64,000 nucleotides of DNA from positions 3,668 through 67,667 of the forward strand of contig UQPB01000011.1 of NCBI GenBank assembly GCA_900542835.1, in the 5' to 3' direction. Within the stretch, counting starts at the first letter, position 1. Every line of letters starts with the position of its first letter. A program made the translations under genes and the position numbers. Below are positions 1 to 64,000 of the stretch, piece by piece. This DNA is from an uncultured Pelosinus sp. (GTDB lineage Bacteria; Bacillota; Negativicutes; Sporomusales; Acetonemataceae). The notes beneath the pieces were generated by a model that saw only the letters and a program-made list of their open reading frames with translations, had not been told where the DNA came from and made no database searches.

Positions 1-893
1 GGGAAGATCGAAAAAACGGCAGACTGCGCAGCAGCAGGCTTGGTGTTGATGCCGGCAAACTGATTCGCGCCGGTGCGCTGGCGCAATTCTTTGCCCTGTT
101 CATCGATCTGCAGCAGCATGCCGACCCACTGGCGGCGGTGCAGTCAATGGCGACGCTGTTCGCCGGCGAAGTCGCCGCTAATGCCGATTGTCTGGCGGTG
201 GCGGGCTCAGCCGCGGATATGGAGGCTAACCGCCGTCAGGGAAAGATATCCTGCTTTTTGACGTTGGAAGAGGGGGGGGCACTGGCGGGCCGGCTGGAAA
301 ACCTGCAGGTTGTCCGTGAGCTGGGCGTCAGACTGATCACCTTAACCTGGAATTATCCTAACGAGATTGGCTACCCCAATCATGAGTGGCAATACAGCCG
401 GCAGGGGCTGACCGCGTTTGGACGGGATGTTGTTGAGGAAATGAATCGGCTGGGACTGGTAGTTGACGTTTCTCATCTTTCCGACCAGGGTGTTTTTGAC
501 GTGGCCCGCATTTGCCGACGGCCGTTTATCGCTTCTCACTCCAATGCCCGGGCAATCGCTGTTCACAGCCGCAATTTGACTGATGAAATGATCAGGATTA
601 TTGCCGGAAGCGGCGGTGTTGTCGGACTTAATTTATGTCCCGAATTTTTAGGCGGCGACAGCGGGATCGGCGCAATGGTCAGCCATGTGCGCCACATCAT
701 CAATACCGGCGGCAGCGACTGCGCGGCGCTGGGGACCGATTTCGACGGTATTGAGCCGCCTCGCGAGCTTGCCGATATCGGACAGATTGGCAGGCTGGCG
801 CGGGCACTGGAGCAGGCGGGCTTGACGGAAACGGAGCGGGAAAAGTTTTTCTGGCGGAACGCGGCAAGAGTGATTTCTGACAGCATGGACTGA
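1..893 (+). CDS. Membrane dipeptidase (peptidase M19 / renal dipeptidase family), 5'-partial
   Basis: ORF 138..893 is open to the window start; HLSDQG...IASHSNARAI and surrounding motifs match the M19 dipeptidase fold; about 60 aa of the N-terminus lie outside the window. Confidence 0.7.
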   Translation, partial: EDRKNGRLRSSRLGVDAGKLIRAGALAQFFALFIDLQQHADPLAAVQSMATLFAGEVAANADCLAVAGSAADMEANRRQGKISCFLTLEEGGALAGRLENLQVVRELGVRLITLTWNYPNEIGYPNHEWQYSRQGLTAFGRDVVEEMNRLGLVVDVSHLSDQGVFDVARICRRPFIASHSNARAIAVHSRNLTDEMIRIIAGSGGVVGLNLCPEFLGGDSGIGAMVSHVRHIINTGGSDCAALGTDFDGIEPPRELADIGQIGRLARALEQAGLTETEREKFFWRNAARVISDSMD

Positions 894-1053
894 TCGCTGT
901 ATTGGTATATGTTATTTGCGGCCCTGACAGGAAAATATGGCCTGATATAAAAAATACAGAATTTTATGTTAAGAGTGAAAAGGGATTTTGCCGTAAATAG
1001 CGTATACAATATAAGGAGAAAACAATGAATTTTCTTAATTTAAGGAGGTACGT

Positions 1054-2370
1054 ATGAGCCGATTCAGTCGTTTCCTGACCGTTATGCTCGTTTTTGGTCT
1101 GTTGACAATTCTGACAGGCTGCGGCGGCAAGCAAGCACCGGCGCCGTCCGGCGATCAAAAGCTTGCCGGCAAGACTATCCGTGTATTGATGGCCAATCAT
1201 CCCTATCCGGAAGCGATTAAGCCGCTAATTGCCGAATTTGAAAAGAAAACCGGCGCTAAAGTCAATCTGGAAAGCTATACCGAAGATCAACTGACGCAGA
1301 AGCTGACGGTCGAATTCACCTCCGGCAAGTCAACTGTGGATGTGTTTATGACCCGGCCGCTTCAGGAAGGCCGGTTGTTCACAAAGAATAAATGGTATGA
1401 GCCGCTGAATGAGCGGATTGAAAAGGCGGCCGCCTGGGACTGGAAAGACTTTCCCAAGTCCACGGTTGATGCGGTGACCTATGGCGGCAGCATCAATTCC
1501 GTGCCGATTGTCACGGAATGGCAAACGCTTTTTTATCGTAAGGATTTATTCGAACAGGCCGGCCTGAAGCCGCCTACCAATCTGGATGAACTGGAAGCGG
1601 CGGCTAAGAAGCTGCATAATCCCGCCGCCGGCGTTTACGGTATCGTATCCCGCGGTCAGCGGGCCAACGCGGTTACCCAGTTATCAAGCTATCTGTACAA
1701 TTTTGGCGGCGACTGGATTAAGGACGGCAAAGCCGTCATCAACAGTCCGGAGGCGGTAAAGGCGTTCGCCTATTACGGCCGCCTGCTGCATGATTACGGC
1801 CCTCCCGGCGTGACAAACATGCATTGGCCGCAAGCGCAGGCGCTGATGGCCAGCGGCAAGGCCGCTATGTGGACAGACGCCAGCACCCTGCTGGAAGGCC
1901 TGATCAATCCCGCCAAATCACAGGTTGCCGATAAAATCGGCATTGCACAATTCCCGGCCGGACCTAACGGCAACCATCCGTTCCTGGTTGTACCCTGGGC
2001 GATGGCAGTCAGTGCTCAGTCGCAGCAAAAAGACGCTGCCTGGGAATTTTTGCAATGGGCCTCAAGCAAGGACATCATGGTGAAAGCGCAATTGGCAGGC
2101 AATACGACCTCCCGTACCTCCATTTGGGGTGATGCCGAGGTTGTGAAAAAGTTGTACCCCGGTTTAGCCGACGATTTCAAGAAAGTCGGCCCAATCGCCA
2201 CGCCTTATGACCGTCCGCCAATGACAGCGGTTGTCGAGGCCCGCGATGCGATCGGCGAGGTGATCGTAAAATCGATAGAGTCCGGCGGCAAGGCCGATCT
2301 GGCTGGCCTGGCGAATAAGGCCGCTGCCAAAGTCGATGAATTGTTGAATAAAGCCGGCGAAGGCAAGTAA
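1054..2370 (+). CDS. ABC transporter substrate-binding lipoprotein (solute-binding family 1, sugar/oligosaccharide type)
   Basis: 438 aa; lipobox LTGCGG after signal peptide; RBS aaggagg 7 nt upstream; first gene of a four-gene ABC operon. Confidence 0.75.
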   Translation: MSRFSRFLTVMLVFGLLTILTGCGGKQAPAPSGDQKLAGKTIRVLMANHPYPEAIKPLIAEFEKKTGAKVNLESYTEDQLTQKLTVEFTSGKSTVDVFMTRPLQEGRLFTKNKWYEPLNERIEKAAAWDWKDFPKSTVDAVTYGGSINSVPIVTEWQTLFYRKDLFEQAGLKPPTNLDELEAAAKKLHNPAAGVYGIVSRGQRANAVTQLSSYLYNFGGDWIKDGKAVINSPEAVKAFAYYGRLLHDYGPPGVTNMHWPQAQALMASGKAAMWTDASTLLEGLINPAKSQVADKIGIAQFPAGPNGNHPFLVVPWAMAVSAQSQQKDAAWEFLQWASSKDIMVKAQLAGNTTSRTSIWGDAEVVKKLYPGLADDFKKVGPIATPYDRPPMTAVVEARDAIGEVIVKSIESGGKADLAGLANKAAAKVDELLNKAGEGK

Positions 2371-2505
2371 TAGCCAGCGCCGCCGGCTGGCCGCTGATTA
2401 AATGGACCAGTCAGGATGTTGTGTGCATAATCAGCGGTTACCGGGGAAGAGCGTAAAGCGGCAGAGGGTTACGGCGAGTTGAGGGCAGGCAAGCCGTAAC
2501 CCTTT

Positions 2506-3411
2506 GTGACGCTACACCACAACATGGGGGTTGATTGCTTGAATGGAATGATTGAACGCCACTTGCGCTGGATTTTCCCGCTGCCATCGGTCCTTTTTAT
2601 TATGGCGATGATGGCGTTTCCGGTTTTGTTTACAATCGGCGTCAGTCTGACAGACTGGTCAATGACCAGCGGTGCCGATCCCCGCTTTATCGGACTGAAC
2701 AATTATCGCGATTTGCTGCAGGACAGCCGCTTCTACAATGCGGTTTGGCTGACTTTGTATTTTACCGTTCTGGCTGTGGGGGTCGAGACCGTCCTGGGTG
2801 TCGGCATGGCCCTGATTTTGAACCGGGAGTTCACCGGGAAAAGCCTGGTCAAGGGCCTGCTGTTGCTGCCGATGGTGGCTACTCCGGTCGCGATCGGACT
2901 GGCCTGGACGCTGTTTTATGAACCGTCGATCGGTTTGGCGAACTATGCCTTGACTTCCTTGGGGCTGCCTGCCTCAAGATGGCTGGCATCGCCGTCTTCC
3001 GTCATTCCGGCGCTGGCAATTGTTGATATCTGGCAATGGACGCCGATGATCGCGCTAATTGTAATGGCTGGCTTGGCTTCGCTGCCGCATGATCCCTTTG
3101 AGGCAGCCATGGTTGATGGCGCGACTCCCTTGCAGGTTTTTCGGTTCGTAACATTGCCGATGCTGATGCCGACCATTTTGGTGGCGGTAATCCTACGGGG
3201 AATTGACGCGTTTAAGACCTTTGATATTATTTTGACGATGACAGCGGGCGGACCTGGGTTTGCGTCCGAGACGCTGAATATATACGCCTACAACCTGGGG
3301 TTTGGCTATTTTCGCTTCGGCATGGCCTCAACCGCTCTGGTTGCACTGCTGGCGGTTGTCCTTGGCGGCAGTCTGCTGGTTTTATGGCTGCGCAACCGAT
3401 TTGATTATTGA
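2506..3411 (+). CDS. ABC transporter permease (MalF/UgpA-like)
   Basis: 6 predicted TM segments; EAA-loop-like EAAMVDGATPLQVFRFVTLP; start codon uncertain (internal ATG at 2548 is also possible). Confidence 0.75.
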   Translation: MTLHHNMGVDCLNGMIERHLRWIFPLPSVLFIMAMMAFPVLFTIGVSLTDWSMTSGADPRFIGLNNYRDLLQDSRFYNAVWLTLYFTVLAVGVETVLGVGMALILNREFTGKSLVKGLLLLPMVATPVAIGLAWTLFYEPSIGLANYALTSLGLPASRWLASPSSVIPALAIVDIWQWTPMIALIVMAGLASLPHDPFEAAMVDGATPLQVFRFVTLPMLMPTILVAVILRGIDAFKTFDIILTMTAGGPGFASETLNIYAYNLGFGYFRFGMASTALVALLAVVLGGSLLVLWLRNRFDY

Positions 3412-3431
3412 ATAAGCAGGGAAGTGACGCT

Positions 3432-4250
3432 ATGAATAACCGGAATGGATTGTCAAAACTTATCTGGTATGGTCTGGTTCTGGCGGTTGTGATTCCGTTT
3501 GTGTTTCCACTGGTCTGGATCATCGCCTCCTCATTCAAGACACAGGCGCAGATTGTCGCTTCGCCTCCGGTATGGCTGTTTACCCCGACCTTTGAAAATT
3601 ACCGCAACGTCTTTGTTGATCAGCAGTTCGGCCGCTTTCTCTGGAACAGCGCGGTCATTGCCGTTGGCTCGACGCTGCTGTCTCTGCTGATCGGTCTGCC
3701 GGCCGCCTACTCCATCTCGCGTTATGGCCAAAAGATCATTGGCGTCTTTATTTTGCTGGCCCGGGTTATGCCAGGCATTTCCTTTCTGATTCCCTGGTTT
3801 ATTCTCTTTTCCCGGCTGGGACTTATTGACACATTTACGTCGCTGATCGCCAGTCATATGATGGTAGGGCTGCCACTGATCGTTTGGATTATGATCAACT
3901 ACTTTGACAATTTTCCTCACGAATTGGAGGAAGCGGCGCAGGTTGACGGCTGTACCCTGCATGGCGCATTCTTTCGGATTGTACTGCCGCTGGCTGGCCC
4001 CGGCATCCTGACGGCCAGTACCTTATCGTTCCTGTTTTCCTGGAACAATTTTATGTTCTCGCTGGTGCTGAGCGCGCAACACACGAAGACGCTGCCGATC
4101 GCCATTTTTAACTTTGTCTCTTATGCAGAGGTCGGATGGGGCAATGTAATGGCTGCGGCCGTTGTCATAATTGCGCCTGCGATCATCCTGACTATGCTGT
4201 TCCAGCGCTATGTTATCAAGGGTCTGACAGCGGGAGCCGTTAAGGGCTGA
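3432..4250 (+). CDS. ABC transporter permease (MalG/UgpE-like)
   Basis: TM-rich; EAA loop EEAAQVDGCTLHGAFFRIVLP; RBS gggaag upstream of ATG 3432 (ORF track start 3408 overlaps the upstream stop). Confidence 0.75.
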   Translation: MNNRNGLSKLIWYGLVLAVVIPFVFPLVWIIASSFKTQAQIVASPPVWLFTPTFENYRNVFVDQQFGRFLWNSAVIAVGSTLLSLLIGLPAAYSISRYGQKIIGVFILLARVMPGISFLIPWFILFSRLGLIDTFTSLIASHMMVGLPLIVWIMINYFDNFPHELEEAAQVDGCTLHGAFFRIVLPLAGPGILTASTLSFLFSWNNFMFSLVLSAQHTKTLPIAIFNFVSYAEVGWGNVMAAAVVIIAPAIILTMLFQRYVIKGLTAGAVKG

Positions 4251-4306
4251 CGCATCTGTATTTTCAAAAAATCCAGCAGTGAAAATGAAGGAACGGAGTT
4301 GAGCGA

Positions 4307-5389
4307 ATGGGAACAGTGGTTTGTGAACATCTGCGCAAGGAATTTAGCGGCGGCGTTGTTGCCGTCGATGATTTTCATGTTGATTTCGGCGAGAATGAGT
4401 TTGTTGTCATCGTCGGACCGTCGGGCTGCGGCAAGTCAACCACGCTGCGGATGATTGCCGGACTGGAGGAACGCACCGCCGGCAATATTTATATTCAGGG
4501 GCGGCTTGTCAATGACGAGCCGCCGCGGAATCGCAATATTGCCATGGTTTTTCAGAATTACGCCCTGTATCCGCATATGAATGTATATGAAAATATGGCG
4601 TTTGGTTTAAAACTGAATCAGGTGCCAAAATCGGAAATTGAACAGCGGGTAAGGGAAGCTGCCGATATTTTGGGAATCAGCGGCTATCTTGCGCGCAAGC
4701 CCAAGGAATTGTCCGGCGGACAGCGGCAGCGGGTCGCGCTGGGCAGAGCGATTGTGCGCAATCCATCCGTATTTCTCATGGACGAGCCGCTGTCCAATCT
4801 TGATGCCAAGCTGCGGGTCCAGATGCGGGCGGAAATAATAAAACTGCATCGCCGGATTGGTGTATCCACTATTTATGTTACGCATGACCAGACAGAGGCA
4901 ATGACAATGGCTGATCGCATCATTGTCATGAAAGACGGCTTTGTCCACCAGATTGCCAGTCCGCAAGACTTGTATGACAAACCGGTTAACCGCTTTGTCG
5001 CCGGTTTTATCGGTACGCCGCCGATGAATTTTCTTGACGTGTCGGTAACCGGATTGGGAGAGGGTCTGGTGCTGACTGCCGATGATGTCGCGATTCCGGT
5101 TCCGGACGAATGGGCGGCCACGGTCAGATCGCTCGGCCTGCAGCGGGTCACGCTGGGGGTCCGGGCCGAGAATGCCTGCCCGGCGGCGGAGGGAACGGTC
5201 CGGGCGCTGGTGGAAGTTGTCGAACCGCTTGGCTCGGAAAATATTTTGAGCCTGAAGGCTGGCGGTCAGCCGCTTTTGGTCCGGGTGAGTCCCGACTATC
5301 GTCCCGCTGCCGGATCGGTTATCGGGCTGACAGTTGAAATGGCTAAAGCACATTTATTTGATTATGAAAGCGGGCACGCCTATTTTTAA
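4307..5389 (+). CDS. ABC transporter ATP-binding protein (MalK/UgpC-like with C-terminal TOBE-type regulatory domain)
   Basis: Walker [10 protein letters not shown], signature LSGGQRQR, Walker B FLMDEPLSNLD; 360 aa with C-terminal extension. Confidence 0.85.
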   Translation: MGTVVCEHLRKEFSGGVVAVDDFHVDFGENEFVVIVGPSGCGKSTTLRMIAGLEERTAGNIYIQGRLVNDEPPRNRNIAMVFQNYALYPHMNVYENMAFGLKLNQVPKSEIEQRVREAADILGISGYLARKPKELSGGQRQRVALGRAIVRNPSVFLMDEPLSNLDAKLRVQMRAEIIKLHRRIGVSTIYVTHDQTEAMTMADRIIVMKDGFVHQIASPQDLYDKPVNRFVAGFIGTPPMNFLDVSVTGLGEGLVLTADDVAIPVPDEWAATVRSLGLQRVTLGVRAENACPAAEGTVRALVEVVEPLGSENILSLKAGGQPLLVRVSPDYRPAAGSVIGLTVEMAKAHLFDYESGHAYF

Positions 5390-5480
5390 GCGCTGCCAAC
5401 GCAGTTTTTCCCGCGATGAGTGCAGGAATTGCCGGCTTTTGGGGAGTATATAACTATATTCGCATAATAGGAGGAGACTA

Positions 5481-6077
5481 ATGAAGAAACTATTGCTGCT
5501 AATTTCCATGGTCCTGTTCTCAGTGACTACCGGCTGCGCTGGCGGTCCGGCTCCGGAAAAAGCCAAACCTGCCGAACCGCCGGCTGAAGGACAAAATCAG
5601 GCTGCTGCGGACAAGAAAAACAGCATCGCCAAGTTTGAAACCTCGAAAGGCGTATTTAGCGTCGAATTGTTTGAGGACAAAGCGCCGATTACCACCGGCA
5701 ATTTTATTTCACTGGTTGGCAAGAAGTTTTATGACGGCGTTATTTTTCACCGGGTCATTGACGGATTTATGATCCAGGGGGGCGATCCGAAGGGAACCGG
5801 CACCGGCGGCCCGGGCTATACGATTCCCGATGAGTTTCATCCTGCCCTGAAGCATAGCGAACCCGGCATTTTGTCGATGGCTAACGCCGGGCCCAATACC
5901 GGCGGCTCTCAGTTCTTTATTACCCTTGCAGCCACTCCCTGGCTCGATAACCGGCATGCCATTTTTGGCAAAGTCATTGAAGGCATGGATGTGGTCGAAG
6001 CGATCGGCAAGGTAAAAACCGGTCCTATGGACCGGCCGGTCGAAGAAGTGGTTATAAAAAAGATTACCCTGCAATAA
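5481..6077 (+). CDS. Cyclophilin-type peptidyl-prolyl cis-trans isomerase, lipoprotein
   Basis: Signal peptide with lipobox TTGCAG; [14 protein letters not shown] and [17 protein letters not shown] cyclophilin motifs; RBS aggagg. Confidence 0.85.
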
Positions 6078-6086
6078 CAACTGAAA

Positions 6087-6278
6087 AACCTTATTGCAGG
6101 CCGTTCAGAAAGCGCTAGATACTAGGCGGACTCGTGAGCCCAGCAGCGACGCGTACGAAAAGGCACGCTAGCCAAGGGATCGCGAGTCCGTTGCGCAACT
6201 CTTGGCGCTTTAGCGCCTTAGTGTTGACGGCATCCCCCTTGCGGGGAACAACGTAGATAGGGCTTTATCAACGGCCTG
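6087..6278 (+). repeat. Stem-closed structured element, family S, copy 1 (192 bp; candidate small RNA) downstream of the PPIase gene
   Basis: CAGGCCGTT..GAAAGC...GCTTT..AACGGCCTG closing stem; conserved core GATACTAGGCGGACTCGyGAGCCCAGCAGCrACGCGTACGrAAAGGyACGCTAGC shared with copy at 63085. Confidence 0.7.
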
Positions 6279-6307
6279 AAAAAAACGCCCGCCCGGGCGT
6301 TTTTTTG
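6279..6307. terminator. Bidirectional rho-independent terminator (AAAAAAACGCCCGCCCGGGCGTTTTTTT) between PPIase and xth
   Basis: GC stem with A-run and T-run on either side. Confidence 0.7.
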
Positions 6308-6310
6308 TCG

Positions 6311-7099
6311 TCAGTCGAGGGTAAAGGTCGCCATGATCGGCGTATGGTCGGAAGGGCGGGGCAGGCGGCGCAGCGAAGTATCGATCACGGCACCGCTGGA
6401 ACGGGCCGCTAACGCCTCAGTTGCCCAGATATGGTCAATCCGCCAGCCCAGGCCCCGTTCCAGCGCATTTTTTACCCGGTAATCCCAAAAGGTGTAATGG
6501 CCCTTTTCCGGAACATGACGCCGAAAAACGTCGACAAAACCCCATTCCTTTACTTCCTCCAGAGCGGCATGTTCCTCGGGGTGGTAACCGACCCGTCCCA
6601 GCAGGCGGTCCGGGTCGTATATATCCAGCGGCTGCGGCGCTACATTGAAATCGCCCAGCCAGATGAGCGGCTGATCCGGCTGATAGTGGCGGCTGCAATA
6701 GTCCTTCATGTGCCGCAGCCATTGCAATTTGTATTGAAAATAATCAGTTCCAGGCTCCCGGCCCTGCGGTACATAGGTATTGATAACCGAGAAAGCGGCA
6801 AACCGGGCGGCAATTAGACGGGCTTCGCCCGGAAGACCCCATTCGTCAAGTCCGAACGATATCGCCAGCGGCTTTTCGCGGCTGAGGATGGCGACGCCAT
6901 TCTTACCCTTTTCACCGCGAAAGGCAACGTGGTAGCCGGCTTGCGTCAGCGGCTCCAGCGGGAAGTCGGCATCCTGAACCTTGGTTTCCTGCAGGCCGAC
7001 GATGGCGGGCGCTTCCCGCTCCAGCCACTGCAGCAGGTCTGTCATGCGGATGCGAACAGAATTAATATTGAAGCTGGCAATCTTCCAGAGTGATGACAT
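6311..7099 (-). CDS. xth: Exodeoxyribonuclease III (AP endonuclease)
   Basis: IASFNINSVR..GLQETK...WRIDHIW motifs of the ExoIII/EEP family; true start taken as internal Met (MSSLWKIA) at 7097-7099, not the 344-aa ORF-track start. Confidence 0.85.
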   Translation of the reverse strand: MSSLWKIASFNINSVRIRMTDLLQWLEREAPAIVGLQETKVQDADFPLEPLTQAGYHVAFRGEKGKNGVAILSREKPLAISFGLDEWGLPGEARLIAARFAAFSVINTYVPQGREPGTDYFQYKLQWLRHMKDYCSRHYQPDQPLIWLGDFNVAPQPLDIYDPDRLLGRVGYHPEEHAALEEVKEWGFVDVFRRHVPEKGHYTFWDYRVKNALERGLGWRIDHIWATEALAARSSGAVIDTSLRRLPRPSDHTPIMATFTLD

Positions 7100-7274
7100 G
7101 CGGCATTCCTCCTTGTTATCTCGCCCGGCTGCATTGCCCGGACAAACGACTGTGGCAATACGATTCGCTGGCGGCATTCTCGATTCCTGCTGCAGTGATG
7201 CCGGATCTGCGGTCTGGCAGATTTTTGCTGCTGCCTGTACGGCGGTTTTCGCGCCGGCCCGGAGAAATCCGTTT

Positions 7275-7303
7275 TGACTTGCGGACAGCGGCAGGGTACA
7301 ATA
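7275..7303 (+). promoter_or_regulatory. Sigma-A-type promoter of the DUF2156-Eis-NSS operon (TTGACT-N17-TACAAT)
   Basis: Hexamers read directly; ~40 nt upstream of ATG 7345. Confidence 0.5.
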
Positions 7304-7344
7304 GTAGAAGTGAAATTCAATAATGATGAATCCAGAGGTGGACA

Positions 7345-8244
7345 ATGATTCCCTTTCAACCGATTACACTTGCGGATAAGCCGCTGTTTGATTCTTTTTT
7401 TCGCGCCAAACGCTATGAGCAGTCTTCCTGTACCTTTACCAATTTGTATATGTGGCGCTGCTGCTACAATATTGTCTGGGCGGTGGTCGACGATTGCCTG
7501 TGTCTGCAGGTTACCTACGGCGGTGCAACTTACAGCCTGCCCCCGTTCGGACCGGACCAGGAGCGGTTCCGGTCGGCTCTTGCCAAGCTGGAACAGCATT
7601 ATCAGGAGTCGGGCCTGCCATTTGTCATGAAGTCGGCTACCACCGACATGGTGGAGTGGTGCGAGGCTGCCAAACCGGGTTATTTTGTGTTTGAGTCTGA
7701 TCGCGATAATTACGATTATGTCTATTCGACCCGGGACCTGATTGAATTGCAGGGACGTAAATTCCATATCAAGAAAAACCATCTCAACCGGTTCCGGAAA
7801 ATGTACAGTCAATATGAATACAAGCCGATTGATACTGCTTTGACAGAAGCCTGCATTGAGTATGAGCTGGAATGGTACGGCAAGCGGGAGGGCGAGCCGG
7901 ATCCTTCGCTGTTGTGTGAGCGCGACGCCATTATTGACGTTATGCGGCACTGGGACACTCTCGGCGTCAGCGGTGGTGTCATCCTGATTAATGGCCGGAT
8001 TGAGGCATTTACCTTTGGCGAGATGCTCAATGACGATACGGCTGTCATTCATGTGGAAAAAGGCAACGCCGATATTCGCGGTATTTATCAGGCGATTAAT
8101 CAGGAATTTTGCGAAAAAACCTGGAGCCAGGTTCCCTTCGTCAATCGCGAGGAGGATATGGGCATAGCGGGGATTCGCCGGGCGAAGGAATCGTATATGC
8201 CAGTCCGTATGATTGAAAAATACAATATTACGGTTAAAGCCTAG
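7345..8244 (+). CDS. DUF2156 protein (homolog of the C-terminal aminoacyl-tRNA-dependent transferase domain of MprF / lysyl-PG synthase; VlmA-like)
   Basis: 299 aa; conserved FTNLYMWR segment and overall length typical of standalone DUF2156/LPG_synthase_C proteins; sigma-A-like promoter TTGACT-N17-TACAAT ~40 nt upstream. Confidence 0.55.
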   Translation: MIPFQPITLADKPLFDSFFRAKRYEQSSCTFTNLYMWRCCYNIVWAVVDDCLCLQVTYGGATYSLPPFGPDQERFRSALAKLEQHYQESGLPFVMKSATTDMVEWCEAAKPGYFVFESDRDNYDYVYSTRDLIELQGRKFHIKKNHLNRFRKMYSQYEYKPIDTALTEACIEYELEWYGKREGEPDPSLLCERDAIIDVMRHWDTLGVSGGVILINGRIEAFTFGEMLNDDTAVIHVEKGNADIRGIYQAINQEFCEKTWSQVPFVNREEDMGIAGIRRAKESYMPVRMIEKYNITVKA

Positions 8245-8302
8245 GACCTTGCGTCAGCACTGGCTCCGGCCGGTCTCTAGCCGTTTAGGAGGGAGAAGCA
8301 AC

Positions 8303-9466
8303 ATGGAGTTCCGGATCGCGACCGCGACTGATTTTGACAGTGTAAAACGGCTGTGGGCCTACGCGTTTAATGGCGACGAGCCCTTTGCCAGCTGGTATTT
8401 TTCCCGGTTTTACAATCCGGACAATGCCCTGGGCTGCTGGCGGGACGGCCAATTGCTGGCTGTGCTGCACATGCATCCTTATCAGCTTTATCTTCGCGGC
8501 AGTGTTATTGACGCTTCTTACATTGTCGGGGTAGCTACCGATCCGGTGGCCAGGCGCTCGGGACTGACCGGTCCGCTGCTGGCTGAAGCACTGGCGGAAA
8601 TGCGCCGCCGCGGTCGCCCGGTTTCCATTTTAATGCCGTTTAAAGCAGGTTTTTATTACCCTTATGACTGGCGGCTGTGCTATCATCACCTGAAATACAA
8701 CCTGCAGCTTGAAGACCTGCGGCCGGTAGCGAAGCCAGCCGGTGATCTGCGGCCGGCTGGCCTCGCGGATATCGCTGCGTTTGAAGCGGTTTATCAGCGC
8801 TTTGTCACTGGCCGTCACGGCTACGTCGTACGTGCCGCCGGCGATTGGCGGCACCTGCTGGGCGAGCACGAGAACGACGGCGGCTACTGTTATCTGGCGG
8901 AGTTCGACGGTCTTCCGGCCGGTTATATTCTTTACCTGCTTCGCGATGGCAAAATCACCGTGCGGGAGATGGCTTACGCTAACACTACTGCGCAGCAGGC
9001 GTTGCTGGACTTTATTTATAACCACCGTTCGCACGCGCAAAGCGTGGAATGGGACGCGCCGTTTGATCCGGCGGATAAAGTGCTGTTTACGCTGTTTGAA
9101 GCCAAGCAGGATATCAGAGTCTTTCCGTTTATGACCGCCAGGCTGGCTGATATTGAGCAGGCATTGCGGCAAATACACTATCCGGACGGCCTGTGGGAGG
9201 TTGATCTGGCGTTGAGCGATGAACTGGCGGCATGGAATAACCGGGCAATTTCCCTGCAGGTCAGGGAGGGAAGGGCGCAGGTAACGGCGCTCCAGCGCCA
9301 AGCCGCTGCAACCATGACTGTCGGTGCCTTTACCCAATTGGTATTTGGCCGTCTGACAGCTGAAGAATTATGCAATCAGGGCGAACTGGCCGGATCGGAC
9401 GCCGCTGTCGGCGTGCTCGCGCGGTTGTTTCCCCGCTGCGACAATTATATTAACGAGTATTTCTGA
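8303..9466 (+). CDS. Eis-like GNAT N-acetyltransferase (tandem GNAT + SCP2-like C-domain)
   Basis: ~387 aa from ATG 8303 (RBS ggagggag); N-terminal GNAT motifs (VATDPVARRSGLTGPLLAEAL), architecture as in enhanced-intracellular-survival (Eis) proteins; overlaps upstream stop region, so probably translationally coupled. Confidence 0.6.
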   Translation: MEFRIATATDFDSVKRLWAYAFNGDEPFASWYFSRFYNPDNALGCWRDGQLLAVLHMHPYQLYLRGSVIDASYIVGVATDPVARRSGLTGPLLAEALAEMRRRGRPVSILMPFKAGFYYPYDWRLCYHHLKYNLQLEDLRPVAKPAGDLRPAGLADIAAFEAVYQRFVTGRHGYVVRAAGDWRHLLGEHENDGGYCYLAEFDGLPAGYILYLLRDGKITVREMAYANTTAQQALLDFIYNHRSHAQSVEWDAPFDPADKVLFTLFEAKQDIRVFPFMTARLADIEQALRQIHYPDGLWEVDLALSDELAAWNNRAISLQVREGRAQVTALQRQAAATMTVGAFTQLVFGRLTAEELCNQGELAGSDAAVGVLARLFPRCDNYINEYF

Positions 9467-9493
9467 TCGCCGAAGCAATAAGGAGGAGAGAAC

Positions 9494-10858
9494 TTGCAGG
9501 GGAAACCGCGGGAGACATTTTCATCAGGGCTGGCTGTTTTTCTGGCCACGCTGGGATCGGCTGTTGGTTTGGGGAATATCTGGAAATTTCCCTATCTAAC
9601 CGGCGAGAACGGCGGCGGTGCTTTTTTGTTGGTGTATGTTCTGTGTATTCTGCTGGTTGGTATTCCGGTCATGGCCTGCGAGTTTTACGCCGGCCGCAGA
9701 ACCCGCAAAAATGCGTTCGGCGCTTATCAGGAAATTAAGCCGGGGCCGGTTTGGAAGCATATCGGCACGCTTGGGGTCGGCAGTGCTTATTTTATCATGT
9801 TCTTTTACAGCTGCGTGGCCGGCTGGGTCTATTATTACCTGTTCAAGGCATTAAAGGGCGACTTTATCGGCGTCACCCTGGAAACAGCGAAAGCGGAGTT
9901 CGGCGCAACTGTGCTTGGGCCGTATGCGCCGATTGTCTGGCAGTTCGTTGTCCTGAGCGTTGTTTGCGCCATTTTAGCCGCAGGCGTGAAAAAGGGTATC
10001 GAGAAGATGACGAAAACGCTGATGCCGCTGTTGTTCCTGCTGATTCTGATTTGTGACTTGCGGGCTATCACTCTGCCGGGGGCGGCCCAGGGGCTGGCGT
10101 TCTTGTTTCATGTTGATTTTAGCAAGCTAACCGCCCCGGTTATCCTGACTGCTTTAGGGCTGGCGTTTTTTAAGTTGTCATTAGGCATGGGAACCATGAC
10201 GACCTATGCCAGTTATTTTACTCACGACAATAATATGCTGCGCACCGCGGCAAAAGTAGCTGTGGCCGATACGCTTGTCTCCCTGTTGGCGGGAATCGCT
10301 ATTTTTCCGACCGTATTTTCGTTTGGAATGGAAGCGGCGGCCGGACCGGGACTGCTGTTTATGACGATTCCACTGGTCTTTTCGCAAATGCCGCTGGGAA
10401 ATTTATTGCTGATCGCGTTTTTCTTTTTAACCTCCATTGCGGCAACCACGGCGATGCTGTCGCTGGTTGAGGTGCCAGTGGCTTATTTTGTCGAAGAAAA
10501 GGGCTATAGCCGCAAGCGGGCGGCTATTGTTAACGGTTGTATCATCTTCGCTTTCGGCATACTGGCCTCGCTTTCCGCCGACAAGGCGAGCCTGCTGGGA
10601 CATGTGACTGTTGGCGGCCGCGGTTTCTTTGACTGGTTCGATTATTTGTCGTCGAATATCATGCTGCCGCTGGGAGGACTGCTGATTGCCGTTCTGATCG
10701 GCTATTCCGTCAACCGCGACCAACTGCGCAAGGAGTTTTCCAATGATGGTCAGCTGCGGCAGGACGGTTTAATTAGCTGCTTTATTTTTATAATCCGTTA
10801 TATTACGCCGGCGCTTTTGATTATTGTCTTTTTGAATTCAATTGGAATTATCGGCTGA
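9494..10858 (+). CDS. Sodium-dependent transporter, neurotransmitter:sodium symporter (NSS/SNF) family
   Basis: GNIWKFPYLTGENGGGAFL signature N-terminus of NSS family; 11-12 TM; TTG start 16 nt after aaggagga RBS. Confidence 0.8.
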   Translation: MQGKPRETFSSGLAVFLATLGSAVGLGNIWKFPYLTGENGGGAFLLVYVLCILLVGIPVMACEFYAGRRTRKNAFGAYQEIKPGPVWKHIGTLGVGSAYFIMFFYSCVAGWVYYYLFKALKGDFIGVTLETAKAEFGATVLGPYAPIVWQFVVLSVVCAILAAGVKKGIEKMTKTLMPLLFLLILICDLRAITLPGAAQGLAFLFHVDFSKLTAPVILTALGLAFFKLSLGMGTMTTYASYFTHDNNMLRTAAKVAVADTLVSLLAGIAIFPTVFSFGMEAAAGPGLLFMTIPLVFSQMPLGNLLLIAFFFLTSIAATTAMLSLVEVPVAYFVEEKGYSRKRAAIVNGCIIFAFGILASLSADKASLLGHVTVGGRGFFDWFDYLSSNIMLPLGGLLIAVLIGYSVNRDQLRKEFSNDGQLRQDGLISCFIFIIRYITPALLIIVFLNSIGIIG

Positions 10859-10961
10859 TTCGTGCGGGGGAAGAGGCGACAAAGCGGTCGCCTTTTTCTT
10901 TTTTACCGGATTTTACCGCAAAAAAGTCCTGTTTTCTCTCCGGCCATATCGGTAAAGATGG

Positions 10962-10990
10962 TTTATATAGTATCGTGAATATGGTATAAT
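10962..10990 (+). promoter_or_regulatory. ftsZ promoter with extended -10 (TGgTATAAT) and weak -35 (TTTATA)
   Basis: Read directly in the AT-rich spacer after the NSS-gene terminator. Confidence 0.5.
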
Positions 10991-11041
10991 AAAAAATATT
11001 TAGTCTGTTTTTTGCGTATAAATAGTAAGGAGGAGCGTTTG

Positions 11042-12127
11042 ATGCTGGAATTGGATGTGCAAGACAACGCATTCTGTGTGATAAAAGTAATCGGCGTTGG
11101 CGGCGGGGGAAATAACGCGGTCAACCGGATGATTGCCGCCGGCGTAAAAAACGTTGAGTTTATTGTTGTAAACACGGATGCGCAGGCTTTGCAATCTTCT
11201 CAGGCTGCCTATCGCATCCAGATCGGTGAAAAACTGACCAAAGGATTAGGCGCGGGCGCGAATCCTGACATTGGAGAAAAAGCGGCCGAGGAAAGCCGTG
11301 AAGATATCATGAAGGCTGTGAGAGGCGCCGATATGGTCTTTATTACCGCCGGCATGGGCGGCGGCACAGGTACCGGCGCTGCTCCGGTCGTGGCTCAGTG
11401 TGCCCGCGATGTCGGGGCGTTGACTGTCGGCGTCGTTACCAAGCCCTTTACGTTCGAGGGCCGCAAGCGGCAGCAGCAGGCTGTTCGCGGTATGGAACGG
11501 CTGCGGGAAGCGGTGGACACGCTGATCACCATTCCCAATGATAAATTGCTACAGATTGCCAGCAAAAAAACAACCATGCTTGAGGCGTTTTCGATTGCCG
11601 ATGATGTACTGCGTCAGGGCGTACAGGGCATATCCGACCTGATCGCCGTTCCCGGTTTGATCAATTGTGATTTTGCCGATGTGCGGACAATCATGCAGAA
11701 TACCGGCTCAGCCATTATGAGTATTGGCCGCGGCTCCGGCGAGAACCGGGTTGAGGAAGCGGCGGAGGCCGCTATCCGCAGTCCGCTGCTGGAGGCGTCG
11801 ATGGAAGGGGCGCGCGGTGTCCTTATTAACGTCACCGGCGGTCTGCAGATGGGCATTATGGAAGTGAACGAGGTGGCCGGCCGGATTACCGATGCCGCCG
11901 ATCCTGAGGCCAATATCATTTTCGGTGCGGCTATTGATGAGACGCTGGGGGACGAGCTGCGGGTAACGGTTATTGCAACCGGCTTTGGCGCAGCGCCTGA
12001 GCCTGTTCATAAACCGGCCGCGCCGGTTAATCCGCTGAAAGATAAGCTGCCGCTGGAGCCAGTGCGGCGTTTTGGTCTTGATATCCCCGACTTTATGCGC
12101 GGGGCGGATCAGCGCAACAAGCGCTAA
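11042..12127 (+). CDS. ftsZ: Cell division GTPase FtsZ
   Basis: GGGTGTG tubulin signature, [16 protein letters not shown]-terminal DIPDFMRG tail; RBS aggagg; start at ATG 11042. Confidence 0.95.
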
Positions 12128-12137
12128 GATACCGGAT

Positions 12138-12170
12138 AAAGCCGCCGACCCCTTAAGGGGCGGCGGCTTT
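12138..12170. terminator. Bidirectional terminator after ftsZ (AAAGCCGCCGACCCCTTAAGGGGCGGCGGCTTT)
   Basis: Near-perfect 12-bp GC stem flanked by A/T runs. Confidence 0.75.
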
Positions 12171-12174
12171 GCAA

Positions 12175-12735
12175 TTATTGGCCCGGCGACAGGATATGCC
12201 GGGTTACGGCTTCATAAAGATTCGCTGCCCGCGGCGTTGTCGCAGCGACTTTTGACAGCTCGTGGCGTCCATGGCCGGTAAGGACAAACAGCGGCCTGAC
12301 GCCGGCGGCAATGCCGGCGGCGATATCGCTCTGGTGGTCTCCCACCAGCCAGCAGGCTTCAAGGTCAAGGGAAAAGTCGGCTGCCGCCTTTAGCAGCATG
12401 CCCGGCGCCGGTTTACGGCAATCGCATATTTGACGGTAGGGGGGAAGGCCGGCGGGGTGATGCGGGCAGTAGTAAAACGCATCAATATAAGCGCCTGCCG
12501 CGGCTAGCTGCTCATTGACCCAGCGGTGCAAGCTGTCGACAGCCTGCGGAGAGAAATGCCCGTGGGCGATGCCAGCCTGGTTAGAGACGACGATGACGCG
12601 GAAGCCGGCCTGGTTCAGTAAGCTGATGGCGGCGACAGCGCCTTCCTCGAAAATGAAATCTTCCCGGTTGACAATATAGCCGCGATCCTGATTAATCGTG
12701 CCGTCGCGGTCAAGAAAAACTGCTGACTGCTGCAT
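12175..12735 (-). CDS. HAD-IIIA family phosphatase (D,D-heptose 1,7-bisphosphate phosphatase GmhB-like / histidinol-phosphatase-like)
   Basis: FLDRDGTIN motif I and HAD motifs; start taken as internal Met MQQSAVF (12733-12735). Confidence 0.7.
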   Translation of the reverse strand: MQQSAVFLDRDGTINQDRGYIVNREDFIFEEGAVAAISLLNQAGFRVIVVSNQAGIAHGHFSPQAVDSLHRWVNEQLAAAGAYIDAFYYCPHHPAGLPPYRQICDCRKPAPGMLLKAAADFSLDLEACWLVGDHQSDIAAGIAAGVRPLFVLTGHGRHELSKVAATTPRAANLYEAVTRHILSPGQ

Positions 12736-12929
12736 CTTTGTCACTCCTCGCTGGCGTAATTGGCCGTATAGACAATAGTATAGCACGTTTACCCGGGCCG
12801 GTTGCAGAAAATGACGAAGCTTGCGCGGCAAGGCAGATATCCGGATTTTTTGTAAAAACCACTGGCTAAAGTGGCCCAATACTTGTTATGATATAAGTTA
12901 AACCGATACATAATGGAAGGCGATGCGAC

Positions 12930-13880
12930 ATGGGGCAAGTGCGGGGGCGGTTCGCTCCCAGCCCGAGCGGGGAGATGCATCTGGGCAACGCCTGGACGGC
13001 ACTGCTGGCCTGGCTGGCTGTCCGCCATGACAACGGTGTAATCATTCTGCGGATAGAGGATCTGGATCCCGACCGTTCCCGTCCCGAGTATAGCGAGCAG
13101 ATCATGGCTGATTTGCTTTGGCTGGGGTTGGACTGGGATGAGGGGCCCGGCCGCGGCGGCGCCTGCGGCCCTTACTATCAGGATGAGCGCCGGACGCTTT
13201 ATCAACAGGCAATTGACCGGTTAGCGGCGCGGGATTTATTGTATCCCTGCTTTTGCAGCCGGGCGCAGCTGCAGGCCGCGACGGCGCCGCACGCCGGCGA
13301 ACGCGAATGGCGCTGCCCCGGCCGCTGCCGCCGCTTAAGCCCGGCGGAGCGCCGGCAGCGGCTGGAGCAAGGCAGGCAGCCGCAGTTGCGGCTGTGCGTG
13401 CCCGATCGTGATATTGCCGTCACTGACCTGATTCAGGGCCGTTACAGTCAAAATCTGCAGCGTGATGCCGGCGATTTTGTTGTGCGGCGTTCTGATGGTG
13501 TTCATGCCTATCAACTCGCTGTTGTCGTTGACGACGCGCTGATGGGAGTGAATCAGGTGGTACGCGGCGCCGACCTGCTGCCGTCAACGCCGCGGCAACT
13601 CTATTTATATGAACTGCTGGAGCTGCCGCCGCCCCGCTTTGCGCACCCGCCGCTGCTTTGCGGCGGTGACGGACGGCGGCTGTCGAAGCGGCAGCAGGAT
13701 TTGTCACTGGCGGCATTGCGGAAGCGCGGCGTTACGCCGCAGTCTATTATCGGTTACCTGGCCTGGAAATCCGGTTTGATGGCCGTCAATGAACCGGTGG
13801 ACGCCGCCGAGCTGGTGGCCGCTTTTGACTTTTCCCGCATTGGCAAAGAGCCGGTGCTGCTGACTGCCGGCGAACTGTAA
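12930..13880 (+). CDS. gluQ: Glutamyl-Q tRNA(Asp) synthetase (truncated GluRS paralog)
   Basis: 316 aa, catalytic domain only; HIGH-like SPSGEMHLGNAW and KMSKS-like RLSKRQ motifs; no anticodon-binding domain. Confidence 0.8.
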   Translation: MGQVRGRFAPSPSGEMHLGNAWTALLAWLAVRHDNGVIILRIEDLDPDRSRPEYSEQIMADLLWLGLDWDEGPGRGGACGPYYQDERRTLYQQAIDRLAARDLLYPCFCSRAQLQAATAPHAGEREWRCPGRCRRLSPAERRQRLEQGRQPQLRLCVPDRDIAVTDLIQGRYSQNLQRDAGDFVVRRSDGVHAYQLAVVVDDALMGVNQVVRGADLLPSTPRQLYLYELLELPPPRFAHPPLLCGGDGRRLSKRQQDLSLAALRKRGVTPQSIIGYLAWKSGLMAVNEPVDAAELVAAFDFSRIGKEPVLLTAGEL

Positions 13881-13929
13881 GCAGGCATCTGCCGGAACCA
13901 TGCCGAAACAACAATAGCAAAACCGAATA

Positions 13930-14040
13930 GAGCCTGTGGAGGCTGCGGAGGGCGAGCGTCTTCTTCGCTGTTGGAGAAGCATACTTACACACTTTGCTTT
14001 TCGTTGCCCTCCGCTATGCCTCCGCAATCCGTGACCCAAG
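13930..14040 (+). repeat. Heptamer-array palindrome, family P, divergent member (between gluQ and PHP gene)
   Basis: Arms CTGTGGAGGCTGCGGAGGGCGAGCG / CGTTGCCCTCCGCTATGCCTCCGC around a 45-nt loop. Confidence 0.55.
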
Positions 14041-14076
14041 CGCTGCTGCCGCTTGTCACAGAAAAAGGAGGATGCC

Positions 14077-14703
14077 ATGCGAATCGATTGCCATACTCAT
14101 CCGCTGGCGCATCGCTATTATTATGATGGCCAGCCTCCGGAAGAATTGACCCGGAAAGATCAGGCTGATATTATCAGTGTGCTCAATATGGCGGTCGAAC
14201 GCGGCCTTGATGCCGTTGCCGTGACCGATCACGATCTGGCTTTATCCGGCCTCTGGGCCAGCTGTTACGCGCGGGCGAATTTACCGCGGCTGCGGGTGAT
14301 AGCCGGCTGTGAATGCGAGCTCTATTTTCAAAGCGAATGGGTCCATATTCTGGCCTTGGGGCTGCATTCCCCGCTTGCTTATACTCCATATACGGCTCCG
14401 GATGACTTAGCGGCGCAAATCCGTTTCCAGGGAGGTATCGCGGTACTGGCGCACCCTATGTGCTACAGTGAAGCCATTTACTATTCACTGAAAACAATTG
14501 TCGACGGCATTGAGTACCGCAATGGCGCCCAGGAATATGCAGGCCGCGAGTCCTATCAACGGATTTTGGATGCGGACGGTTATCGGGGGTTAAGGCTGCA
14601 CAACAGCGACTATCACTATCCCAGTCAGCCGGTGCCGTCGCAGTGGCAGGCGGCAACAGTTTTGTCTGATGCTGAATTTGCCCGCTGGTTCGGGCTTATA
14701 TAA
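14077..14703 (+). CDS. PHP-domain metal-dependent phosphoesterase
   Basis: MRIDCHTHP N-terminal His cluster and later H/D ligands typical of PHP (polymerase/histidinol phosphatase) fold; RBS aaggagg. Confidence 0.65.
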   Translation: MRIDCHTHPLAHRYYYDGQPPEELTRKDQADIISVLNMAVERGLDAVAVTDHDLALSGLWASCYARANLPRLRVIAGCECELYFQSEWVHILALGLHSPLAYTPYTAPDDLAAQIRFQGGIAVLAHPMCYSEAIYYSLKTIVDGIEYRNGAQEYAGRESYQRILDADGYRGLRLHNSDYHYPSQPVPSQWQAATVLSDAEFARWFGLI

Positions 14704-14736
14704 AATTGCTGAAATCATAAAACAGGAGGCAGATAA

Positions 14737-17700
14737 ATGCTCGAGCAACAAGTACGGCGCGTTTATACGGAAAAAAAGTCCCGCTATGCTGTCGAGGCGC
14801 AGCAGCTTTATGCGGATTTACGTTCACATCTCGGTCTGAAAAACCTGTCTGGAGTCAGGGTGATTAATCGCTATGATGTCTCAGGCCTGGATGAGCAGGC
14901 CTACCGGCTGAGCCTGACGACGGTGTTTTCCGAGCCGCCGGTCGATAATCTGTATCTGGAGGAATTGCCGCTGGCAGCCGGCGAGCAGGCTTTCGCCATG
15001 GAATACCTGCCTGGCCAGTATGATCAACGGGCCGATTCGGCGGCACAATGCCTGCAGATTCTGACGCAGCGGGAACGGCCGCTGCTGTTGGCCGCGAAGG
15101 TGGTTGTCCTGCAGGGGGATGTATCGGCTGCGGAGCTGGCGGCTGTCAAAGCCTACTGCATCAATCCGGTTGAATCGCGGGAAGCCTCTATGGACAAGCC
15201 GGCAATCCTTGCAACCGAAGCGCCGGCACCGCCGGATGTGGCAGTGCTCGACGGCTTTAGCGGCCTGTCTGCCGACGCTCTTGCCGCTCTGCACCGCCAG
15301 TTGGGGCTGGCGATGACGGAAGCTGATCTGCGGTTCTGCCAGACCTACTTTGCGGCTACGGAAAAACGCGACCCGACGATTACGGAAATCAGGGTTATTG
15401 ATACTTATTGGTCGGATCATTGCCGTCATACCACTTTCTTCAGTGAAATTGAGGATGTCGTCATGGAGCAAGGGCCCTACAGCCGGCCGATGCAGGCCGC
15501 CTACCGGGAATACCTTGAGGCCCGCCGGGCGGTTTATGGCAGCGAGGAGCGGGCGGTCAGCCTGATGGATGTCGCCGTTATGGCGATGAAGGAGCTGAAG
15601 CGGGCCGGGAAACTCGACGATCTTGATGAATCGGATGAGATTAATGCCTGCAGCATTGTGGCCGATATAAGTGTTGACTATGGCAATGGCCCGCAGCAGG
15701 AGCCCTGGCTGATCATGTTTAAAAATGAGACACACAACCATCCAACCGAGATTGAACCGTTTGGCGGCGCGGCCACCTGTCTTGGCGGCGCAATCCGTGA
15801 TCCGCTGTCAGGGCGTTCTTACGTATATCAGGCGATGCGTGTAAGCGGCAGCGGCGATCCGCGCACGCCGCTGGAAGCGACTCTGCCGGGCAAGCTGCCC
15901 CAGCGCAAGATTACCCTGGGCGCCTGGGCGGGTTACAGTTCCTACGGCAATCAGATTGGACTCGCTACCGGTCAGGTGGCGGAGGTCTATGATGAAGGCT
16001 TTATTGCCAAACGCATGGAAGTCGGCGCTGTTATTGGCGCTGCGCCCCGCTCTCATGTCCGGCGCAGCCAGCCGCAGCCGGGGGATGCGATCCTGCTGGT
16101 TGGCGGCCGTACCGGCCGCGACGGCTGCGGCGGCGCGACCGGTTCGTCCAAGGAGCATACGGAAGAATCGCTGGAAGCTTGCGGCGCCGAGGTGCAGAAA
16201 GGCAATCCCGTCACCGAACGCAAAATTCAGCGTTTGTTCCGCAATCCGGCAGTCAGCGCACTAATTAAAAAGTCCAATGACTTTGGCGCCGGCGGCGTGT
16301 CGGTTGCGGTCGGCGAGCTGGCCGACGGCCTGGTAATTGAGCTTGATGCGGTTCCCAAAAAATATGAGGGGCTGGATGGAACCGAACTGGCGATTTCCGA
16401 ATCCCAGGAACGGATGGCGGTTGTTGTTGCAGCCGCCGATGTTGAGGCGTTTATCGGTTATGCTGCTGAGGAGAATCTGGAGGCGACGGCAATAGCCGCC
16501 GTTACCGGCGACCGGCGGCTGCGCATGCGGTGGCGCGGTCAGCCGATTGTCGACGTCAGCCGGGATTTTCTCGATAGCAGCGGCGTACGGCAGACTGCCC
16601 GGGTGACGGTGGCACAGCCGCAGGCTGCGGATTATTTTGCGGCGGCAGCGGCGTCTGAGGCTGGAAAACCCTGGCGGCAGGCCTGGCAGGATACCCTGGC
16701 CGACCTGAATGTCTGCAGCCAGCGCGGCATGATAGAACGCTTCGACAGTACGATTGGCGGTGGCAGTGTACTGCTGCCGCTGGGAGGACGCTATCAGGAC
16801 ACGCCTGCCGAAGGCATGGCGGCTAAAATCCCGGTTCAAGCCGGTGAGACGTCCACCGCCAGCCTGATGAGCTATGGCTATAACCCCCGCATTGCCAAAT
16901 GGAGTCCGTTTCATGGCGCGGTGTACGCCGTTGTCGAAGCGGTGGCCAAAATTGCGGCCATGGGCGGCGACTACCGGCGGATTCGCCTAACGCTGCAGGA
17001 GTATTTTGAAAAGCTGGGCGCGGACCGGCTGCGTTGGGGCAAGCCGTTTGCCGCCCTGCTTGGCGCCTACTATGTGCAAAAGCGGCTGGAAATTGCGGCG
17101 ATTGGCGGCAAGGACAGCATGTCCGGTTCCTTTTTGGATCTCGATGTGCCGCCGACGCTGATTGCGTTTGCCGTGACGGTAGCCGATGCCGCGAAGGTGG
17201 TATCGCCGGAATTTAAAGCCGCCGGCAGCCAGGTGGTGTTGCTGCCGCTGTCGAGGGATGAAGCGGCTATGCCTGACTTTGCCGTTTTTGCCCGTAATCT
17301 GGCATTGACGCATGAACTGATCAACCGGGGGCTGGTACTGGCGGCTCAGACTGTCAGAACCGGCGGCATTGCCGCTGCGGTCAGCAAAATGTGCTTTGGC
17401 AACCGGTTCGGGTTCAGCTTTACCCAGCCGCTGCGTTCAGATGAACTGCTCAGCCCTGCGTATGGCTCGCTGCTGCTTGAGCTGCCGCAGGACGCTGACT
17501 TGTCCGCCTTGTTCGGCGACGCAGGCTACAGCTTGCTTGGCCGGACAACGGCGGAGCCGGTTATTCGCATGGGAGCGGATACGCTGGCAGTGGAAACCGC
17601 TTACCTTGCCTGGTCAAAACCGCTGGCGGAGGTGTTTCCGGTCGCCGCCGACCCGGTAGCGGGCGTGGCGGCAACTGCGCAGGCGGCTGCCGCCGTCCGG

Positions 17701-18519
17701 CGGAAAGCGGTAAAAGTGGCAAAACCGCGCATTTTAATTCCCGTGTTTCCAGGCACCAACTGCGAGACTGACTCGGCGCGGGCCTTTGAAAGAGCCGGCG
17801 GCTTGGTGGAAACCGTTATTATCCGCAATCTGACACCGGCTGATGTCGAGCAGTCGGTCAACCGGCTGGCGGCAGCGATTGGCCGGTCGCAGGCGATCAT
17901 GCTGCCCGGCGGCTTCAGCGCCGGCGATGAACCGGAAGGATCGGGCAAATTTATTGCTGTCATGTTCCGCAACCCGCGAATTACCGAAGCGGTACGTGAA
18001 CTGCTGCAACGGCGTGACGGCCTGATGCTGGGCATCTGCAACGGGTTTCAGGCCCTGATTAAGCTGGGTCTGGTGCCTTATGGCGATATTGTCGAGCCCC
18101 GCGCCGGCATGCCGACACTGACCTATAATACGATTGGCCGCCATATTTCACGCATGGTGCGGACACGGGTGACGTCGACCTTGTCTCCCTGGCTGGCAAA
18201 TACACAGCCGAGCGATATCCACGCCATTGCCGTATCGCATGGCGAAGGCCGCTTTGTCGCTGAGGAGGCGGAACTGGCTCAGCTCTTGCGTTCCGGCCAG
18301 GTCGCGGCTCAATATGTCGATTTTGCGGGCAATCCGTCGCATGACAGCGCATTTAATCCCAATGGCTCGATGGCTGCTGTCGAGGCTTTGACCAGCCCTG
18401 ACGGCAGGGTGCTGGGCAAGATGGGACATTCGGAGCGCCTGGGGCAGAATGTCGGTGTAAATGTACCGGGAGAAAAGGATCAACGCCTATTCGCCGCCGG
18501 TGTGGCTTATTTCAGTTAA
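14737..18519 (+). CDS. purL: Phosphoribosylformylglycinamidine (FGAM) synthase, large single-chain form
   Basis: 1260 aa with N-terminal PurS-like region, PurM-like duplicated core and C-terminal glutamine amidotransferase domain (GICNGFQAL). Confidence 0.95.
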   Translation: MLEQQVRRVYTEKKSRYAVEAQQLYADLRSHLGLKNLSGVRVINRYDVSGLDEQAYRLSLTTVFSEPPVDNLYLEELPLAAGEQAFAMEYLPGQYDQRADSAAQCLQILTQRERPLLLAAKVVVLQGDVSAAELAAVKAYCINPVESREASMDKPAILATEAPAPPDVAVLDGFSGLSADALAALHRQLGLAMTEADLRFCQTYFAATEKRDPTITEIRVIDTYWSDHCRHTTFFSEIEDVVMEQGPYSRPMQAAYREYLEARRAVYGSEERAVSLMDVAVMAMKELKRAGKLDDLDESDEINACSIVADISVDYGNGPQQEPWLIMFKNETHNHPTEIEPFGGAATCLGGAIRDPLSGRSYVYQAMRVSGSGDPRTPLEATLPGKLPQRKITLGAWAGYSSYGNQIGLATGQVAEVYDEGFIAKRMEVGAVIGAAPRSHVRRSQPQPGDAILLVGGRTGRDGCGGATGSSKEHTEESLEACGAEVQKGNPVTERKIQRLFRNPAVSALIKKSNDFGAGGVSVAVGELADGLVIELDAVPKKYEGLDGTELAISESQERMAVVVAAADVEAFIGYAAEENLEATAIAAVTGDRRLRMRWRGQPIVDVSRDFLDSSGVRQTARVTVAQPQAADYFAAAAASEAGKPWRQAWQDTLADLNVCSQRGMIERFDSTIGGGSVLLPLGGRYQDTPAEGMAAKIPVQAGETSTASLMSYGYNPRIAKWSPFHGAVYAVVEAVAKIAAMGGDYRRIRLTLQEYFEKLGADRLRWGKPFAALLGAYYVQKRLEIAAIGGKDSMSGSFLDLDVPPTLIAFAVTVADAAKVVSPEFKAAGSQVVLLPLSRDEAAMPDFAVFARNLALTHELINRGLVLAAQTVRTGGIAAAVSKMCFGNRFGFSFTQPLRSDELLSPAYGSLLLELPQDADLSALFGDAGYSLLGRTTAEPVIRMGADTLAVETAYLAWSKPLAEVFPVAADPVAGVAATAQAAAAVRRKAVKVAKPRILIPVFPGTNCETDSARAFERAGGLVETVIIRNLTPADVEQSVNRLAAAIGRSQAIMLPGGFSAGDEPEGSGKFIAVMFRNPRITEAVRELLQRRDGLMLGICNGFQALIKLGLVPYGDIVEPRAGMPTLTYNTIGRHISRMVRTRVTSTLSPWLANTQPSDIHAIAVSHGEGRFVAEEAELAQLLRSGQVAAQYVDFAGNPSHDSAFNPNGSMAAVEALTSPDGRVLGKMGHSERLGQNVGVNVPGEKDQRLFAAGVAYFS

Positions 18520-18668
18520 CCCGGCTTTACCCAAAGAGCGGAAAGGCCGGTTCAGCGGAAAATGGCGGGAGCGGCTGTCCCGGACTAACAAGGAATTTGC
18601 CAAATTTGTCTAGAATACTGTAGGCAATAGCGGCAGGCAAGCCATGTAGAATAGTAGGAGGGTTTTAA

Positions 18669-19709
18669 ATGAAAAAGTGGATATGGCTGTTAACAGGAAT
18701 TTTAACGGCGGCGCTGGCGGTTGCCGGCTGCGCCCGGCAGGAAGCGCCGCCGCAAGCGCCGGCGGCAAAGAAACTTAGTGTGGCAATGCTGAAGCTGACC
18801 AGTTCAGCGCCGTTGTTCATTGGTCTGGAAAAAGGCTTTTTTCAGGAACAGGGGCTTGAGCTTGATGTGCAATGGTTTGAAGCGGCGCACCCAATCGCGG
18901 TGGCTACCGCCTCGAATAAAGTCGATATCGGCGCTACCGGCATAACCGCCAGCCTGTTCAATCTGGTGGCCGGTGGCCAGCAGATTTCGATTGTCGCCGA
19001 TAAAGGCCGGGAACAAAGAGGTTATTCGTCGTCGGCGGTACTGGTCGGCACGGAGTTGTATCAAAGCGGCGTCAAATCGATCGACCAGCTGAAGGGCAAG
19101 CGGGTCGGCATTACCCAAACCGGCTCAACCTTCCATTATATGATTGGCCGTTTGCTGGAGAGCAAGGGGCTGACCCTGCAGGATGTCGAACTGGTGCCGC
19201 TGGGCAAGCTCGGGTCGCTGATGGCCGCGCTGGAAAGCAAACAGGTTGACGCCGTTATCCTCAACGAACCGAATATAACTAAAGTAGAAAAAGCCGGTTA
19301 CGGCAAGGTGCTGGTCCAGGCCGGCGATGTGATCGATTATCAGACGTCGGGGATTTTCTTTTCGCCGCAGCTGATGCAGGATCAGGATGCGGCTATCCGG
19401 TTCCTGAAAGGCTATATTAAAGCCAGCCGTTACTATTACGATGCCGCGCTGGTCAGGGAGAACGGCAAACCGGTGCCCGGTAAAAACTTTGACGAGACGG
19501 TACAGATCATTGCCAAGTATACGGGAGCGCCGGTGGAGGATATCAAGGCAGGTCTTCCGTACATGGACCGTGACGGTAAACTGCTGGCAGACGATATCGC
19601 TGTTCAGATCGATTGGTATGCTAAACATAAAATGATTGAAAAGCCGGTTGATGCCAAGCAGGTTGCCAATACCGCCCTGTTTGAGGAAGCACTGCGGCAA
19701 ATGCGGTAA
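18669..19709 (+). CDS. ABC transporter substrate-binding lipoprotein, NMT1/SsuA/TauA-like (sulfonate/nitrate/taurine type)
   Basis: Lipobox AVAGCARQ; 346 aa; followed by cognate ATPase and permease. Confidence 0.65.
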   Translation: MKKWIWLLTGILTAALAVAGCARQEAPPQAPAAKKLSVAMLKLTSSAPLFIGLEKGFFQEQGLELDVQWFEAAHPIAVATASNKVDIGATGITASLFNLVAGGQQISIVADKGREQRGYSSSAVLVGTELYQSGVKSIDQLKGKRVGITQTGSTFHYMIGRLLESKGLTLQDVELVPLGKLGSLMAALESKQVDAVILNEPNITKVEKAGYGKVLVQAGDVIDYQTSGIFFSPQLMQDQDAAIRFLKGYIKASRYYYDAALVRENGKPVPGKNFDETVQIIAKYTGAPVEDIKAGLPYMDRDGKLLADDIAVQIDWYAKHKMIEKPVDAKQVANTALFEEALRQMR

Positions 19710-19711
19710 GC

Positions 19712-20494
19712 GTGATGAGAATTGTTATAGACAATGTCGGAAAAACCTATAACGCCGGCGGCGGGACGCTTGTCGCGCTGGAGGCGATTAATCTTACGAT
19801 CAATCCGGAAGAGTTCGTCGTTCTTGTCGGCCCTTCCGGCTGCGGTAAATCGACACTGCTGAATATGGTGGGCGGACTGTTGAGTCCCAGCAGCGGCCAG
19901 ATTTATGTCGAGGGGCTGACCCGGGACCGCGATCCTGCCATTGGCGTCGTCTTTCAGGAAATCGGCCTGCTGCCATGGCGAACAATAGCTGAAAATATTT
20001 CTTTTGGCCTGGAGGAGCAAAACCTGACCGCGGCTGAGCGCCGTGACCGGCTGGAGCGCTATATGACACTCGTCGGCCTTGACGGCTTTGGCGGCAGCTA
20101 TCCGCATCAGCTTTCCGGCGGTATGCGGCAGCGGGTCGGTATTGCCCGGGCGCTGGCGATCGAACCGGATTTACTGCTGATGGATGAGCCGTTTTCAGCG
20201 CTTGACGCCCAAACACGGACGCTGATGCAGGAGGAACTGCTCGATATCTGGCAGAAAACGCGTCTTAGTACACTGTATGTAACCCACAACATTCAAGAGG
20301 CTGTTTATCTGGCTGACCGCGTTGTTGTGCTGTCGCGCCGTCCCGGCCGCATCAGCCGCATTATACCGATTGAGCTGCCGAAACGGGAACGGGGGCAGGC
20401 GGTGCACAGCGGCCGTTTTGCCGCTTATGCCGATGAAATCTGGGGCCTGATTCGTAAAGATGCCGAAGACGCCCTGCGGGAGGAGTTAAATTAA
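19712..20494 (+). CDS. ABC transporter ATP-binding protein (SsuB/TauB-like)
   Basis: Walker [18 protein letters not shown] signature; 260 aa. Confidence 0.85.
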   Translation: MMRIVIDNVGKTYNAGGGTLVALEAINLTINPEEFVVLVGPSGCGKSTLLNMVGGLLSPSSGQIYVEGLTRDRDPAIGVVFQEIGLLPWRTIAENISFGLEEQNLTAAERRDRLERYMTLVGLDGFGGSYPHQLSGGMRQRVGIARALAIEPDLLLMDEPFSALDAQTRTLMQEELLDIWQKTRLSTLYVTHNIQEAVYLADRVVVLSRRPGRISRIIPIELPKRERGQAVHSGRFAAYADEIWGLIRKDAEDALREELN

Positions 20495-21303
20495 TGCAGC
20501 AGACAAACACCTACCGCAGAAACGTCGTCAACCGGCTGGCTTTTTTGGCGGCGCCGCAGCCGGCTTGGGTTGCGCCGGCTTCCATTGCCGCTATTCTGGC
20601 ATTATGGGAAGTCATTTGCCGCAGTGGATTGGTTTCGCCGCTGTATTTGCCGTCGCCGTCGGCGGTCGTCGCCGCCGCGTTTGAAATGACCAGCAGTGGT
20701 GAGATGCTGGTCAATGCCAAGGCCAGCCTGTTGCGGATTGTTGCCGGACTGTTTCTGGGCAGCGCCGCCGGTATTTTAATTGGCCTGGCTACCGGATTTT
20801 CCCGTTTGGCCGAGGCGGTAGGCACACCGGTCATTCATGCTCTCTACCCGGTGCCAAAAATTGCTTTGCTGCCGTTGATAATTCTCTGGCTCGGCATCGG
20901 TGAGCTTTCTAAGATCACCATTATCAGCCTTGGCGTATTTTTTCCGGTTGTCATCAATACGCACTCCGGCGTTAAGAATGTCGATCCGCTGCTGCTAAAG
21001 GTCGCGGTCAGTTTCCGGACCAGCCGGCTCAATCTAATCCGCAAGGTGATTCTGCCGGGAGCGTTGCCGATGATTTTTGCCGGTTTAAAACTGGCGGCCG
21101 GCACTTCACTGCTGCTGCTGGTGGCTGCAGAGATGATTGCAGCCAAAGAAGGGCTGGGCGCAATGATTTTGCATTATGGCGATTTAATGTTAACCACTAA
21201 GCTGATGGCCGGCGTATTTAGTCTTTCCCTGCTGGGGCTGCTGTTCAATCACAGCCTGAACTGGATTGAAAGAAAGCTGATTCCCTGGCGGCATAATAGC
21301 TGA
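20494..21303 (+). CDS. ABC transporter permease (SsuC/TauC-like)
   Basis: 6 TM, ATGA start/stop overlap with upstream ATPase gene. Confidence 0.8.
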   Translation: MQQTNTYRRNVVNRLAFLAAPQPAWVAPASIAAILALWEVICRSGLVSPLYLPSPSAVVAAAFEMTSSGEMLVNAKASLLRIVAGLFLGSAAGILIGLATGFSRLAEAVGTPVIHALYPVPKIALLPLIILWLGIGELSKITIISLGVFFPVVINTHSGVKNVDPLLLKVAVSFRTSRLNLIRKVILPGALPMIFAGLKLAAGTSLLLLVAAEMIAAKEGLGAMILHYGDLMLTTKLMAGVFSLSLLGLLFNHSLNWIERKLIPWRHNS

Positions 21304-21322
21304 ATCGGCACGGAAAGGAACG

Positions 21323-21916
21323 ATGGCTTTGGATCGATTGGTTGGCGGAATGCGGCTGCTCAGACTGGCGCTGCTGCTGGCCGTGTTCGCCGGCCTGGCG
21401 CTAAGCGGACCGCGTCCGGCAGCGGCTGCGCCGCTGCGAGTCGCTGTGGTGCCCTATATTAATTCCTCGGGTGAAACCCGCAATGTAGTTGACGCAACTG
21501 TTAGCAGCAAACTGGAAGGCTATTTCCATTCCGGCTATTATGAGCAGGTCCCGCCAGGGGAAGTCGCTGATTTTCTCTGGCGCAGCGGTTACGGTCTGCC
21601 GCTGCGGCTGCTGCCGGAGAAAGAACTGCTGCAGTCGCTTGCCGCCGCTACCGGCGCCGACGCGGTGCTGGCGTTTGATTTCACCCGCATTCAGGCATGG
21701 CGCCGCTCTTCCTGGTTTTATGCCTATACCATTGGCGGCGTCAGCATGTATGTAAAGGCGTTGTCGGTGGCTGACAACAATTTTATTACTTTGCGGATTG
21801 AACGCGAGGAAAAACTGCGGGCATCCCGCTTTGGCCCCGGTGTCAGCGAACGGGTCGCGCTTGGCGCCGCTATCGAAGCCGGCATGGACGAAATGTTTTC
21901 CCGGCTGCCGTTTTAA
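21323..21916 (+). CDS. Hypothetical exported protein
   Basis: N-terminal signal peptide (LLLAVFAGLALSGPRPAAA); no recognisable catalytic motifs; strong rho-independent terminator follows. Confidence 0.45.
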   Translation: MALDRLVGGMRLLRLALLLAVFAGLALSGPRPAAAAPLRVAVVPYINSSGETRNVVDATVSSKLEGYFHSGYYEQVPPGEVADFLWRSGYGLPLRLLPEKELLQSLAAATGADAVLAFDFTRIQAWRRSSWFYAYTIGGVSMYVKALSVADNNFITLRIEREEKLRASRFGPGVSERVALGAAIEAGMDEMFSRLPF

Positions 21917-21960
21917 GCAGAGAGACTTGCAGGTCAGCCTGCAAGTCTCCTGCTTTTTTG
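21917..21960 (+). terminator. Rho-independent terminator (GCAGGAGACTTGCAGG..CCTGCAAGTCTCCTGC + TTTTTTG)
   Basis: 16-bp stem, T6 tail. Confidence 0.7.
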
Positions 21961-22017
21961 TTGGCGTTGTACCCTTCACGTAATGGAGTGTGGGCCAAGA
22001 AGAGCGGAAAGCGCTGC

Positions 22018-22100
22018 CTGCAGTGGCATTTTCCCGATGGGAACCTCTCCCCAGAGGACACCGAGGGACACAGAGGGACACAGTGGAAGCTGCTTACAGG
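22018..22100 (+). repeat. Family P partial copy (left arm only: CCAGAGGACACCGAGGGACACAGAGGGACACAGTGG) upstream of the DHA2 MFS gene
   Basis: Aligns with unit start and left arm of the tandem copies at 25880-26226. Confidence 0.55.
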
Positions 22101-22205
22101 ATTGCTCTGGCTCATAGTAACAGGCGGCTGCGCATACACTAAGAGGACTTTTCCTAGTGGATAACGAATTTTGTTTATAGTTATTACGTTCCTGGAGGGT
22201 TTCGT

Positions 22206-23588
22206 TTGGAGCAGGCTGATAATGCCCGGCGGCGATGGCTGATATTTGCGATTACGGCTGTCGGGACTTTCATGGCAACGCTTGACAGCAGCATTGTTAA
22301 TGTGGCGATGCCGTCACTTGCCGCTGAGCTGGCGGTAGGAATTGATACGGCACAATGGGTCGTTACCGCCTATCTGCTGACAATCACCGCCTTGCTGCTG
22401 CCATTGGGCCGGCTGGGCGATATGCTTGGACGGCGTACACTGTATGCGCTGGGATTTCTGGTGTTTACCGCCGGCTCGGCGTTGTGCGCCGCTGCCGGCG
22501 GTATCGCTTCCCTGGTTGCTGCACGCATGGTGCAGGCCGCCGGTGCGGCAATGTTGATGGCTGGCGCTCCGGCGATTATAACGCTGACGTTTCCGCCGTC
22601 AGGACGGGGCCGGGCTCTGGGCATGACCGGAGCAGTGGTTTCCTTAGGTTCCATGACCGGACCTGCCCTGGGCGGAGTACTGGTCGGCATGTTCGGCTGG
22701 GAAGCGGTGTTTACGATCAATTTGCCGATTGGACTGGCGGGCGCGTTACTGGCCTGGCTGCTGCTGCCGCCGGAGCCTTTACGCCGCTGCGAACCGTTTG
22801 ACGCTGCCGGCGCGGCTTTATTCGCGCTGGCGACGACAGCGCTGCTGCTGGCGGTCAGCCTGGGACACCGTCTGGGCTGGCTGTCGCTGCCGGTTGGCGG
22901 CGGGCTGACTCTGGCGGGCGCGCTGATCTGGCTGTTTATCCGGCGGCAGCAGACTGCCGGCTATCCGCTGCTGGCGCTGTCCTTGTTCCAAAACCGGCTG
23001 TTTACGGTCGGTTTGCTGGCAGGGATGCTTTCGTTTATGGCCGGATTCTCCAATGTATTTTTGCTGCCGTTTTTTCTCGATTTGGTGCTGCGGCTGGATC
23101 CGTCGACAATTGGGCTGCTGCTGACTCCGTTTCCGCTGGCCATGGCTATCGTCGCCCCGGTCAGCGGCCGGCTGTCGGAAAAAGGCAAGCCGGCCCTTCT
23201 GACAACCGCCGGTTTACTGGTGCTGACTGCCGGACTCTGGCTGCAGGCAGGGCTGACGGCAGAGGCATCCGTTTGGCGGGTTGCGGCGGGTCAGGCAGTG
23301 CTGGGGGTGGGAAACGGCTTGTTTCAGTCTCCGAACAATAACAGTGTGATGAGCGCCGTGCCCCGGGATCAAGTCGGTGTTGCCGGCGGCATCAATGCAT
23401 TGGTGCGCAATTTGGGAATGGTGCTGGGAACAGCGATCGCGGTAACGGCTTATGAGAGTGTGCGCCAAGGGGCGGACGCCGAAGCCGCGGTTGTTGCCGG
23501 ATACCGGGCGGCCTTGCTGCTGGGGTCTCTGTTTTCGCTGCTGGCTGCCGGCCTGTCAGTCCGGCGCGGCCAACGGCAAACAAGTTAG
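22206..23588 (+). CDS. MFS transporter, DHA2 (14-TM, EmrB/QacA-like) family
   Basis: 460 aa, 14 hydrophobic segments, MFS motif A GRLGDMLGRR. Confidence 0.75.
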   Translation: MEQADNARRRWLIFAITAVGTFMATLDSSIVNVAMPSLAAELAVGIDTAQWVVTAYLLTITALLLPLGRLGDMLGRRTLYALGFLVFTAGSALCAAAGGIASLVAARMVQAAGAAMLMAGAPAIITLTFPPSGRGRALGMTGAVVSLGSMTGPALGGVLVGMFGWEAVFTINLPIGLAGALLAWLLLPPEPLRRCEPFDAAGAALFALATTALLLAVSLGHRLGWLSLPVGGGLTLAGALIWLFIRRQQTAGYPLLALSLFQNRLFTVGLLAGMLSFMAGFSNVFLLPFFLDLVLRLDPSTIGLLLTPFPLAMAIVAPVSGRLSEKGKPALLTTAGLLVLTAGLWLQAGLTAEASVWRVAAGQAVLGVGNGLFQSPNNNSVMSAVPRDQVGVAGGINALVRNLGMVLGTAIAVTAYESVRQGADAEAAVVAGYRAALLLGSLFSLLAAGLSVRRGQRQTS

Positions 23589-23603
23589 ATGGGGGTGTTG
23601 ACA

Positions 23604-25145
23604 ATGAAGGAGCTATCGCGTTTTTTTGTATGTGATGACGCCAGGGAAGAGTTGTGCATTGAGGCAAAAACAGATCCCTGCGGCGTTGTCATTTTCGGTG
23701 CCTCCGGTGATTTGACTCATCGCAAGCTGGTTCCGGCCTTGTTTGAACAATTTCAGCGGCGGCTGCTGCCGCCAGCGTTCTTTATTCTTGGCTGCGCCCG
23801 CAGTGAATTAACGGAAGTGGAATTTCGTGACAGCTTCCTGCAGGATATACGGAGCCGGGAAAACGAGAGCGGCGCGGCGGCAGAGTTTTTAGGCCATATC
23901 TATTACCTGTCCGGCAGCTATGAGGATGAAGCCTTGTACCGGCGGCTGGCGGCAAGACTGGAGGAGCTGGCCGCCGAGGAGGGAACCGCCGGCAACTGCC
24001 TGTATTATTTGGCAACGCCGCCAAGTCTGTATACCGCAATTGCCGCCGGCCTGGGACGGGCCGGGCTGACTGCCGAGACGGGACAGCGCTGGGCCCGTCT
24101 GGTGGTGGAGAAGCCGTTTGGCCATGATCTGGCCAGCAGCCGGCAATTGGACGACGCGCTGCATCAGTGGCTGCGCGAGAAGCAGATTTATCGGATTGAT
24201 CATTACCTGGGCAAGGAAACGGTACAGAATATTTTTATTCTGCGGTTTGCCAATGTCATATTTGAGCCGGTCTGGAATCGCCGCTATATCGATCACGTTC
24301 AGATCACGGTTGCCGAAGCCCTGGGGGTGGAAAACCGCGCCGGCTATTATGAACAGGCGGGCGCACTGCGCGATATGTTTCAAAATCATATGCTGGAAAT
24401 GCTGTCGCTGGTGGCGATGGAGCCGCCGGCCAGCTTTGAGGCAGACCGTCACCGCGACGAGAAAGTCAAGCTGCTGCGGTCAATCCGGCCTTTTCCCGAT
24501 ACCGATCTGGCGGAATGGCTGGTCAGAGGACAATATGCGGCGGGAGTGGCCGGCGACCGCCCTTTGCCGGCCTATCGTCAGGAAAAAGGGGTTAGTCCGG
24601 CTTCCTTAACTGAAACCTATGTAGCGATGAAGGTCATGATTGACAATTGGCGCTGGCAGGGCGTGCCGTTTTACTTGCGTTCCGGCAAGCGTCTGGCCAA
24701 GCAGGTCAGTGAAATTGCCATTACGTTCAAACCGGTGCCGCACTCGATTTTTGCTCAAATCGCGCCGGAACAATTGCAGCCGAATGTGCTGACGCTGAAG
24801 ATTCAGCCGGAGGAAGGGATTGCGCTGACGATGGAAGCGAAGCGGCCGGGGCCGCGCATGTGCATGAGCAGCCTGACGTTGAATTTTTCCTATCGTGATG
24901 CATTTGGCGAGCGTTCGGGTAATGCCTATGAACGGCTGCTGCTTGACTGCATGGCCGGTGATCAGACGCTGTTTGTTCGCCATGACGGCGCGGAAGTAGC
25001 CTGGAAAGTGCTGGAGCCGGTATTGGCGAATTGGCTGGCTGCAGCAGATGATTGCCCGCTGCAGCTTTACCCCGCCGGCGGCGACGGGCCGGCGGCAGCC
25101 GACGGCTTGCTGGCGCGGGACGGACGGAGGTGGCGGCCGTTATGA
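23604..25145 (+). CDS. zwf: Glucose-6-phosphate 1-dehydrogenase
   Basis: VIFGASGDLTHRKL NADP-binding N-terminus, RIDHYLGKE active-site motif. Confidence 0.9.
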   Translation: MKELSRFFVCDDAREELCIEAKTDPCGVVIFGASGDLTHRKLVPALFEQFQRRLLPPAFFILGCARSELTEVEFRDSFLQDIRSRENESGAAAEFLGHIYYLSGSYEDEALYRRLAARLEELAAEEGTAGNCLYYLATPPSLYTAIAAGLGRAGLTAETGQRWARLVVEKPFGHDLASSRQLDDALHQWLREKQIYRIDHYLGKETVQNIFILRFANVIFEPVWNRRYIDHVQITVAEALGVENRAGYYEQAGALRDMFQNHMLEMLSLVAMEPPASFEADRHRDEKVKLLRSIRPFPDTDLAEWLVRGQYAAGVAGDRPLPAYRQEKGVSPASLTETYVAMKVMIDNWRWQGVPFYLRSGKRLAKQVSEIAITFKPVPHSIFAQIAPEQLQPNVLTLKIQPEEGIALTMEAKRPGPRMCMSSLTLNFSYRDAFGERSGNAYERLLLDCMAGDQTLFVRHDGAEVAWKVLEPVLANWLAAADDCPLQLYPAGGDGPAAADGLLARDGRRWRPL

Positions 25146-25864
25146 GTATGGATTACCGGGTCTGGCCGTCGCCGCACAGTCTGGCCGTTGCCGCGGCCGA
25201 ACTGGTGGCGGCCGCTATCAGGACGGCAGTGGCGGCGCGAGGCCGCTGCCGTCTGGCGCTCGCCGGCGGCAGCACACCGGTTCTGCTGCTGCGGGAACTG
25301 AGCCGGCCGTCTTATCAGCAGCTGCCCTGGCAGTCAGTGAGCCTCTTCTGGAGTGATGAGCGGTTCGTGGCTCCGGATCATCCGGACTCTAATTTTCGCA
25401 TGGTCAGGGAGAATCTATTGGCTGCATTAGCGGTTAAACCGGAAATTTATCCGATCAGCACTGCTTTTGACTCGCCGGCAACTGCCGCGAGGGCGTATGA
25501 AACGGTAATTGACAGCGCCTTTGCCGCAGCGGACAGAGAAGACAACTGGCCGGTTTTTGACTGCATTCTGCTGGGGGTGGGAACGGACGGGCATACGGCG
25601 TCGCTATTCCCTGGCGATGAGGCGCTGGCGGAAATCCGTCGCTGGACCGCTGCCGGCCGCGCTCCGGACGGCAGTCCGCGGGTCACCCTGACCTTGCCGC
25701 TGCTGAACGCGGCAAGGCAAGTACTGTTTTTGGCCAGTGGCAGCGGCAAGGCGGCCATCATTGCTGCGCTTGCCGGCGGTGCTGACCTGCCGGCAGCCAG
25801 GGTAAAGGCGGCAAAGGTTTTGTGGCTGCTGGATGCCGCCGCCGCAGCGCACTTGCCGGTCTGA
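25142..25864 (+). CDS. pgl: 6-phosphogluconolactonase
   Basis: Overlaps the zwf stop codon by 4 nt (ATGA); LGVGTDGHTASLFPG motif. Confidence 0.85.
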   Translation: MSMDYRVWPSPHSLAVAAAELVAAAIRTAVAARGRCRLALAGGSTPVLLLRELSRPSYQQLPWQSVSLFWSDERFVAPDHPDSNFRMVRENLLAALAVKPEIYPISTAFDSPATAARAYETVIDSAFAAADREDNWPVFDCILLGVGTDGHTASLFPGDEALAEIRRWTAAGRAPDGSPRVTLTLPLLNAARQVLFLASGSGKAAIIAALAGGADLPAARVKAAKVLWLLDAAAAAHLPV

Positions 25865-25879
25865 AAGCCAGAGCGGGCG

Positions 25880-26226
25880 GAAGCCCTGAGCGACGGGAGA
25901 AAGACGATTCCACGGAGTACACAGAGGATACACGGAGGGCACAGAGGAAAAGAGGGAATTTGAACCCTCTGTATACCTCTGTGCCCCTCGGCGTCCTCTG
26001 TGGAAAAAGTCCCGTGTGTCCGCCGTGAAACTCCGTGCCCTCCGTGGTTCGTCATTCCAGGCGGGAACCTTGAGCGACGGGGAGAAAGACGATTCCACGG
26101 AGTACACAGAGGACACACGGAGGGCACGGAGGCAAAGAGGGAATTTGAACCCTCTGTGTGCCTCTGTGCCCCTCGGCGTCCGCTGTGGCAAAAGTCCCTA
26201 TGTCCTCGTGGCTCGTCAAGCTGGTT
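25880..26226 (+). repeat. Family P tandem duplication: two ~186-bp units, each a long imperfect palindrome of CACRGAG(G) heptamers, filling the pgl / metallophosphoesterase convergent intergenic region
   Basis: Unit: GAGCGACGGGAGAAAGACGATTCCACGGAGTACACAGAGGATACACGGAGGGCACAGAGG - AAAAGAGGGAATTTGAACCCTCT - GTATACCTCTGTGCCCCTCGGCGTCCTCTGTGG; second unit ~93% identical. Confidence 0.8.
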
Positions 26227-27162
26227 TTAGTGTCCAAAGGTGATATAGACATCCAGCAGTTCCGGGCGGTTGCCGATCCGGAACGGCGGCCCCCAGGTGC
26301 CATAGCCGCAGGAAACAATGAGCTGGAATGTCTCCTGACGCAGGTAACCCCAGTCGGTTTCGAACATGGCGGCGGTAATCAGCTGGTTGGGAAATAGCTG
26401 GCCGCGGTGGGTATGACCGGAAAACTGCAGGTCAACGCGGTTTTGCCGCGATTCGTCAAGATCAAGCGGCTGGTGATCCAACAGGATCAGCGGCAGGGCC
26501 GGATTGACACCGGCTAAGATGGCAGACAGCGGCGACCGGGCACTGCCGCCGTAATTAAGGCGGGAGCGGTCGTCGCGGCCGGCAATAACCAGGCTGCCGG
26601 CAATTATTGCCTTGTCATCGCGCAGAATGGTGACGCCCGCCTCCTGTAAAGCGGCAATAATTCCCTCCGTCTCACCGCCGATATATTCATGATTGCCCAG
26701 AACCGCATAGGTTCCCAGCGGCGGCTGCAGCCGTTGCAGCACCGGGCCCATATTTTCATCCAGAAACGGCTTCAGTTCCGCGTCAATGATGTCGCCGGGC
26801 AGCAGGACAACATCAGGCTGCAGCCGGTTGACCGTTGTCACCAGCTGCTCCAGGCGGTTGGCGCCGATCAGGTTTCCCAGATGAATGTCGGAGACAACGA
26901 CGGCATGTACTTGTTTAAAATGACCGCCGGATTTTTCAATGTGGATATCGTAGCGGTTGATAACCGGGTGGCGCGCATTCCAGAAGCCATAAGCAAGGAC
27001 GCCGCCTACCAGCAGTATTGCCGCCAGGCCGGCCCAATGCGGCTGCTGCTTCAGGACTGACGGCAGAAAGGGAATTGCCCGATCAAGCAGCCGGGCTATA
27101 TCGATCAGCATTGTCAGCAAAAAGCCGTAATAGACTACGGCCATCCAAATCGCGCCGATCAT
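26227..27162 (-). CDS. Membrane-anchored calcineurin-like metallophosphoesterase (YkuE/YpbG-like)
   Basis: VVSDIHLG, GDIID, GNHEY, GHTH motifs; N-terminal TM helices; the in-frame 75 codons upstream look coding but lack a start (see findings). Confidence 0.7.
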   Translation of the reverse strand: MIGAIWMAVVYYGFLLTMLIDIARLLDRAIPFLPSVLKQQPHWAGLAAILLVGGVLAYGFWNARHPVINRYDIHIEKSGGHFKQVHAVVVSDIHLGNLIGANRLEQLVTTVNRLQPDVVLLPGDIIDAELKPFLDENMGPVLQRLQPPLGTYAVLGNHEYIGGETEGIIAALQEAGVTILRDDKAIIAGSLVIAGRDDRSRLNYGGSARSPLSAILAGVNPALPLILLDHQPLDLDESRQNRVDLQFSGHTHRGQLFPNQLITAAMFETDWGYLRQETFQLIVSCGYGTWGPPFRIGNRPELLDVYITFGH

Positions 27163-27530
27163 AGTCAGCGTCAGGTCGACCGGCGCCGGCAGCAGCTGCT
27201 TGCTGGCCCGGGCTATCAGGTAGGAAAGTGCGCAAAAGCTGATGGCAAGGCCATAGACCCAGACGGAGCCCTCCGGCAGCAGGGGGCCGAAGGCTTGCCA
27301 GCCTCTCCGGCCGATATAGTAATTGGCGGTTCCGTAAACCGCAAAGAACAGGATAAGAAACCAATACAGACGACCACGTCCTTTCTGTCAGGCTGGAATA
27401 AAATAAGGTACAGGCGTGCCACAAGCTATTTTTTGCCTGTTCAATTTCACCATTGCTATCTGCAGCGTTTTTTGCTATTGTATTGTTGATATATTTTCAG
27501 TTCAGCAATCGGTTGCTAAAGGAGACGAAC

Positions 27531-28355
27531 ATGGAAGTAAAAGCAATTAAAAAATTGAAGTTGTACGGCTTTAACAACCTGACTAAGACGCTGAGCTTTA
27601 ACATGTATGACCTTTGCTATGCGAAAAGTCCTCAGCATGGCCAAGAATATATTGCCTACATCGACGAAGAATACAACGCGCAGCGGTTGACCGATATTCT
27701 GACCAAAGTGGCGGATATTATCGGCGCCAATGTTTTAAACATTGCCAAACAGGACTACGATCCGCAGGGCGCCAGTGTAACGATGCTGATATCGGAAGGA
27801 CCGATCGAATGTCATGGCGACAACGAGGACAGTATTGTCTGTCGTGAGATGTACCCCGATGCGGTTGTCGCCCATCTGGATAAAAGCCACATTACTGTTC
27901 ACACCTATCCCGAGACCCATCCCGACAAGGGCATCAGCACGTTTCGAGCCGATATCGACGTGTCTACCTGCGGTCATATTTCACCGCTGAAGGCGCTGAA
28001 CTTTTTGATTTCCAGCTTTAGCGCCGATATCGCGATTGTCGATTACCGGGTCAGAGGCTTTACCCGTGACGTTGATGGCAAGAAGTATTTTATTGACCAC
28101 AAAATTAATTCAATCCAGAATTATATTGCCAGTGAAACCCGTGACCTGTATCAAATGATTGATGTCAATGTCTATCAGGAGAATATCTTTCATACCAAGA
28201 TGCTGCTGAAAGAGTTTGACCTGGATAATTATTTGTTTGGCACTGCCAAAAAAGAACTGCTGCCCGGTGAGAAAAAGAAAATCAAGCAGCGGCTGAAGAA
28301 AGAAATGCTTGAAATCTTTTCCGGCAAGAATATTCCTAAGGTTAGCATTAAGTAG
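27531..28355 (+). CDS. speD: S-adenosylmethionine decarboxylase proenzyme, E. coli SpeD-type (class 1B)
   Basis: [20 protein letters not shown]...VHTYPE and whole-length similarity to enterobacterial SpeD; RBS aaaggag; start at internal ATG 27531. Confidence 0.8.
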
Positions 28356-28379
28356 AACGATTACGATCAAGCGGGCTGG

Positions 28380-28446
28380 AGCCGCTTTCAAGTACGCGAC
28401 CGGATTGGAAATCCGCCGGTCTCAGGCTTGAAAGCGGCTTTTTATT
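28380..28446. terminator. Compound hairpin (AGCCGCTTTCAAG...CTTGAAAGCGGCT enclosing a second stem) + TTTTT between speD and the convergent MFS gene
   Basis: 13-bp outer inverted repeat read directly. Confidence 0.6.
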
Positions 28447-29635
28447 GTCCGGTCTGGACCTCGCGATTACGGGTGAGACGGCTGAGATGAAGCATCAGCA
28501 GCAAAAAAGCGACGCCTGAAGCAATAATAATTGCGGTGACCGGAACGGCGGCCCAGGTGGCCAGCGAGTAGATACCGGTCGCCAGCAGCATGCAGCTGTT
28601 CTCGGCAAAGTTTTGGACGGCGATACCACGGCCGGCGCCGATACTGGCCTCGCCAACGCTCTCATTGAGCGTATTTACCGGTACAATATACAATCCGCTC
28701 AATACGCCGCTGGCCAGCATCAGCAGCAGCGTAAGCGGCAGCGATGTTGTGAAGGCCAGCAGGATCATCATCATACCGATGGCCGAGCCAAACCAAAGTG
28801 CGCGGCGATAGGTTGCGATCGATACGACATGGGGCGCGGCGAAAGCGCCGATGGCAATGCCGACCCCGATCAGGGCGATCAGCATGCTGACAGGGGTGTT
28901 GCCGGTCAGGCCCAGAGCCAGTGGCGCCCAAATAAAGATCGCCAGCCGCAGAATCGATGTGACCGACCAGAAATAAGCTGAGCCTAAAACCGAAAAGCAG
29001 CCGGCGGGATGTGAAAAGAAGAAACGGAGATCGCTAAAGAAACTGCTGCCTGCCTGCGTAAAAGGCACCTGCGGCTTGACCGGATTACCGGGTATCTGCA
29101 GGTTGAGCAGGAGGGAGACACAATAGATGGCGACGGCGGTTAAAGACGCAATCCCCACCGACAGGTCTGACAACCAGCCACCGGCCAGAGAGCCGCCCAA
29201 TACGGCGATGATCGTTGTGCTCTCAAGATGGCTGTTAGCTTTCAGCAGTTCCCGCTCTGATGTCGTCAACACCGGCAGAATACCGTATTTACCAGGACTG
29301 TAAACGACGGAGCCGAGCCCGAAGCAGAGGTAGCCGGCGGCGGGATTGACCGACAGCAGCATCAGGACGGGGGCTGCGAGCTTCATCAGGTTGCCGGTCA
29401 GCAGAACGCGGGCTTTGGGAACACTGTCGGCGTACAGGCCAACCCAGGGGGAAGCCAAAATATAGGAGAGCAGATACATGCTTTGCACCATTGATAGGTA
29501 GTAAGCCGGATACTGGTCTCGGAGAATAAGCGCCTGCGCGATGAACAGCAGCATATTGTCTGCAAAGGCAGATAAAAACTGCATCGACAGCAGTGCCTGC
29601 AAGGGGGTGAGACATATAGGCAAAAAAAGAGCCAC
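28442..29635 (-). CDS. MFS transporter (lysophospholipid transporter LplT-like)
   Basis: 397 aa, 12 TM; start may be the internal Met MQFLSAF. Confidence 0.55.
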   Translation of the reverse strand: MALFLPICLTPLQALLSMQFLSAFADNMLLFIAQALILRDQYPAYYLSMVQSMYLLSYILASPWVGLYADSVPKARVLLTGNLMKLAAPVLMLLSVNPAAGYLCFGLGSVVYSPGKYGILPVLTTSERELLKANSHLESTTIIAVLGGSLAGGWLSDLSVGIASLTAVAIYCVSLLLNLQIPGNPVKPQVPFTQAGSSFFSDLRFFFSHPAGCFSVLGSAYFWSVTSILRLAIFIWAPLALGLTGNTPVSMLIALIGVGIAIGAFAAPHVVSIATYRRALWFGSAIGMMMILLAFTTSLPLTLLLMLASGVLSGLYIVPVNTLNESVGEASIGAGRGIAVQNFAENSCMLLATGIYSLATWAAVPVTAIIIASGVAFLLLMLHLSRLTRNREVQTGQ

Positions 29636-29672
29636 CCTTCAAATCCAGAATACCGTAGTGGTGCGGCAAGAT

Positions 29673-30080
29673 TTAATTTTGCGCCAGGTCTAAAATCGTT
29701 TGCCAGTCGGTTGCGGAGACCGGCATGACCGACAGCCGCGACTGCGTTACCAGTTCCCAGTTGTCAAATTGGCGATTGGCTTTTATTTCTTTTAAGCTGA
29801 CCGGTCGCGGCAGTGCCTGCCGGGGAATAAAATCGGCGACAATAAAGCGGGAATCCTCGGCTTCGGGATCAGGATAAGGCTGTGAAACGACTTCGGCAAT
29901 GCCGACAATCGCCTTTTCCTTGCCGGTATGATAAATAAACACCTGGTCGCCTGGATGCATATTGCCAATATGACGCAAAGCGGTAAAATTGCGCACGCCA
30001 TTCCAGCGATCTCTGCCAAGCTTCACAAGATCAGCGTAGCTGAAGCTGTCCGGCTCGGTTTTTGCCAGCCAATAGGCCAT
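29673..30080 (-). CDS. EVE (PUA-like) domain protein
   Basis: 135 aa from MAYWLAKTEPDSF; typical standalone EVE/ASCH-like beta-barrel; RBS aggaggg. Confidence 0.6.
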   Translation of the reverse strand: MAYWLAKTEPDSFSYADLVKLGRDRWNGVRNFTALRHIGNMHPGDQVFIYHTGKEKAIVGIAEVVSQPYPDPEAEDSRFIVADFIPRQALPRPVSLKEIKANRQFDNWELVTQSRLSVMPVSATDWQTILDLAQN

Positions 30081-30199
30081 GATAGTCCCTCCTGTGTTCG
30101 TTGGCGTCAGGCCGGATGCAGCCGCATGAGGCCCTGTCCTAAAGGTTCTCGCCTGAAGCGAAAAATCCTGCCGCCGGTAAACGGCGTTAGCGGCTGGGA

Positions 30200-30339
30200 T
30201 AAGCACTGATTAATGTCCGCCGCGCAGTTTGAGCGCGTCAGCCAGTCCTTGCAAGAGTGCTGCTATTGCTGCGGTCTTGCTTACTTGCCAGGAAAAAAAT
30301 CCCGCGTCAATTTGTCCGTTTCATTCAATCAGCGCTTAC
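30200..30339 (-). repeat. MITE-like structured element, family L, copy 3 (in the 5' leader of the EVE-domain gene, sense orientation)
   Basis: Reverse complement aligns with copies at 40450 and 59298: shared TIR-like ends TAAGyGCTGATTrAATGAA ... TTAATCAGTGCTTA, internal TTTTTT(T)C, CTGGCAAG(G/T)AAG, GCAG(G/C)AATAGCA, CTCTTGCAAGGACTGGCTGACGC blocks. Confidence 0.75.
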
Positions 30340-30437
30340 CCTAGTATTGCCGGGCTTATCTTTTTCTACAACGTGCGTGGCAATCCTGGCGGCAGGCAAT
30401 TATTTTTCATTGGGCCTGCATAAAGTACCGCGACGCT

Positions 30438-31499
30438 ATGCAAACTATTGCCGGAGGTGGGATTGTGCGCGGTAAAAATCAAACAACTATCGCTGTTGTC
30501 ATCGCTGCCATCGTTTTGGTGATCATTGCAGGACTGTATTCACTCTTGCGCCCTCCCGCCCCTAAACCGGCACCGGCGCCTGAGCCGCCGCAACAGCAGC
30601 AGCAGTCCCGGCCTGAAAAGCAGCAGGCGCCGCAGCCGATAAAAGGGGTACCGCAGTTAGATGTTTCCAAATATAAGACAGAGCCGAGCGTGACTGTCTG
30701 GCTGGCGGATAAGGGGCAGCGCGACAGAATGATGCTGGAAAAATATATTGAAGGTGTTATCGCTCAGGAGATGCAGCCAGACTGGCCGCTGGAAGCCTTG
30801 AAGGCCCAGGCGATCTGCTCGCGGACGCTGACATTGATTGCCATGGAGGCGGGAACCATCCGCCGCTTGCACCAGACTGACGTATCGACAGCCAAGGAAG
30901 AGCTGCAGGCATTTGCGCCGGAAAAGGTTAATGACACGGTCAGGGAAGCGGTACGAGCGACGCGGGGACAGGTTTTGCTGTACGCCGGCGGCTTGGTTAA
31001 CTCCATTTACAGTTCTTGTAATGGCCAGATCGCAGCCACCAGAGAGGAAAGCTTTCCGACCGAGATCCCGCATGAAACGCCCTATTTTCAGCCTGTAACC
31101 GATACCTGTTTTCAATATGCGCCGGCTAACATTCAACGCTGGACGGCGGTTATCCCCGCTTCGCAGGTAGCCAATGCCATCGGCTACCGGGGAAATCCGG
31201 CCGATATCCGCATCCTGCAGAAAGGACCGTCCGGGCGCATCCTTTATATTGGCGCCGGCGATAAAAAGATGTATGGATCAGATTTTCGCCGCGCTGTCGG
31301 CTATGACCGGCTGAAGTCGACGCTGGTGACGGAAATGCGTTATGCCAACGGCAGCTTCCACTTCACAGGCCTGGGCTGGGGCAACGGTGTGGGACTTTGC
31401 CAATGGGGCGCCTATACCTTTGCCAAACAAGGCAAAAAGGCGGAAGCGATGCTGAATCACTATTATCCGGGAGCCGAAATTAAACCCCTTTGGAAATAG
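30438..31499 (+). CDS. spoIID: Stage II sporulation protein D (SpoIID/LytB amidase-enhancer domain)
   Basis: N-terminal signal anchor, Pro/Gln-rich linker, SpoIID domain (LCQWGAYTFAKQG); alternative GTG start 30465 has better RBS spacing. Confidence 0.8.
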   Translation: MQTIAGGGIVRGKNQTTIAVVIAAIVLVIIAGLYSLLRPPAPKPAPAPEPPQQQQQSRPEKQQAPQPIKGVPQLDVSKYKTEPSVTVWLADKGQRDRMMLEKYIEGVIAQEMQPDWPLEALKAQAICSRTLTLIAMEAGTIRRLHQTDVSTAKEELQAFAPEKVNDTVREAVRATRGQVLLYAGGLVNSIYSSCNGQIAATREESFPTEIPHETPYFQPVTDTCFQYAPANIQRWTAVIPASQVANAIGYRGNPADIRILQKGPSGRILYIGAGDKKMYGSDFRRAVGYDRLKSTLVTEMRYANGSFHFTGLGWGNGVGLCQWGAYTFAKQGKKAEAMLNHYYPGAEIKPLWK

Positions 31500-31502
31500 A
31501 AA

Positions 31503-31540
31503 GAAAAAACATTTCGCCATCCCGGCGGAATGTTTTTTTC
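31503..31540 (+). terminator. Terminator after spoIID (ACATTTCGCC-ATCCC-GGCGGAATGT + T7)
   Basis: Stem-loop followed by TTTTTTT. Confidence 0.7.
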
Positions 31541-31599
31541 TTTTGCCGCGGCTTGAAAAACTTTGGCGAAATATCCTCTGTTTTTGACGGCAACCTATG

Positions 31600-31628
31600 T
31601 TGGCAATTCGACCTGATTCGGCTATAAT
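31600..31628 (+). promoter_or_regulatory. Sigma-A-type promoter for ywiB-like/argS (TTGGCA-N17-TATAAT)
   Basis: Hexamers read directly, downstream of the spoIID terminator. Confidence 0.5.
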
Positions 31629-31680
31629 ATATTGGTATATTGCTGCGCGCCGGTTCGGCGCGCTTAATTGGGAGAAAGCC

Positions 31681-32112
31681 ATGCAAGCTGTTATTGTCAA
31701 GGTGACGGGAACCCAGCAAGGGGCCGACGGCGAGATCGAAACGATTGAGCTGACCGCCACAGGAAGCTGCCGGCGACAAAACGGGACAACCTATATTACC
31801 TATAAGGAAGAGTTGACCGGACTCGACGGCGCTTCAACCCTGCTGAAGCTGTATCCGAACCATATATGCCTCGTCAGGCTGGGCGCTTATCAACAGAAGC
31901 AGGAGTTTATTCCCGGGCGTAAGACCTACAGCAATTATGTCACGCCTCATGGCAGCCTGATGCTGGGTGTGACCACGCGATCCTTGGCGTTCACTCCGAT
32001 TGACGAGAATGATCCGTCTGCCGGGCAGACTGTTGCGATTAACTACGAATTGGAAGTGGAGGGACAATGGCAGAGCAGCAATACGCTGCGATTGTCCTTT
32101 ACGAAGGCATGA
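31681..32112 (+). CDS. DUF1934 (YwiB-like) beta-barrel protein
   Basis: 143 aa; located immediately upstream of argS as ywiB is in Bacillus; RBS gggag. Confidence 0.55.
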   Translation: MQAVIVKVTGTQQGADGEIETIELTATGSCRRQNGTTYITYKEELTGLDGASTLLKLYPNHICLVRLGAYQQKQEFIPGRKTYSNYVTPHGSLMLGVTTRSLAFTPIDENDPSAGQTVAINYELEVEGQWQSSNTLRLSFTKA

Positions 32113-32129
32113 ATGAGAGGAAGAATAGC

Positions 32130-33797
32130 ATGGATATGAAGGGCCTGCTCTCCGGGGCTGTCCTGGCGGCCGCCGAGGCTGCCGTACAGGCCGGTGAACT
32201 GAAGCTGGACGAACTGGGGCCGGTGCAGTTGGAGGTGCCGCCGCAAAAGGAATTCGGCGATTACGCAACTAATTTCGCGATGCAGACGGCAAAAGCGGCC
32301 CGGATGAATCCACGGGTGCTGGCGCAGACAATTGCCGCAAGGCTTCAGGAGCCATGGCTGGAAAAAATTGAAATTGCCGGACCGGGATTCATGAATTTTT
32401 ATTTAAAACCCGACTGGCTGTATGAAACGCTTGATCGCGTGATCAAAGCGGGTGACGGGTGGGGGAATCTGACTGCCGAGCAACCGCAGAAAATACAGGT
32501 CGAATTTGTCAGCGCTAATCCGACCGGTCCGCTGCATGTCGGGCATGGCCGGGGAGCGGCGCTGGGCAGTGCACTTGTCAATTTGCTGCGGGCGGCGGGG
32601 CACGCGGTGGAAGCGGAGTATTATATCAATGATGCCGGCAACCAAATTGATAATTTGGCTGCTTCTGTTAATACCCGCTACCTGGAACTGCTGGGGCAGC
32701 CGGCTGTGTTTCCCGAGGATGGCTATCACGGCGGCGATATTATTGAAACGGCGAAGCGGATTATTACCCGTGATGGCGACCGTTATCTGAAGGCAGCCGA
32801 CGATGAACGGATGGCTGTGTTTAAAGAACTGGCGCTGACGGAGAAGCTGGCGGCGCTGCGGGAAGACCTGGAAGCTTTCAGAGTAACGTTTGACGTCTGG
32901 TTTTCCGAACGCAGCCTGCACCGGCAAAACGCCATTGACACCACCTGTGAATTATTAACGGAAAAAGGCGATATGTACCGGCAGGACGGCGCTCTCTGGC
33001 TGAAGTCGACCGCCTATGGCGATGATAAGGATCGCGTCGTTATTCGTGATAATGGCGTTCCCACCTATCTGGCTGCCGATATTGCCTATCATCGTGATAA
33101 ACTGGAGCGCGGTTTTGATACGATTATCAATATCTGGGGAGCCGATCATCATGGCTATATTCCCCGGGTCCGGGCCGCGATCGCGGCTATGGGTTATGAC
33201 CCGCAGCGTCTGGAAGTCCTGATTCTGCAAATGGTCAGCCTTTACCAAAACGGTGAGCTGGTAAAAATGTCTAAGCGAACCGGCCAGGGCGTGACGCTTA
33301 CTGAACTAATGGAAGAGGTCGGAGTCGACGCCGCCCGTTTTTTCTTTATTATGCGTTCAGCCGACAGCCAGCTTGACTTTGATCTGGATTTGGCGAAGTC
33401 ACGCACCAATGAGAACCCGGTCTACTATATTCAATATGCGCATGCCCGCATTGCCAGCATCTTCCGCCAGGCGGCGGAAGCCGGCGTTGCGGCAACGCTG
33501 CCGGAAAGTCCGGCAGCGTTGGCGGTTTTGACACAGGAAGCGGAAATCGATCTGATTAAAAAGCTGGGGAGCTACCCCGGCGAGATTGCCGCTGCGGCCA
33601 AAGAGCGCGCTCCGCACCGTATCGCGCGGTTTGCGCATGAACTGGCCGGTTTATTCCATACCTTTTATAATCAATGCCGGATCATCGGCGTTGAGCCCGA
33701 ACTGCAGGCCGCCCGCCTGGCGCTGGTTGGAGCCGTGCAGTCGACAATCCGTCATTCGCTGGCGGTTCTGGGTGTTAGCGCGCCCGAAAAAATGTGA
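32130..33797 (+). CDS. argS: Arginine--tRNA ligase
   Basis: SANPTGPLHVGHGR (HIGH), class-I core, DALR anticodon-binding C-terminus; RBS gagaggaag. Confidence 0.9.
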   Translation: MDMKGLLSGAVLAAAEAAVQAGELKLDELGPVQLEVPPQKEFGDYATNFAMQTAKAARMNPRVLAQTIAARLQEPWLEKIEIAGPGFMNFYLKPDWLYETLDRVIKAGDGWGNLTAEQPQKIQVEFVSANPTGPLHVGHGRGAALGSALVNLLRAAGHAVEAEYYINDAGNQIDNLAASVNTRYLELLGQPAVFPEDGYHGGDIIETAKRIITRDGDRYLKAADDERMAVFKELALTEKLAALREDLEAFRVTFDVWFSERSLHRQNAIDTTCELLTEKGDMYRQDGALWLKSTAYGDDKDRVVIRDNGVPTYLAADIAYHRDKLERGFDTIINIWGADHHGYIPRVRAAIAAMGYDPQRLEVLILQMVSLYQNGELVKMSKRTGQGVTLTELMEEVGVDAARFFFIMRSADSQLDFDLDLAKSRTNENPVYYIQYAHARIASIFRQAAEAGVAATLPESPAALAVLTQEAEIDLIKKLGSYPGEIAAAAKERAPHRIARFAHELAGLFHTFYNQCRIIGVEPELQAARLALVGAVQSTIRHSLAVLGVSAPEKM

Positions 33798-33830
33798 GTC
33801 GCAGTTTAATTATTTCGCGGAGGGAATTAC

Positions 33831-34202
33831 ATGTCTACTAAGGAAATCGGATCAGAAGCCGATATCGCTTACCAAATCCTGCGGCAGGCAGGCGCGCCGA
33901 TGCATTTTCGCGATTTGATCAATCAGGTTCTGGTTGAGAAGGGCGGTCCCGTCTATTCGCGCGGACATGCCATGGCGGAGGTTCACACCCAGGTAAATAT
34001 TGACAGTCGCTTTTTTCATGTTGGCAAAGGCGAATGGGGACTGGTGGAATGGACGCCGCAGCGGGTATCCGGCCGTATGTCTGAGGAACCGGCCGATAAA
34101 TCGTATCAAACGAATTTGCGCAGGGAGAAGCTGTTGGAGGAAATTCAGCAGGATTATGTGAAAGTACCGGCCGAACCGGAAGAACTGGATGAGAATCCCT
34201 GA
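33831..34202 (+). CDS. rpoE: DNA-directed RNA polymerase subunit delta (HARE-HTH domain)
   Basis: N-terminal HARE-HTH with GEWGL motif, acidic C-tail; immediately upstream of pyrG as in Bacillus. Confidence 0.6.
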   Translation: MSTKEIGSEADIAYQILRQAGAPMHFRDLINQVLVEKGGPVYSRGHAMAEVHTQVNIDSRFFHVGKGEWGLVEWTPQRVSGRMSEEPADKSYQTNLRREKLLEEIQQDYVKVPAEPEELDENP

Positions 34203-34255
34203 CAGGCAAAATACGCGTAAAGAAAACCGGCGGCAGCCGGTTATAGGAGGAGTAA

Positions 34256-35866
<1,611 letters not shown>

Positions 35867-35870
35867 CGTA

Positions 35871-35900
35871 TTCGGACTGTTGAGTAATCAACAGTCCGAA
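35871..35900 (+). terminator. Perfect 13-bp hairpin TTCGGACTGTTGA-GTAA-TCAACAGTCCGAA after pyrG, without U-tract
   Basis: Read directly; GNRA-like GTAA loop; function (terminator, stabiliser or processing site) unclear. Confidence 0.4.
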
Positions 35901-35922
35901 TTGCTAACAGGAGGTGCAGCGG

Positions 35923-36834
35923 ATGTATAAAAAAGCAGTCATGGTTGTCATTCTGGCCGTGGTCGCGCTGTCGCTGGCGGCGCTGTCCCTGCTGGCCGGC
36001 CGACAGGAGGCCGCCGGTGGCAAGATTGCCTTGATTTATGTCGAGGGCGTTATTGCCGGCGGCCGTGGCCAAACGTCGCTCTTTGCCGATGGCGGCGGCA
36101 CCGACGCCCTGATGAAACAATTGCGGCAGGCTAAGGACGATCCCTCGGTCCGCGCGGTCGTACTGCGGATCAACAGTCCGGGCGGCAGCGCTCCGGCAGC
36201 CCAGGAAGTGGGCGAAGAAGTTAAACGGCTGCGCCAGGCGGGCAAACCAGTGGTTGCCTCAATGGGTGATGTCGCCGCATCCGGCGGTTACTGGCTGGCG
36301 GCTGTCAGTGACAAGATATACGCCAACCCCGCTTCGCTGACCGGCAGTATCGGCGTTTATATTCCCTATACAAACTGGGAGCAGTTAATGAATAAGCTCG
36401 GCGTTCATTCGGAAAAAATCAAAAGCGGCCCTTACAAGGACATTTTGTCGCCTGACCGCGGCCTGACCGCGGCGGAGCGGGACATCATCCAGACCATGGT
36501 GGATGAGCTGTATGAGCAATTTGTCGCCGTTGTAGCCGAAGGCCGCAATCTGGATAAGGAAACTGTCCGTAAGCTGGCTGACGGCCGTGTTTACACCGGC
36601 AGTCAGGCGAAAGCGGCCGGTCTGGTCGATGAACTGGGGAATTTATATGATGCCATTGACGGCGCCAGAGAACTGGCGGGACTGGACGCCGATGCGCCGC
36701 TGATCGAGTTTGGCCGCGGCACTCCGTGGGAGGCCCTGTTTGAAAGCCGCTCTGACTGGCGGCAGCTGCTGCGGCAGCAAACGGAAAGCCTTTTGGCGCC
36801 GTTGGCTGTTTCACCGCTGCGGCAGGTGGAATGA
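35923..36834 (+). CDS. sppA: Signal peptide peptidase SppA (36K type, S49 family)
   Basis: N-terminal TM anchor; MGDVAASGGYWLA catalytic Ser region; RBS aggagg. Confidence 0.85.
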   Translation: MYKKAVMVVILAVVALSLAALSLLAGRQEAAGGKIALIYVEGVIAGGRGQTSLFADGGGTDALMKQLRQAKDDPSVRAVVLRINSPGGSAPAAQEVGEEVKRLRQAGKPVVASMGDVAASGGYWLAAVSDKIYANPASLTGSIGVYIPYTNWEQLMNKLGVHSEKIKSGPYKDILSPDRGLTAAERDIIQTMVDELYEQFVAVVAEGRNLDKETVRKLADGRVYTGSQAKAAGLVDELGNLYDAIDGARELAGLDADAPLIEFGRGTPWEALFESRSDWRQLLRQQTESLLAPLAVSPLRQVE

Positions 36835-37415
36835 TGACAGAGATAGCCGATAAAAAAACTCTCATCTGGGAGATCTGGTATGATGTCCTGTTCGACCCTG
36901 CCGCGGCCATGCGTTCTGTGGCTGCTGCGCCGCGAAAAGGTCCGGCGCTGTTCAGCCTGATCAGCGGGCTTCTGCCGCCCTGGGCTTTGTATTTCGCAGT
37001 TGGCGGAACGGGCAGTGATTTGGCTGGCGCACTTTTGCCGCTGTGGATTGTCCTGGCGATTGGCTTCTGGTTTGCCGCTGCCGCCCTGCTGCACCTGGCC
37101 GCGGTGCTGGCCGGAGGACGCGGCGATGCCTCTGTTCTGCTGTGCGCGCTGGGTTATGTCCTGCTGCCGCAGTTCTTCCTCATTCCGGCGGCGGCCTTTG
37201 CCTGGGGCCTGCCGCCAGGGGCTCGTATGGCTGGCTTTATTGCCGGCCCGGCTCTGCTGCTGTGCTGGTCGCTGCGGCTTAGCCTGCTGGCGCTGCGGCA
37301 GGGGTACGGACTTACGGCAGCAAAAGCGGCGCTGGTTTTACTCGTGCCGATTTTCCTGCCTGCCGGCATTTTCCTGTTGGCAGTAGCAGCTTTGGGCTTT
37401 GGCATTTTTTTATAG
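36831..37415 (+). CDS. Integral membrane protein (Yip1-domain-like)
   Basis: 194 aa, 4-5 TM; ATGA overlap with sppA stop; strong terminator follows. Confidence 0.4.
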   Translation: MMTEIADKKTLIWEIWYDVLFDPAAAMRSVAAAPRKGPALFSLISGLLPPWALYFAVGGTGSDLAGALLPLWIVLAIGFWFAAAALLHLAAVLAGGRGDASVLLCALGYVLLPQFFLIPAAAFAWGLPPGARMAGFIAGPALLLCWSLRLSLLALRQGYGLTAAKAALVLLVPIFLPAGIFLLAVAALGFGIFL

Positions 37416-37449
37416 TAGCGGTGGCCGCAGGGCATGCTAATAACGGACT

Positions 37450-37491
37450 GGCAGCGGGCGGCAGTATGCTGCCCGCCAGCGGGTGATTTTT
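37450..37491 (+). terminator. Terminator after the Yip1-like gene (GC-rich hairpin + GATTTTTTGG)
   Basis: Read directly. Confidence 0.65.
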
Positions 37492-37551
37492 TGGAATTAT
37501 AGCAAAACAATCTACAAAAAACAAAATAAGAACCAAATTTTCCCATAGTGC

Positions 37552-37580
37552 AGCAGGAAAATGGCGTTAGAGTCCGAATA
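37552..37580 (+). promoter_or_regulatory. Sigma-H-type promoter for spo0F (gcAGGAAAA - 11 nt - tccGAATat)
   Basis: Matches RnAGGAwww-N11-12-RnnGAATww sigma-H consensus; a Spo0A-box-like TTGTCGC lies at the start codon. Confidence 0.45.
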
Positions 37581-37663
37581 TGTAGAATAGTAAAGCCACC
37601 GTGTATCCGGCTGATAGAGGAGTAAGCTTTTAGTAAAGCAATATCGATATGGAGTGATCGAAA

Positions 37664-38062
37664 TTGTCGCTTTCACAGGCAACGATACTAATTGTTGACG
37701 ACCAGCCCGGGATCAGGAGACTGTTGTTGGAAGTGCTATCTGAAAACGGATACGCTGTCGAAACTGCCGCCAATGGCTATGAAGGGCTGCAAAAAGCGCG
37801 GGAAGTGAATCCGGAACTGCTGCTGATGGATATGAAGATGCCGGGATTGGACGGGATCGAAACCTTGCGCGAATTGCGGCGGATCGGTCTGGATTCCAAG
37901 GTGATCATGATGACCGCTTACGGCGAACTGGACATGATTAATGAAGCGAAGGAACTGGGAGCGCTCGCCTATATCACTAAACCGTTCGACATTCTCTCGC
38001 TATGTCAGCTTGTGGAACAAAATGTAAAGGACAGCTCGCTGCTGCGTCTGCGCAGCGGTTAA
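37664..38062 (+). CDS. spo0F: Sporulation initiation phosphotransferase F (single-domain response regulator)
   Basis: Receiver domain alone; near-identity in key segments to B. subtilis Spo0F (IVDDQ.GIR.LL.EV, MTAYGELDMI.E.KELGAL, KPFDI); sigma-H-type promoter upstream; TTG start. Confidence 0.75.
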   Translation: MSLSQATILIVDDQPGIRRLLLEVLSENGYAVETAANGYEGLQKAREVNPELLLMDMKMPGLDGIETLRELRRIGLDSKVIMMTAYGELDMINEAKELGALAYITKPFDILSLCQLVEQNVKDSSLLRLRSG

Positions 38063-38141
38063 GCCCAAGCGTTCCGTCAAGGCTGCCGGCAGGAATTTCC
38101 TAGCTGCCGGCGAATGTGTTTATTGGGAAGGAGGGCAGGTT

Positions 38142-38768
38142 ATGGTGCTTGCTGCCACTACCACTCTTGCGCTCTATTGTTCGCATTGCGGTAAAATCCA
38201 TTTACATACGGTTTGCCGTTTCGAATTACACGCCTTAAAAACGGCGGAGTTATGCTGCAGCTGTGGTCATGTGCAGGCCAGGGTCGCTCCTGCCCGTAAT
38301 GGCCAGTTTTTTCTCACCCTTTATTGTCAATTGTGCCGCAAACAGCACGTTTTGTGCGTCAGCTACCGCCATAATGGCGCTGTTGAACCGCGCAAACTTT
38401 ATTGTGCCGATAATAATCTGGAATTAGGGCTGGCCGGCGAACGCCAACTGCTTGAGCAGACGCTGGACCGGCATCGCTATGCGGTTAATCATGCCTCCCA
38501 GGATCCGACGGGAGCCGAGTCCGAGAATTCGCAGGTACTGCTTGACGTACTGAATAAAGTCCATGATATTGCCGAAAACGGCGGCGTTCATTGCAGCTGC
38601 GGCAGCTCGGCGATCCGGGCCAGAGTGCTGACTGCCTGCATTGAACTGCGCTGCCTCGCCTGCGGTGCTGCTGCCACCCTGGCGGCTCGCAATGAAACGG
38701 ATCTGGCGCGGCTGGCGGATATGAAAACCATTGATTTATCCCGGTCCTGTCATTCGCGAACTCATTGA
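38142..38768 (+). CDS. Cysteine-rich hypothetical protein (tandem CxxC / CCxC clusters, possible double zinc ribbon)
   Basis: 208 aa; Cys pairs in both halves (YCSHCG...CCSCGH...CQLC...; VHCSCGSS...CLACG); RBS ggaaggaggg; occupies the position of fbaA between spo0F and tal. Confidence 0.5.
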   Translation: MVLAATTTLALYCSHCGKIHLHTVCRFELHALKTAELCCSCGHVQARVAPARNGQFFLTLYCQLCRKQHVLCVSYRHNGAVEPRKLYCADNNLELGLAGERQLLEQTLDRHRYAVNHASQDPTGAESENSQVLLDVLNKVHDIAENGGVHCSCGSSAIRARVLTACIELRCLACGAAATLAARNETDLARLADMKTIDLSRSCHSRTH

Positions 38769-38794
38769 CTGAATTTTAGAATGGAGGGGCTTTT

Positions 38795-39439
38795 ATGAAG
38801 TTTTTTCTCGACAGCGCCAATATCGCAGACGTAGAGGCTGCGTTCCAGCTTGGTGTCATTGACGGTGTGACGACAAATCCTTCGCTGATCGCAAAGGAAA
38901 AGCAGGATATTAAGGCGGTCGTAAAAGAGATTGCCCGCATTGTTCCCGGTCCGGTCAGCGCCGAGGTGATCAGCGACCGTTATGAGCTGATGCTGCCGGA
39001 AGCCCGTGAATTGGCTAAATTAGCCGACAATATTGTCATCAAGGTGCCGATCGGCGTCGAGGGCTTAAAGACGGTCAGCGCTCTTCGCGCCGAGGGGATT
39101 AAAACCAATGTCACGCTGATTTTTTCCGCCAATCAGGCACTATTGGCGGCGCGGGCCGGCGCCGCTTTTGTCAGTCCGTTTATCGGCCGGCTGGATGATA
39201 TCAGCGAGGATGGCGTGCAGCTTGTGGGCAGCATTGCCGATATCTTTCAAATCCATGCGATTGAAACCGAAATTATTGCCGCCAGCGTCAGGCATCCGCT
39301 GCATGTGACCCAGGCCGCTCTGGCCGGGGCCCATATCGCCACAGTTCCTTACTCGGTATTGCTGTCACTGCTGGCGCATCCCTTGACCGATGCCGGGATA
39401 AAACGGTTTTATGATGACTGGAAGAGCGCCGCTGGCTGA
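38795..39439 (+). CDS. tal: Transaldolase (short Fsa/TalC-type, 214 aa)
   Basis: [14 protein letters not shown]...GVTTNPSL N-terminus and active-site Lys region of class-I aldolase TalC/Fsa subfamily. Confidence 0.85.
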
Positions 39440-39477
39440 GTTTTGTATTTGCCGAGAATAGGGAGTAGAGGTGCAAA

Positions 39478-40449
39478 ATGGATATAGATCGCGAGTTAGC
39501 CATGGAGTTTGTCCGGGTAACCGAGGCAGCCGCTATTGCCTGCGGCCGCTGGATGGGAAAAGGCGATAAAATTGCTGCTGATCAGGCTGCCGTTGACGCG
39601 ATGCGGAGCATGTTCGATACTGTCAATATCAGTGGTACTGTCGTTATCGGCGAGGGGGAAATGGACGAGGCCCCTATGCTGTATATCGGTGAGCAGGTCG
39701 GAGCCGGCGGCCTCGAGGTTGATATCGCTGTTGACCCGCTTGAGGGTACTAATCTGGTGGCCAAAGGGCTGCCGGGTGCTATCGCGGTGCTGGCGATTGC
39801 CCCCAAGGGCGGCTTGCTGCACGCTCCCGACATGTATATGGATAAAATTGCCGTTGGACCGAAAGCGGCCGGAAAAGTTCATATCGACGCTCCGGTTAAA
39901 GACAATCTGAAAGCGGTGGCATCCGCGCTCGACCGCCGGGTTGAGGATCTGACCGTCGTTATTCTCGACCGTCCGCGGCACGCGGGAATCATTCAGGAAG
40001 TCCGCGACGCCGGCGCCCGCATTAAACTGATCTCAGATGGTGATGTGTCGCCGGCGATCAATGTCGGCATTGAGGGAACCGGCATTCATATGATGCTGGG
40101 CGTGGGTGGCGCCCCGGAAGGCGTTATTGCCGCCGCTGCGCTGAAGTGCCTGGGCGGCGATATGCAGGGTAAGTTATGGCCGGAAAACGACGCCGATACG
40201 GCACGGGCCCAAAAGATGGGGATTCATGATATTAATAAGGTTCTGACGATTAATGATTTGGTCAGCGGCCAGGACGTCATCTTTGCGGCCACTGCCATCA
40301 CCCAGGGGGATTTGTTGAACCCGCTGCGCTATTTTGGCGGCGGCGTCCGCAGTCACTCGATTGTCATGCGCCACAGTTCAGGAACCGTGCGATTTATCGA
40401 CGCTATTCATACCTATGACCGCACGCCGCTGTTTATTAAGCGGGCCTAG
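39478..40449 (+). CDS. glpX: Fructose-1,6-bisphosphatase class II
   Basis: 323 aa; GlpX family motifs (VIGEGEMDEAPMLYIGE, DPLEGT). Confidence 0.9.
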   Translation: MDIDRELAMEFVRVTEAAAIACGRWMGKGDKIAADQAAVDAMRSMFDTVNISGTVVIGEGEMDEAPMLYIGEQVGAGGLEVDIAVDPLEGTNLVAKGLPGAIAVLAIAPKGGLLHAPDMYMDKIAVGPKAAGKVHIDAPVKDNLKAVASALDRRVEDLTVVILDRPRHAGIIQEVRDAGARIKLISDGDVSPAINVGIEGTGIHMMLGVGGAPEGVIAAAALKCLGGDMQGKLWPENDADTARAQKMGIHDINKVLTINDLVSGQDVIFAATAITQGDLLNPLRYFGGGVRSHSIVMRHSSGTVRFIDAIHTYDRTPLFIKRA

Positions 40450-40612
40450 GTAAGTGCTGATTAAATGAACCCGTCAGATTGACGAGAGATTTTTTCGACT
40501 GGCAAGGAAGAAGCCAGACCGCAGGAATAGCAACGCTCTTGCAAGGACTGGCTGACGCCGCCAGGCGGAAAAAGATCCGTCAAGCTGCGTTGCGTAAATT
40601 AATCAGTGCTTA
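40450..40612 (+). repeat. MITE-like structured element, family L, copy 1 (between glpX and the small membrane-protein/fin genes)
   Basis: See family L description; flanked by CTAGG on both sides; followed by a GC hairpin (40665-40706). Confidence 0.75.
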
Positions 40613-40773
40613 ACTAGGTATACAGATTTCTAGCACCACGAAAAGAATTCGATACGCAAGCATCCACAGCCCCGGAGTCTGCCACAGCAGCCGTCCGGGG
40701 CTGTGGCGCGTTTAAACGTATAGGTTACGGCTGAAACGGCAATAATCAGGTAAAAAGCCGGGAGGAAGACGGT

Positions 40774-41163
40774 TTGGCATACGTAATTGCCTGTCTGGCA
40801 GCAGCGGGAGCTTTTCTGCTCAACCGATTGCTGCTGGAGCGGCTGGGCGCGAAGGTCATCGTTACCGTTAGTCCGTTGGTGGAGGAGACGCTGAAAACAC
40901 TGCCTGCGTTTTATGCCGCCGCCGATATCCTATCCTGTCATCTTGGATTTGGCGTAATTGAGGCTGTTTATGACTGGCGGCAAAGCCGGAATAACGCCGC
41001 TGCGGCCGCGCTCATGAGCGTGGCCGGCCATGGATTGTTTGGCCTGGTTACGCTGGTGTGCGCCGGACCGGCGGGAATTTATGTCGGTCTGGCGGCAGGC
41101 ATGATTGCCCATCTGCTGTGGAATACGATTCTGCTGCGATGGACTGCCGGCAAGGTAGAATAA
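40774..41163 (+). CDS. Small integral membrane protein (possible minimal CPBP/CAAX-protease-like fold)
   Basis: 129 aa, 4 TM; EExxxK, H and AHLLWN (HxxxN) residues reminiscent of CPBP motifs; TTG start with RBS gggaggaag. Confidence 0.4.
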   Translation: MAYVIACLAAAGAFLLNRLLLERLGAKVIVTVSPLVEETLKTLPAFYAAADILSCHLGFGVIEAVYDWRQSRNNAAAAALMSVAGHGLFGLVTLVCAGPAGIYVGLAAGMIAHLLWNTILLRWTAGKVE

Positions 41164-41173
41164 GGAGGATGAC

Positions 41174-41413
41174 ATGCGGCTGATTTATATTTGCTCGCAA
41201 TGCGGCGCTGAGTTTGAACGCCTCTATGTCCGCGAGCTTGACGAATCGGCATTCGGTTTTGACAGCCTGGACGCGGAGCAGCGGCGGCAGCTGCTGCATT
41301 TTGACCCGCAGCAGAACAGTCTGACTGTGCAGTCTCTGTGTGACCGTTGTGTCGAGGAACTGGGCTTGGAAGAAGAAAAAGAAGCGCCGGCGGCGCGGCA
41401 TTGGCTGCACTGA
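41174..41413 (+). CDS. fin: Anti-sigma-F factor Fin (YabK-like zinc-binding protein)
   Basis: 79 aa; CxxC near N-terminus (YICSQCG) and CxxC near the C-terminal part (LCDRC); position immediately upstream of mfd, as yabK/fin in Bacillus. Confidence 0.6.
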   Translation: MRLIYICSQCGAEFERLYVRELDESAFGFDSLDAEQRRQLLHFDPQQNSLTVQSLCDRCVEELGLEEEKEAPAARHWLH

Positions 41414-41477
41414 CCCAGCGCCTGCCAACACGGAGGCAGCGGCCGGAGTTTGCTGCTTTTACCACGTCTGGGAAAAG

Positions 41478-41626
41478 AAGCGGAGACGGTTCCACTGAGG
41501 ACCCGGAGGAACTCCGGAGGGCACAGCGGGAAAACAAGCGTTTTCCGTAATTCTCTGTGACCTCTGCGAACCTCGGTGTCCTCTGTGGAAAAGTTCTCCC
41601 TTTTCCTTCGTGGAAGGGTCCTCCAC
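41478..41626 (+). repeat. Family P copy between fin and mfd
   Basis: CCACTGAGGACCCGGAGGAACTCCGGAGGGCACAGCGG - loop - CTCTGTGACCTCTGCGAACCTCGGTGTCCTCTGTGG. Confidence 0.7.
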
Positions 41627-41756
41627 TAAATCAGTATTGCCGTCACGGGTATTTCATGGTATTGTTAGGAATAGACTATAACAGCAATAGATGATGATGA
41701 GCCGCCGCCAATCGCTTGGCGGTCATTTCTGCTTGCCTGAAAATACTGAGGTGTAT

Positions 41757-44700
41757 ATGTGCTACTTAGTTGATTATCTTGCTCAGGACCATGCCTTTGC
41801 CAGGGCCGCAGCCGCTTACGAAACGGCATGTTCGCAAACGCTGGTTTACGGTTTGAGCGGTTCACCCAAAAGCGCGCTGCTGGCTTGCGGTTTTAACCGC
41901 AAGCCGCGCGCTACTTTGTTGATTGCCGGTTCGCAGGAAACGCTGGAGCAATACCGGCTGGATTTGGCGACGCTGCTGCCCCAGACAACCGTTCTGGAAC
42001 TGCCGGCAACCGATATTGTCACGTTTGCCGCCGATGCCAAAAGTCAGGAGATCGCGGCGCGGCGGATGCGGGTTCTAAGCCTGATTGCTTCCGGCGATCC
42101 GGTTATTGTGTTGACAACCGGTGAAGCGTTGATGCAGAAGCTGATCCCGCTGGCCGATTTTTTAAACAACCGGCTGCTTTTGGCTGACCAGGGTCTGCTG
42201 GATCGCGACAGGCTGCTGACCACACTGGTCAGTTTTGGCTATGAACGCACTGATGAGGTAAACGCCGCCGGTCAATTTGCCGCCCGCGGCGGTATTATTG
42301 ATATTTTTCCCTTAAACCGTGACTGGCCGGTGCGCCTGGAGCTGTTCGGCGATGAGGTCGATTCGCTGCGGGAGTTTGACCCGCAAAGCCAGCGCTCGAT
42401 CGCGGCGTTGACCGGAGTGGAAATCCTGCCGGTCATTGAGCCGGAGCCGAGCGGCGTACTGACTACGCTGTTTTCGTATCTGCCGCAGCCGTCGGCAGTT
42501 TTATTCGATGAGCCGGCCAGGATCCGTGAGCAGTTGTCGAGGCTGCAGCGCGAAAATCCGGCGATTAAACGGCAGGTCTGGGACTGGCAGCGGCTGGTTG
42601 GCGATGCCCGCAAGCATAATGTGCTGTATTTATCGCTCATGGTACAGAAATTGCCTCACATTGAACCGGCTGAAGTTATCAGCTTTATGATGCGCAGTGT
42701 AGCCCCTTATCACCGTCAGTTGGACCTCCTTACAGAGGATTTGCGGGAATGGCGGGAAAAAGGCGTCAGCGTAACCGTTTTTCTGTCTTCAGCCGATAAG
42801 GCTGCTGCTTTTCGGCAGTCTCTGGGTGAAGAGGAGCTAACCGCATCGGTTGATGCCGCCAAGCCGGCGCCGGGATCTATTCTGCTTGTGACCGGCAGCA
42901 TCAGCGGCGGCTTTGAACTGCCGCAGGCGAAGGCGGTCTGGCTGGCGGAAAAGGATATTTTTGGCCGCCAAAAACAAAAGCGCCGCATGCGCGTCGCCAA
43001 AGACAGACAGATTCAATATTTTCGCGATATTCGTGTGGGCGATTATGTCGTACACGTTAATCATGGCATCGGCAGATATGTCGGTGTAGAAACACTGGTT
43101 GTGGACGGTGTTCATAAGGATTACCTGTTCATCCGCTATGCCGGGGAAGATAAGCTTTACTTGCCGACCGATCAGGTGCATCTGCTGCAAAAATATATTG
43201 GTTCTGAAGGTGAAGCGCCCCGCTTGAGCAAGATGGGCGGCAGCGACTGGCTGAAAGCCAAGAGCAGAGCCAAGGCGGCGGTCGCTGATATTGCCAGAGA
43301 GCTTTTAGCTTTATACGCCGAGCGGCAGCTGGCCGCGGGCTTTGCTTTTCAGCCGGATACGCCATGGCAGGCAGAGTTTGAGGATGCGTTTGCCTTTGAG
43401 GAGACGCCGGACCAATTGACGGCCCTGACGGAAGTCAAGGCCGATATGGAAAAGGCACAGCCAATGGACCGGCTGTTGTGCGGCGATGTCGGCTTCGGCA
43501 AGACCGAAGTCGCAATCAGAGCTGCGTTTAAAGCCGTTGTCGGCGGTAAGCAGGTGGCGGTGCTTGTGCCTACTACCGTGCTGGCACAGCAGCATTTTCA
43601 GACCTTCAGCGCCCGCTTTGCCGGCTTCGGGCCGGTTGTAGACGTAATCAGCCGTTTCCGCAGCGTTAAACAGCAAAAGGCGACGATTGCCAAGCTGGCT
43701 GCCGGCCGGGTTGACATTCTGATCGGCACCCACCGTATTTTACAGTCAGATGTGACGTTTAAGGATTTGGGGCTGCTGATTGTTGATGAGGAGCAGCGGT
43801 TCGGCGTTTCACAGAAAGAACAGTTGAAGCGCTGGCGGGCCAATGTCGATGTGCTGACACTGACAGCCACGCCGATTCCCCGTACGCTGCATATGTCCTT
43901 GTCCGGCGCCCGGGATATGAGCATCATCGAGACACCGCCAGAGGACCGCTTCCCGGTGCAAACCTATGTGCTTGAGTACGAGGAATCGGTTATTCGTGAG
44001 GCTTTGCGCCGTGAATTGAAACGGGGCGGCCAGGCATACTTTGTCTATAACCGGGTACAGACAATTGATAAAATGCACGAACAATTGAGCCAGATGCTGC
44101 CGGATGCGCGTATTCGCACTGCGCACGGGCAAATGCCAGAGGAACTGCTGGAACAGGTTATGTTCGATTTCTATGAAGGCGAATTTGACATTCTTTTGTG
44201 TACCAGTATTATTGAAAATGGTCTTGATGTTGCCAATGCCAATACGATTATTGTTTATGACGCCGACTATTTCGGTTTGTCGCAGCTGTATCAGATGCGC
44301 GGCCGCGTTGGCCGCTCCCACCGCACGGCTTTTGCCTACTTCAGCTACCGCCGCGATAAGGTTCTGACCGAGGTGGCGGAAAAGCGGCTGCAGGCGATTA
44401 AAGAGTTTGCCGAGCTGGGGGCTGGCTTCAAAATTGCCATGCGCGATCTTGAAATCCGCGGCGCCGGCAATTTGCTGGGGGCGCAGCAGCACGGGCATAT
44501 TGCCAGCGTCGGTTTTGAACTGTACTGCCGGCTGCTGGAAGAAACGGTACAGGAATTGAAGGGAGGCGGCCCGCTAGCCGAAAAGCCGCCTGATCCGGTT
44601 CTGGAACTGAACGCTGAGGCCTATCTGAGCGGCGAATATATTGCCGATCCCATGCATAAAATGGAAATATATCAGCGCATTGCCGCTGTACGTACGCAGG

Positions 44701-45059
44701 AACAGGTTGCCGATCTTGTTGATGAACTGGTAGACCGTTTCGGCGATATGCCGCAGCCGGTGCTGAACCTGCTGTCGGTAGCCAGAATTAAAAATTGGGC
44801 CCGTTTTTGCGGCGTCCGTTCATTGATTGAACGCAGAGACAGTGTGGAAATCCAATTTACGGCCAAGCCTAATGTTAACCCAGACGCAATTATGGAGCTG
44901 AAAGCCGCTTATCCCGGGCGAATTAATCTCTTGCCAGGACCGCCGCCCGCTATCCGCTTGAAGACGCTAAAACTGAATCTGCCGGTGCTTGCCTGGCTGG
45001 AAAAACTACTGGCGGCAATGGGCAATTCGCGCCAGGAAATGGTTGAATCGATTCCATAA
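41757..45059 (+). CDS. mfd: Transcription-repair coupling factor
   Basis: UvrB-homology N-domains, RNAP-interacting domain, superfamily-2 helicase motifs (GDVGFGKTEVA, DEEQRFG), TRG motif; RBS gaggtg. Confidence 0.95.
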   Translation: MCYLVDYLAQDHAFARAAAAYETACSQTLVYGLSGSPKSALLACGFNRKPRATLLIAGSQETLEQYRLDLATLLPQTTVLELPATDIVTFAADAKSQEIAARRMRVLSLIASGDPVIVLTTGEALMQKLIPLADFLNNRLLLADQGLLDRDRLLTTLVSFGYERTDEVNAAGQFAARGGIIDIFPLNRDWPVRLELFGDEVDSLREFDPQSQRSIAALTGVEILPVIEPEPSGVLTTLFSYLPQPSAVLFDEPARIREQLSRLQRENPAIKRQVWDWQRLVGDARKHNVLYLSLMVQKLPHIEPAEVISFMMRSVAPYHRQLDLLTEDLREWREKGVSVTVFLSSADKAAAFRQSLGEEELTASVDAAKPAPGSILLVTGSISGGFELPQAKAVWLAEKDIFGRQKQKRRMRVAKDRQIQYFRDIRVGDYVVHVNHGIGRYVGVETLVVDGVHKDYLFIRYAGEDKLYLPTDQVHLLQKYIGSEGEAPRLSKMGGSDWLKAKSRAKAAVADIARELLALYAERQLAAGFAFQPDTPWQAEFEDAFAFEETPDQLTALTEVKADMEKAQPMDRLLCGDVGFGKTEVAIRAAFKAVVGGKQVAVLVPTTVLAQQHFQTFSARFAGFGPVVDVISRFRSVKQQKATIAKLAAGRVDILIGTHRILQSDVTFKDLGLLIVDEEQRFGVSQKEQLKRWRANVDVLTLTATPIPRTLHMSLSGARDMSIIETPPEDRFPVQTYVLEYEESVIREALRRELKRGGQAYFVYNRVQTIDKMHEQLSQMLPDARIRTAHGQMPEELLEQVMFDFYEGEFDILLCTSIIENGLDVANANTIIVYDADYFGLSQLYQMRGRVGRSHRTAFAYFSYRRDKVLTEVAEKRLQAIKEFAELGAGFKIAMRDLEIRGAGNLLGAQQHGHIASVGFELYCRLLEETVQELKGGGPLAEKPPDPVLELNAEAYLSGEYIADPMHKMEIYQRIAAVRTQEQVADLVDELVDRFGDMPQPVLNLLSVARIKNWARFCGVRSLIERRDSVEIQFTAKPNVNPDAIMELKAAYPGRINLLPGPPPAIRLKTLKLNLPVLAWLEKLLAAMGNSRQEMVESIP

Positions 45060-45064
45060 GCCAA

Positions 45065-45095
45065 TGAATAAAACCCTCCGCAGGGATATATACTA
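45065..45095 (+). promoter_or_regulatory. Sigma-G-type forespore promoter for spoVT (TGAATA-N18-TATACTA)
   Basis: Matches -35 GnATA / -10 CATnnTA-type sigma-G consensus; spoVT is sigma-G-dependent in Bacillus. Confidence 0.5.
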
Positions 45096-45132
45096 TCACT
45101 GAACAGCTGTAAAAAACTGTAGAAAAGGGGGG

Positions 45133-45708
45133 ATGCTGGTGAAAGCGACTGGAATTGTGAGAAGAATCGATGATTTAGGCAGAGTAGTGATTCCGAAAGA
45201 GATTAGGCGCACCCTGCGGATCCGCGAAGGCGATCCTTTGGAAATATATGTGGATCGCGAAGGTGAGGTCATTCTCAAGAAGTATTCGCCTGTAGGAGAA
45301 TTGGGCGATTTCGCCAAAGAGTACGCAGATTCCTTGTTTGAAGCCGTCGGTCATATTATCCTGATTGCTGACCGAGACAATATAGTCGCCGTCGCTGGTG
45401 CGTCTAAAAAGGAATTTCTCAACAAGCCGATTGGACAATTGGTCGAGAAGGTGATGGAAGACCGTAAGGCAATTTTGATCAACAATCCTGGCGAACGCAA
45501 AAATGCCAAGAACGGTTCGATTATTGACACTGATGACGATGAGCCCTGCAAGTTTACGGCTGAGGTTTTGGCGCCGATCATCGTTGAGGGAGACGCTATT
45601 GGCGCGGTTATTATTTGTTCCCGTGAGTCCAATGTGCAAATGGCCGAAATGGAACAGAAACTTGCTGAAACCGCGGCCGGTTTCCTGGCGAAACAAATGG
45701 CTCAATAA
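45133..45708 (+). CDS. spoVT: Stage V sporulation protein T (AbrB-N domain + GAF)
   Basis: KATGIVRRIDDLGRVVIPKEIRRTLRIREGDPLEI almost identical to Bacillus SpoVT swapped-hairpin domain; sigma-G promoter upstream; GTG 45139 is an alternative start. Confidence 0.9.
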   Translation: MLVKATGIVRRIDDLGRVVIPKEIRRTLRIREGDPLEIYVDREGEVILKKYSPVGELGDFAKEYADSLFEAVGHIILIADRDNIVAVAGASKKEFLNKPIGQLVEKVMEDRKAILINNPGERKNAKNGSIIDTDDDEPCKFTAEVLAPIIVEGDAIGAVIICSRESNVQMAEMEQKLAETAAGFLAKQMAQ

Positions 45709-45735
45709 ATGCTGATGAAATGATGTAACAGGAAG

Positions 45736-45768
45736 AAGTAGCGGACCTCACGTTCGCTACTTTTCTAT
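45736..45768 (+). terminator. Terminator after spoVT (AAGTAGCG-N11-CGCTACTT + TTCT)
   Basis: Read directly. Confidence 0.65.
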
Positions 45769-45811
45769 TGCCGCGACGGACACGCCCTGCCGCCTGTTCG
45801 CGGCCGGAGAG

Positions 45812-46003
45812 GGAACGGGAGGAGGCGATTCCACGGAGACGGGCGAGGCAGCGAGCTGCCGCCATGAGGGCGGAAAAGGCAAAGCGAAAAAGAACGATTC
45901 CACGAAGGACACGGAGGATACACGGAGGCCACAGAAGGAGAACGGAATTCTTAGATAAAGCAAAACCTCGGCGGCCCTCCGTGTCTCGTGCCTGGGCTCC
46001 CTG
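45812..46003 (+). repeat. Family P copy (1.3 units) between spoVT and the yabM-like gene
   Basis: GATTCCACGAAGGACACGGAGGATACACGGAGGCCACAGAAGG - loop - CCTCGGCGGCCCTCCGTGTCTCGTGCC plus an upstream fragment GAGGAGGCGATTCCACGGAGACGGG. Confidence 0.7.
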
Positions 46004-46058
46004 CTCCTGCCGCTTGACGGCGGTTCTCCGGCCGGACTGGACCGGCAGGGGGAAAAGG

Positions 46059-46088
46059 TTGGAAACGCTGTTGGGATTCTGCTATAAT
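46059..46088 (+). promoter_or_regulatory. Sigma-A promoter for yabM-like gene (TTGGAA-N18-TATAAT)
   Basis: Read directly. Confidence 0.5.
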
Positions 46089-46164
46089 AATAACGATCAG
46101 TTGAATGCGGCGGTACCGTTCGCTTGCAACGCTACCGGCCGGCTCAGGCGACTGTAAGGAGAGG

Positions 46165-47775
46165 ATGACTCGATTGAGCAGGGATACATTTTTAAAGGGA
46201 GCGCTGATCCTGACTGCGGCCGGTGTCATCGTCAAAATCATCGGCTCGGTGAGCCGGATTTTGTTGTCGCGTCTCTTGGGCGGTGAAGGCATCGGCCTTT
46301 ACCAGATGGCCTATCCGATTTATCTGCTGGCGCTCAGCATTTCATCAGCGGGGATTCCGATTGCGATCTCGATTATTGTCGCTGAAAAGATTGCCTTACG
46401 TGACTATCGCGGTGCCAATCGGGTATTCCGGATTTCACTGGCATTGCTTACGGCCACCGGCATTGGCTTCACCCTGCTGCTGTATAACGGCGCTTCCTGG
46501 CTGATCGATCACCAGTTTGTCCGCGATCCCCGCGCTTATTACGCAATTGCCTCTCTGGCGCCGGCAATATTTTTCGTTACGGTTCTGTCCAGTTTTCGCG
46601 GTTATTTTCAGGGGATGCAGATGATGACGCCGACCGCAGTCTCGCAGATTGCCGAACAGCTTTTCCGGGTGGCGACCATGATTTTATTCGCCTATTTGCT
46701 ACTGCCGCGGGGGCTGGAATTTGCCGCGGCCGGGGCCAGCTTCGGCGCCGGTCCGGGGGCAGTGGCGGCGCTGCTGGTGCTGATTGCTTTTTATTGGCGC
46801 TACCGTCCGCGACTGAAAGGCCAGATTGCCTGTCAACCGGCCATCAGACAGGAATCAAGCTTAAGTATTATCCGGCGCATGGTTATTCTCGCCCTGCCGG
46901 TTTCGCTCTCAAATATTATGATACCGGTGGTTTCGAACATTGATTTGTTCATTGTCCCGGCCAGACTGGAGGCGGCGGGCTATACGGTTGAGCAGGCGAC
47001 AGAGCTGTTTGGCTATCTGACCGGTATGGCTGTGCCGCTAGTCAATATGGCGACAATTTTAACCTCTTCCCTGGCGGCCAGCCTGGTGCCGGCAGTTTCC
47101 GAGGCTCATACGCTGGGTGACCGGCAAACGATATACCAGCGTACCTCGACGGCGATGCGGATTGCCAATCTGATCACCATCCCCAGCTTCGCCGGCTTAT
47201 GTCTGCTGTCCACACCGATTTCGCAGATGCTCTACGGCACGCCGAACGCCGGACCTTCCATTGCCGTCATGTCTATGGGCATATTCCTGCTGGGCGTGCA
47301 CCAGGTGACCACCGGCGTATTACAGGGGCTGGGGCACACCGCGATTCCTGTCGTCAATATGATAATATCGGCGGTGGTAAAAACGGTGCTAAGCTGGGTG
47401 CTGACCGCAATGCCGGCAATGGGGATTATGGGGGCGGCCTGGGCGACCAACGCTGATTTTGGTGTTGCCGCCGCATTGAATGTGTATTTTGTCTACCGTT
47501 ATGTCGGCTTTGGCGTCGGCGTCAGGGATTTATTGAAAATTGGCGCCGCAACCGCGGCCATGGGCGGAGCGGTGCTGCTCGTCTATGATCTGGTTATGGT
47601 GCAGTTTCTTTATAACACCGCGGCGACACTGGCGGCAATTCTCGCCGGCGGCGCCGTCTATGGAATCGTGCTGCTCCTGCTAGGCGGCATCAGCGCTCGC
47701 GATGTCGAGCGGGTACCGAAACTGGGGGGCATGCTGGCAAAAATCATCCGGATATTAGGATTGTCGAGGCGATAA
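46165..47775 (+). CDS. MOP-superfamily (MurJ/Wzx-like) flippase, YabM / SpoVB-like
   Basis: 536 aa, 14 TM; synteny mfd-spoVT-yabM-yabN as in Bacillus; sigma-A promoter TTGGAA-N18-TATAAT upstream. Confidence 0.75.
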   Translation: MTRLSRDTFLKGALILTAAGVIVKIIGSVSRILLSRLLGGEGIGLYQMAYPIYLLALSISSAGIPIAISIIVAEKIALRDYRGANRVFRISLALLTATGIGFTLLLYNGASWLIDHQFVRDPRAYYAIASLAPAIFFVTVLSSFRGYFQGMQMMTPTAVSQIAEQLFRVATMILFAYLLLPRGLEFAAAGASFGAGPGAVAALLVLIAFYWRYRPRLKGQIACQPAIRQESSLSIIRRMVILALPVSLSNIMIPVVSNIDLFIVPARLEAAGYTVEQATELFGYLTGMAVPLVNMATILTSSLAASLVPAVSEAHTLGDRQTIYQRTSTAMRIANLITIPSFAGLCLLSTPISQMLYGTPNAGPSIAVMSMGIFLLGVHQVTTGVLQGLGHTAIPVVNMIISAVVKTVLSWVLTAMPAMGIMGAAWATNADFGVAAALNVYFVYRYVGFGVGVRDLLKIGAATAAMGGAVLLVYDLVMVQFLYNTAATLAAILAGGAVYGIVLLLLGGISARDVERVPKLGGMLAKIIRILGLSRR

Positions 47776-47778
47776 GAA

Positions 47779-49224
47779 ATGGGTATTACAATTGCAGGTC
47801 TGGGGCCGGGGCCGTTGTCTCTGGTCAGCCTGGACACCTGGGCGCGGATACAGGCCGCGGATGCGCTGCTGCTGCGCACCGCGCGTCATCCCGCCGCCGA
47901 AGATCTGACAGCGCAGGGAATTACCTTTACGGCTTTTGATGAGCTGTATGAATCCCTGCCCACCTTTGATGCGGTTTATCAGGCGATCGCCGAAGCGGTG
48001 GTTGAGCGGGCAAGGCAGCGGCAGCGGCTTGTCTTTGCCGTTCCCGGCAGTCCGATGGTGGCCGAGAGAACGGTGCCGCTGATTAAGGAGCTGGCGGCTG
48101 CCGCCGGGATTGCCGTAACAGTACTGCCGGCAATGAGTTTTCTCGATCTCTTATATGCCAGGCTGGAGATCGATCCGCAAATCGGACTGACCATTATTGA
48201 CGCCGCCGAAATCGAGCGCCTGCCCAAGGCGGATGCGGCTTTGATTGTTACGCAGATGTACGACCGCCAGGTCGCATCGGAAGCAAAGCTGTCGTTGATG
48301 GAGCTGCTGCCTGACGATCATGAGGTCGTGCTTTGCTCACGGCTGGGACTTGCCGGCGAGAGTATCCGCCGGTTGCCGCTGTATGAGCTGGACCGCCAGG
48401 CGGATATTGACCATCTGACCAGTGTCTATGTGCCGCCGTATTGCCGGTCTCGCCCCTTCACGCTTTCGCCGCTGCTGGCCGTGATGCGGCGGCTGCGTTC
48501 ACCAGGCGGCTGTGTCTGGGATATCGAGCAAACCCACCGCAGCCTCAGGCGCTATCTGGTGGAAGAAGTCTATGAGGTTCTGGAGGCCATTGATGAGGCC
48601 GATGCGGACAAGCTGTGCGAGGAATTGGGCGATCTTTTGCTGCAAATTGTTTTTCATGCCCGCATGGCGGAAGAAAGTGGCGTATTTAGTATGCAGGATG
48701 TTGTCAATACTGTTACTGAGAAGATGGTTCGCCGCCATCCGCACGTGTTTGGCGAGATTTCAGTGCGCGATGCCGCTGAGGTTGTCGTTAACTGGGACAA
48801 GATCAAGCAGCAGGAGAAGCGGGGCGAACGAACTTCCGTGCTTGACGGCGTTCCCCAGGGCCTTCCCGGTTTGATGGCGGCCTACAAACTGCAGGCGAAG
48901 GCGGCAAAGGTGGGATTTGACTGGCCGGAGGCAGCTCCTGTCTGGAAGAAGCTTGACGAAGAACTGGCGGAACTGCGGGAGGCGCTTGCAGCCAATGATT
49001 CTGAGCAATCCGAGGCGGAGCTGGGCGATGTGCTGTTCTCCGTGATCAATCTCGCACGTAAATTCAACATTGACGGCGAGGTCGCGTTGAATCGCACCAA
49101 TCGGAAATTCAGCCGGCGGTTCCGCTACCTGGAAGAAAGGGTCAAAGCCAGCGGCGGCGCTTGGCAGGACTACAGTCTGGCTGAACTTGACAAATTATGG
49201 GAAGAAGCTAAGCTGAAAGAGTGA
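47779..49224 (+). CDS. Bifunctional tetrapyrrole-methylase-domain / MazG nucleoside triphosphate pyrophosphohydrolase (YabN-like)
   Basis: N-terminal SAM-dependent methylase-like (TP_methylase) domain, then two MazG EExxE/D repeats (EEVYEVLEAIDE, ELGDLLLQI; AELGDVLFSV). Confidence 0.85.
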   Translation: MGITIAGLGPGPLSLVSLDTWARIQAADALLLRTARHPAAEDLTAQGITFTAFDELYESLPTFDAVYQAIAEAVVERARQRQRLVFAVPGSPMVAERTVPLIKELAAAAGIAVTVLPAMSFLDLLYARLEIDPQIGLTIIDAAEIERLPKADAALIVTQMYDRQVASEAKLSLMELLPDDHEVVLCSRLGLAGESIRRLPLYELDRQADIDHLTSVYVPPYCRSRPFTLSPLLAVMRRLRSPGGCVWDIEQTHRSLRRYLVEEVYEVLEAIDEADADKLCEELGDLLLQIVFHARMAEESGVFSMQDVVNTVTEKMVRRHPHVFGEISVRDAAEVVVNWDKIKQQEKRGERTSVLDGVPQGLPGLMAAYKLQAKAAKVGFDWPEAAPVWKKLDEELAELREALAANDSEQSEAELGDVLFSVINLARKFNIDGEVALNRTNRKFSRRFRYLEERVKASGGAWQDYSLAELDKLWEEAKLKE

Positions 49225-49347
49225 CAAGGGTGGCAAAACGGCGAGAAAACGCGGAAAAATGGGATTTTTTTTTCAACGGGGAAGGAATAAAAAGACAAGC
49301 AGCGAATTATGCTAAACGTAACAAATAGCACAAGGAGGCAAATTTTA

Positions 49348-49623
49348 ATGAATAAGACAGAATTAGTGGCCAGCGTTGCCGAAAAAGCGGGTATTACCAA
49401 GAAAGACGCTGAAAAGACGGTTACGGCATTCCTGGACAGCATTCAGGAAGCGCTTGCCAACAACGAGAAAGTTCAATTGATTGGCTTTGGTACCTTTGAG
49501 ACCAGAGAGCGCGCCGCCAGAACCGGCCGCAACCCGCAGACCGGTAAAGAAATCACCATTGAAGCTTCCAAGTCGCCGGTCTTTAAAGCAGGCAAAGCCT
49601 TGAAGGATGCCATTAACAACTAA
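49348..49623 (+). CDS. hup: DNA-binding protein HU
   Basis: [23 protein letters not shown]...[21 protein letters not shown] signature; RBS aaggagg. Confidence 0.9.
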
Positions 49624-49694
49624 TTCTTTTTATGGATAAACCAAGGCCAGGTTGATTTCAACCTGGCCTTTCAGTACATGTTGGGGGGACGGAA

Positions 49695-50387
49695 ATGCCG
49701 GGAAAAATTTTAATTGTTGATGATGAGGCGTCCATTCGCGAATTGCTTAAATTCAATCTGGAAAAGGCGGGGTTTTCCGTCGCTGAATGCGGTGATGGCA
49801 ATGAAGCCCTGCAACTAGTCAAATCGCACGCTCCCGAACTGCTGGTGCTTGATCTGATGCTGCCCGGACTTGACGGCATTGAGGTCTGCCGGACGCTGAA
49901 AAGCCATCGCGACACCTCGGGAATCCCCATCATCATGCTGACCGCCAAAAATGAGGAAATCGACAAGATTATTGGTCTGGAGATGGGCGCTGATGATTAC
50001 CTGACCAAGCCGTTCAGCCCACGCGAGCTGGTTGCCCGGGTTAAAGCGGTTCTTCGTCGCAGTCAGATGGGCAGCCCTCAGGAAGGGGAGCTGGTCATTG
50101 GCAAGCTGAAGATGAATTTTAGCCGTTACGAGGTTTTCCTCGGCAATGAAAAACTGGAACTGACGCCAAAAGAATACGAGCTGCTCAAGCTGTTTGTTAC
50201 CAATAGCGGCCGGGTATTCAGCCGTGAAAAACTGTTGGAAAAGATCTGGGGCTATGAATATTTTGGCGATACCCGCACTGTCGATGTCCATGTCCGCCAT
50301 ATCCGGGCCAAACTGGAGCAGGAGCCGGAAATCGCCGAGGCAATCGAGACGGTGCGCGGCGTTGGTTACCGCATGCGGGAGTTTTAA
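49695..50387 (+). CDS. OmpR/PhoB-family response regulator (PhoP/PhoB-like)
   Basis: Receiver (LIVDDE..D..MLPGLDG..K) + winged-helix (RTVDVHVRHIRAKLE); sits directly upstream of pstB-phoU. Confidence 0.85.
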   Translation: MPGKILIVDDEASIRELLKFNLEKAGFSVAECGDGNEALQLVKSHAPELLVLDLMLPGLDGIEVCRTLKSHRDTSGIPIIMLTAKNEEIDKIIGLEMGADDYLTKPFSPRELVARVKAVLRRSQMGSPQEGELVIGKLKMNFSRYEVFLGNEKLELTPKEYELLKLFVTNSGRVFSREKLLEKIWGYEYFGDTRTVDVHVRHIRAKLEQEPEIAEAIETVRGVGYRMREF

Positions 50388-50394
50388 CAAAAAC

Positions 50395-50438
50395 TTAACC
50401 TGGCGTTAACAATGCGGCGGTGGCGAACGTGGTATAGT
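50395..50438 (+). promoter_or_regulatory. Pho-box-like direct repeats (TTAACC-N5-TTAACA) plus extended -10 TGgTATAGT upstream of pstB-phoU
   Basis: Hexamer repeats with 11-bp periodicity as in Bacillus PhoP boxes [TT(A/T/C)ACA]. Confidence 0.5.
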
Positions 50439-50467
50439 ACCTGCAGAGACCCCGCAGGAGGAACAGC

Positions 50468-51223
50468 ATGGACATAAAAATACAGGCTAGTAAACTGAAA
50501 CTATATTATGGCGAAACACTCGCACTGAAGAAAATTTCGCTGGATGTGGAAAAAAACCATGTTCTGGCGCTGATCGGCCCTTCCGGCTGCGGCAAATCGA
50601 CGTTTCTCCGCACGCTGAACCGGATGAACGACCTGATTCCAGGCGTGAAGATCGAAGGCGAAGTGCTGATTGACGGCGAGAATGTCTACCATCCGAATAC
50701 GGATGTGGTTATGCTGCGCAAACGCGTCGGCATGGTCTTTCAGCGCCCCAATCCGTTTCCCATGTCAATTTATGAAAATGTGGTTTATGGCCCCCGCATC
50801 CATGGCCAAAGCTCCCGGCAGAAACTGGACGAGATTGTCGAAAAAAGCCTGACTGCGGCGGCTATCTGGGATGAGGTCAAGGACCGCCTGCGCAGTTCGG
50901 CAATGGGCCTTTCCGGCGGTCAGCAGCAGCGGTTGTGCATCGCCCGGCTGCTGGCGGTCGAGCCGGAAGTCCTGTTGATGGACGAACCGTGTTCGGCGCT
51001 TGATCCGATTTCGACGATGAAGATTGAAGAACTGGTCACAGAGTTGAAACAAAAGTATACGATTGTCATGGTTACCCACAATATGCAGCAGGCCGCCCGG
51101 GTATCGGATCATACAGCTTTTTTCCTGAATGGCGATTTAGTGGAATGCGGCCGCACCGACTCGATGTTCACCAGGCCGCATGATAAGCGTACCGAAGATT
51201 ATATTACCGGCAGATTCGGCTAG
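50468..51223 (+). CDS. pstB: Phosphate ABC transporter ATP-binding protein
   Basis: [22 protein letters not shown], typical PstB length 251 aa; Pho-box-like direct repeats upstream. Confidence 0.9.
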
Positions 51224-51225
51224 GA

Positions 51226-51897
51226 GTGATCACTATGAGTGTGAGGCAAAGTTATGATCATGAATTGGAATCGCTGCGCCAGGATCTGTTGGCTATGGGC
51301 ACGGTTGTCGGTACCGCGATCCAGCAGGCGGTGCAGGCTTTAACCAGCCAGAACACCGATCTGGCCAAGCGGATTATTGCCGGTGACGACCTGGTTGATG
51401 ATATGGAGATCGCCATTGAGGATAAATGCATGGTACTGATTGCCACGCAGCAGCCGCTGGCGCGTGACTTGCGGATTATCGGCGCGGCGATGAAAATCAG
51501 CACCGATCTTGAGCGGATGGGCGATCACGCCTATGATATCGCCAAGGTTGCCTGCCGGCTGGCGGATAAGCCGCCGCTGAAAAAGTTTATCGTCATACCC
51601 CGGATGGCGGAAGTGACCCAGCAAATGCTCAGTCAGGCGCTGGATGCCTACGTCCGGCTGGACACGCTGCTGGCCGAGCAAGTCTGCCGCACGGACGACG
51701 AGGTCGACAGGCTCTATGAGCATGTATTCCGTGAACTGCTGACCTATATGATGGAAGATCCGCGCAATATCTCTCACGCCGCCCAGCTGTTATTTGTGGC
51801 CCGTTATCTGGAGCGGATTGCCGATCATGTGACCAATATTTGCGAGTGGACGATTTTTCTGGCGACCGGACAGCGTATGCGCAAACCCGGCAACTGA
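51226..51897 (+). CDS. phoU: Phosphate transport system regulator PhoU
   Basis: Two PhoU repeats with conserved Asp/Glu (DDxVD, ERMGDHA; ERIADH); ATG 51235 is a better-spaced alternative start. Confidence 0.85.
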   Translation: MITMSVRQSYDHELESLRQDLLAMGTVVGTAIQQAVQALTSQNTDLAKRIIAGDDLVDDMEIAIEDKCMVLIATQQPLARDLRIIGAAMKISTDLERMGDHAYDIAKVACRLADKPPLKKFIVIPRMAEVTQQMLSQALDAYVRLDTLLAEQVCRTDDEVDRLYEHVFRELLTYMMEDPRNISHAAQLLFVARYLERIADHVTNICEWTIFLATGQRMRKPGN

Positions 51898-51946
51898 ACC
51901 GGTTAAGAAGAGGGCCCTGGATTGCCAGCAATCCAGGGCCCTCTTC

Positions 51947-53731
51947 TTATTGTTGCTGTTTGGCCAGCGGCAGGGTAAAGGTAAACGTCGTTCCTTCGTT
52001 GAGTTTGCTCTTGGCCCAGATGCGACCGCCCAGCGCCTCGACAATGAACCGGACGATAGCCAGTCCGAGACCGGTTCCGCCGGCCGAACGGGATCTCGCC
52101 TTCTCAACCCGGTAGAAGCGCTCAAAGATCAGCGGCAGGTCGCCGGCGGGAATGCCGATGCCGGTGTCGCTGACCGAGACCTGGGCCGTTTCGCCGTCCA
52201 ACTGACTGCGGACGGTTATGCTGCCGCCGGCTGGCGTATATTTAATTGCATTGTCCAGCAGGTTCAGCAGCACCTGCTTTAGCCAGTCGGCATTGGCCAA
52301 TACGGTTAGTTCCCCGGCGGGCTCAACTGTCAGTGCCAGTCCCTTGCTCTGCCAGCGCGGCGCCAGTTCCCGGACAATCGTGTCAATAAACCGGTTCAGC
52401 TCGACAGGCTCCAGCCGGACCTGATGACGGTAGTCGCTCGAATCCAGCTTGGCCAGCTGCAGCAGGTCGCCTACCAACCGCTGCATCCGTTCGGCTTCGG
52501 CATGAATAATCTGAAGAAACTTTTGGCTAAGCTCCTGATCGGATAGTGCCCCGTCAAGCAGTGTTTCGGCAAAGCCCTTGATCGCCGTAAGCGGCGTTGC
52601 CAGTTCATGCGAAGCGTTGGCGACGAATTCCACCTGACGCTCATGCACTTCCTGCAAGGCGGTAATATCATGAAAAACGCACAGTACACCGTTGGCTTCG
52701 GTTTCGCCGGCGATGGGAGCCAGTGCGATCTGGAACACCCGTTTTTTGCCGCGCAATTCGTTCTTCATTTCAATGGATTGATGCCTGTTGGAGGCGACGG
52801 TCTCCTGCAGGGAACGGTCAAATGCCGTATTGGCGATGATCTGGATATTGTGCTTGCCGAGCATGGCAGGCGTAACGCCAAAGGTGGTAGCTGCCATTTC
52901 ATTATAGGTTTCCATCCGGCCATAGCGGTCAAACAAAATGACGGCATTATCCATATGGGCCAGAATCAGCTCCAGCTTGCGTTTTTCCGCCAGGGTTTCG
53001 TTTACCGTATCGTCAAGACTGGATGCCAGCTTATTCAACGTATGCGCCAGCAGCTCAATTTCATCGCCGGTATGGATATGCACCCGCTTATCAAGGTGTC
53101 CCTGGGCCATTTCCTGGGCAACGCGGGTGATCTCCTCCAGCGGCGAGGTAAATTTTCCAGCCAGACGGATACTGATCAAGACCGCCAGCAGCGAGGTCAG
53201 CGCGAACGCCGCCAGCAGCACGGAGCGGATATTGGCAAAGCTGGCCTCCAGCGGCGTCAGACTGCTGGCGACGCGGACAACGCCGGCCACGCGGCCCTGT
53301 TGCAGCAGCGGTACGGCGGTATAAAGGAAGTTCTCGCTCAGCGTCGCGCTGTAGCGGATGAAGCTGCCTGTATTTCCCGACAGGGCGGCGGCTACCTCCG
53401 GCCGGTCGTGGTGGTTGTCGAAGATTTCCGGCGGTTCATAGGAGTCGGCAATTACCTGACCTTCGGCGGTAATGATCGTGATCCGCAGCGGAATTTGCTG
53501 ATGCAGTTCCTTGACTTTTTCATCCAGCTGCGGCCGGCTTAACGGTGATAGATAATAGTCGCGGACCAGCTCTTCGGTGATGCGGGCCTGTGTGATCAGC
53601 TGTGTTGTCAGGCTGGCGACATTGGTGCGGTGAAAATACCAGAGAATATAGGCGCCCAGCGTTGCCAGCGCTCCCACTGTCAACAGCAGCAGTGTAATGA
53701 TTAACCGGGTTCTGATGCTTTGCGTCAGCAT
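51947..53731 (-). CDS. Sensor histidine kinase, PhoR-like (TM - extracytoplasmic domain - HAMP - PAS - HisKA - HATPase)
   Basis: HisKA H-box VANASHELATPLTAIKG, N/G1/G2 boxes; start at internal Met MLTQSIR (53729-53731) with RBS aaaggagcgg. Confidence 0.8.
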   Translation of the reverse strand: MLTQSIRTRLIITLLLLTVGALATLGAYILWYFHRTNVASLTTQLITQARITEELVRDYYLSPLSRPQLDEKVKELHQQIPLRITIITAEGQVIADSYEPPEIFDNHHDRPEVAAALSGNTGSFIRYSATLSENFLYTAVPLLQQGRVAGVVRVASSLTPLEASFANIRSVLLAAFALTSLLAVLISIRLAGKFTSPLEEITRVAQEMAQGHLDKRVHIHTGDEIELLAHTLNKLASSLDDTVNETLAEKRKLELILAHMDNAVILFDRYGRMETYNEMAATTFGVTPAMLGKHNIQIIANTAFDRSLQETVASNRHQSIEMKNELRGKKRVFQIALAPIAGETEANGVLCVFHDITALQEVHERQVEFVANASHELATPLTAIKGFAETLLDGALSDQELSQKFLQIIHAEAERMQRLVGDLLQLAKLDSSDYRHQVRLEPVELNRFIDTIVRELAPRWQSKGLALTVEPAGELTVLANADWLKQVLLNLLDNAIKYTPAGGSITVRSQLDGETAQVSVSDTGIGIPAGDLPLIFERFYRVEKARSRSAGGTGLGLAIVRFIVEALGGRIWAKSKLNEGTTFTFTLPLAKQQQ

Positions 53732-54034
53732 AATCCGCTCCTTTAGTTCGTATTGTTTAGGGCAGTCGCTTATGACAGTCTTCTGAACTGCAAACAGGCG
53801 TGAGGTTGAAAATGTGTAAACCGGAAACACTATAGTCAGCCATTCCGCATTGGCGGCGCACCTGCTTGTACAGATGCACTAGGGACTGCTTCTGGTTCAG
53901 CACAGCTTTTTCCTGTTCCGGATAGCACGGCTCAGCATTATTCCAATAAACAAATGAGTCCGATTATCTTAACAGTAGAGGATATTTGCCAGAAATACAA
54001 GATGCTGCTACAATATATCCTGTTGCCCGGCGAT

Positions 54035-54062
54035 TTAACTAAATGAAAATATAGCGTTAACA
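54035..54062 (+). promoter_or_regulatory. Pho-box-like repeats (TTAACT-N5-AAAATA-N5-TTAACA) upstream of the glycosyltransferase-PLC pair
   Basis: 11-bp-periodic TTAACA-type hexamers in the divergent region shared with the PhoR-like kinase gene. Confidence 0.4.
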
Positions 54063-54118
54063 AACGCCTGCAGGATAGTTGATAAACTGAAGTCAGCGAA
54101 AGCAAAAGGGGTGAGACT

Positions 54119-55255
54119 GTGTCGCAGCGACGTAGGACCATATTGCTGGCGTCGGCTTCGATCGGTTCCGGCCACATGCAGGCCGCGAAGGCGATCGAGA
54201 CCGCCTGGCGGGAGGCCTTTCCCGCGGACGAAGTCATTGTCGCCGATTCCATGGATGGCGGCAGTTCCTATGTACAGCATGTGCTTAAGGAAACCTACCT
54301 CAAAATGATTGCCGTAACACCGTTTCTTTATGACACGCTGTACCATCTTTCCCAGGGGCTGAGTCCGGGTTCGCGCGGGCAAAGCCTGTTTTCCTGGTTT
54401 ATGCAAAAGACCATGCAGCAGTTGTACAGCCGGCATCAGCCGGACCTGGTCATTTGTACCCACCCATTCCCCTGTGCGGCCATGGCTTATTTAAAACGCC
54501 ACCACCGTATCAGCGCCCCCCTTGCCGGGGTAATCACCGATTTTGCCGTTCATGGCACCTGGATCTACCCGGAGACGGATTTATATACGGTAGCCGCCGA
54601 CGAGCTAAAAGCAGAGCTGGTTGGGCGGGGCATCGCCGCCGACCGTATCGATGCCTGCGGCATCCCCGTGCAGCCGCCGCTGCCGCCGGCAGCAGCCGAT
54701 TATCAAAAGCTGGGGCTGCAGCCCGGATTGCCTGTCGTTATGCTGATGGGAGGCGGTCTTGGCCTTGGTCCGCTGCGGGAAGTGCTGCTTGCACTTGATT
54801 CAGTTGCGGTACCGCTGCAGATTGCCGCTGTCGCCGGCAATAATTCCGGCCTGCAGCAGGAACTCAGTGCGGCTGCTGCCGGGCTGCGCCATCAGACCAC
54901 TGTTTTCGGCTATACGCCATATGTGCGGGAACTGATGCAAGCCGCCGCTCTTTTGATCACCAAGCCGGGGGCGCTGACAATCAGCGAAGCTCTGGCTGCA
55001 GGACTGCCGATGCTGTTGTTTCAATCCTTTCCCGGTCAGGAGACGGACAATGCTGCTTTCTTGCTTGAGCGGGGCGCTGCCGGCTGGTTTGAGCCGGACG
55101 GGGCGGAACAGATCGTCCGGCTTCTGACAGACAGCGGCGAGCGCCGCCAGGCTCTTGCCGCGATCAACCGGATTGCCCGGCCCGCTTCTGCCAAAGCGGC
55201 TGTGGCGGCTATCGCCGCCCGGCTGCTGCCAGCGGGGCAGGCCGCAGGTATGTAG
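54119..55255 (+). CDS. Glycosyltransferase, MGDG-synthase / UgtP-like (GT28 family) diacylglycerol glycosyltransferase
   Basis: N-terminal RTILLASASIGSGHMQAAKAI (MGDG synthase N-domain) and C-terminal GT-B nucleotide-binding half; GTG start; Pho-box-like repeats upstream. Confidence 0.7.
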   Translation: MSQRRRTILLASASIGSGHMQAAKAIETAWREAFPADEVIVADSMDGGSSYVQHVLKETYLKMIAVTPFLYDTLYHLSQGLSPGSRGQSLFSWFMQKTMQQLYSRHQPDLVICTHPFPCAAMAYLKRHHRISAPLAGVITDFAVHGTWIYPETDLYTVAADELKAELVGRGIAADRIDACGIPVQPPLPPAAADYQKLGLQPGLPVVMLMGGGLGLGPLREVLLALDSVAVPLQIAAVAGNNSGLQQELSAAAAGLRHQTTVFGYTPYVRELMQAAALLITKPGALTISEALAAGLPMLLFQSFPGQETDNAAFLLERGAAGWFEPDGAEQIVRLLTDSGERRQALAAINRIARPASAKAAVAAIAARLLPAGQAAGM

Positions 55256-55273
55256 CGTAAAGGAGATGGCTGT

Positions 55274-55999
55274 ATGCAACTGCAGGAGATCGCGGAGGCT
55301 TCCATGGTCGGCGGCGTCAAGCTGCTGCTGGCGACAGCGGCACCGCTGCAGACATTGTTTGATAAACCCTGCGTTACACATGTGTTCTGCAACCGTCAGG
55401 CAATAACGATCCTGTCGGCAGATGGTTTTTATGACAGCGCCGCTTTTTACTTGCGCTACCTTGAGGCGCTGAACGCTGGCGTAGCCTGGGCTGATCAGGG
55501 GTGGAAGAACGTCAATCATTATTTTTCCCCCGACTCACGTCAGGGCTTGTGGTATTTCTCCACCGCTGTTGCCGAATTCAACCGTTATTTTAACCACAGC
55601 ATTCGCTGCATGCGGCGGGCCGATCCGGCCGGAGCCTGCTTTCTGCTTGGAGCGGCGGCGCATTTACTGCAGGATCTGTGTGTGCCGCATCATGCCAGAG
55701 GCAAAGTGTTCTGCGGCCACAAACAATATGAGGATTGGGCGGGACGGCATTACAGCCGCTTTGCTGCCGGCAGCGGCGGCATATACCGCCCCGGCCGTGC
55801 CGAATCCCTGCTGCTTGCCAATGCCGCGGTCAGCGCCGATTTGTTCAGCCAGGTCGCCAGTGAGCATGACGAAGCCTCCTATCAGGCGGCGACAGCGATC
55901 CTGCTGCCGCTGGCGCAGCGGACAACAGCGGGGCTGCTGCTGCGTTTTTATCAGCAAATGTGCCAGAGAATGCCCAGCCACGCGGTCTTTGTTGCCTAG
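55274..55999 (+). CDS. Zinc-dependent phospholipase C domain protein (cytoplasmic or membrane-associated, no signal peptide)
   Basis: THVFCNRQAI and LQDLCVPHHARG align with the Zn-ligand segments of B. cereus PLC / C. perfringens alpha-toxin N-domain; 18-nt gap after the glycosyltransferase gene. Confidence 0.6.
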   Translation: MQLQEIAEASMVGGVKLLLATAAPLQTLFDKPCVTHVFCNRQAITILSADGFYDSAAFYLRYLEALNAGVAWADQGWKNVNHYFSPDSRQGLWYFSTAVAEFNRYFNHSIRCMRRADPAGACFLLGAAAHLLQDLCVPHHARGKVFCGHKQYEDWAGRHYSRFAAGSGGIYRPGRAESLLLANAAVSADLFSQVASEHDEASYQAATAILLPLAQRTTAGLLLRFYQQMCQRMPSHAVFVA

Positions 56000-56045
56000 T
56001 AATACGTCAGGTATTGCCGGCAACCGCACCGCGTGGCTGTTTTTA

Positions 56046-56099
56046 TTAACAAAAACGTAACAATCGCTTAACATATCGGCATTGGCGATGCGGTAATAT
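56046..56099 (+). promoter_or_regulatory. Triple Pho box (TTAACA-N5-GTAACA-N5-TTAACA) and -10 TAATAT upstream of pstS
   Basis: Three hexamers at exact 11-bp spacing, -10 about 20 nt downstream. Confidence 0.55.
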
Positions 56100-56144
56100 A
56101 GACCTTGGAAAGACAAGACAAGCAAAAATAGGAGGAGTTCATTA

Positions 56145-57002
56145 ATGAATTTCAAAAAAGTTATTGCTTTCGCCGCGGTTGCCGCTTTATCCGCCGGTCT
56201 GATTGCCGGCTGCGGCGGCTCCAAGGAGGCGCCGAAACAGGCAGCCCAGCCGCAGGGTATTGAAGGCAAGGTATCCGCATCCGGGTCCAGCGCGCTGCTG
56301 CCGCTGCTAAAAGCCGCCCAGGAAGATTTTCAGAAAAAGAATGCCAAGGTTACGGTTAATATTTCCGCCGGCGGTTCGTTTACCGGTCAAAACCAGGTAG
56401 CGTCCGGCGCTGTTGATATCGGTAACTCTGATGTTGCCCTGCAGGACAGTCTGAAGGACAAAGGCCTGATTGAACATAAGCTGGTCGGTATTCCGTTTGT
56501 CTTTATTGCTAATCCTTCTGTAAGTGTCGATTCGCTGACCGAACAGCAATATGTGGATATCCTGACCGGTAAAATTACCAACTGGAAGGATGTCGGCGGC
56601 AAAGACGAGAAAATTACGATCCTCAGCCGGGCTAAATCATCCGGTTCGCGGGCGACCATCGAGCAAGTTGTACTCAAAGGCAAATCGATTACCGATAATG
56701 TTGTCATTCAGGATTCCAACGGCGCGCTCCGGACCGCGGTTGCCACAACTCCCGGTTCTATCGGCTACGTTGACGCCGCCTACGTGGATAAAACTGTAAA
56801 AGGCCTGAAATACAATGGTGTGGAGTATTCGATCGATAACGTTACCGGCGGCAAGTATCCGGTATTCTCCTTTGGCCGCATGTTTACCAAAGGACAGCCG
56901 GCAGGCGCGGTGAAGGCGTTTATCGATTACGCGACCAGCAAGGAATTCCAGGAAGCCTTTGCTGAAAAGAACGGCTTTATTCCGGTTACGAAAATGAAAT
57001 AG
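56145..57002 (+). CDS. pstS: Phosphate ABC transporter substrate-binding lipoprotein
   Basis: Lipobox LIAGCGGS; PstS/PBP family-2 phosphate-binding motifs (SGSSA, GYVD); three PhoP-type boxes upstream. Confidence 0.85.
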   Translation: MNFKKVIAFAAVAALSAGLIAGCGGSKEAPKQAAQPQGIEGKVSASGSSALLPLLKAAQEDFQKKNAKVTVNISAGGSFTGQNQVASGAVDIGNSDVALQDSLKDKGLIEHKLVGIPFVFIANPSVSVDSLTEQQYVDILTGKITNWKDVGGKDEKITILSRAKSSGSRATIEQVVLKGKSITDNVVIQDSNGALRTAVATTPGSIGYVDAAYVDKTVKGLKYNGVEYSIDNVTGGKYPVFSFGRMFTKGQPAGAVKAFIDYATSKEFQEAFAEKNGFIPVTKMK

Positions 57003-57043
57003 TGTTTTTGCTCCCTGCGTAGGGAGAGGATTTCCGCCTTGAG

Positions 57044-57107
57044 CAGCCTCCGGCTAATTGCCCGCATACACCTGTATACGGCGACGGGCCGGAGGCTGTG
57101 GTGTTTT
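57044..57107 (+). terminator. Terminator/attenuator after pstS (CAGCCTCCGG...CCGGAGGCTG + TGGTGTTTTT), preceded by a small hairpin CTCCCT-GCGT-AGGGAG
   Basis: 10-bp stem with large internal loop and T-run; typical partial terminator separating pstS from downstream pst genes. Confidence 0.65.
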
Positions 57108-57133
57108 TGAATAAACAAGAAAATAGGTGTCGT

Positions 57134-58915
57134 ATGAACCGTAAACTAAACCAAGCCTGGCTAACGATAAGGCAGTGGCGGCTTGTCCCGCCGGCAGTGT
57201 TTCAATTGGCGAAGATTAGTTTGCAAAAAAAGATGCTTCTGGTTGTCGGTCTGCTTACCTGTGTCTCTATTTGTGTGGCGATTGTTGGCCTGCGGGGCAT
57301 TGCGACAGCTAACGACCGGCTGCGCGAGACCTACCAGCTGCGGATTGTTCCTTTTACCGAATTGAAGGCAGTTAATGATAATTATGTGATGATCATTGAT
57401 ACTACCCACAAGCTTAGGAATGGCAACATGACCTGGCAGGTTGCCGGTGAACGGCTGGAGGCTGCGACCAGGGCGATCGAGCTGCACTGGGCCAACTATC
57501 AGGCAAAGGGCGGCAGCGGCGAGCGGCAGTTAATCGCTCAGATTGAAATGCAGTTTGGTATTGCCAACACGGAGTTAGAAAATCTTAAACGGATTGTCGG
57601 CAGTCAGGATATGAATGCGCTGGCTGATTTTATGATTAATGTCATGTATTCGGGCATAGAACCGATTTCGGTGCAAATATCCGCCCTGATTGACTGGGAG
57701 CTGCAGGCGGCGCGTGAGGATTACGAGGCTGCTCAGGAACATTACCGGCTGCAGGCGGGATTGTTTATCGCCCTCGTCGCCGCCGGACTTGTGCCGGCAC
57801 TTGGCTTTTCCCTTGCCGTTATCCGGCTGACGCTGCTGCCGATACGGGAAATGGTAACGGCAGTAGAACAGATCGCTGTCGGCAACCTGGCAGTCAACCG
57901 GATGGAAGTTGTCAGTAACGACGAGGTCGGCCGCCTGGGAGCCGCTATCAATACGATGCTGGGCAATCTTAACCGGCTGGTCGAGCAGGTACGGCTTTCG
58001 GCCGGTAAGGTTGCCGCGGCTTCGGCGGAGACAGTCGCCGCTGCCGGCGGCGTGGAACAGACCGCAGCCGGCCTGCTTGACGGCAGCCGGCAACTGCACC
58101 GGCATGCCAATGAGGGCAGCGGTTCAATTGTGGAAGTAGCAAAGGTACTGGTTGAATTGTCCTCCTTGCTGGAAATTGCCCGCATCCGCGCCGAATCGAC
58201 TGCTGAAAAGGCGGTTGAGACAACACAGGCCACGCTGGAAGGCAAAACCGCTGTGGCTGCGACTGTTATGCGGATGCAGGAAATCGAACGGAAAACAGTT
58301 GATACCGAAAGCCGCATACAGACCCTGGAAGAGTACTCCCGCCAGATTGCGCTGATTAACCAGACCATTACCGGGATTGCCGCCCAGACAAATCTACTGG
58401 CACTTAACGCGGCGATCGAGGCGGCGCGAGCAGGGGAGGCCGGCCGCGGCTTTGCCGTTGTCGCCCGCGAGGTGACGAGCCTTGCCGAGCAATCCCGCAG
58501 CGGGGCTAGACAGGTTTCCGAACTGGTGGAAAAAATTTCGCAGGGAACCGCCGCCGTTGTCTGCGGCATCGATGAAAGCCGCCAGCTGGCGGCTGAGGGC
58601 GTGGAACTGGCGGCCGCGGCCGGCGGCCGGCTTGATCATATTGTGCAAACCGTTGGCGCCAGCAGCCGGGAAATCAACGGCGTTCTGGAAGTAACGCAGG
58701 AAGATGTGGCTCAATCGGAGCGTATCATCGAACTCATCGATTCGCTGGCGACGATTATTGAAAGCACAGCGACCAATGCCCGGCAGGTAACTGCGGCTGC
58801 GCAGCAGACCTCGACCATAATGGCTTCGCTGACCGCGGCGGCGGAGGAATCCAATTCGCTGGCGGCCGGTCTGCGTTCAGAGATTGGCTATTTCCAGACA
58901 GAACAGGAGGCTTAA
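57134..58915 (+). CDS. Methyl-accepting chemotaxis protein with 4-helix-bundle (4HB_MCP) sensor, HAMP and MA domains
   Basis: Two TM segments flanking a ~170-aa periplasmic domain; HAMP; highly conserved MA signalling domain ([24 protein letters not shown]). Confidence 0.85.
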
Positions 58916-58917
58916 CG

Positions 58918-59229
58918 ATGGATGTAACCGTAGAAGACGGCCGGGCAGTCATGCGCATAGCCGGCGAGTTTCAGGGAAAAAACGCCGCTGACGTGCGCGA
59001 CGCGCTGCTCGCATGCCTGCAGGATGGCCATCGTCATGTTGTGATCGATCTGAGTGGCGTCAGCCTGATCAATGCCACCGGAATCGGCGTTCTGGTCAGC
59101 GTCCAGCAGCGCTTGGAGGCGCTGGGAGGCAAGCTGAGCCTGTATGGTCTGGAGCAGCCGGTCGGCCAGGTGCTCGAGCGAACCCGGCTTCACCGCAGCT
59201 TCGATAGTGAACCGCCGGCCGAATCTTAA
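58918..59229 (+). CDS. STAS-domain protein (anti-sigma-factor antagonist, SpoIIAA/RsbV-like)
   Basis: 103 aa; DLSGVSLINATGIGVL matches the SpoIIAA phospho-loop region (Thr instead of Ser); ATG 3 nt after the MCP stop codon, RBS inside the MCP 3' end. Confidence 0.7.
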   Translation: MDVTVEDGRAVMRIAGEFQGKNAADVRDALLACLQDGHRHVVIDLSGVSLINATGIGVLVSVQQRLEALGGKLSLYGLEQPVGQVLERTRLHRSFDSEPPAES

Positions 59230-59249
59230 CAAAAAATTAACATGAAATT

Positions 59250-59282
59250 AATAGAATCGGAATTGTTGTCCATTATAATTCT
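59250..59282 (+). promoter_or_regulatory. Putative internal promoter (-10 TATAAT at ~59274, AT-rich UP-like tract) upstream of the leader element and pstC
   Basis: TATAAT read directly; -35 weak; lies in the 265-nt gap between the STAS gene and pstC. Confidence 0.35.
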
Positions 59283-59297
59283 TGTGAAGAGTCTTGG

Positions 59298-59452
59298 TAA
59301 GCGATGATTAAATGAACCGGTCAGGCAGGCGAAAATTTTTTCACCTGGCAAGGAAGCGAGAGCGCAGGAAGAGCAGCTCTTTCAAGGTCTTGCTGACGCA
59401 GCCAGACGGCAACAGCTCCGCCAGCTTGGGCTGCGTGACTTAATCAGTGCTG
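59298..59452 (+). repeat. MITE-like structured element, family L, copy 2 (leader of pstC-pstA-EAL/GGDEF inside the pst operon)
   Basis: See family L description; ends 42 nt before the pstC ATG; TATAAT 20 nt upstream. Confidence 0.75.
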
Positions 59453-59494
59453 ACCTTGCGCTTGTGTCAATGCGAATAAGGATGTGAACATTTA

Positions 59495-60388
59495 ATGCCG
59501 GCAATCGATCAGGGAAGCAGCCACAAACTGAAGCTGATGTATGACAACTATATCCGGATGCTGTTTGTGGCTTCCGCTGCGTTAATGGCAGTGATTATTT
59601 TTGCGATCATTTTGTTTATCGGCCAGCAGGGGCTGCTGACCTTTAAAGAAGTCACGCCGCTGGAGTTTTTCCTGTCAGCAAAATGGGACCCGACTGACGG
59701 CCGTTACGGCGCCTTAAGCTTTATTCTCGGCTCAATCTGTACGACCTTTCTCGCCGTGCTCATCGGTGCGCCGCTGGGACTGGCGGGAGCGGTTTTCCTG
59801 GCTAAGATCGCTCCCCAGAGCGTCAGACGGTTCATGCGCCCGGCAACGGATTTATATGTAGCCGTGCCGTCAGTTGTTTACGGCTATATCGGGCTTACCG
59901 TTCTTATTCCGTTTATCCGCGTGCATTTTGACGCCGGATCGGGATTTGGACTGCTGGCAGCATCGCTGATACTGGCGGTTATGATTCTGCCGACCGTTAT
60001 TACTATTTCCGAGGACGCCATTCGTTCTGTGCCGGCAAATCTGGAGGAAGCGTCGCTGGCTCTCGGCGCTACCCGCTGGCAGACTGTTCGCCGCGTCCTG
60101 CTGCCGGCGGCGGCTCCCGGCATTCTAACGGCGATTATCCTGGCTATGGCCAGGGCGATTGGCGAAACAATGGCGGTGCAGATGGTAATCGGCAACACGC
60201 CGCTGCTGCCCAAGTCGCTGCTGACACCGACCGCAACCCTTACCAGTGAAATTGTTGTTGAGATGGGCAATACGCCGTTTGGGTCGACCTGGGGCAACTC
60301 CCTGTTCTTAATGGCGCTGGTCCTGCTGGCTATTTCCTTATTGATGATTGTGTGCATCCGTCATATCGGCAAGAGGAGGTTTGCCTGA
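59495..60388 (+). CDS. pstC: Phosphate ABC transporter permease
   Basis: 6 TM, EAA-like loop EEASLALGATRWQTVRRVLLP; typical PstC. Confidence 0.9.
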   Translation: MPAIDQGSSHKLKLMYDNYIRMLFVASAALMAVIIFAIILFIGQQGLLTFKEVTPLEFFLSAKWDPTDGRYGALSFILGSICTTFLAVLIGAPLGLAGAVFLAKIAPQSVRRFMRPATDLYVAVPSVVYGYIGLTVLIPFIRVHFDAGSGFGLLAASLILAVMILPTVITISEDAIRSVPANLEEASLALGATRWQTVRRVLLPAAAPGILTAIILAMARAIGETMAVQMVIGNTPLLPKSLLTPTATLTSEIVVEMGNTPFGSTWGNSLFLMALVLLAISLLMIVCIRHIGKRRFA

Positions 60389-61245
60389 TGTCGCCTCGGT
60401 TTAGCGATAAATTAGCAACTGCAGTCATGTGGCTTGCGGCGTTGCTGATTCTTGGCATCCTGTTCTGCTTTTTGGGGTATATGCTGATCCAAGGCCTGCC
60501 GGTTCTGTCCTGGAATTTCATTTTCGGCATGTCGAGCGATACTCAGGCCGGCGGCGGCGTCGGTCCGCAGCTGTTCAATTCGTTTTATATCCTGATCCTA
60601 TCGCTGGCGTTTGCCATTCCTGTGGCTGTCGGTGCCGGCATTTATCTGGCTGAATACGCCTCGGACAACTGGCTGACCAATCTGGTCCGGCTCAGCACGG
60701 AAAGCCTGGCTACCGTTCCGTCCATCGTACTCGGTCTGTTCGGAATGATCGTATTTGTCAATATAGCCGGCTTTGGTATCAGCATTATTGCCGGCTCGCT
60801 GTCACTGATGCTGTTAAACCTGCCGGTACTGGTACGGGTAACGGAAGAATCGCTGCGGACGGTTCCGGCTTCTTTCCGTGAAGCCAGCCTGGCGCTGGGG
60901 GCGACCAAGTGGCAAACCATCTGGCGTGTCATTCTGCCTAATGCCCTGCCGGGAATTATTACCGGTGTAACCCTGACTGCCGGCAGGGCCCTGGGCGAAA
61001 CCGCCATTCTTATTTTTACCGCCGGCACCACCGTGTCGCGCAATTTGCCTGATATCGACCTGCTAGCCTCGGGCGAGACGCTGGCTGTGCATATGTGGTA
61101 TGTCATGGCGCTAGGCCTGGTGCCTGACCGGCTGGATATCGCCAACGGCATTGGCGCACTGCTGATTATTGTAGTGCTGCTGTTTAATCTCGCACTGACT
61201 GTGCCTGCTGAATTGATGCGGCGCCGCATGGGCGGCGGCCGTTGA
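60388..61245 (+). CDS. pstA: Phosphate ABC transporter permease
   Basis: TGATG overlap with pstC stop; EAA loop REASLALGATKWQTIWRVILP. Confidence 0.9.
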   Translation: MSPRFSDKLATAVMWLAALLILGILFCFLGYMLIQGLPVLSWNFIFGMSSDTQAGGGVGPQLFNSFYILILSLAFAIPVAVGAGIYLAEYASDNWLTNLVRLSTESLATVPSIVLGLFGMIVFVNIAGFGISIIAGSLSLMLLNLPVLVRVTEESLRTVPASFREASLALGATKWQTIWRVILPNALPGIITGVTLTAGRALGETAILIFTAGTTVSRNLPDIDLLASGETLAVHMWYVMALGLVPDRLDIANGIGALLIIVVLLFNLALTVPAELMRRRMGGGR

Positions 61246-61259
61246 CAGGAGAGAGAAAT

Positions 61260-63050
61260 ATGCCTGGCGATTTTACAATACCTGACCCTGATTCGCACAC
61301 GGATTCCGTGGAGGCTGAACTACGGTCAATTATCGCCAATCGCGATATTTATACCGTGTTTCAGCCGATTGTTTCGCTGACTGACGCCACGATTATCGGC
61401 TACGAAGCGTTAAGCCGCGGCCCTGCGGGTTCGTCGCTGGAGCAGCCCGACCGTCTGTTTGCCGCTGCCGCCGCTTTGGACCTGCTGTGGGAACTGGATC
61501 TCTTATGCCGCTTCCGGGCGTTGGAGACGGCCAACGGCCTGCTGGAAAACTATCTGCTGTTCATCAATGTCGACCCCAAGATCATCAATGACCCGCGGTT
61601 TCAGAAAGGCTTGACCCGCGGCTATTTAAACGCCGCCGCGCATGATATTCTGGGCATTGTCTTTGAAATCACCGAGAAGACGGCGGTGCAGGATTATAAA
61701 GCATTTCGCCGCATTCTCGACAATTATACCAGTCAGGGCTATCAGATTGCGCTTGATGATACCGGTTCCGGTTATTCCGGCCTCACCTTGCTGGCAGAGA
61801 CTCGGCCGCAGTATGTCAAGCTGGATATGGAGCTGGTCAGGCATATTGACAAGGATTCGCTGAAGCAGGCCCTGATCCGCTCTCTGTGCCAGTTTGCCGA
61901 CGCCAGCAATATTAAGCTGATCGCCGAAGGCATTGAGACTGTCAACGAGCTGGAGTGCCTGATCGACATCGGTGTTCATTATGGTCAGGGCTTTTTTCTG
62001 CAGCGGCCGGCCGCCGGACCTATTGCTCTCAATGCGGCTATGGTACTGCATATCCGCGAGCGGAATGACGCAAAGCAAAGGCAAATGTTCTGTCCGACTC
62101 TATCTGTTCCTATCGGTGAGATCGCCCGCCGTGATCCCTCGTTTCCGCCGCAGGCGTCGGGCCAGGAAATGATTGCTTATTTTAATCGCAATCCGGCGGT
62201 ACAGGGAATTCCGATTGTTGAGAACGGCAGGCCGCTGGGATTATTATCAAAGCATAAGTTTCTTGGCCACCTGGCTACGCAATACGGTGTCGCCATTTAT
62301 ATGAACCGCCCGGTACATCTTCTGATGGATAAAAATCCGTTGATTGTCGACTGGAGTACGCCGCTGGAGCAGGTGAGCACATTTGCCGTGGCCCGTTCGG
62401 ACGAACGCCTGTATGATTATATCATTGTCACCCAGGATAACGCCTATTACGGCATAACCACCGTAAAAGCGCTGCTGGAAAAAACCACTCAGTTAGAAGT
62501 TACCCGGGCGAAATACGCAAATCCCCTGACCGGGCTGCCAGGCAACTTTCTGATTGAGCAGGAATTGAAGCGGGCTGTCTGCGACGGTCAGGATTATGCG
62601 GTGCTGTATTTTGACCTGGATAATTTCAAGGCCTATAATGACCTATATGGATTTGAGAATGGTGATAAAATTCTTATCTTTACAGCGCAGACAATTCAAG
62701 CCGGCCTGGACCAATATCAGCCGTCCGGGGCTTTTTTGGGCCATATCGGCGGCGATGATTTTGTTGCTGTAATCAAGAATGATAACGCAGCCGGCTTATG
62801 TGAAGCGATTATTGCCGCATTTGACCGCCAGATAGGCGCTTTTTACAGTGAGCGAGACCGTGAGCAGGGATTTGTTATCTCCAAGAACCGGCATGGCAGT
62901 GACGAACAGTTCCCTTTGATTTCGATCTCAATCGGTGTGGTTACCGGCCGTCGCAATCGCTTTACCAGCCATCTGCAGATTGGCGAAGCCGCCAGCCTGG
63001 TCAAGAAGGAGTGCAAGCTGACCTGGCAGAGCTGCTATCATATCGCCTGA
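61260..63050 (+). CDS. c-di-GMP phosphodiesterase-type protein: EAL domain - CBS pair - degenerate GGDEF (GGDDF) domain
   Basis: EAL motifs intact (EALSR, DDTGSGYSG, EGIET, QGFFLQRP); central tandem CBS-like segments; GGDEF domain with NPLTGLPGN, DLDNFKAYND but active-site GGDDF; begins 12 nt after the pstA stop. Confidence 0.85.
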   Translation: MPGDFTIPDPDSHTDSVEAELRSIIANRDIYTVFQPIVSLTDATIIGYEALSRGPAGSSLEQPDRLFAAAAALDLLWELDLLCRFRALETANGLLENYLLFINVDPKIINDPRFQKGLTRGYLNAAAHDILGIVFEITEKTAVQDYKAFRRILDNYTSQGYQIALDDTGSGYSGLTLLAETRPQYVKLDMELVRHIDKDSLKQALIRSLCQFADASNIKLIAEGIETVNELECLIDIGVHYGQGFFLQRPAAGPIALNAAMVLHIRERNDAKQRQMFCPTLSVPIGEIARRDPSFPPQASGQEMIAYFNRNPAVQGIPIVENGRPLGLLSKHKFLGHLATQYGVAIYMNRPVHLLMDKNPLIVDWSTPLEQVSTFAVARSDERLYDYIIVTQDNAYYGITTVKALLEKTTQLEVTRAKYANPLTGLPGNFLIEQELKRAVCDGQDYAVLYFDLDNFKAYNDLYGFENGDKILIFTAQTIQAGLDQYQPSGAFLGHIGGDDFVAVIKNDNAAGLCEAIIAAFDRQIGAFYSERDREQGFVISKNRHGSDEQFPLISISIGVVTGRRNRFTSHLQIGEAASLVKKECKLTWQSCYHIA

Positions 63051-63056
63051 TCCTTA

Positions 63057-63083
63057 CAGACGCGCAAGCGTCTTGTTTTGTTG
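63057..63083 (+). terminator. Terminator hairpin AGACGC-GCAA-GCGTCT + TGTTTTGTT after the EAL-GGDEF gene (copy 1 of a 26-bp direct repeat)
   Basis: Read directly; an identical copy is at 63221-63247. Confidence 0.6.
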
Positions 63084-63084
63084 A

Positions 63085-63220
63085 AACCTTATTTTCAGGC
63101 CGTTCAGAAAGCCCCGGATACTAGGCGGACTCGCGAGCCCAGCAGCAACGCGTACGGAAAGGTACGCTAGCAATGGGATTGCCGAGGCAACAACGTAAGT
63201 GGGGCTTTATCAACGGCCTG
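63085..63220 (+). repeat. Stem-closed structured element, family S, copy 2 (136 bp) flanked by a duplicated terminator
   Basis: Same ends and core as copy 1; compensatory changes in closing stem (GCTA/TAGG vs CCCG/GGGG); 26-bp direct repeats on both sides. Confidence 0.7.
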
Positions 63221-63247
63221 CAGACGCGCAAGCGTCTTGTTTTGTTT
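63221..63247 (+). terminator. Second identical copy of the terminator hairpin (direct repeat flanking the inserted element)
   Basis: 26/26 nt identical to 63057-63082. Confidence 0.6.
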
Positions 63248-63262
63248 GGCCTGCGCCCGCTG

Positions 63263-63293
63263 CGCATGAGCCGGCCCTTTTTCCGCCATACTA
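63263..63293 (+). promoter_or_regulatory. Forespore-type (sigma-F/G-like) promoter candidate GCATGA-N18-CATACTA for the second SpoIID paralog
   Basis: -10 CATACTA matches CATnnTA; -35 GCATG resembles GnATA; low certainty. Confidence 0.3.
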
Positions 63294-63317
63294 GTAAAAA
63301 CGGATGGGGGAATGGAT

Positions 63318-64000
63318 ATGCGTTTGATGAGATGGCGACTGGTAATCGCCGTTCTTGTTATGCTGTCGTTGGGCCTGAGCGGCTGCAATTTATTCAAATC
63401 ACCGCAGCAGAAGCCGCTGACGCCGCAGCCGCAGCAGGAAGCACAGGCAAAGGAGCCGGATATTACTGTCTACATGCATGAAACCGGCGAAAAAAAGACA
63501 ATGAAAATGGAGGACTACATTGCCGGCGTAGTCGCCGGTGAAATGAAGCCTGACTGGCCGGTAACGGCGCTGGCGGCTCAGGCAATTATCGCCAGAACCT
63601 TTACCCTGGAAGCAATTGAGACAAAGGGTGGCGTCAAGGAGCGCGGCACGCAGGCTTCGACCGATATTAAAGAGTTTCAGGCTTATAACGGCAAGGCTGT
63701 CAATGATAATATCCGCAAAGCTGTGGAGATGACGCGCGGCATGGTTGCGGTTTATCAGGGCAAACCGATCAAGGCCTGGTTCCATGCCAGCGCCGGCGGA
63801 CAGACGGCGTCGGCTAAGGAGGGGCTGGCGTACAATGAAGCCGAACCGCCGTATATCCGGCCGGTGCAGTCGCCGGATGATCTGGCTCCTGCGGATATAA
63901 AAAATTGGGAAGCCCGCTTTACCAAGGAGGAAGTGATCGCCGCCTTGCAGAAAAGCGGCAAGCAGGTTAATGATATTGCCAGTATGAGTATTGCCGAAAA
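63318..64000 (+). CDS. SpoIID/LytB-domain protein (second SpoIID paralog), 3'-partial
   Basis: Signal peptide/lipobox (LSGCN), Gln/Pro-rich linker, SpoIID domain motifs (PDWPVTALAAQAIIARTF, AWFHASAGGQTAS); runs off the window end. Confidence 0.7.
   Translation, partial: MRLMRWRLVIAVLVMLSLGLSGCNLFKSPQQKPLTPQPQQEAQAKEPDITVYMHETGEKKTMKMEDYIAGVVAGEMKPDWPVTALAAQAIIARTFTLEAIETKGGVKERGTQASTDIKEFQAYNGKAVNDNIRKAVEMTRGMVAVYQGKPIKAWFHASAGGQTASAKEGLAYNEAEPPYIRPVQSPDDLAPADIKNWEARFTKEEVIAALQKSGKQVNDIASMSIAE

Follow-up and report, generated by a model that had tools for sequence, protein, structure and literature searches.

The window analyzed here, a 64,000-nucleotide stretch from an uncultured Pelosinus sp., contains three related elements of about 150 bp whose alignment has a mean column identity of 81-83%. 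The first, c1 (40450-40613, + strand), is 164 bp long and has the ends GTAAGTGCTGATTAAAT ... TTAATCAGTGCTTAA; c2 (59297-59454, + strand) is 158 bp; c3 (30199-30339, - strand) is 141 bp and has a 19-bp internal deletion. All three belong to subfamily A, defined below. An nhmmer profile of c1, c2, and c3, searched across the window, matches these sites only, with E-values from 1e-41 to 1e-52, plus one weak match at 2392-2422. The weak match marks a fourth copy, an internally deleted relic of about 50 bp at 2392-2441 (+ strand) that retains both end regions (CGCTGATTAAATGGACCAGTCAGG ... TGTGTGCATAATCAGCGGTTAC). In local alignment with the copy at L139, the relic scores 55, compared with a mean of 23.4 and a maximum of 40.7 for shuffled sequences. 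An earlier note on this DNA had placed the three longer copies to within 1-2 bases of the positions given here, and the terminal inverted repeats it described are real. The true ends of the window copies are GTAAG...CTTAM, one base outside the TAAG of that note, and its remark that all copies start with TA is an artefact of a boundary drawn one base too far in.

The glpX reading frame ends at 40449, and c1 begins directly after the glpX stop codon. As read from the sequence, the tetranucleotide CTAG occurs on both sides of c1 as a target-site duplication, at 40446-40449, where it includes the glpX stop TAG (40447-40449), and again at 40614-40617. The CTAGG reported earlier as flanking this copy is indeed present on both sides, but its meaningful part is the 4-bp CTAG, and the final G agrees by chance. 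By position, c1 is the 3' region of glpX at least as much as it is the leader of the next gene. A GC-rich hairpin at 40666-40704, 3' of c1, has no T-run and was not scored as an intrinsic terminator, so c1 is not claimed to precede one.

The second copy begins 17 nt after a TATAAT box (59274-59279) and ends 40 nt before the pstC-like ATG at 59495, the start of a gene for an ABC permease of PstC type. Its target-site duplication, again by sequence reading, is CTTG, at 59293-59296 and 59455-59458. Upstream of the TATAAT are TTAACA, TTAACA, and TTAATA at 11-bp spacing (59226-59253), and the arrangement looks like a phosphate-regulated promoter by analogy with the PhoP boxes of Bacillus. Because c2 lies between this promoter-like TATAAT and pstC, it is probably transcribed as part of the pst leader. 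The third copy sits in the divergent interval between an EVE-domain gene (start 30080, - strand) and spoIID (start 30465, + strand), and no target duplication is recognizable in its flanks. The sporulation genes spoIID, fin, and spoVT are present. Predicted RNA folds are stable for all three copies: -69.2 kcal/mol for c1 (z = -7.7), -59.0 kcal/mol for c2 (z = -2.65), and -50.5 kcal/mol for c3 (z = -3.8).

Metagenome contigs were scanned with a pattern made from the two ends, TGATTRAATGAA and TTAATCAGTGCT, separated by a gap of 95-125 bases, and 60 loci were recovered. Within these loci, nhmmer together with pairing of terminal repeats identifies 78 copies at 76 independent sites. All copies have terminal inverted repeats of 15-20 bp, G[G/T]AAGYRCTGATTAAAT, and 75 terminal-repeat pairs show a spacing of exactly 160 bp. 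Family members are 158-164 bp in length; with c3 included, the elements span 141-164 bp. The same loci also hold micro-derivatives of 27, 49, and 61 bp that consist of terminal repeats only, as well as 208-bp variants with a nested 48-bp insert.

Searches of other collections gave null results. A scan of species-representative genome contigs with a pattern of three internal blocks returned no match; the host species is absent from the representatives, and the pattern was subfamily-specific. By nhmmer, 80 PyrG-anchored loci from related genomes contain 0 copies. There was no match among viral contigs in a scan for the terminal repeats, nor among plasmids by blastn. Rfam yields no match for the whole window at gathering thresholds and only noise at relaxed E-value thresholds. 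The CTP synthase (PyrG) encoded in the window is identical to NCBI protein MDU4961215.1, from a metagenome-assembled Sporomusaceae bacterium. The nearest GTDB species representatives are Negativicutes, with only about 80% PyrG identity.

Alignment of the copies resolves four subfamilies. Subfamily A consists of the window copies plus one copy in POVV01008009; its ends are GTAAG, and its pairwise identity, 75-88%, comes from a sample of only 4 full copies. Subfamily B, from one JGI sample, also has GTAAG ends. Subfamily C, with GGAAG ends and a mean within-group identity of 94%, comes from two ENA samples, one covered about 50x and the other about 8x. Subfamily D, from the other JGI samples, likewise ends in GGAAG. 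Comparison of A with C gives 85.6% identity over the outer 20+20 bases and 43.8% over the interior, which indicates that the internal blocks reflect subfamily ancestry and not a family-wide core. The conserved internal blocks pointed out in the earlier note are therefore common to subfamily A, but do not extend to the family (in round figures, 86% at the termini and 44% in the interior). Six-frame translations reveal no reading frame conserved across the subfamilies. A small encoded protein, suggested by similar translations of c1 and c2 near the 3' end, was considered and dropped, as indels shift the frame and the other subfamilies have no such frame.

For comparison of flanks, the element ends were fixed at G[G/T]AAG...CTT[C/A]C. 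After orthologous sites are collapsed, a perfect 4-bp target-site duplication is found at 62 of the 76 independent sites. In a first set, the 4-bp flanks were identical in 51 of 62 cases; permuting the right flanks gave 6.2 matches on average and at most 16 over 10,000 permutations, and controls with a shifted register gave 0-2. The target consensus is Y-T-A-R (Y 100%, T 84%, A 73%, R 97%), and the commonest duplicated tetranucleotides are TTAA, CTAA, TTAG, and CTAG. This 4-bp duplication replaces the TA or CTAGG target that had been suggested from the window copies, of which only two of the three full ones show a duplication (CTAG at c1, CTTG at c2). At 17 sites the stop codon of a flanking gene lies inside the duplicated tetranucleotide, as follows from YTAR containing TAA or TAG; c1, at glpX, is one such case.

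Empty sites were sought by joining the left and right flanks of a copy, removing one tetranucleotide, and matching the product against other loci. Several orthologous empty sites were found, all for subfamily C, with 95-100% identity and a single tetranucleotide. One insertion is filled at L114:6744-6903 and empty at L126:4036-4195 (CTTA). Two more pairs are L145:5216-5375 versus L096:6266-6425 (TTAA) and L117:5760-5919 versus L112:4361-4520 (CTTA). Either of the two ENA samples lacks insertions that the other has. Filled and empty sites in otherwise near-identical loci mean that these elements moved recently, and subfamily C is recently mobile. With terminal repeats, 4-bp duplications, dispersed copies, and filled/empty pairs, the repeats form a family of miniature elements (MITEs), as first proposed for the window copies.

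A full insertion sequence, recognizable as a pair of terminal repeats 1-2 kb apart, does not occur in the MITE-bearing loci. At L132 and L134, where repeats stand unpaired, no transposase gene follows, and L119 and L104 contain no such gene either. Traces of a parent are present nonetheless. In one MITE-bearing genome, a 371-bp deletion derivative (L119:6289-6659) has the ends GGAAACACTGATAAA and an interior that translates to MKRFLKIDFSIERTPDATALLHFRHLLEKHDIS. This interior, an InsH-like fragment, has a weak match to Pfam model DUF772 (E = 0.0027) and is 62% identical over 50 residues to the N-terminal half of the transposase of the L153 element described below. One locus ends in an InsH-like C-terminal fragment. 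A protein database search with this fragment returned 73 relatives, all of 160 aa or less; DDE_Tnp_1 or DUF772 domains are present in many of them, and some bear the name 'IS52, transposase' or are attributed to Mitsuokella. The contigs that encode these relatives carry whole insertion sequences.

Two of these insertion sequences are informative. The first, at L153:961-2202 (1,242 bp), has the ends GGAATCACTGATAAAT and GGAATCGCCGATAAAT, and its terminal repeats are identical to those of the MITE at 12-14 of 16 positions. The second, at L161:1882-3101 (1,220 bp), has the ends GGAAACGCTGATTAAAT and, as reverse complement, GGAAACGCTGATTTATGAACCGGTCA, and is flanked on both sides by a perfect 4-bp duplication, CTAA. 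The left end of this second element, which comes from a different metagenome than the MITE copies, matches the subfamily C end (GGAAGCGCTGATTAAAT) in 16 of 17 bases, so that homologous terminal repeats, looked for on an autonomous element, do occur on an element of autonomous type, with its transposase frame broken. Near its right end, the subterminal sequence ATGAACCGGTCA recurs in c2 of the window (GATTAAATGAACCGGTCAGG). In L162 and L163, the insertion sequences have CTTG and TTAG, respectively, as right flanks.

The two ORF halves of the L161 element match Pfam models DUF772 and DDE_Tnp_1. NCBIfam model NF033581, 'IS5 family transposase', matches the ORF halves of both elements over model positions 16-149 and 155-285, with scores of 152.7 and 90.5 bits for L153 and of 82.1 and 110 bits for L161; the summed scores are above the cutoff of 140. 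None of the retrieved IS5-like copies has an intact transposase gene: in L153-L158 a TGA stands at the place of a conserved Trp codon, and the L161 frame is shifted. Every retrieved insertion-sequence copy is defective, and mobilization of the MITE in trans by an intact enzyme of IS5 type is therefore only inferred. The terminal repeat of Escherichia coli IS5, GGAAGGTGCGAATAAG (read from NC_000913), agrees with that of the MITE at 10 of 16 positions, including the first five, which is suggestive, though the stretch is too short to settle the matter alone. Elements of the IS5 group, as described in ISfinder, generate a 4-bp duplication at YTAR-type sites, and the CTAA on both sides of L161 is a direct instance. 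A terminal repeat of IS66 type (GTAAGCG) was also considered, and was dropped once other subfamilies showed GGAAG ends and the duplication proved to be 4 bp long, at YTAR.

The repeats are thus very probably MITEs, non-autonomous DNA transposons that derive from an insertion sequence of the IS5 group within the IS5 family. Terminal repeat, subterminal sequence, duplication length, and target all support the proposed IS5-group parentage. According to this model, the element is non-coding, and its terminal inverted repeats of about 17 bp would be recognized by an IS5-type DDE transposase with an N-terminal DUF772 region and a DDE_Tnp_1 catalytic domain. Acting in trans, the transposase would move the element to a Y-T-A-R site through a 4-bp staggered cut, and repair would duplicate the tetranucleotide. 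Many copies would by this route land on stop codons and regenerate them, as c1 does at glpX. Against this reading, the parent-like insertion sequences are all broken, and the best of them, L161, is from another metagenome. For subfamily A in particular, the evidence comprises 4 full copies and a duplication at two of the three full window copies, and the filled/empty pairs are from subfamily C.

No IS5 transposase is encoded within the 64-kb window. Together with the 75-88% identity among subfamily A copies, the deletion and missing duplication of c3, and the 50-bp relic, this suggests that the window copies are most likely old, diverged, immobile fossils. Their local effect is likely to be passive: on read-through, a stable predicted hairpin of about 150 nt would be added to the transcript. 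The transcripts likely to gain it are the pst operon leader (c2), the glpX 3' region (c1), and the EVE/spoIID intergenic region (c3). A predicted hairpin of -59 kcal/mol in the leader of a phosphate-transport operon could affect expression.

The fold itself is a property of the whole family. When 54 distinct copies are aligned, their consensus fold is a single long hairpin with 47 pairs. In this alignment 97.8% of cells at paired positions are paired, compared with 92.0% in shuffles, and two-sided changes occur in 27 of the 47 pairs, compared with 9.9 in shuffles and 4-14 in controls whose partners were displaced by 1-3 columns; the copies descend from few sources, and these cell counts overstate the number of independent events. 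The description of a structured element is borne out by these stable folds and compensatory changes, and the covariation proposed as a check is found. Fifty-six of 56 distinct copies fold better on the strand named in the earlier note, with a mean of -87.6 versus -66.6 kcal/mol as RNA. One copy folded as DNA gives -39.8 versus -30.7 kcal/mol, the same strand again being better. The G-U wobbles that the earlier note had seen on one strand only, in the closing stem, are part of this wider asymmetry. Among paired cells there are 348 G·U versus 15 A·C (28:7 in subfamily A, 12:2 in B, and 308:6 in C and D together), and 30 pair columns ever contain G·U while 9 ever contain A·C, counts to be read with the structure having been predicted on the favored strand. 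Only that strand has two-by-two loops of tandem G·A, built from CAGAT motifs in the two arms. The strand asymmetry of the fold is real. It may stem from selection, acting on RNA or on DNA in single-stranded form, or from the history of the few sources of the copies.

A plain selfish-DNA model alone does not explain why pairing is kept on only one strand. A variant of the MITE interpretation is therefore that the element, besides being mobilized as proposed, has a functional long hairpin of one strand, either as RNA or as single-stranded DNA. We regard this addition as possible but on balance unlikely. Same-strand folding in every copy, the paired-cell and two-sided-change counts, the G·U excess in the same direction in A, B, and C+D, the one-strand G·A loops, and retention of the fold while the interior diverged to 44% identity between A and C all speak for it. 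Variants shared among copies also preserve pairing more often than private variants do, 29:3 versus 12:11 (p = 0.002) with alignment-derived pairs. The same comparison weakens to 29:9 versus 14:14 (p = 0.04) when the consensus fold supplies the pairs, and the difference is gone once G·U positions are excluded; since the test hinges on how pairs are defined, it is only suggestive of selection on the fold. DNA palindromes can be 'corrected' by intrastrand template switching, which also yields compensatory change, and with few source copies the events are not independent. Orientation relative to genes is random, so half of the copies would be transcribed on the 'wrong' strand, and no internal promoter-like site was found in the element. 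More specifically, the one-strand hairpin may be under selection as a single-stranded form that serves the element's own life cycle, a proposal we consider doubtful. That form could be an RNA that modulates an IS5-type transposase, or a fold-back of single-stranded DNA that promotes excision or integration. Such a role, if true, would be unusual for an element driven by a DDE transposase.

Genes around the 76 sites were called simply by longest ORF, a crude method with noisy output. By these calls, the element lies between tandem genes in sense orientation at 15 sites and in antisense at 13, between divergent genes at 13, and between convergent genes at 16; it overlaps a called ORF at 13 sites and falls at a locus edge at 6. 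In 29 cases the element and its downstream gene point the same way, and in 33 they are opposed (p = 0.70); the genes that neighbor family copies are unrelated to each other. There is no orientation rule relative to genes. The statement that copies always occur in 5' leaders in sense orientation does not hold for the family, and in light of the random orientation it describes a three-copy coincidence with a chance probability of about 1/8.

These results bear directly on the alternative that each copy acts in cis as a structured RNA, riboswitch-like or of leader type, and regulates the gene that follows it. Co-orientation of all three window copies with a downstream gene, the location of c2 between a promoter-like TATAAT and pstC, and the stable RNA folds would all suit such an RNA. 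Random position and orientation across the family argue against a host regulatory role, as do the unrelated downstream genes and the 13 copies that overlap called ORFs. Target duplications and empty sites are likewise against it, and the family lacks a conserved unpaired core, with an interior identity of 44% between subfamilies, and has no Rfam match. We judge this explanation very improbable; the repeats are not a gene-regulatory RNA.

An equally remote reading is an IS630/Tc1-mariner-type MITE that duplicates a TA target; the earlier note had suggested a possible TA target and a check for an IS630/Tc1-type transposase. The center of the target consensus is indeed TA. The outer positions of the tetranucleotide vary among sites yet agree between the two flanks of a site, with 62 of 76 being perfect 4-mers, and the matching autonomous-type elements belong instead to the IS5 family by NF033581 and by their DUF772 and DDE_Tnp_1 domains. 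Least probable of all is a REP/BIME-type repeat mobilized by a RAYT (HUH) enzyme. The family has strand-specific hairpin folding in common with REPs, but its units are 160 bp and not 20-40 bp long, have terminal inverted repeats and 4-bp duplications, and occur singly, not in clusters.

As an IS5-derived MITE, the family has known counterparts. MITEs derived from the IS5 family include BrickBuilt and MITEPgRS/MITE464 of Porphyromonas gingivalis, and ATR, from ISNme1, of Neisseria meningitidis (PMC4596501). Like the present elements, BrickBuilt, MITEPgRS, and ATR are short, non-coding, and multicopy, and their parentage was assigned from terminal repeats that are identical or almost identical to those of insertion sequences of the IS5 family (PMC4596501). 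Their terminal repeat is GAGACC..., whereas that of the present family is GGAAGCGCTGATTAA..., and their hosts are Bacteroidota and Proteobacteria rather than Negativicutes. BrickBuilt contains a minisatellite, in contrast to the near full-length hairpin and clean 4-bp YTAR duplication seen here.

E. coli IS5 (insH) is similar in that its terminal repeat starts with GGAAG and has 10 of 16 positions in common with the MITE, and in that the parent-like insertion sequences encode InsH-like proteins with DUF772 and DDE_Tnp_1. It differs in size, 1,195 bp compared with about 160 bp for the window elements, which lack a transposase and are unrelated to it beyond the first 17 bp or so. Correia/NEMIS of Neisseria and ERIC of Enterobacteria are MITE-like intergenic repeats of 100-160 bp, as are the present elements, and their co-transcribed long hairpins can alter mRNA processing and stability. 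They differ from the present family in duplicating TA and in their terminal repeats and presumed parents. Correia/NEMIS and ERIC have documented effects on transcripts, which for the present family we infer.

Structured MITEs as such are known, among them bcr1, Correia, and ERIC (PMC3184786). In bcr1, an element of about 155 bp in the Bacillus cereus group, compensatory base changes keep a structure at the RNA level, and transcription has been demonstrated (PMC3184786). The present family resembles bcr1 in size, in short flanking direct repeats, in a distribution that in bcr1 is not conserved between strains, and in compensatory changes (PMC3184786). The differences are the 5-bp flanking repeats of bcr1, its two-stem cruciform-like fold, and the lack of an assigned IS5 parent. 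In the searchable literature we came across no account of a MITE from Negativicutes. The family is new and is of an already familiar kind, the IS5-derived MITE.

In Sporomusaceae and Selenomonadaceae-like genomes, annotation of the family keeps its hairpins from passing as riboswitches, small RNAs, or terminators. The family provides a clear case of an IS5-group MITE in which YTAR targeting leads to frequent landing on stop codons without damage to the gene, and its strand-specific fold can be used to ask whether MITE structure matters for mobility. The young subfamily, with its clean filled and empty sites, offers strain-level markers for gut or rumen-type metagenomes.

The repeat family also explains breaks in assembly at its sites. 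Three short-read contigs stop 54 nt into c1, as expected of an assembler that meets a repeat. The GlpX protein beside c1 is also encoded, with identical gene order, on metagenome contigs from ENA and Logan.

At 17 of the 76 independent insertion sites of the MITE family, the stop codon of the adjoining gene falls within the duplicated tetranucleotide, as at 40446-40449, next to the forward-strand copy at 40450-40613. Insertion of the MITE at these sites both hits the stop codon and restores it. Three independent short-read contigs (L004, L005 and L006) end 54 nt inside this same copy, the behavior expected for a multi-copy repeat.

The IS5-like insertion sequences proposed as parent-like elements are represented only by broken transposase genes among the copies retrieved. 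Those at loci L153-L158 (e.g. L153:1156-2046) share an identical TGG to TGA change in a conserved Trp codon, seen across different samples in a total of at least 11 contigs, and the gene at L161 (2157-2965) carries a frameshift. None of the 73 database relatives exceeds 160 amino acids in length.

The MITE itself occurs in longer and shorter forms. Two variants of 208 bp (L109:12590-12797 and L118:662-869) contain an insert of 48 bp, a palindrome in its own right (…GCTTAGCACTTTAGTGCTTAGC…), which may be a nested small repeat. The window holds a fourth, internally deleted relic of about 50 bp (2392-2441, forward strand), both end regions of which align to a full copy; it lies a short way past an ORF that ends at 2370. 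Micro-derivatives of 27 bp (L128:8404-8430), 49 bp (L095:9819-9867) and 61 bp (L119:14012-14072) retain little beyond the two terminal repeats, and their flanks are still YTAR-like.

Each full copy in the window has further features beside it. Between the copy at 40450-40613 and the next gene is a strong GC-rich hairpin, ACAGCCCCGG...CCGGGGCTGT (40666-40704, forward strand), which was not scored as an intrinsic terminator because it lacks a T-run. A terminator-like hairpin with a T-run (30185-30170, reverse strand) separates the copy at 30199-30339 from the point where the EVE-domain gene begins; no co-oriented gene is present upstream of this hairpin as a target for termination. Near the copy at 59297-59454, three TTAAYA hexamers with 11-bp spacing, followed by TATAAT (59226-59279, forward strand), precede the pstC-like operon and resemble a Pho-box promoter. 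The gene upstream encodes a chemotaxis receptor, so no pstS adjoins pstC in the window.

Copies of subfamilies C and D, found outside the window (e.g. L142:1008-1167), have four AGAT(G/T) motifs, two per hairpin arm, in direct orientation. In the predicted fold of one strand, but not of the other, these motifs form 2x2 loops of tandem G·A; in double-stranded DNA they may in addition serve as protein-binding sites.

Follow-up and report, generated by a model that had tools for sequence, protein, structure and literature searches.

A predicted Pho-regulated operon pairing a GT28 glycosyltransferase with a leaderless zinc phospholipase C-like protein in a diderm Firmicute

What might the gene of a leaderless zinc phospholipase C (PLC)-like protein do beside that of a glycolipid-type glycosyltransferase, inside a phosphate-uptake gene cluster? 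When phosphorus is scarce, a major response of microbes is to exchange phospholipids for lipids that contain none, by means of enzymes described chiefly from Proteobacteria and phototrophs; members of the zinc metallophospholipase C superfamily have, to our knowledge, been recorded solely as secreted toxins and virulence factors. The locus considered here lies in a 64-kb window (the whole stretch of DNA analysed, to which all coordinates refer) from an uncultured Pelosinus sp., whose genome a preliminary description had called Firmicute-type; to this we add the qualification that the bacterium is a diderm member of the Firmicutes (Sporomusaceae, Negativicutes). With moderate confidence, we favour the reading that the two genes form a Pho-regulated lipid-remodelling operon for phosphate starvation, in which phospholipid would be converted to diacylglycerol and this to a phosphorus-free glycolipid.

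The glycosyltransferase gene (54119–55255, plus strand; GTG start, 378 aa) and the PLC-like gene (55274–55999, plus strand; 241 aa) are separated by 18 nt and make up a tight bicistronic unit that runs from a set of hexamer repeats at 54035–54062 to an intrinsic terminator at 55975–56045. Both reading frames and the gap between them agree with the preliminary description, as does the position of the pair between a divergent PhoR/PnpS-like sensor kinase gene (51947–53734, minus strand) and the downstream pstS (56145–57002). A public gene call places the start of the GT28 gene 8 codons later, yielding a protein of 370 aa. A ribosome-binding site, AAGGAG (55260–55265, plus strand), can be read from the sequence 8 nt 5' of the ATG of the PLC-like gene, and the terminator on the same strand, which overlaps the end of this reading frame, consists of a long hairpin (55975–56039) followed by GUUUUU, with a minimum free energy of −41.8 kcal/mol (z = −6.2; 0 of 200 shuffles fold equally well). 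The Pho boxes of pstS begin directly 3' of it, at 56046. The kinase carries HAMP, PAS, HisKA and HATPase domains, scores 412.6 bits against NCBIfam PnpS (cutoff 400) and is probably the sensor of the system, while a PhoB/PhoP-type response regulator of the OmpR family (49695–50387, plus strand), whose best NCBIfam match is the PhoB equivalog TIGR02154 at 269.9 bits, below the cutoff of 296, is the probable candidate for binding the TTAACA repeats. A structured RNA in the phoR–GT28 intergenic region or in the operon was rejected, as an Rfam scan of positions 53600–56300 at E ≤ 1 returned only three sub-threshold chance matches. The cluster is also neighboured by spoIID, yabP, yabQ and gerA-like genes; a link to sporulation was rejected because these lie outside the operon or on the opposite strand and belong to a conserved backbone (spoVT, yabM, mazG ... 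yabP, yabQ, divIC) within which the pho cluster is an insertion.

To score Pho-type sites, we used a motif of three phased TTAACA hexamers (maximum 18, threshold at least 14) on both strands of the 64-kb window, with the pstS boxes TTAACA-GTAACA-TTAACA (56046–56073, plus strand; 17/18) as the reference site. Only four sites reach the threshold, one each ahead of pstB, the GT28 gene, pstS and pstC. The one at the GT28 gene (54035–54062, plus strand) comprises TTAACT (54035), AAAATA (54046) and TTAACA (54057) in 11-bp phasing with 5-nt spacers and scores 14/18, a value reached with a probability of 0.004 in shuffles of the GT28 upstream region and of 0.027 in random 270-bp segments from related loci. 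The PhoP-type repeats at 11-bp spacing noted earlier at this position thus stand as regards the two outer hexamers, which are good, while the middle one is degenerate (3/6). Downstream lies a predicted extended −10 element of a Pho-dependent promoter, TG-a-TAAACT (54080–54088, plus strand), whose hexamer follows box 3 at a start-to-start distance of 26 nt, a geometry common to all four sites, including pstS (TAATAT), pstC (TATAAT) and pstB (TATAGT). No −35 hexamer is present at the Pho-type promoter of the GT28 gene, as would be expected for an activator-dependent promoter. A consensus scan also found, upstream of the boxes, a second, sigma-70-like promoter (TTGCCA, 17 nt, TG-c-TACAAT; 53986–54014, plus strand) with 10/12 consensus matches plus the TG, which is strong and could give Pi-independent transcription. 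Taken together with the orthologous promoters described below, the element at 54035–54062 is predicted to be the Pho box governing the GT28–PLC operon and to confer Pi induction.

In 23 orthologous GT28 promoters, three TTAACA repeats, placed as far from the start codon as those in the window, are followed after 16 nt mostly by TGnTAnAAT, with which the predicted −10 of the window aligns, and their scores of 14–18 compare with 13–18 for the pstS promoters of 22 other loci (mean 16.8 over all 23 pstS promoters). By this measure the window's own element, with its middle hexamer at 3/6 and its −10 of TAAACT, is weaker than those of its orthologues. The promoter of one orthologous locus, that of Anaerospora hongkongensis DSM 15969 (L005), reaches 18/18. 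The triple repeat persists even in loci where no pst gene is near, among them L022, L026 and L033.

The pairing itself recurs in 41 of 80 genome loci and in two gene orders, with intergenic gaps mostly below 45 nt in 32 orthologous pairs. Within the PLC-like family, for which there are 314 representatives, culturable carriers of the pair include Sporomusa malonica DSM 5090 (L025), S. aerivorans DSM 13326 (L019), Anaerospora hongkongensis DSM 15969 (L005) and Lucifera butyrica (L010). When only Negativicutes loci with at least 8 kb of flank are counted (n = 24), the GT28 gene adjoins the PLC gene in 21, and pst or pho genes lie within 10 kb of the pair in 16. The reverse order, PLC before GT28, is found in some Clostridia (Desulfosporosinus, Syntrophomonas), and in one such locus (L072) the pair is followed by a gene for a PhoB-like regulator, pstSCAB and phoU. 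In four loci of Desulfotomaculia (L043, L061, L067, L071), pstSCA precedes the PLC gene at a distance of a few genes; other phosphorus-linked neighbours are PIN-PhoH and, immediately 3' of the PLC gene at 7 loci, CYTH-CHAD, and in some loci that have no GT28 gene (L039, L043, L067) a GT4 glycosyltransferase is encoded near the PLC gene. In Desulfotomaculia and Pelotomaculum, many homologues are solitary, with unrelated oxidoreductase genes beside them and no GT28, pst or Pho box (scores 10–12). They rule out a universal Pi linkage of the whole PLC-like family, which is therefore not tied to phosphate throughout.

The product of the first gene belongs to the GT28/MGDG-synthase family, in agreement with its earlier placement among MGDG-synthase/UgtP-like enzymes: it matches, with scores above the Pfam cutoffs, the full model MGDG_synth (PF06925; E = 7e-33, model positions 1–169 of 169) as well as Glyco_tran_28_C (PF04101; E = 1e-8), and its closest relatives of solved structure are a processive diacylglycerol β-glucosyltransferase (9wde; 1e-38) and Arabidopsis MGD1 (4wyi; 3e-29). 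Against the UgtP equivalog for diglucosyl-diacylglycerol synthases (NF010135), it scores 232.7 bits, below the cutoff of 500, so that it is a member of the family rather than an assigned UgtP orthologue, and its activity as a UDP-hexose:diacylglycerol glycosyltransferase, including both acceptor and sugar, is a prediction.

The 241-aa protein has a single Pfam match, to Zn_dep_PLPC (PF00882; 40 bits, gathering cutoff 26.8), and none in NCBIfam. A profile built from 87 homologues matches B. cereus PC-PLC (1ah7) with an E-value of 2e-14, which upholds the previous assignment to the zinc-dependent PLC domain, and in this alignment the segments THVFCNRQAI and LCVPHHARG, singled out before, do fall on zinc ligands of PC-PLC. 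All eight side-chain ligands of the B. cereus enzyme are kept and are invariant in 87 of 87 sequences (PLC-like/PC-PLC: H36/H14, D74/D55, H82/H69, H130/H118, D134/D122, H140/H128, H149/H142 and E153/E146). An AlphaFold2 model (pLDDT 88) predicts the all-helical PC-PLC fold, and its top 17 Foldseek matches are all PC-PLC, alpha-toxin or Listeria PlcB (TM 0.67–0.73). Matches to S1/P1 nucleases are far weaker (TM only ~0.5; profile E about 0.07), and a nuclease identity of this type was set aside, surviving as a minor rival. Where PC-PLC has its choline-pocket residue Tyr56, the residue in the family varies among K, Q and E. We infer that the protein is a phospholipase C that would cleave glycerophospholipid into diacylglycerol and a phospho-headgroup.

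Its N-terminus departs from this template. In every characterised zinc PLC known to us, the free N-terminus of Trp1 is a ligand of the third zinc, to which both its amino and carbonyl groups bind. Here, 35 residues precede H36, the equivalent of H14; the Trp1 ligand is absent, the residue in its register (position 23) being Ser, Gly or Ala, and no N-terminal processing site is evident in the family. With 35 residues ahead of the H14 equivalent, either the third site is of another make-up or the protein undergoes processing, and its activity could differ. All characterised PF00882 members that we are aware of are secreted, with a signal peptide with or without a propeptide. By a heuristic that considers hydrophobic runs, charge, Kyte-Doolittle hydropathy and conservation, neither a signal peptide nor a transmembrane segment is evident across the 87 homologues, and this hallmark of secretion is missing from the 241-aa protein. 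Ahead of H36, stretches uninterrupted by polar or charged residues reach a maximum length of 9 residues in 74 of the 87, the maximum 19-residue Kyte-Doolittle mean in this region has a median of 1.28, the N-region of the 241-aa protein is acidic, and the segment carries the invariant residues L19, Q26 and P32, unlike a signal peptide. The length of the hydrophobic run, the charge and the conservation rule out, within the reach of this heuristic, a signal peptide or membrane anchor, whose absence had already been remarked upon. A cytoplasmic location is thereby predicted, which fits a partner for a UDP-sugar-dependent transferase.

In the mechanism that we propose, scarce Pi would lead the PhoR/PnpS-like kinase to phosphorylate the PhoB/PhoP-type regulator, which would bind the phased TTAACA repeats at 54035–54062 and activate the −35-less promoter with its extended −10 at 54080–54088. 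A single mRNA would then span both genes and terminate at 55975–56045. The leaderless trinuclear-zinc phospholipase C, working on the inner membrane from its cytoplasmic side, would cleave bulk phospholipids, probably of the PE/PG types, into diacylglycerol and a soluble phospho-headgroup, whose phosphorus could be recycled, and the co-translated GT28 enzyme would glycosylate the diacylglycerol with UDP-hexose. The resulting glycosyl-diacylglycerol, which contains no phosphorus, would replace phospholipid without a build-up of diacylglycerol. The substrates of the PLC, the sugar specificity of the transferase, the production of glycolipid and the physiological outcome are all predicted from the genes and their setting.

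Other readings differ from this one mainly in what the zinc enzyme would act upon. It may be a phosphatidate phosphatase, converting newly made phosphatidic acid into diacylglycerol for the GT28 enzyme, so that new membrane would be built as glycolipid and phospholipid would not be broken down. The conserved synteny and the Pho boxes fit this equally well; the fold superfamily includes the S1/P1 nucleases, and P1 nuclease is established to have phosphomonoesterase activity as well, while the N-terminal Trp ligand that defines characterised PLCs is missing and the equivalent of the choline-pocket Tyr56 varies between K, Q and E. We nevertheless regard it as unlikely, given that the protein is nearer to phospholipases C (E 2e-14, TM 0.70) than to nucleases (E about 0.07, TM about 0.5) and that we know of no Zn_dep_PLPC member that is a phosphatidate phosphatase, hence of no precedent. 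Very unlikely, in our judgement, is a role in scavenging phosphorus from a phosphodiester that is not a lipid or not a bulk lipid, such as nucleic acid, glycerophosphodiesters or lipid A- or polyprenyl-phosphate-linked intermediates, the pairing with GT28 then reflecting co-regulation only. Such a role would suit a Pho-regulon member with a trinuclear-zinc phosphoesterase fold, which is common to nucleases, and a gene whose neighbours PhoH and CYTH-CHAD are non-lipid enzymes, but the fold match to nucleases is weak, the gene is tightly paired with that of a diacylglycerol-type GT28 across classes and in either of two independent orders, and a GT4 glycosyltransferase is encoded near the PLC gene in some of the loci that have no GT28 (L039, L043, L067).

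Regulation and location may likewise be read differently. That the pair makes membrane glycolipids as a housekeeping function, next to pst through inherited synteny and under little real Pi control, would agree with the strong sigma-70-like promoter upstream of the boxes, with the degenerate middle hexamer of the window's element and with the stand-alone homologues in other Clostridia that have no Pho boxes; Negativicutes are, as far as we know, without lipoteichoic-acid synthesis as a source of diacylglycerol. The retention of the triple TTAACA and the extended −10 in 23 orthologous promoters, even away from pst, and a geometry identical to that of the pstS, pstB and pstC promoters make it decidedly unlikely. 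We see hardly any likelihood that the PLC is exported and processed in the manner of toxin PLCs, losing a pro-segment to expose a new N-terminus near residue 23 and setting phosphate esters free, beyond the cytoplasm, from phospholipids that are exogenous or belong to the outer membrane. Residue 23 does lie exactly 13 residues before H36, which is the Trp1–His14 spacing of PC-PLC, secreted PLCs are established to be made as pro-enzymes, and Negativicutes possess a periplasm and an outer membrane. Against this, the hydrophobic stretch is only 9 residues long and preceded by an acidic N-region, position 22, the would-be −1 of cleavage, is often V, T or I and unsuited to signal peptidase I, the N-terminal segment is strongly conserved in sequence, and a cytoplasmic UDP-sugar transferase would have no direct access to diacylglycerol generated beyond the cytoplasm.

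If the lipid-remodelling reading is true, an enzyme family not previously linked to lipid remodelling does that job, and the Firmicutes would gain their first defined pathway of lipid remodelling under Pi stress, one that would serve anaerobic members of the phylum in soils, sediments and digesters. More broadly, we see an even chance that these proteins represent a cytoplasmic, housekeeping branch of zinc PLCs in Negativicutes and some Clostridia, acting as a Pho-regulated generator of diacylglycerol for a GT28 glycolipid synthase; their third zinc site would be a modified one, and they would be a non-orthologous replacement of the PlcP–Agt system discussed below. The family otherwise known as secreted toxins would thereby gain a physiological, intracellular role and the toxin PLCs a possible evolutionary source, or sink; the structural question would be posed of how a trinuclear zinc site works without an N-terminal Trp ligand. 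Zn-PLC and GT28 genes behind TTAACA repeats could then serve as a marker of phosphorus stress in anoxic metagenomes and, if the operon works as proposed, as a compact two-gene cassette for turning phospholipids into glycolipids in heterologous hosts. A full-text literature search of incomplete coverage found no earlier description of this GT28/Zn-PLC module.

The closest known counterpart is the PlcP–Agt lipid-remodelling module of Sinorhizobium, Agrobacterium, SAR11 and marine Roseobacter, where in marine bacteria the genes of PlcP and a glycosyltransferase often share an operon that a Pho box precedes (PMC4796936). As there, the gene of an intracellular PLC-type enzyme, here a predicted one, adjoins a co-oriented gene for a diacylglycerol glycosyltransferase with a Pho box upstream, and the predicted outcome is the same, namely the conversion of phospholipid via diacylglycerol to phosphorus-free glycolipid under Pi stress. 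The parts are different: the lipase belongs to PF00882, its only Pfam match, the family of the trinuclear-zinc PC-PLC and alpha-toxin, and is set apart from PlcP by this match and by the lack of any in NCBIfam; the transferase is of the GT28/MGDG-synthase type, whereas Agt is a GT4 enzyme; the transferase gene comes first; the host is an anaerobic diderm Firmicute; and the predicted regulator site consists of TTAACA repeats of the Bacillus PhoP type. The notion of a PlcP-equivalent module built from unrelated parts, put forward in the preliminary description, fits these assignments.

With the secreted zinc PLCs (B. cereus PC-PLC, the N-domain of C. perfringens alpha-toxin and Listeria PlcB), the PLC-like protein shares the predicted fold (TM about 0.70) and the eight side-chain ligands, at an identity of only about 20%; unlike them, it has no signal peptide, no Trp1 ligand and no C-terminal PLAT domain, carries a conserved 35-residue N-terminal segment instead, does not conserve the choline-pocket position and is encoded in a predicted Pho-regulated housekeeping operon rather than a virulence locus. 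The transferase combines a full-length MGDG_synth N-domain with a GT28 C-domain, as do B. subtilis UgtP (YpfP) and plant MGD1, but in contrast to UgtP it falls below the NCBIfam cutoff (233 vs 500 bits), is paired with a PLC gene and stands behind Pho boxes. In B. subtilis, diacylglycerol arises largely from lipoteichoic-acid synthesis, a route that Negativicutes are not expected to have, and PhoP-PhoR promoters there consist of TT(A/T/C)ACA-type direct repeats with a phasing of about 11 bp, which replace the −35 and are followed by a sigma-A −10. The GT28, pstS, pstB and pstC promoters of the window share this hexamer-repeat architecture, with three boxes in place of the classic four, and an operon of a glycolipid synthase and a PLC is not a known member of the B. 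subtilis Pho regulon.

The region is made up of two co-oriented ORFs, the first of which (54119-55255, plus strand; GTG start, 378 residues, with a start 8 codons further downstream in a public gene call) encodes a protein with a full-model match to the Pfam MGDG_synth family (E 7e-33) and a match to the GT28 C-terminal domain. ORF coordinates and domain matches thus agree with the MGDG-synthase/UgtP-like identity assigned in the preliminary description. The nearest solved relatives are the processive diacylglycerol β-glucosyltransferase 9wde (1e-38) and Arabidopsis MGD1 (4wyi, 3e-29). The protein's 233 bits against the NCBIfam equivalog model for UgtP fall short of the required 500, so we treat it as a family member and assign no orthologue.

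The second gene (55274-55999, plus strand; 241 residues) starts 18 nt after the first, a gap read directly from the sequence, and is preceded by an AAGGAG ribosome-binding site. Its product has Zn_dep_PLPC as its sole Pfam match (40 bits, gathering score 26.8) and no match in the NCBIfam search. A profile built from 87 homologues matches Bacillus cereus PC-PLC (1ah7) with an E-value of 2e-14 and pairs all eight side-chain zinc ligands, where previously only ligand segments had been noted as alignable with PC-PLC and alpha-toxin: H36, D74, H82, H130, D134, H140, H149 and E153 align with H14, D55, H69, H118, D122, H128, H142 and E146, and none of these positions varies among the homologues. The AlphaFold model (mean pLDDT 88) is structurally closest to PC-PLC, alpha-toxin and Listeria PlcB (TM about 0.70, E down to 3e-8), while S1/P1 nucleases, which share the PC-PLC superfold, reach a TM of about 0.5 (E about 0.07). 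The family is small, with 314 clusters at 50% identity (E ≤ 1e-3) among 1.84 billion representatives. Lucifera butyrica (L010/L011) and Desulfotomaculum copahuensis (L043/L056) each encode two paralogues, with pst genes near just one of them; this one is the GT28-paired copy in the former and a copy lacking a GT28 partner in the latter.

A heuristic based on run length, hydrophobicity, charge and conservation found no secretion signal on the protein across the 87 homologues. In 74 of them apolar stretches ahead of H36 extend to 9 residues at most, no 19-residue window of the N-terminal segment reaches membrane-span hydrophobicity, and the N-region of the protein in the window is acidic. L19, Q26 and P32 are invariant in this segment and P24 and D30 nearly so, which is atypical of signal peptides, and the protein can be regarded as leaderless, as first proposed. 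In characterised zinc phospholipases C, the free amino group of the N-terminal Trp1 coordinates the third zinc ion; alignment to PC-PLC reveals no counterpart of Trp1 in our protein, where 35 residues precede the first zinc ligand.

Profile annotation of both neighbours bears out the placement of the pair between a PhoR-like kinase gene and pstS. The divergent upstream gene encodes a PhoR/PnpS-like sensor kinase (NCBIfam PnpS 412, cutoff 400), the sole protein among the kinase, the pair and their neighbours to exceed an equivalog cutoff, and pstS was identified downstream by profile search. A protein in public data that is identical to one encoded here carries the label Sporomusaceae bacterium. 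The overall order is spoVT, yabM, mazG, HU; phoB-like, pstB, phoU, phoR (opposite strand); GT28, PLC; pstS; MCP, STAS; pstC, pstA; EAL-CBS-GGDEF; and spoIID, yabP, yabQ, divIC. Across 49695-61245 the phosphate transporter genes are thus dispersed rather than gathered in a single pstSCAB operon, with separate TTAACA triplets before pstB, pstS and pstC. Between pstS and pstC (57098-59229) are inserted a methyl-accepting chemotaxis protein gene (TarH/4HB, HAMP and MCPsignal domains) and a STAS-domain protein gene, whose stop codon is overlapped by the pstC Pho boxes; the two could form a phosphate-linked taxis or signalling pair. A perfect hairpin with a 20-bp stem between the convergent phoU and phoR (51904-51949) is probably a bidirectional terminator.

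A further hairpin, at 55975-56039, overlaps the final PLC codons and is followed by GUUUUU (-41.8 kcal/mol, z = -6.2, with 0 of 200 shuffles folding equally well). The first base of the pstS Pho boxes, 56046, comes directly after this U tract, which makes the GT28-PLC pair a separate two-gene unit outside the pstS transcript.

Scoring every window position on both strands for TTAACA matches at p, p+11 and p+22 (maximum 18) yields only four places with at least 14: 50384 before pstB, 56046 before pstS and 59226 before pstC, each scoring 17, and 54035 before the GT28 gene, scoring 14; a fifth match (50409, minus strand) corresponds to the pstB site read in reverse. The hexamer repeats described at 54035-54062 with 11-bp spacing hold for their outer members (TTAACT and TTAACA), but the middle one, AAAATA, is degenerate. 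A score of at least 14 arises with a probability of 0.004 in shuffles of the GT28 upstream region, and of 0.027 when 270-bp pieces are drawn at random from the related loci, a background in which real Pho boxes also occur. All four promoters share one geometry, with the -10 hexamer (TATAGT for pstB, TAAACT for GT28, TAATAT for pstS and TATAAT for pstC) beginning 26-27 nt past the start of box 3. A consensus scan additionally places a strong, near-consensus sigma-70-like promoter (TTGCCA, 17 nt, TGcTACAAT) at 53986-54014 on the plus strand, about 20 nt upstream of the GT28 boxes. The regulator would bind just downstream of its start site, and this promoter could provide basal expression or a switch between two promoters. 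In our judgement, Pho regulation of the operon is highly probable.

A scan at one genome per species yielded 195 relatives, from which we kept 80 loci for comparison. Tblastn and ORF clustering place a co-oriented GT28-family gene directly next to the PLC gene in 41 of them; it precedes PLC in 32-33, the number varying with the method, and follows it in 8-9. In 32 orthologous pairs the gaps are mostly below 45 nt. Of the 24 Negativicutes-type loci flanked by 8 kb or more on both sides, 21 have GT28 next to PLC and 16 have pst/pho genes within 10 kb. Orthologous GT28 promoters at 23 loci carry the TTAACA triplet, 16 nt and mostly TGnTAnAAT (scores 14-18). The element is kept in Sporomusa acidovorans (L022), S. 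silvacetica (L026) and Sporomusa sp. KB1 (L033), whose 20-kb loci hold no pst gene, and therefore is no spill-over from an adjoining pst promoter. Desulfosporosinus has the reversed order, and PLC-first operons there and in Negativicutes score 14-16; in locus L072, PLC and GT28 are followed by genes for a PhoB-like regulator, pstSCAB and phoU. Several further neighbours that recur among the loci have ties to phosphorus or membranes: PIN-PhoH; a CYTH-CHAD protein encoded immediately 3′ of PLC at seven loci (L004, L019, L021, L024, L025, L027 and L034), which we take to combine a triphosphate-tunnel domain with a polyphosphate-granule-associated one and which adds a further link to phosphorus metabolism; a VTT/DedA-family membrane protein directly after PLC in three Negativicutes-type MAGs, one labelled Acholeplasmataceae (L009, L014, L023); and an EAL-CBS-GGDEF protein in 23 loci, directly upstream of GT28 in several Sporomusa loci and one Lucifera locus and directly after PLC in others. 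In the window, this c-di-GMP protein follows pstA (61242-63050).

Most homologues from Desulfotomaculia and Pelotomaculum are solitary, beside unrelated oxidoreductase genes, and most lack Pho-type repeats in our scan (scores 10-12), so the protein family is broader than the phosphate-linked module, and the lipid-remodelling reading covers only the GT28-paired, Pho-box-preceded clade that includes the window. Several Desulfotomaculia (L043, L061, L067, L071) have a PLC gene without GT28 partner, with pstSCA located a few genes upstream. In L039, L043 and L067, likewise without GT28, a GT4 glycosyltransferase, of the family of Agt, lies one to three genes from PLC and might take the place of GT28 in consuming diacylglycerol. 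A solitary homologue in Desulforadius tongensis, in a Desulfotomaculum MAG and in an unclassified Bacillota MAG (L040, L046, L052) is followed by genes that, judged by eye from their sequences, encode a Fur/Zur-like regulator and an ABC transporter of ZnuC/ZnuB type. This arrangement tentatively suggests that the clade without Pho boxes is linked to zinc homeostasis.

We read the pair most economically as a Pho-regulated operon for lipid remodelling. Upon induction, the regulator would bind the phased repeats and activate a -35-less extended -10 promoter; the zinc enzyme, predicted to be cytoplasmic, would split inner-leaflet phospholipids into diacylglycerol and a soluble phospho-headgroup; and the GT28 enzyme would turn the diacylglycerol into glycosyl-diacylglycerol. 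Dependence on cytoplasmic UDP-sugar would require precisely a leaderless PLC. The sequence itself shows the homologies, the intact zinc ligands, the synteny and the architecture of operon and promoter; induction, location, substrates and products are predicted from it. Taken from sequence, this full mechanism seems to us somewhat better than an even bet. Its main rival makes the zinc enzyme a phosphatidate phosphatase supplying de novo glycolipid synthesis; two points speak for it, namely that the third zinc site is altered and that the related P1 nuclease acts as a monoesterase. We consider it less likely than this rival that the pair serves housekeeping glycolipid synthesis under slight Pi control, that the enzyme acts on a non-lipid phosphodiester, or that it is exported and processed.

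The comparative data considerably strengthen the original interpretation of the pair as a Pi-starvation lipid-remodelling module, which is supported as far as sequence analysis reaches. Functionally, the system closest to the predicted module is PlcP-Agt of alpha-proteobacteria and marine heterotrophs, where plcP and a glycosyltransferase gene often share an operon preceded by a Pho box (PMC4796936); when Pi is limiting, the fitness of Desulfovibrio alaskensis depends in part on an Agt homologue (PMC5193443). Neither of our proteins belongs to the PlcP or Agt families, and the proposed equivalent would, as suggested earlier, be built from unrelated parts, a Zn_dep_PLPC lipase and a GT28 transferase. 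Full-text literature searches, with incomplete coverage, turned up no account of this pairing and none of an intracellular zinc PLC under Pho control, so the novelty is provisional; the module is directly testable in culturable relatives. The transferase is a GT28 MGDG-synthase family member under the UgtP equivalog threshold, and the lipase departs from characterised Zn_dep_PLPC members in two hallmarks, secretion and the Trp1 ligand. The system should be moderately surprising to the specialist because a toxin-family enzyme would here appear as a cytoplasmic housekeeping lipase.

Follow-up and report, generated by a model that had tools for sequence, protein, structure and literature searches.

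Only two Pho-induced chemoreceptors have been characterised, CtpH and CtpL of Pseudomonas aeruginosa, and both mediate phosphate taxis. CtpH senses phosphate directly through a 4-helix-bundle domain, whereas the sensor domain of CtpL comprises 286 aa and is not a 4-helix bundle. To our knowledge, neither of the two receptor genes lies in the pst locus or has a STAS gene as its partner. A link between phosphate limitation and c-di-GMP has been described for RapA of Pseudomonas fluorescens, which is activated through a Pho box by PhoB: phosphorylated PhoB drives its transcription and c-di-GMP becomes depleted. The RapA homologue of P. aeruginosa, PA3258, has the domain order EAL-CBS-GGDEF with a GGDDF motif. 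Among STAS-only proteins, CheS of Sinorhizobium meliloti and Agrobacterium fabrum is encoded in a che cluster that also codes for an MCP and two CheY proteins; it binds CheA and speeds the dephosphorylation of CheY1~P, and is no anti-sigma antagonist. The order in the rhizobial che cluster is icpA-cheS-cheY1. Stage-1 F7 chemosensory clusters, in turn, join an mcpA-like receptor to an anti-sigma antagonist and a serine phosphatase. PHO boxes are in general built on an 11-nt repeat unit. In Bacillus subtilis, which lacks phoU, the PhoP consensus is TT(A/T/C)ACA, and promoters usually need four such repeats.

Here, we analysed a 64-kb stretch of DNA (the window) that may be read as containing, in a Sporomusaceae bacterium (Negativicutes), a phosphate-starvation island of the PhoP/PhoR type. 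Six genes, from pstS to a gene for an EAL-CBS-GGDEF protein, stand head to tail in tandem. All open reading frames of the initial annotation were found at the coordinates it gave, and profile searches bore out its domain assignments. The features are as follows.

49695-50387, + strand: OmpR-family response regulator, PhoP/PhoB-like (top NCBIfam match PhoB TIGR02154, 270 bits, below the cut-off of 296)
50384-50411, + strand: Pho-type triple box of pstB-phoU (17 of 18 hexamer positions agree with TTAACA; one mismatch to the full search pattern)
50468-51223, + strand: pstB (TIGR00972, 416 bits, above cut-off)
51226-51897, + strand: phoU (TIGR02135, 249 bits, above cut-off)
51947-53830, - strand: PhoR/PnpS-type histidine kinase (NF046044 PnpS, 412.6 bits, above the cut-off of 400)
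54119-55255, + strand: glycolipid synthase-like gene (PF06925)
55274-55999, + strand: Zn phospholipase C-like gene (PF00882)
56046-56099, + strand: Pho-type triple box of pstS (56046-56073, exact match) with -10 element TAATAT (56094-56099)
56145-57002, + strand: pstS, lipoprotein phosphate-binding protein (TIGR02136, 212 bits, above cut-off; lipobox LIAGC)
57043-57108, + strand: terminator-like or attenuator hairpin followed by a T-run (13-bp stem spanning 57043-57099, with a further inner stem; z = -3.5)
57134-58915, + strand: methyl-accepting chemotaxis protein, MCP (TarH, 4HB_MCP_1, HAMP and MCPsignal, each above the Pfam cut-off)
58918-59229, + strand: STAS-only protein (PF01740; TIGR00377, 61 bits against a cut-off of 53)
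59226-59279, + strand: Pho-type triple box of pstC-pstA-EAL (59226-59253, exact match) with -10 element TATAAT (59274-59279)
59295-59465, + strand: small dispersed repeat of about 165 nt, inserted into the pstC leader in the window only (missing in L005 and L009)
59495-60388, + strand: pstC (TIGR02138, 293 bits; equivalog model passed)
60388-61245, + strand: pstA (TIGR00974, 262 bits; equivalog model passed)
61260-63050, + strand: EAL-CBS-GGDEF protein with GGDDF motif, a predicted c-di-GMP phosphodiesterase of the RapA/PA3258 type (domain matches and residue check)
63058-63082, + strand: intrinsic terminator-like site closing the pstCA-EAL unit

The pair pstB-phoU lies apart from the pstS block, as had been noted before, and the order response regulator-pstB-phoU is kept in the related loci that were compared (labelled L below). 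The glycolipid synthase-like and phospholipase C-like genes would probably serve phosphate-sparing lipid remodelling within the same island. Their orthologues have a triple box upstream in five loci (L005, L009, L010, L015, L034); no box array was found upstream of the glycolipid synthase-like gene in the window. The insertion in the pstC leader is approximately 83% identical to window positions 40449-40610.

TTAACA repeats, arranged in tandem with 11 bp spacing, precede each promoted unit. Using the pattern TTAACA-N5-KTAACA-N5-TTAAYA and 100 shuffles of the 64-kb window as control, we obtained three matches, before pstB, pstS and pstC, compared to 0.00 in the shuffled sequences. Across 183 kb of non-redundant loci the numbers were 31 versus 0.05, and nearly all of the 31 hits lie upstream of pst genes, MCP or glycolipid synthase. 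The box of pstB-phoU is also conserved in L005 and L010, that of pstS in L005, L009 and L010, and that of pstC is nearly invariant in L005 and L009. The latter overlaps the STAS stop codon and sits in the 265-nt spacer between STAS and pstC; a box in the pstS-pstC interval also occurs in L011, L014, L015, L030 and L034. At both pstS and pstC the last box is separated from the -10 element by 20 nt, and box and -10 element appear as conserved footprints in the alignments (A2, A3). The initial annotation included neither the 265-nt spacer nor the second exact box or the third box before pstB. Its exact triple box ahead of pstS was recovered, and the control by phosphate limitation that it predicted is now indicated more strongly, namely by boxes at pstB, pstS and pstC and at orthologous MCP-STAS operons far from pst.

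These promoter elements bear directly on the proposal that pstS-MCP-STAS-pstC-pstA-EAL form one polycistronic operon, transcribed from just one Pho promoter ahead of pstS. The six genes share a strand, and in the window no terminator-like site was found in the STAS-pstC spacer or in the pstA-EAL gap (14 nt, not 12 nt as previously given), so that read-through into pstC is possible. However, the hairpin after pstS is real and conserved: its 13-bp stem is directly followed by GGUG-UUUUU (57100-57108), and equivalent hairpins stand 3' of pstS in L005, L009 and L010 as well as in L011, L015 and L030, which lack the insertion of MCP-STAS. Moreover, pstC has its own conserved exact box and a TATAAT, and Anaerosporomusa subterranea has a further box array ahead of its MCP. 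Since the uninserted loci also show box-pstS-hairpin followed by box-pstCA, the layout with two promoters is ancestral and older than the insertion of MCP-STAS. We thus consider the single operon improbable, and the claim of one transcription unit gives way to at least three separately promoted units as read from the sequence, i.e. pstB-phoU, pstS-hairpin-MCP-STAS and pstC-pstA-EAL-CBS-GGDDF.

With a terminator-like hairpin before MCP, the question arises whether the inserted pair is expressed at all. The distance from the T-run to the ATG of MCP is only about 25 nt, which leaves no room for a promoter of its own downstream of the hairpin, and in the window, L009 and L010 neither a box nor a recognisable promoter was found between hairpin and MCP. 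Judged from these upstream regions, the MCP's own box is lost in the window lineage and still kept in A. subterranea. The insertion might then be neutral and silent, MCP-STAS having landed downstream of the pstS terminator and upstream of the pstC promoter and being no longer expressed; the strong stem and U5 run could indeed terminate efficiently, which also counts against the explanation that we prefer. But both reading frames are intact in four lineages with saturated synonymous sites and dN/dS of 0.06-0.14, and the tight coupling of STAS to MCP is preserved: the ribosome-binding site GGAGG lies within the MCP 3' end, as initially described, and STAS starts 2 nt past the MCP stop codon. Furthermore, the 4 nt between stem and U-run would be typical of leaky terminators. 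We regard a silent insertion as highly improbable. Given the low dN/dS of MCP and STAS, their expression has to be assumed, with the pstS promoter as its simplest source.

The pair is also conserved. In all of the 12 distinct loci (12 of 12), STAS is the neighbour of MCP, and all genes of the arrangement are under purifying selection. It was to be considered that the gene order might be restricted to one strain; it is in fact kept in A. subterranea and two other lineages, with an MCP identity of 57-70%, at which level the pair lies between pstS and pstC. At 40-46% identity it occurs elsewhere, usually accompanied by genes for a CheY-like protein and for an MshEN-CheX fusion (Sporomusa-type order MCP-STAS-CheY-(MshEN-CheX)). 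In total, MCP-STAS is located inside pst in four lineages, and in L011 it is convergent with pstSCA. Six free-standing loci (L006, L008, L013, L095, L099, L174) carry their own box array 110-190 nt upstream of MCP, the sole such site in each; L012 has two boxes only, and for L102 the upstream sequence is absent from the locus. Hence, being boxed both inside pst and at six free-standing loci, MCP-STAS is a predicted Pho-regulon module wherever it is located.

For the STAS protein, partner-switching as an anti-sigma antagonist could be envisaged, by which the pair would feed into gene regulation and not into taxis, as proposed for ancestral F7 clusters with their receptor, antagonist and phosphatase. 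The protein passes the anti-sigma-antagonist superfamily model, and among solved structures TM1442 and SpoIIAA are closest to it. However, the canonical phospho-serine position is occupied by alanine (Ala53), also in L005 and L009, and no gene for an anti-sigma kinase, PP2C phosphatase or sigma factor adjoins the pair in any compared locus. The ancestral partners, a CheY-like receiver and the MshEN-CheX fusion, are chemotaxis-type components. This makes an input to gene regulation quite improbable. From just gene order and the loss of the phospho-serine, we infer that STAS may be a CheS-like adaptor on the receptor/CheA complex and not a phosphorylated anti-sigma antagonist.

The receptor has a first transmembrane segment at residues ~33-55, a periplasmic 4-helix bundle at ~56-207 and a second transmembrane segment at ~208-232, followed by HAMP and signalling domain. 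The sensor is predicted as a 4-helix bundle with high confidence (pLDDT 85.5), and its nearest solved structures are the sensor domains of Tsr, Tar, Vc1313 and MCP2201, with merely 9-16% identity. NCBIfam returned generic MCP equivalogs alone, all far below cut-off, and among remote sensor homologues no link to pst was found. It is possible, though in our view rather unlikely, that MCP-STAS is Pho-induced yet senses a cue other than phosphate, for example an organic source of phosphorus, a different nutrient or a repellent, and does not track phosphate. The sequence gives no clue to the ligand, 4-helix-bundle receptors bind very different ligands, and the apex motif differs between receptor groups (HK[VL]RNGNM versus HKVSDxHM); boxes are kept by receptors far from pstS, so closeness to pstS is not essential. 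On the other hand, the conserved apex contains many His, Lys and Arg residues, the receptor came to lie beside pstS twice in different arrangements, and CtpH and CtpL both serve phosphate taxis. Phosphate is the most likely candidate ligand, bound either directly, as in CtpH, or as PstS-bound phosphate at the bundle apex.

Within the Sporomusaceae-type family, the pst/pho cluster consistently includes the EAL gene. It was found there in 11 loci with at least four arrangements: seven came from the genome scan (L014-L018, L030, L034), i.e. every Sporomusaceae-type locus returned, and four via MCP (window, L005, L009, L011). A more distant MAG (L021) has it beside pstSCAB, and homologues outside the family lie mostly away from pst. 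The catalytic residues are intact; all EAL signature residues are present and HIGGDDF is invariant among the compared homologues.

Taken together, it is most likely that, when phosphate becomes limiting, the cell induces uptake and a taxis receptor and its c-di-GMP falls. At low phosphate, phosphorylated PhoP would activate all three promoters. PstS would be produced in excess, and read-through of the hairpin would yield less of the receptor and of its STAS partner; the latter, as a CheS-like adaptor, would act at the receptor/CheA complex. The receptor would signal into a putative flagellar Che pathway and steer cells towards phosphate, while the RapA-like phosphodiesterase, co-transcribed with pstCA, would lower c-di-GMP and shift cells from sessile to motile. 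Scavenging, swimming and steering would thus form a single starvation response, in which phosphate scavenging is probably coupled to swimming away. We consider this explanation as a whole fairly probable.

Such a response is already known in Pseudomonas; new is the variation found here, in which pst genes stand beside a chemoreceptor, a small adaptor and a c-di-GMP enzyme in a spore-forming anaerobe. As in B. subtilis PhoP-PhoR promoters, tandem direct repeats with 11 bp spacing replace the -35 element upstream of pst, and TTAACA fits the consensus. The locus differs in having three repeats, separately driven pstS and pstCA, pstB-phoU apart beside the regulator gene, and phoU itself. Like CtpH and CtpL, the receptor would be active at low phosphate, and its Tar/Tsr-like bundle of ~150 aa recalls CtpH; in one clade its gene stands directly after pstS. 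There is no detectable specific sequence relationship to either Pseudomonas receptor. The analogy to CtpL drawn initially fails at the family level, given the large sensor of CtpL that is not a 4-helix bundle. The single-domain STAS protein in an MCP/cheY-type cluster, as in the Sporomusa-type operon, resembles CheS by description, but CheS belongs to another phylum, the adjacent CheY and phosphatase genes are missing in the window lineage, and a Pho box as found at the MCP-STAS operon is unreported for cheS. To call the EAL protein merely equivalent in function to RapA was too weak: by published description it is of a known kind, sharing the EAL-CBS-GGDEF order, the GGDDF variant reported for PA3258 and an intact EAL site, and its gene likewise lies behind a Pho box. 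In Pseudomonas, the effector downstream of RapA is LapD/LapG/LapA. RapA and PA3258 are free-standing, whereas the enzyme here is joined into the pstC-pstA unit of a Negativicutes spore-former.

An ORF check and a search with family models bore out the six open reading frames, and their domain assignments, on which the initial annotation had built one pst operon with a methyl-accepting chemotaxis protein (MCP), a STAS protein and a c-di-GMP enzyme:

56145-57002, pstS
57134-58915, MCP gene
58918-59229, STAS gene
59495-61245, pstC and pstA
61260-63050, gene of an EAL-CBS-GGDEF protein

The pstS product is accepted by the PstS-family model and carries a lipoprotein signal, the 103-aa STAS protein passes an anti-sigma-antagonist superfamily model, and PstC and PstA pass their equivalog models. 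The start of the STAS gene, its ribosome-binding site inside the 3' end of the MCP gene, a Pho-type box at 56046-56073 and a hairpin after pstS are likewise all present in the sequence; the gap between pstA and the EAL gene measures 14 nt rather than the 12 nt claimed. The separate position of pstB-phoU (50468-51897) was also read correctly, with the addition that these genes lie 4 kb upstream of the pstS block behind a PhoB-like regulator gene. Near them, a PnpS/PhoR-type kinase gene is located on the opposite strand, and sporulation genes directly follow the island downstream. Between the convergent phoU and kinase genes there is a perfect 20-bp palindromic hairpin (51905-51948), probably a bidirectional terminator, at which the miRNA matches of Rfam are spurious. 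Directly upstream of pstS (54119-55999), a diglucosyl-diacylglycerol-synthase-like gene and a Zn phospholipase C gene are found, which suggests that glycolipids replace phospholipids under phosphate starvation within the same island.

The box is a triple repeat of the pattern TTAACA-N5-KTAACA-N5-TTAAYA, of which the 64-kb window has three matches and 100 shuffles have none:

50384, triple box before pstB
56046-56073, triple box before pstS, with TAATAT 20 nt further downstream
59226-59253, triple box before pstC, overlapping the STAS stop codon, with TATAAT 20 nt further downstream

All are tandem direct repeats at 11-bp spacing; those at pstS and pstC lie directly 5' of a -10 element, at an equal distance from it. 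In 183 kb of non-redundant related loci, 31 matches were observed vs 0.05 in shuffles; the motif is found before core pst genes and is rare elsewhere, as expected of a Pho promoter element. Moreover, alignments of orthologous promoter regions (A2, A3) revealed a conserved box within diverged flanks; at pstC, box and -10 element are near-invariant in Anaerosporomusa subterranea and a second metagenome-assembled genome (MAG), with the remaining spacer divergent. By geometry, rarity and conservation, the sites at 50384, 56046 and 59226 are predicted Pho regulon promoter boxes. No box array precedes the regulator gene or the glycolipid synthase gene of the window; a triple box does precede the glycolipid synthase/phospholipase C pair in five related loci (L005, L009, L010, L015, L034).

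The 59226 box had gone unnoticed initially, and it bears on the question whether the block is a single operon. The hairpin behind pstS (57043-57099, z = -3.5) consists of a 13-bp GC-rich stem and an inner stem and is followed by GGUG and a U5 run. Only about 25 nt lie between this U run and the MCP start codon, which is too short for a separate MCP promoter downstream of the hairpin. An alternative MCP start (GTG at 57098) was rejected, because this codon is part of the hairpin and the alignment of the orthologues begins with the ATG at 57134. The three other inserted loci have a hairpin of this kind after pstS, and so do the uninserted loci L011, L015 (Propionispora) and L030 (Sporomusa acidovorans), where pstC comes next and a box is also present between pstS and pstC. 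Since the uninserted loci have both elements, the ancestral order was box-pstS-hairpin followed by box-pstC-pstA. Judged from these gene orders, the MCP-STAS pair is an insertion between the pstS hairpin and the pstC promoter. A single operon, in which all genes would be transcribed from the pstS promoter, is consistent with the lack of any terminator-like site in the STAS-pstC and pstA-EAL gaps, while the hairpin and the pstC box point to a predicted second promoter inside the block, the arrangement that we prefer. A terminator is present after the EAL gene.

The 265-nt STAS-pstC spacer owes its length to about 165 nt inserted in the window only, which are one copy of a small dispersed repeat; the two copies (59295-59465 and 40449-40610) are approximately 83% identical and both intergenic, and the copy in the pstC leader is absent from A. 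subterranea and the MAG L009. The repeat ends resemble short inverted repeats, and Rfam contains no match to it. The possibility that the pstC leader forms a riboswitch or attenuator RNA was rejected, because the leader (59280-59500) has no significant fold (z = -0.2) and no Rfam match, the extra length being the dispersed repeat. Across 49-64 kb no Rfam family was found, the sole matches being spurious miRNA ones to hairpins. A comparable situation exists behind the EAL gene, where the terminator (AGACGCGCAAGCGTCT then TGTTTTGTT) occurs twice, at 63057 and 63221, with 26/26 identical positions. The two copies (63057-63246) flank about 140 nt that are approximately 90% identical to the intergenic stretch 6097-6278, which suggests that another small mobile repeat has entered the terminator and duplicated it.

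Full-length orthologues of the MCP, including the sensor domain, form a discrete set with 40-70% identity, in which MCP and STAS genes are adjacent in 12 of 12 distinct loci. The order pstS-MCP-STAS-pstC-pstA-EAL occurs throughout the group with 57-70% identity, i.e. A. subterranea, two MAGs and the window, so the idea that the gene order might be restricted to one strain is refuted by synteny. In L011 (45%), the pair is convergent with pstA-pstC-pstS, in an island that also holds an EAL gene, a glycolipid synthase/phospholipase C pair, a CYTH-CHAD gene and a PhoR-like kinase gene. The CYTH-CHAD gene, with polyphosphate-related domains, and a histidine phosphatase gene lie there between the lipid genes and MCP-STAS (L011:5553-7759). 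In the group with 40-46% identity, to which several metagenome contigs belong along with Sporomusa malonica, the pair is distant from pst and is usually followed 3' by genes for a CheY-like receiver and then a protein of about 290 aa. No further pst-embedded lineages emerged when metagenomes were scanned with the alignment of the sensor domain.

Six free-standing loci with upstream sequence (L006, L008, L013, L095, L099, L174) have a tandem box array 110-190 nt before the MCP gene, which is the sole such array in each locus and has a conserved GGATAAT 3' of it; L012 has a two-box element only and L011 a weak element only, and L102, which has no upstream sequence, is outside this comparison. 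A. subterranea keeps a box array between the pstS hairpin and the MCP gene, and none is present at this position in the window or in the MAGs L009 and L010. MCP-STAS expression in the window lineage would be explained most simply by read-through from the pstS promoter. That the pair is a silent passenger behind the hairpin is improbable, since purifying selection acts on both genes, with dN/dS of approximately 0.06-0.14 vs 0.01-0.06 for pstSCA between lineages with saturated synonymous sites. Two further observations concern the free-standing operons. In Sporomusa-type promoters of the MCP gene, an invariant 16-mer, ATGTCTACTTGATTCT (L006:7825-7840, L008, L013; A2 columns 70-85), is located approximately 25-35 nt 5' of the box array; it may belong to the divergent promoter or serve as the site of a second regulator. 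Furthermore, a gene of the YajQ family, some members of which bind c-di-GMP, is the constant convergent neighbour in L006, L008, L013 and L174.

The MCP has TarH/4HB, HAMP and MCPsignal domains with Pfam matches above cut-off, and transmembrane helices at about residues 33-55 and 208-232 enclose a periplasmic domain of about 150 aa. This sensor was modelled confidently as a four-helix bundle (pLDDT 85.5), and the nearest solved structures are the sensor domains of Tsr, Tar, Vc1313 and MCP2201, at only 9-16% identity. According to domains and model, the protein is a transmembrane chemoreceptor with a Tar-like four-helix-bundle sensor. Its two most conserved polar motifs are both situated at the membrane-distal apex, the contact site of small ligands and binding proteins in Tar-type receptors:

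residues 89-101, DTxHK[VL]RNGNMxW, end of helix 1 and loop to helix 2
residues 166-179, FMIxxMYSxIEPxS, start of helix 4

The first motif reads HKVSDxHMAW in the Sporomusa-type group. Among about 70 remote sensor homologues (27-35% identity), none has a STAS or pst gene as neighbour, and the gene context of the wider family thus gives no hint of phosphate. The candidate ligand of the receptor is phosphate, free or bound to PstS; a Pho-induced receptor for another cue is the less likely reading.

The STAS fold of the neighbouring protein was supported by PF01740, by TIGR00377 (61.4 bits vs cut-off 53.45) and by TM1442 (E = 2e-9) and SpoIIAA (E = 2e-6). A partner-switching output as in SpoIIAA or RsbV would agree with this fold and with the stage-1 F7 clusters, in which a receptor is combined with an anti-sigma antagonist and a serine phosphatase. 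However, the window protein lacks the phosphorylatable serine, with Ala53 of the sequence N52-A53-T54-G55 at the DS(S/T)G position of the serine phosphorylated in SpoIIAA and RsbV, and no anti-sigma kinase, PP2C phosphatase or sigma factor gene adjoins MCP-STAS in any locus. Alanine is also present in the pst-embedded copies of L005 and L009 and in L012, and serine in the seven other orthologues. The alternative that we favour is a chemotaxis adaptor: a gene encoding only a STAS domain stands next to MCP and CheY genes (MCP-STAS-CheY) in the Sporomusa-type loci. Genes for CheY or MshEN-CheX partners of this type are absent from the window.

The protein of about 290 aa which ends the Sporomusa-type MCP-STAS-CheY operon (L006:10663-11535, L008:10692-11576, L013:4217-5089, L095, L102) matches CheC/CheX in its C-terminal part (3IIC, E = 0.0025) and the N-terminal c-di-GMP receptor domain of MshE in its N-terminal part (5HTL, E = 6e-5). 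The latter contains two 24-residue motifs, five residues apart, as the MshEN motif is defined in the literature. MshEN-CheX fusions have been catalogued earlier (PMC5013675), and no study of such a fusion was found in the literature searched. The domain matches suggest that c-di-GMP may control the dephosphorylation of CheY~P by a product of a receptor operon that has Pho boxes.

The domain search resolved the c-di-GMP enzyme as follows:

residues 20-250, EAL domain
residues 285-338, CBS domain
residues 422-513, GGDEF domain

Its EAL catalytic signature (EALxR, N, ExxE, DD, K, EGxE, QG) is complete and conserved, and HIGGDDF is found in all 17 full-length orthologues examined, including the gammaproteobacterial ones; an 18th sequence, L068, is a truncated ORF without the GGDDF region. 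A genome scan with this protein returned 80 loci, which were annotated by tblastn with the window proteins. Its orthologue resides inside a pst/pho cluster in all seven Sporomusaceae-type loci of the scan (the soil MAGs L014 and L016, Propionispora L015, Pelosinus L017, Sporomusa sp. KB1 L018, S. acidovorans L030 and S. aerivorans L034), adjoins pstSCAB in the more distant MAG L021, and is also in the cluster in four loci reached via the MCP (window, L005, L009, L011). At least four arrangements exist, e.g. MGDG-PLC-EAL-pstS-pstC-pstA, kinase(-)-EAL-pstS, or EAL-MGDG beside reversed pstA-pstC-pstS. The gene has its own box in L016, and a box precedes the containing operon in Propionispora and the window. 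Most of the approximately 70 more distant Firmicutes homologues have no pst gene nearby. Upstream of the full-length gammaproteobacterial homologues (31-34% identity), which lend indirect support to a relationship with RapA or PA3258, a search for the proteobacterial Pho box CTGTCAT-N4-CTGTCAT gave a single 11/14 match, in Marinobacter at about -240. The L009 copy was called as 515 aa only, and tblastn similarity runs on to 10326 (L009:8536-10326), which suggests a frameshift or an assembly error.

Taken together, low phosphate would lead a PhoP-like regulator to activate three predicted promoters, with pstS made in excess. Read-through of the pstS hairpin would then yield lower amounts of the receptor and its translationally coupled STAS partner, and pstC-pstA and the RapA-like phosphodiesterase would be made from the internal promoter. 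The receptor may steer cells up a phosphate gradient, directly or through PstS, with the STAS protein as a CheS-like adaptor, by analogy, and a fall in c-di-GMP would favour motility over attachment. In its most far-reaching form, this is a dedicated Pho-controlled phosphate-foraging circuit of the Sporomusaceae, of a kind undescribed in Firmicutes-type bacteria or anaerobes. PstS-phosphate or phosphate would be read at the apex of the four-helix bundle; a non-phosphorylatable CheS-like STAS adaptor, stoichiometric with the receptor, would tune CheA/CheY signalling for that receptor alone; the RapA-family phosphodiesterase, co-transcribed with the permease genes, would lower c-di-GMP; and in Sporomusa-type genomes, the MshEN-CheX phosphatase of the receptor operon would feed c-di-GMP back into the pathway. 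That all these parts hold jointly we consider rather improbable. If they do, the link between RapA and Pho would be ancient and common to Pseudomonas and Negativicutes; if there is only a rearrangement of the regulon, the locus is of modest value, as a clear example of how an operon with Pho boxes was captured behind a terminator and ahead of an internal promoter.

To our knowledge, the control of chemotaxis (CtpH/CtpL) and c-di-GMP (RapA) by phosphate starvation has been worked out only in Pseudomonas. The locus and its relatives indicate both outputs in the Pho regulon of anaerobic spore-forming Negativicutes, with an enzyme apparently of the RapA family. Neither an MCP gene within a pst locus nor Pho regulation in any of the Negativicutes was reported in the literature searched. 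Three features appear new against this literature: in Negativicutes, an MCP-STAS operon behind Pho boxes; in the Anaerosporomusa clade, the capture of this operon between the terminator of pstS and the promoter of pstCA; and, across the family, a RapA-type phosphodiesterase gene that resides in the pst/pho cluster and is joined to pstCA in the window. The comparative data provide predictions, namely a box of at least three TTAACA units at 11-bp spacing, a receptor family with a conserved apex, and a STAS partner whose phospho-serine is lost in just those cases in which genes for the CheY and CheX partners are absent. These are testable in cultured relatives, as A. subterranea is a cultured organism that shares the layout.

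Precedents exist for every single element, namely for Pho boxes, for the induction of RapA via Pho, for phosphate taxis that depends on Pho and for a STAS protein encoded in a che operon. CtpL needs PstS and has a sensor of about 286 aa that is not a four-helix bundle, in contrast to the bundle of about 150 aa in the window receptor; CtpH, which binds phosphate directly, is a four-helix bundle and has this fold class in common with it. Among documented systems, CheS of S. meliloti and A. fabrum comes nearest to a STAS gene linked with a chemoreceptor; it binds CheA and accelerates CheY1~P dephosphorylation. The present pair would add a second, independent case of a STAS-only protein tied to a chemoreceptor and bears on the poorly understood role of CheS. 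In P. fluorescens, PhoB~P drives transcription of the RapA gene from a Pho box, and under low phosphate RapA depletes the cell of c-di-GMP; the RapA homologue PA3258 is an EAL-CBS-GGDEF protein (PMC12900916) with a GGDDF motif and without a cyclase phenotype, and one GGDDF enzyme, GSU1937, is active (PMC8835794). The window protein shares with PA3258, by its published description, both the EAL-CBS-GGDEF order and the GGDDF variant, so that what had been called a mere equivalent of RapA probably belongs to the same family as RapA/PA3258.
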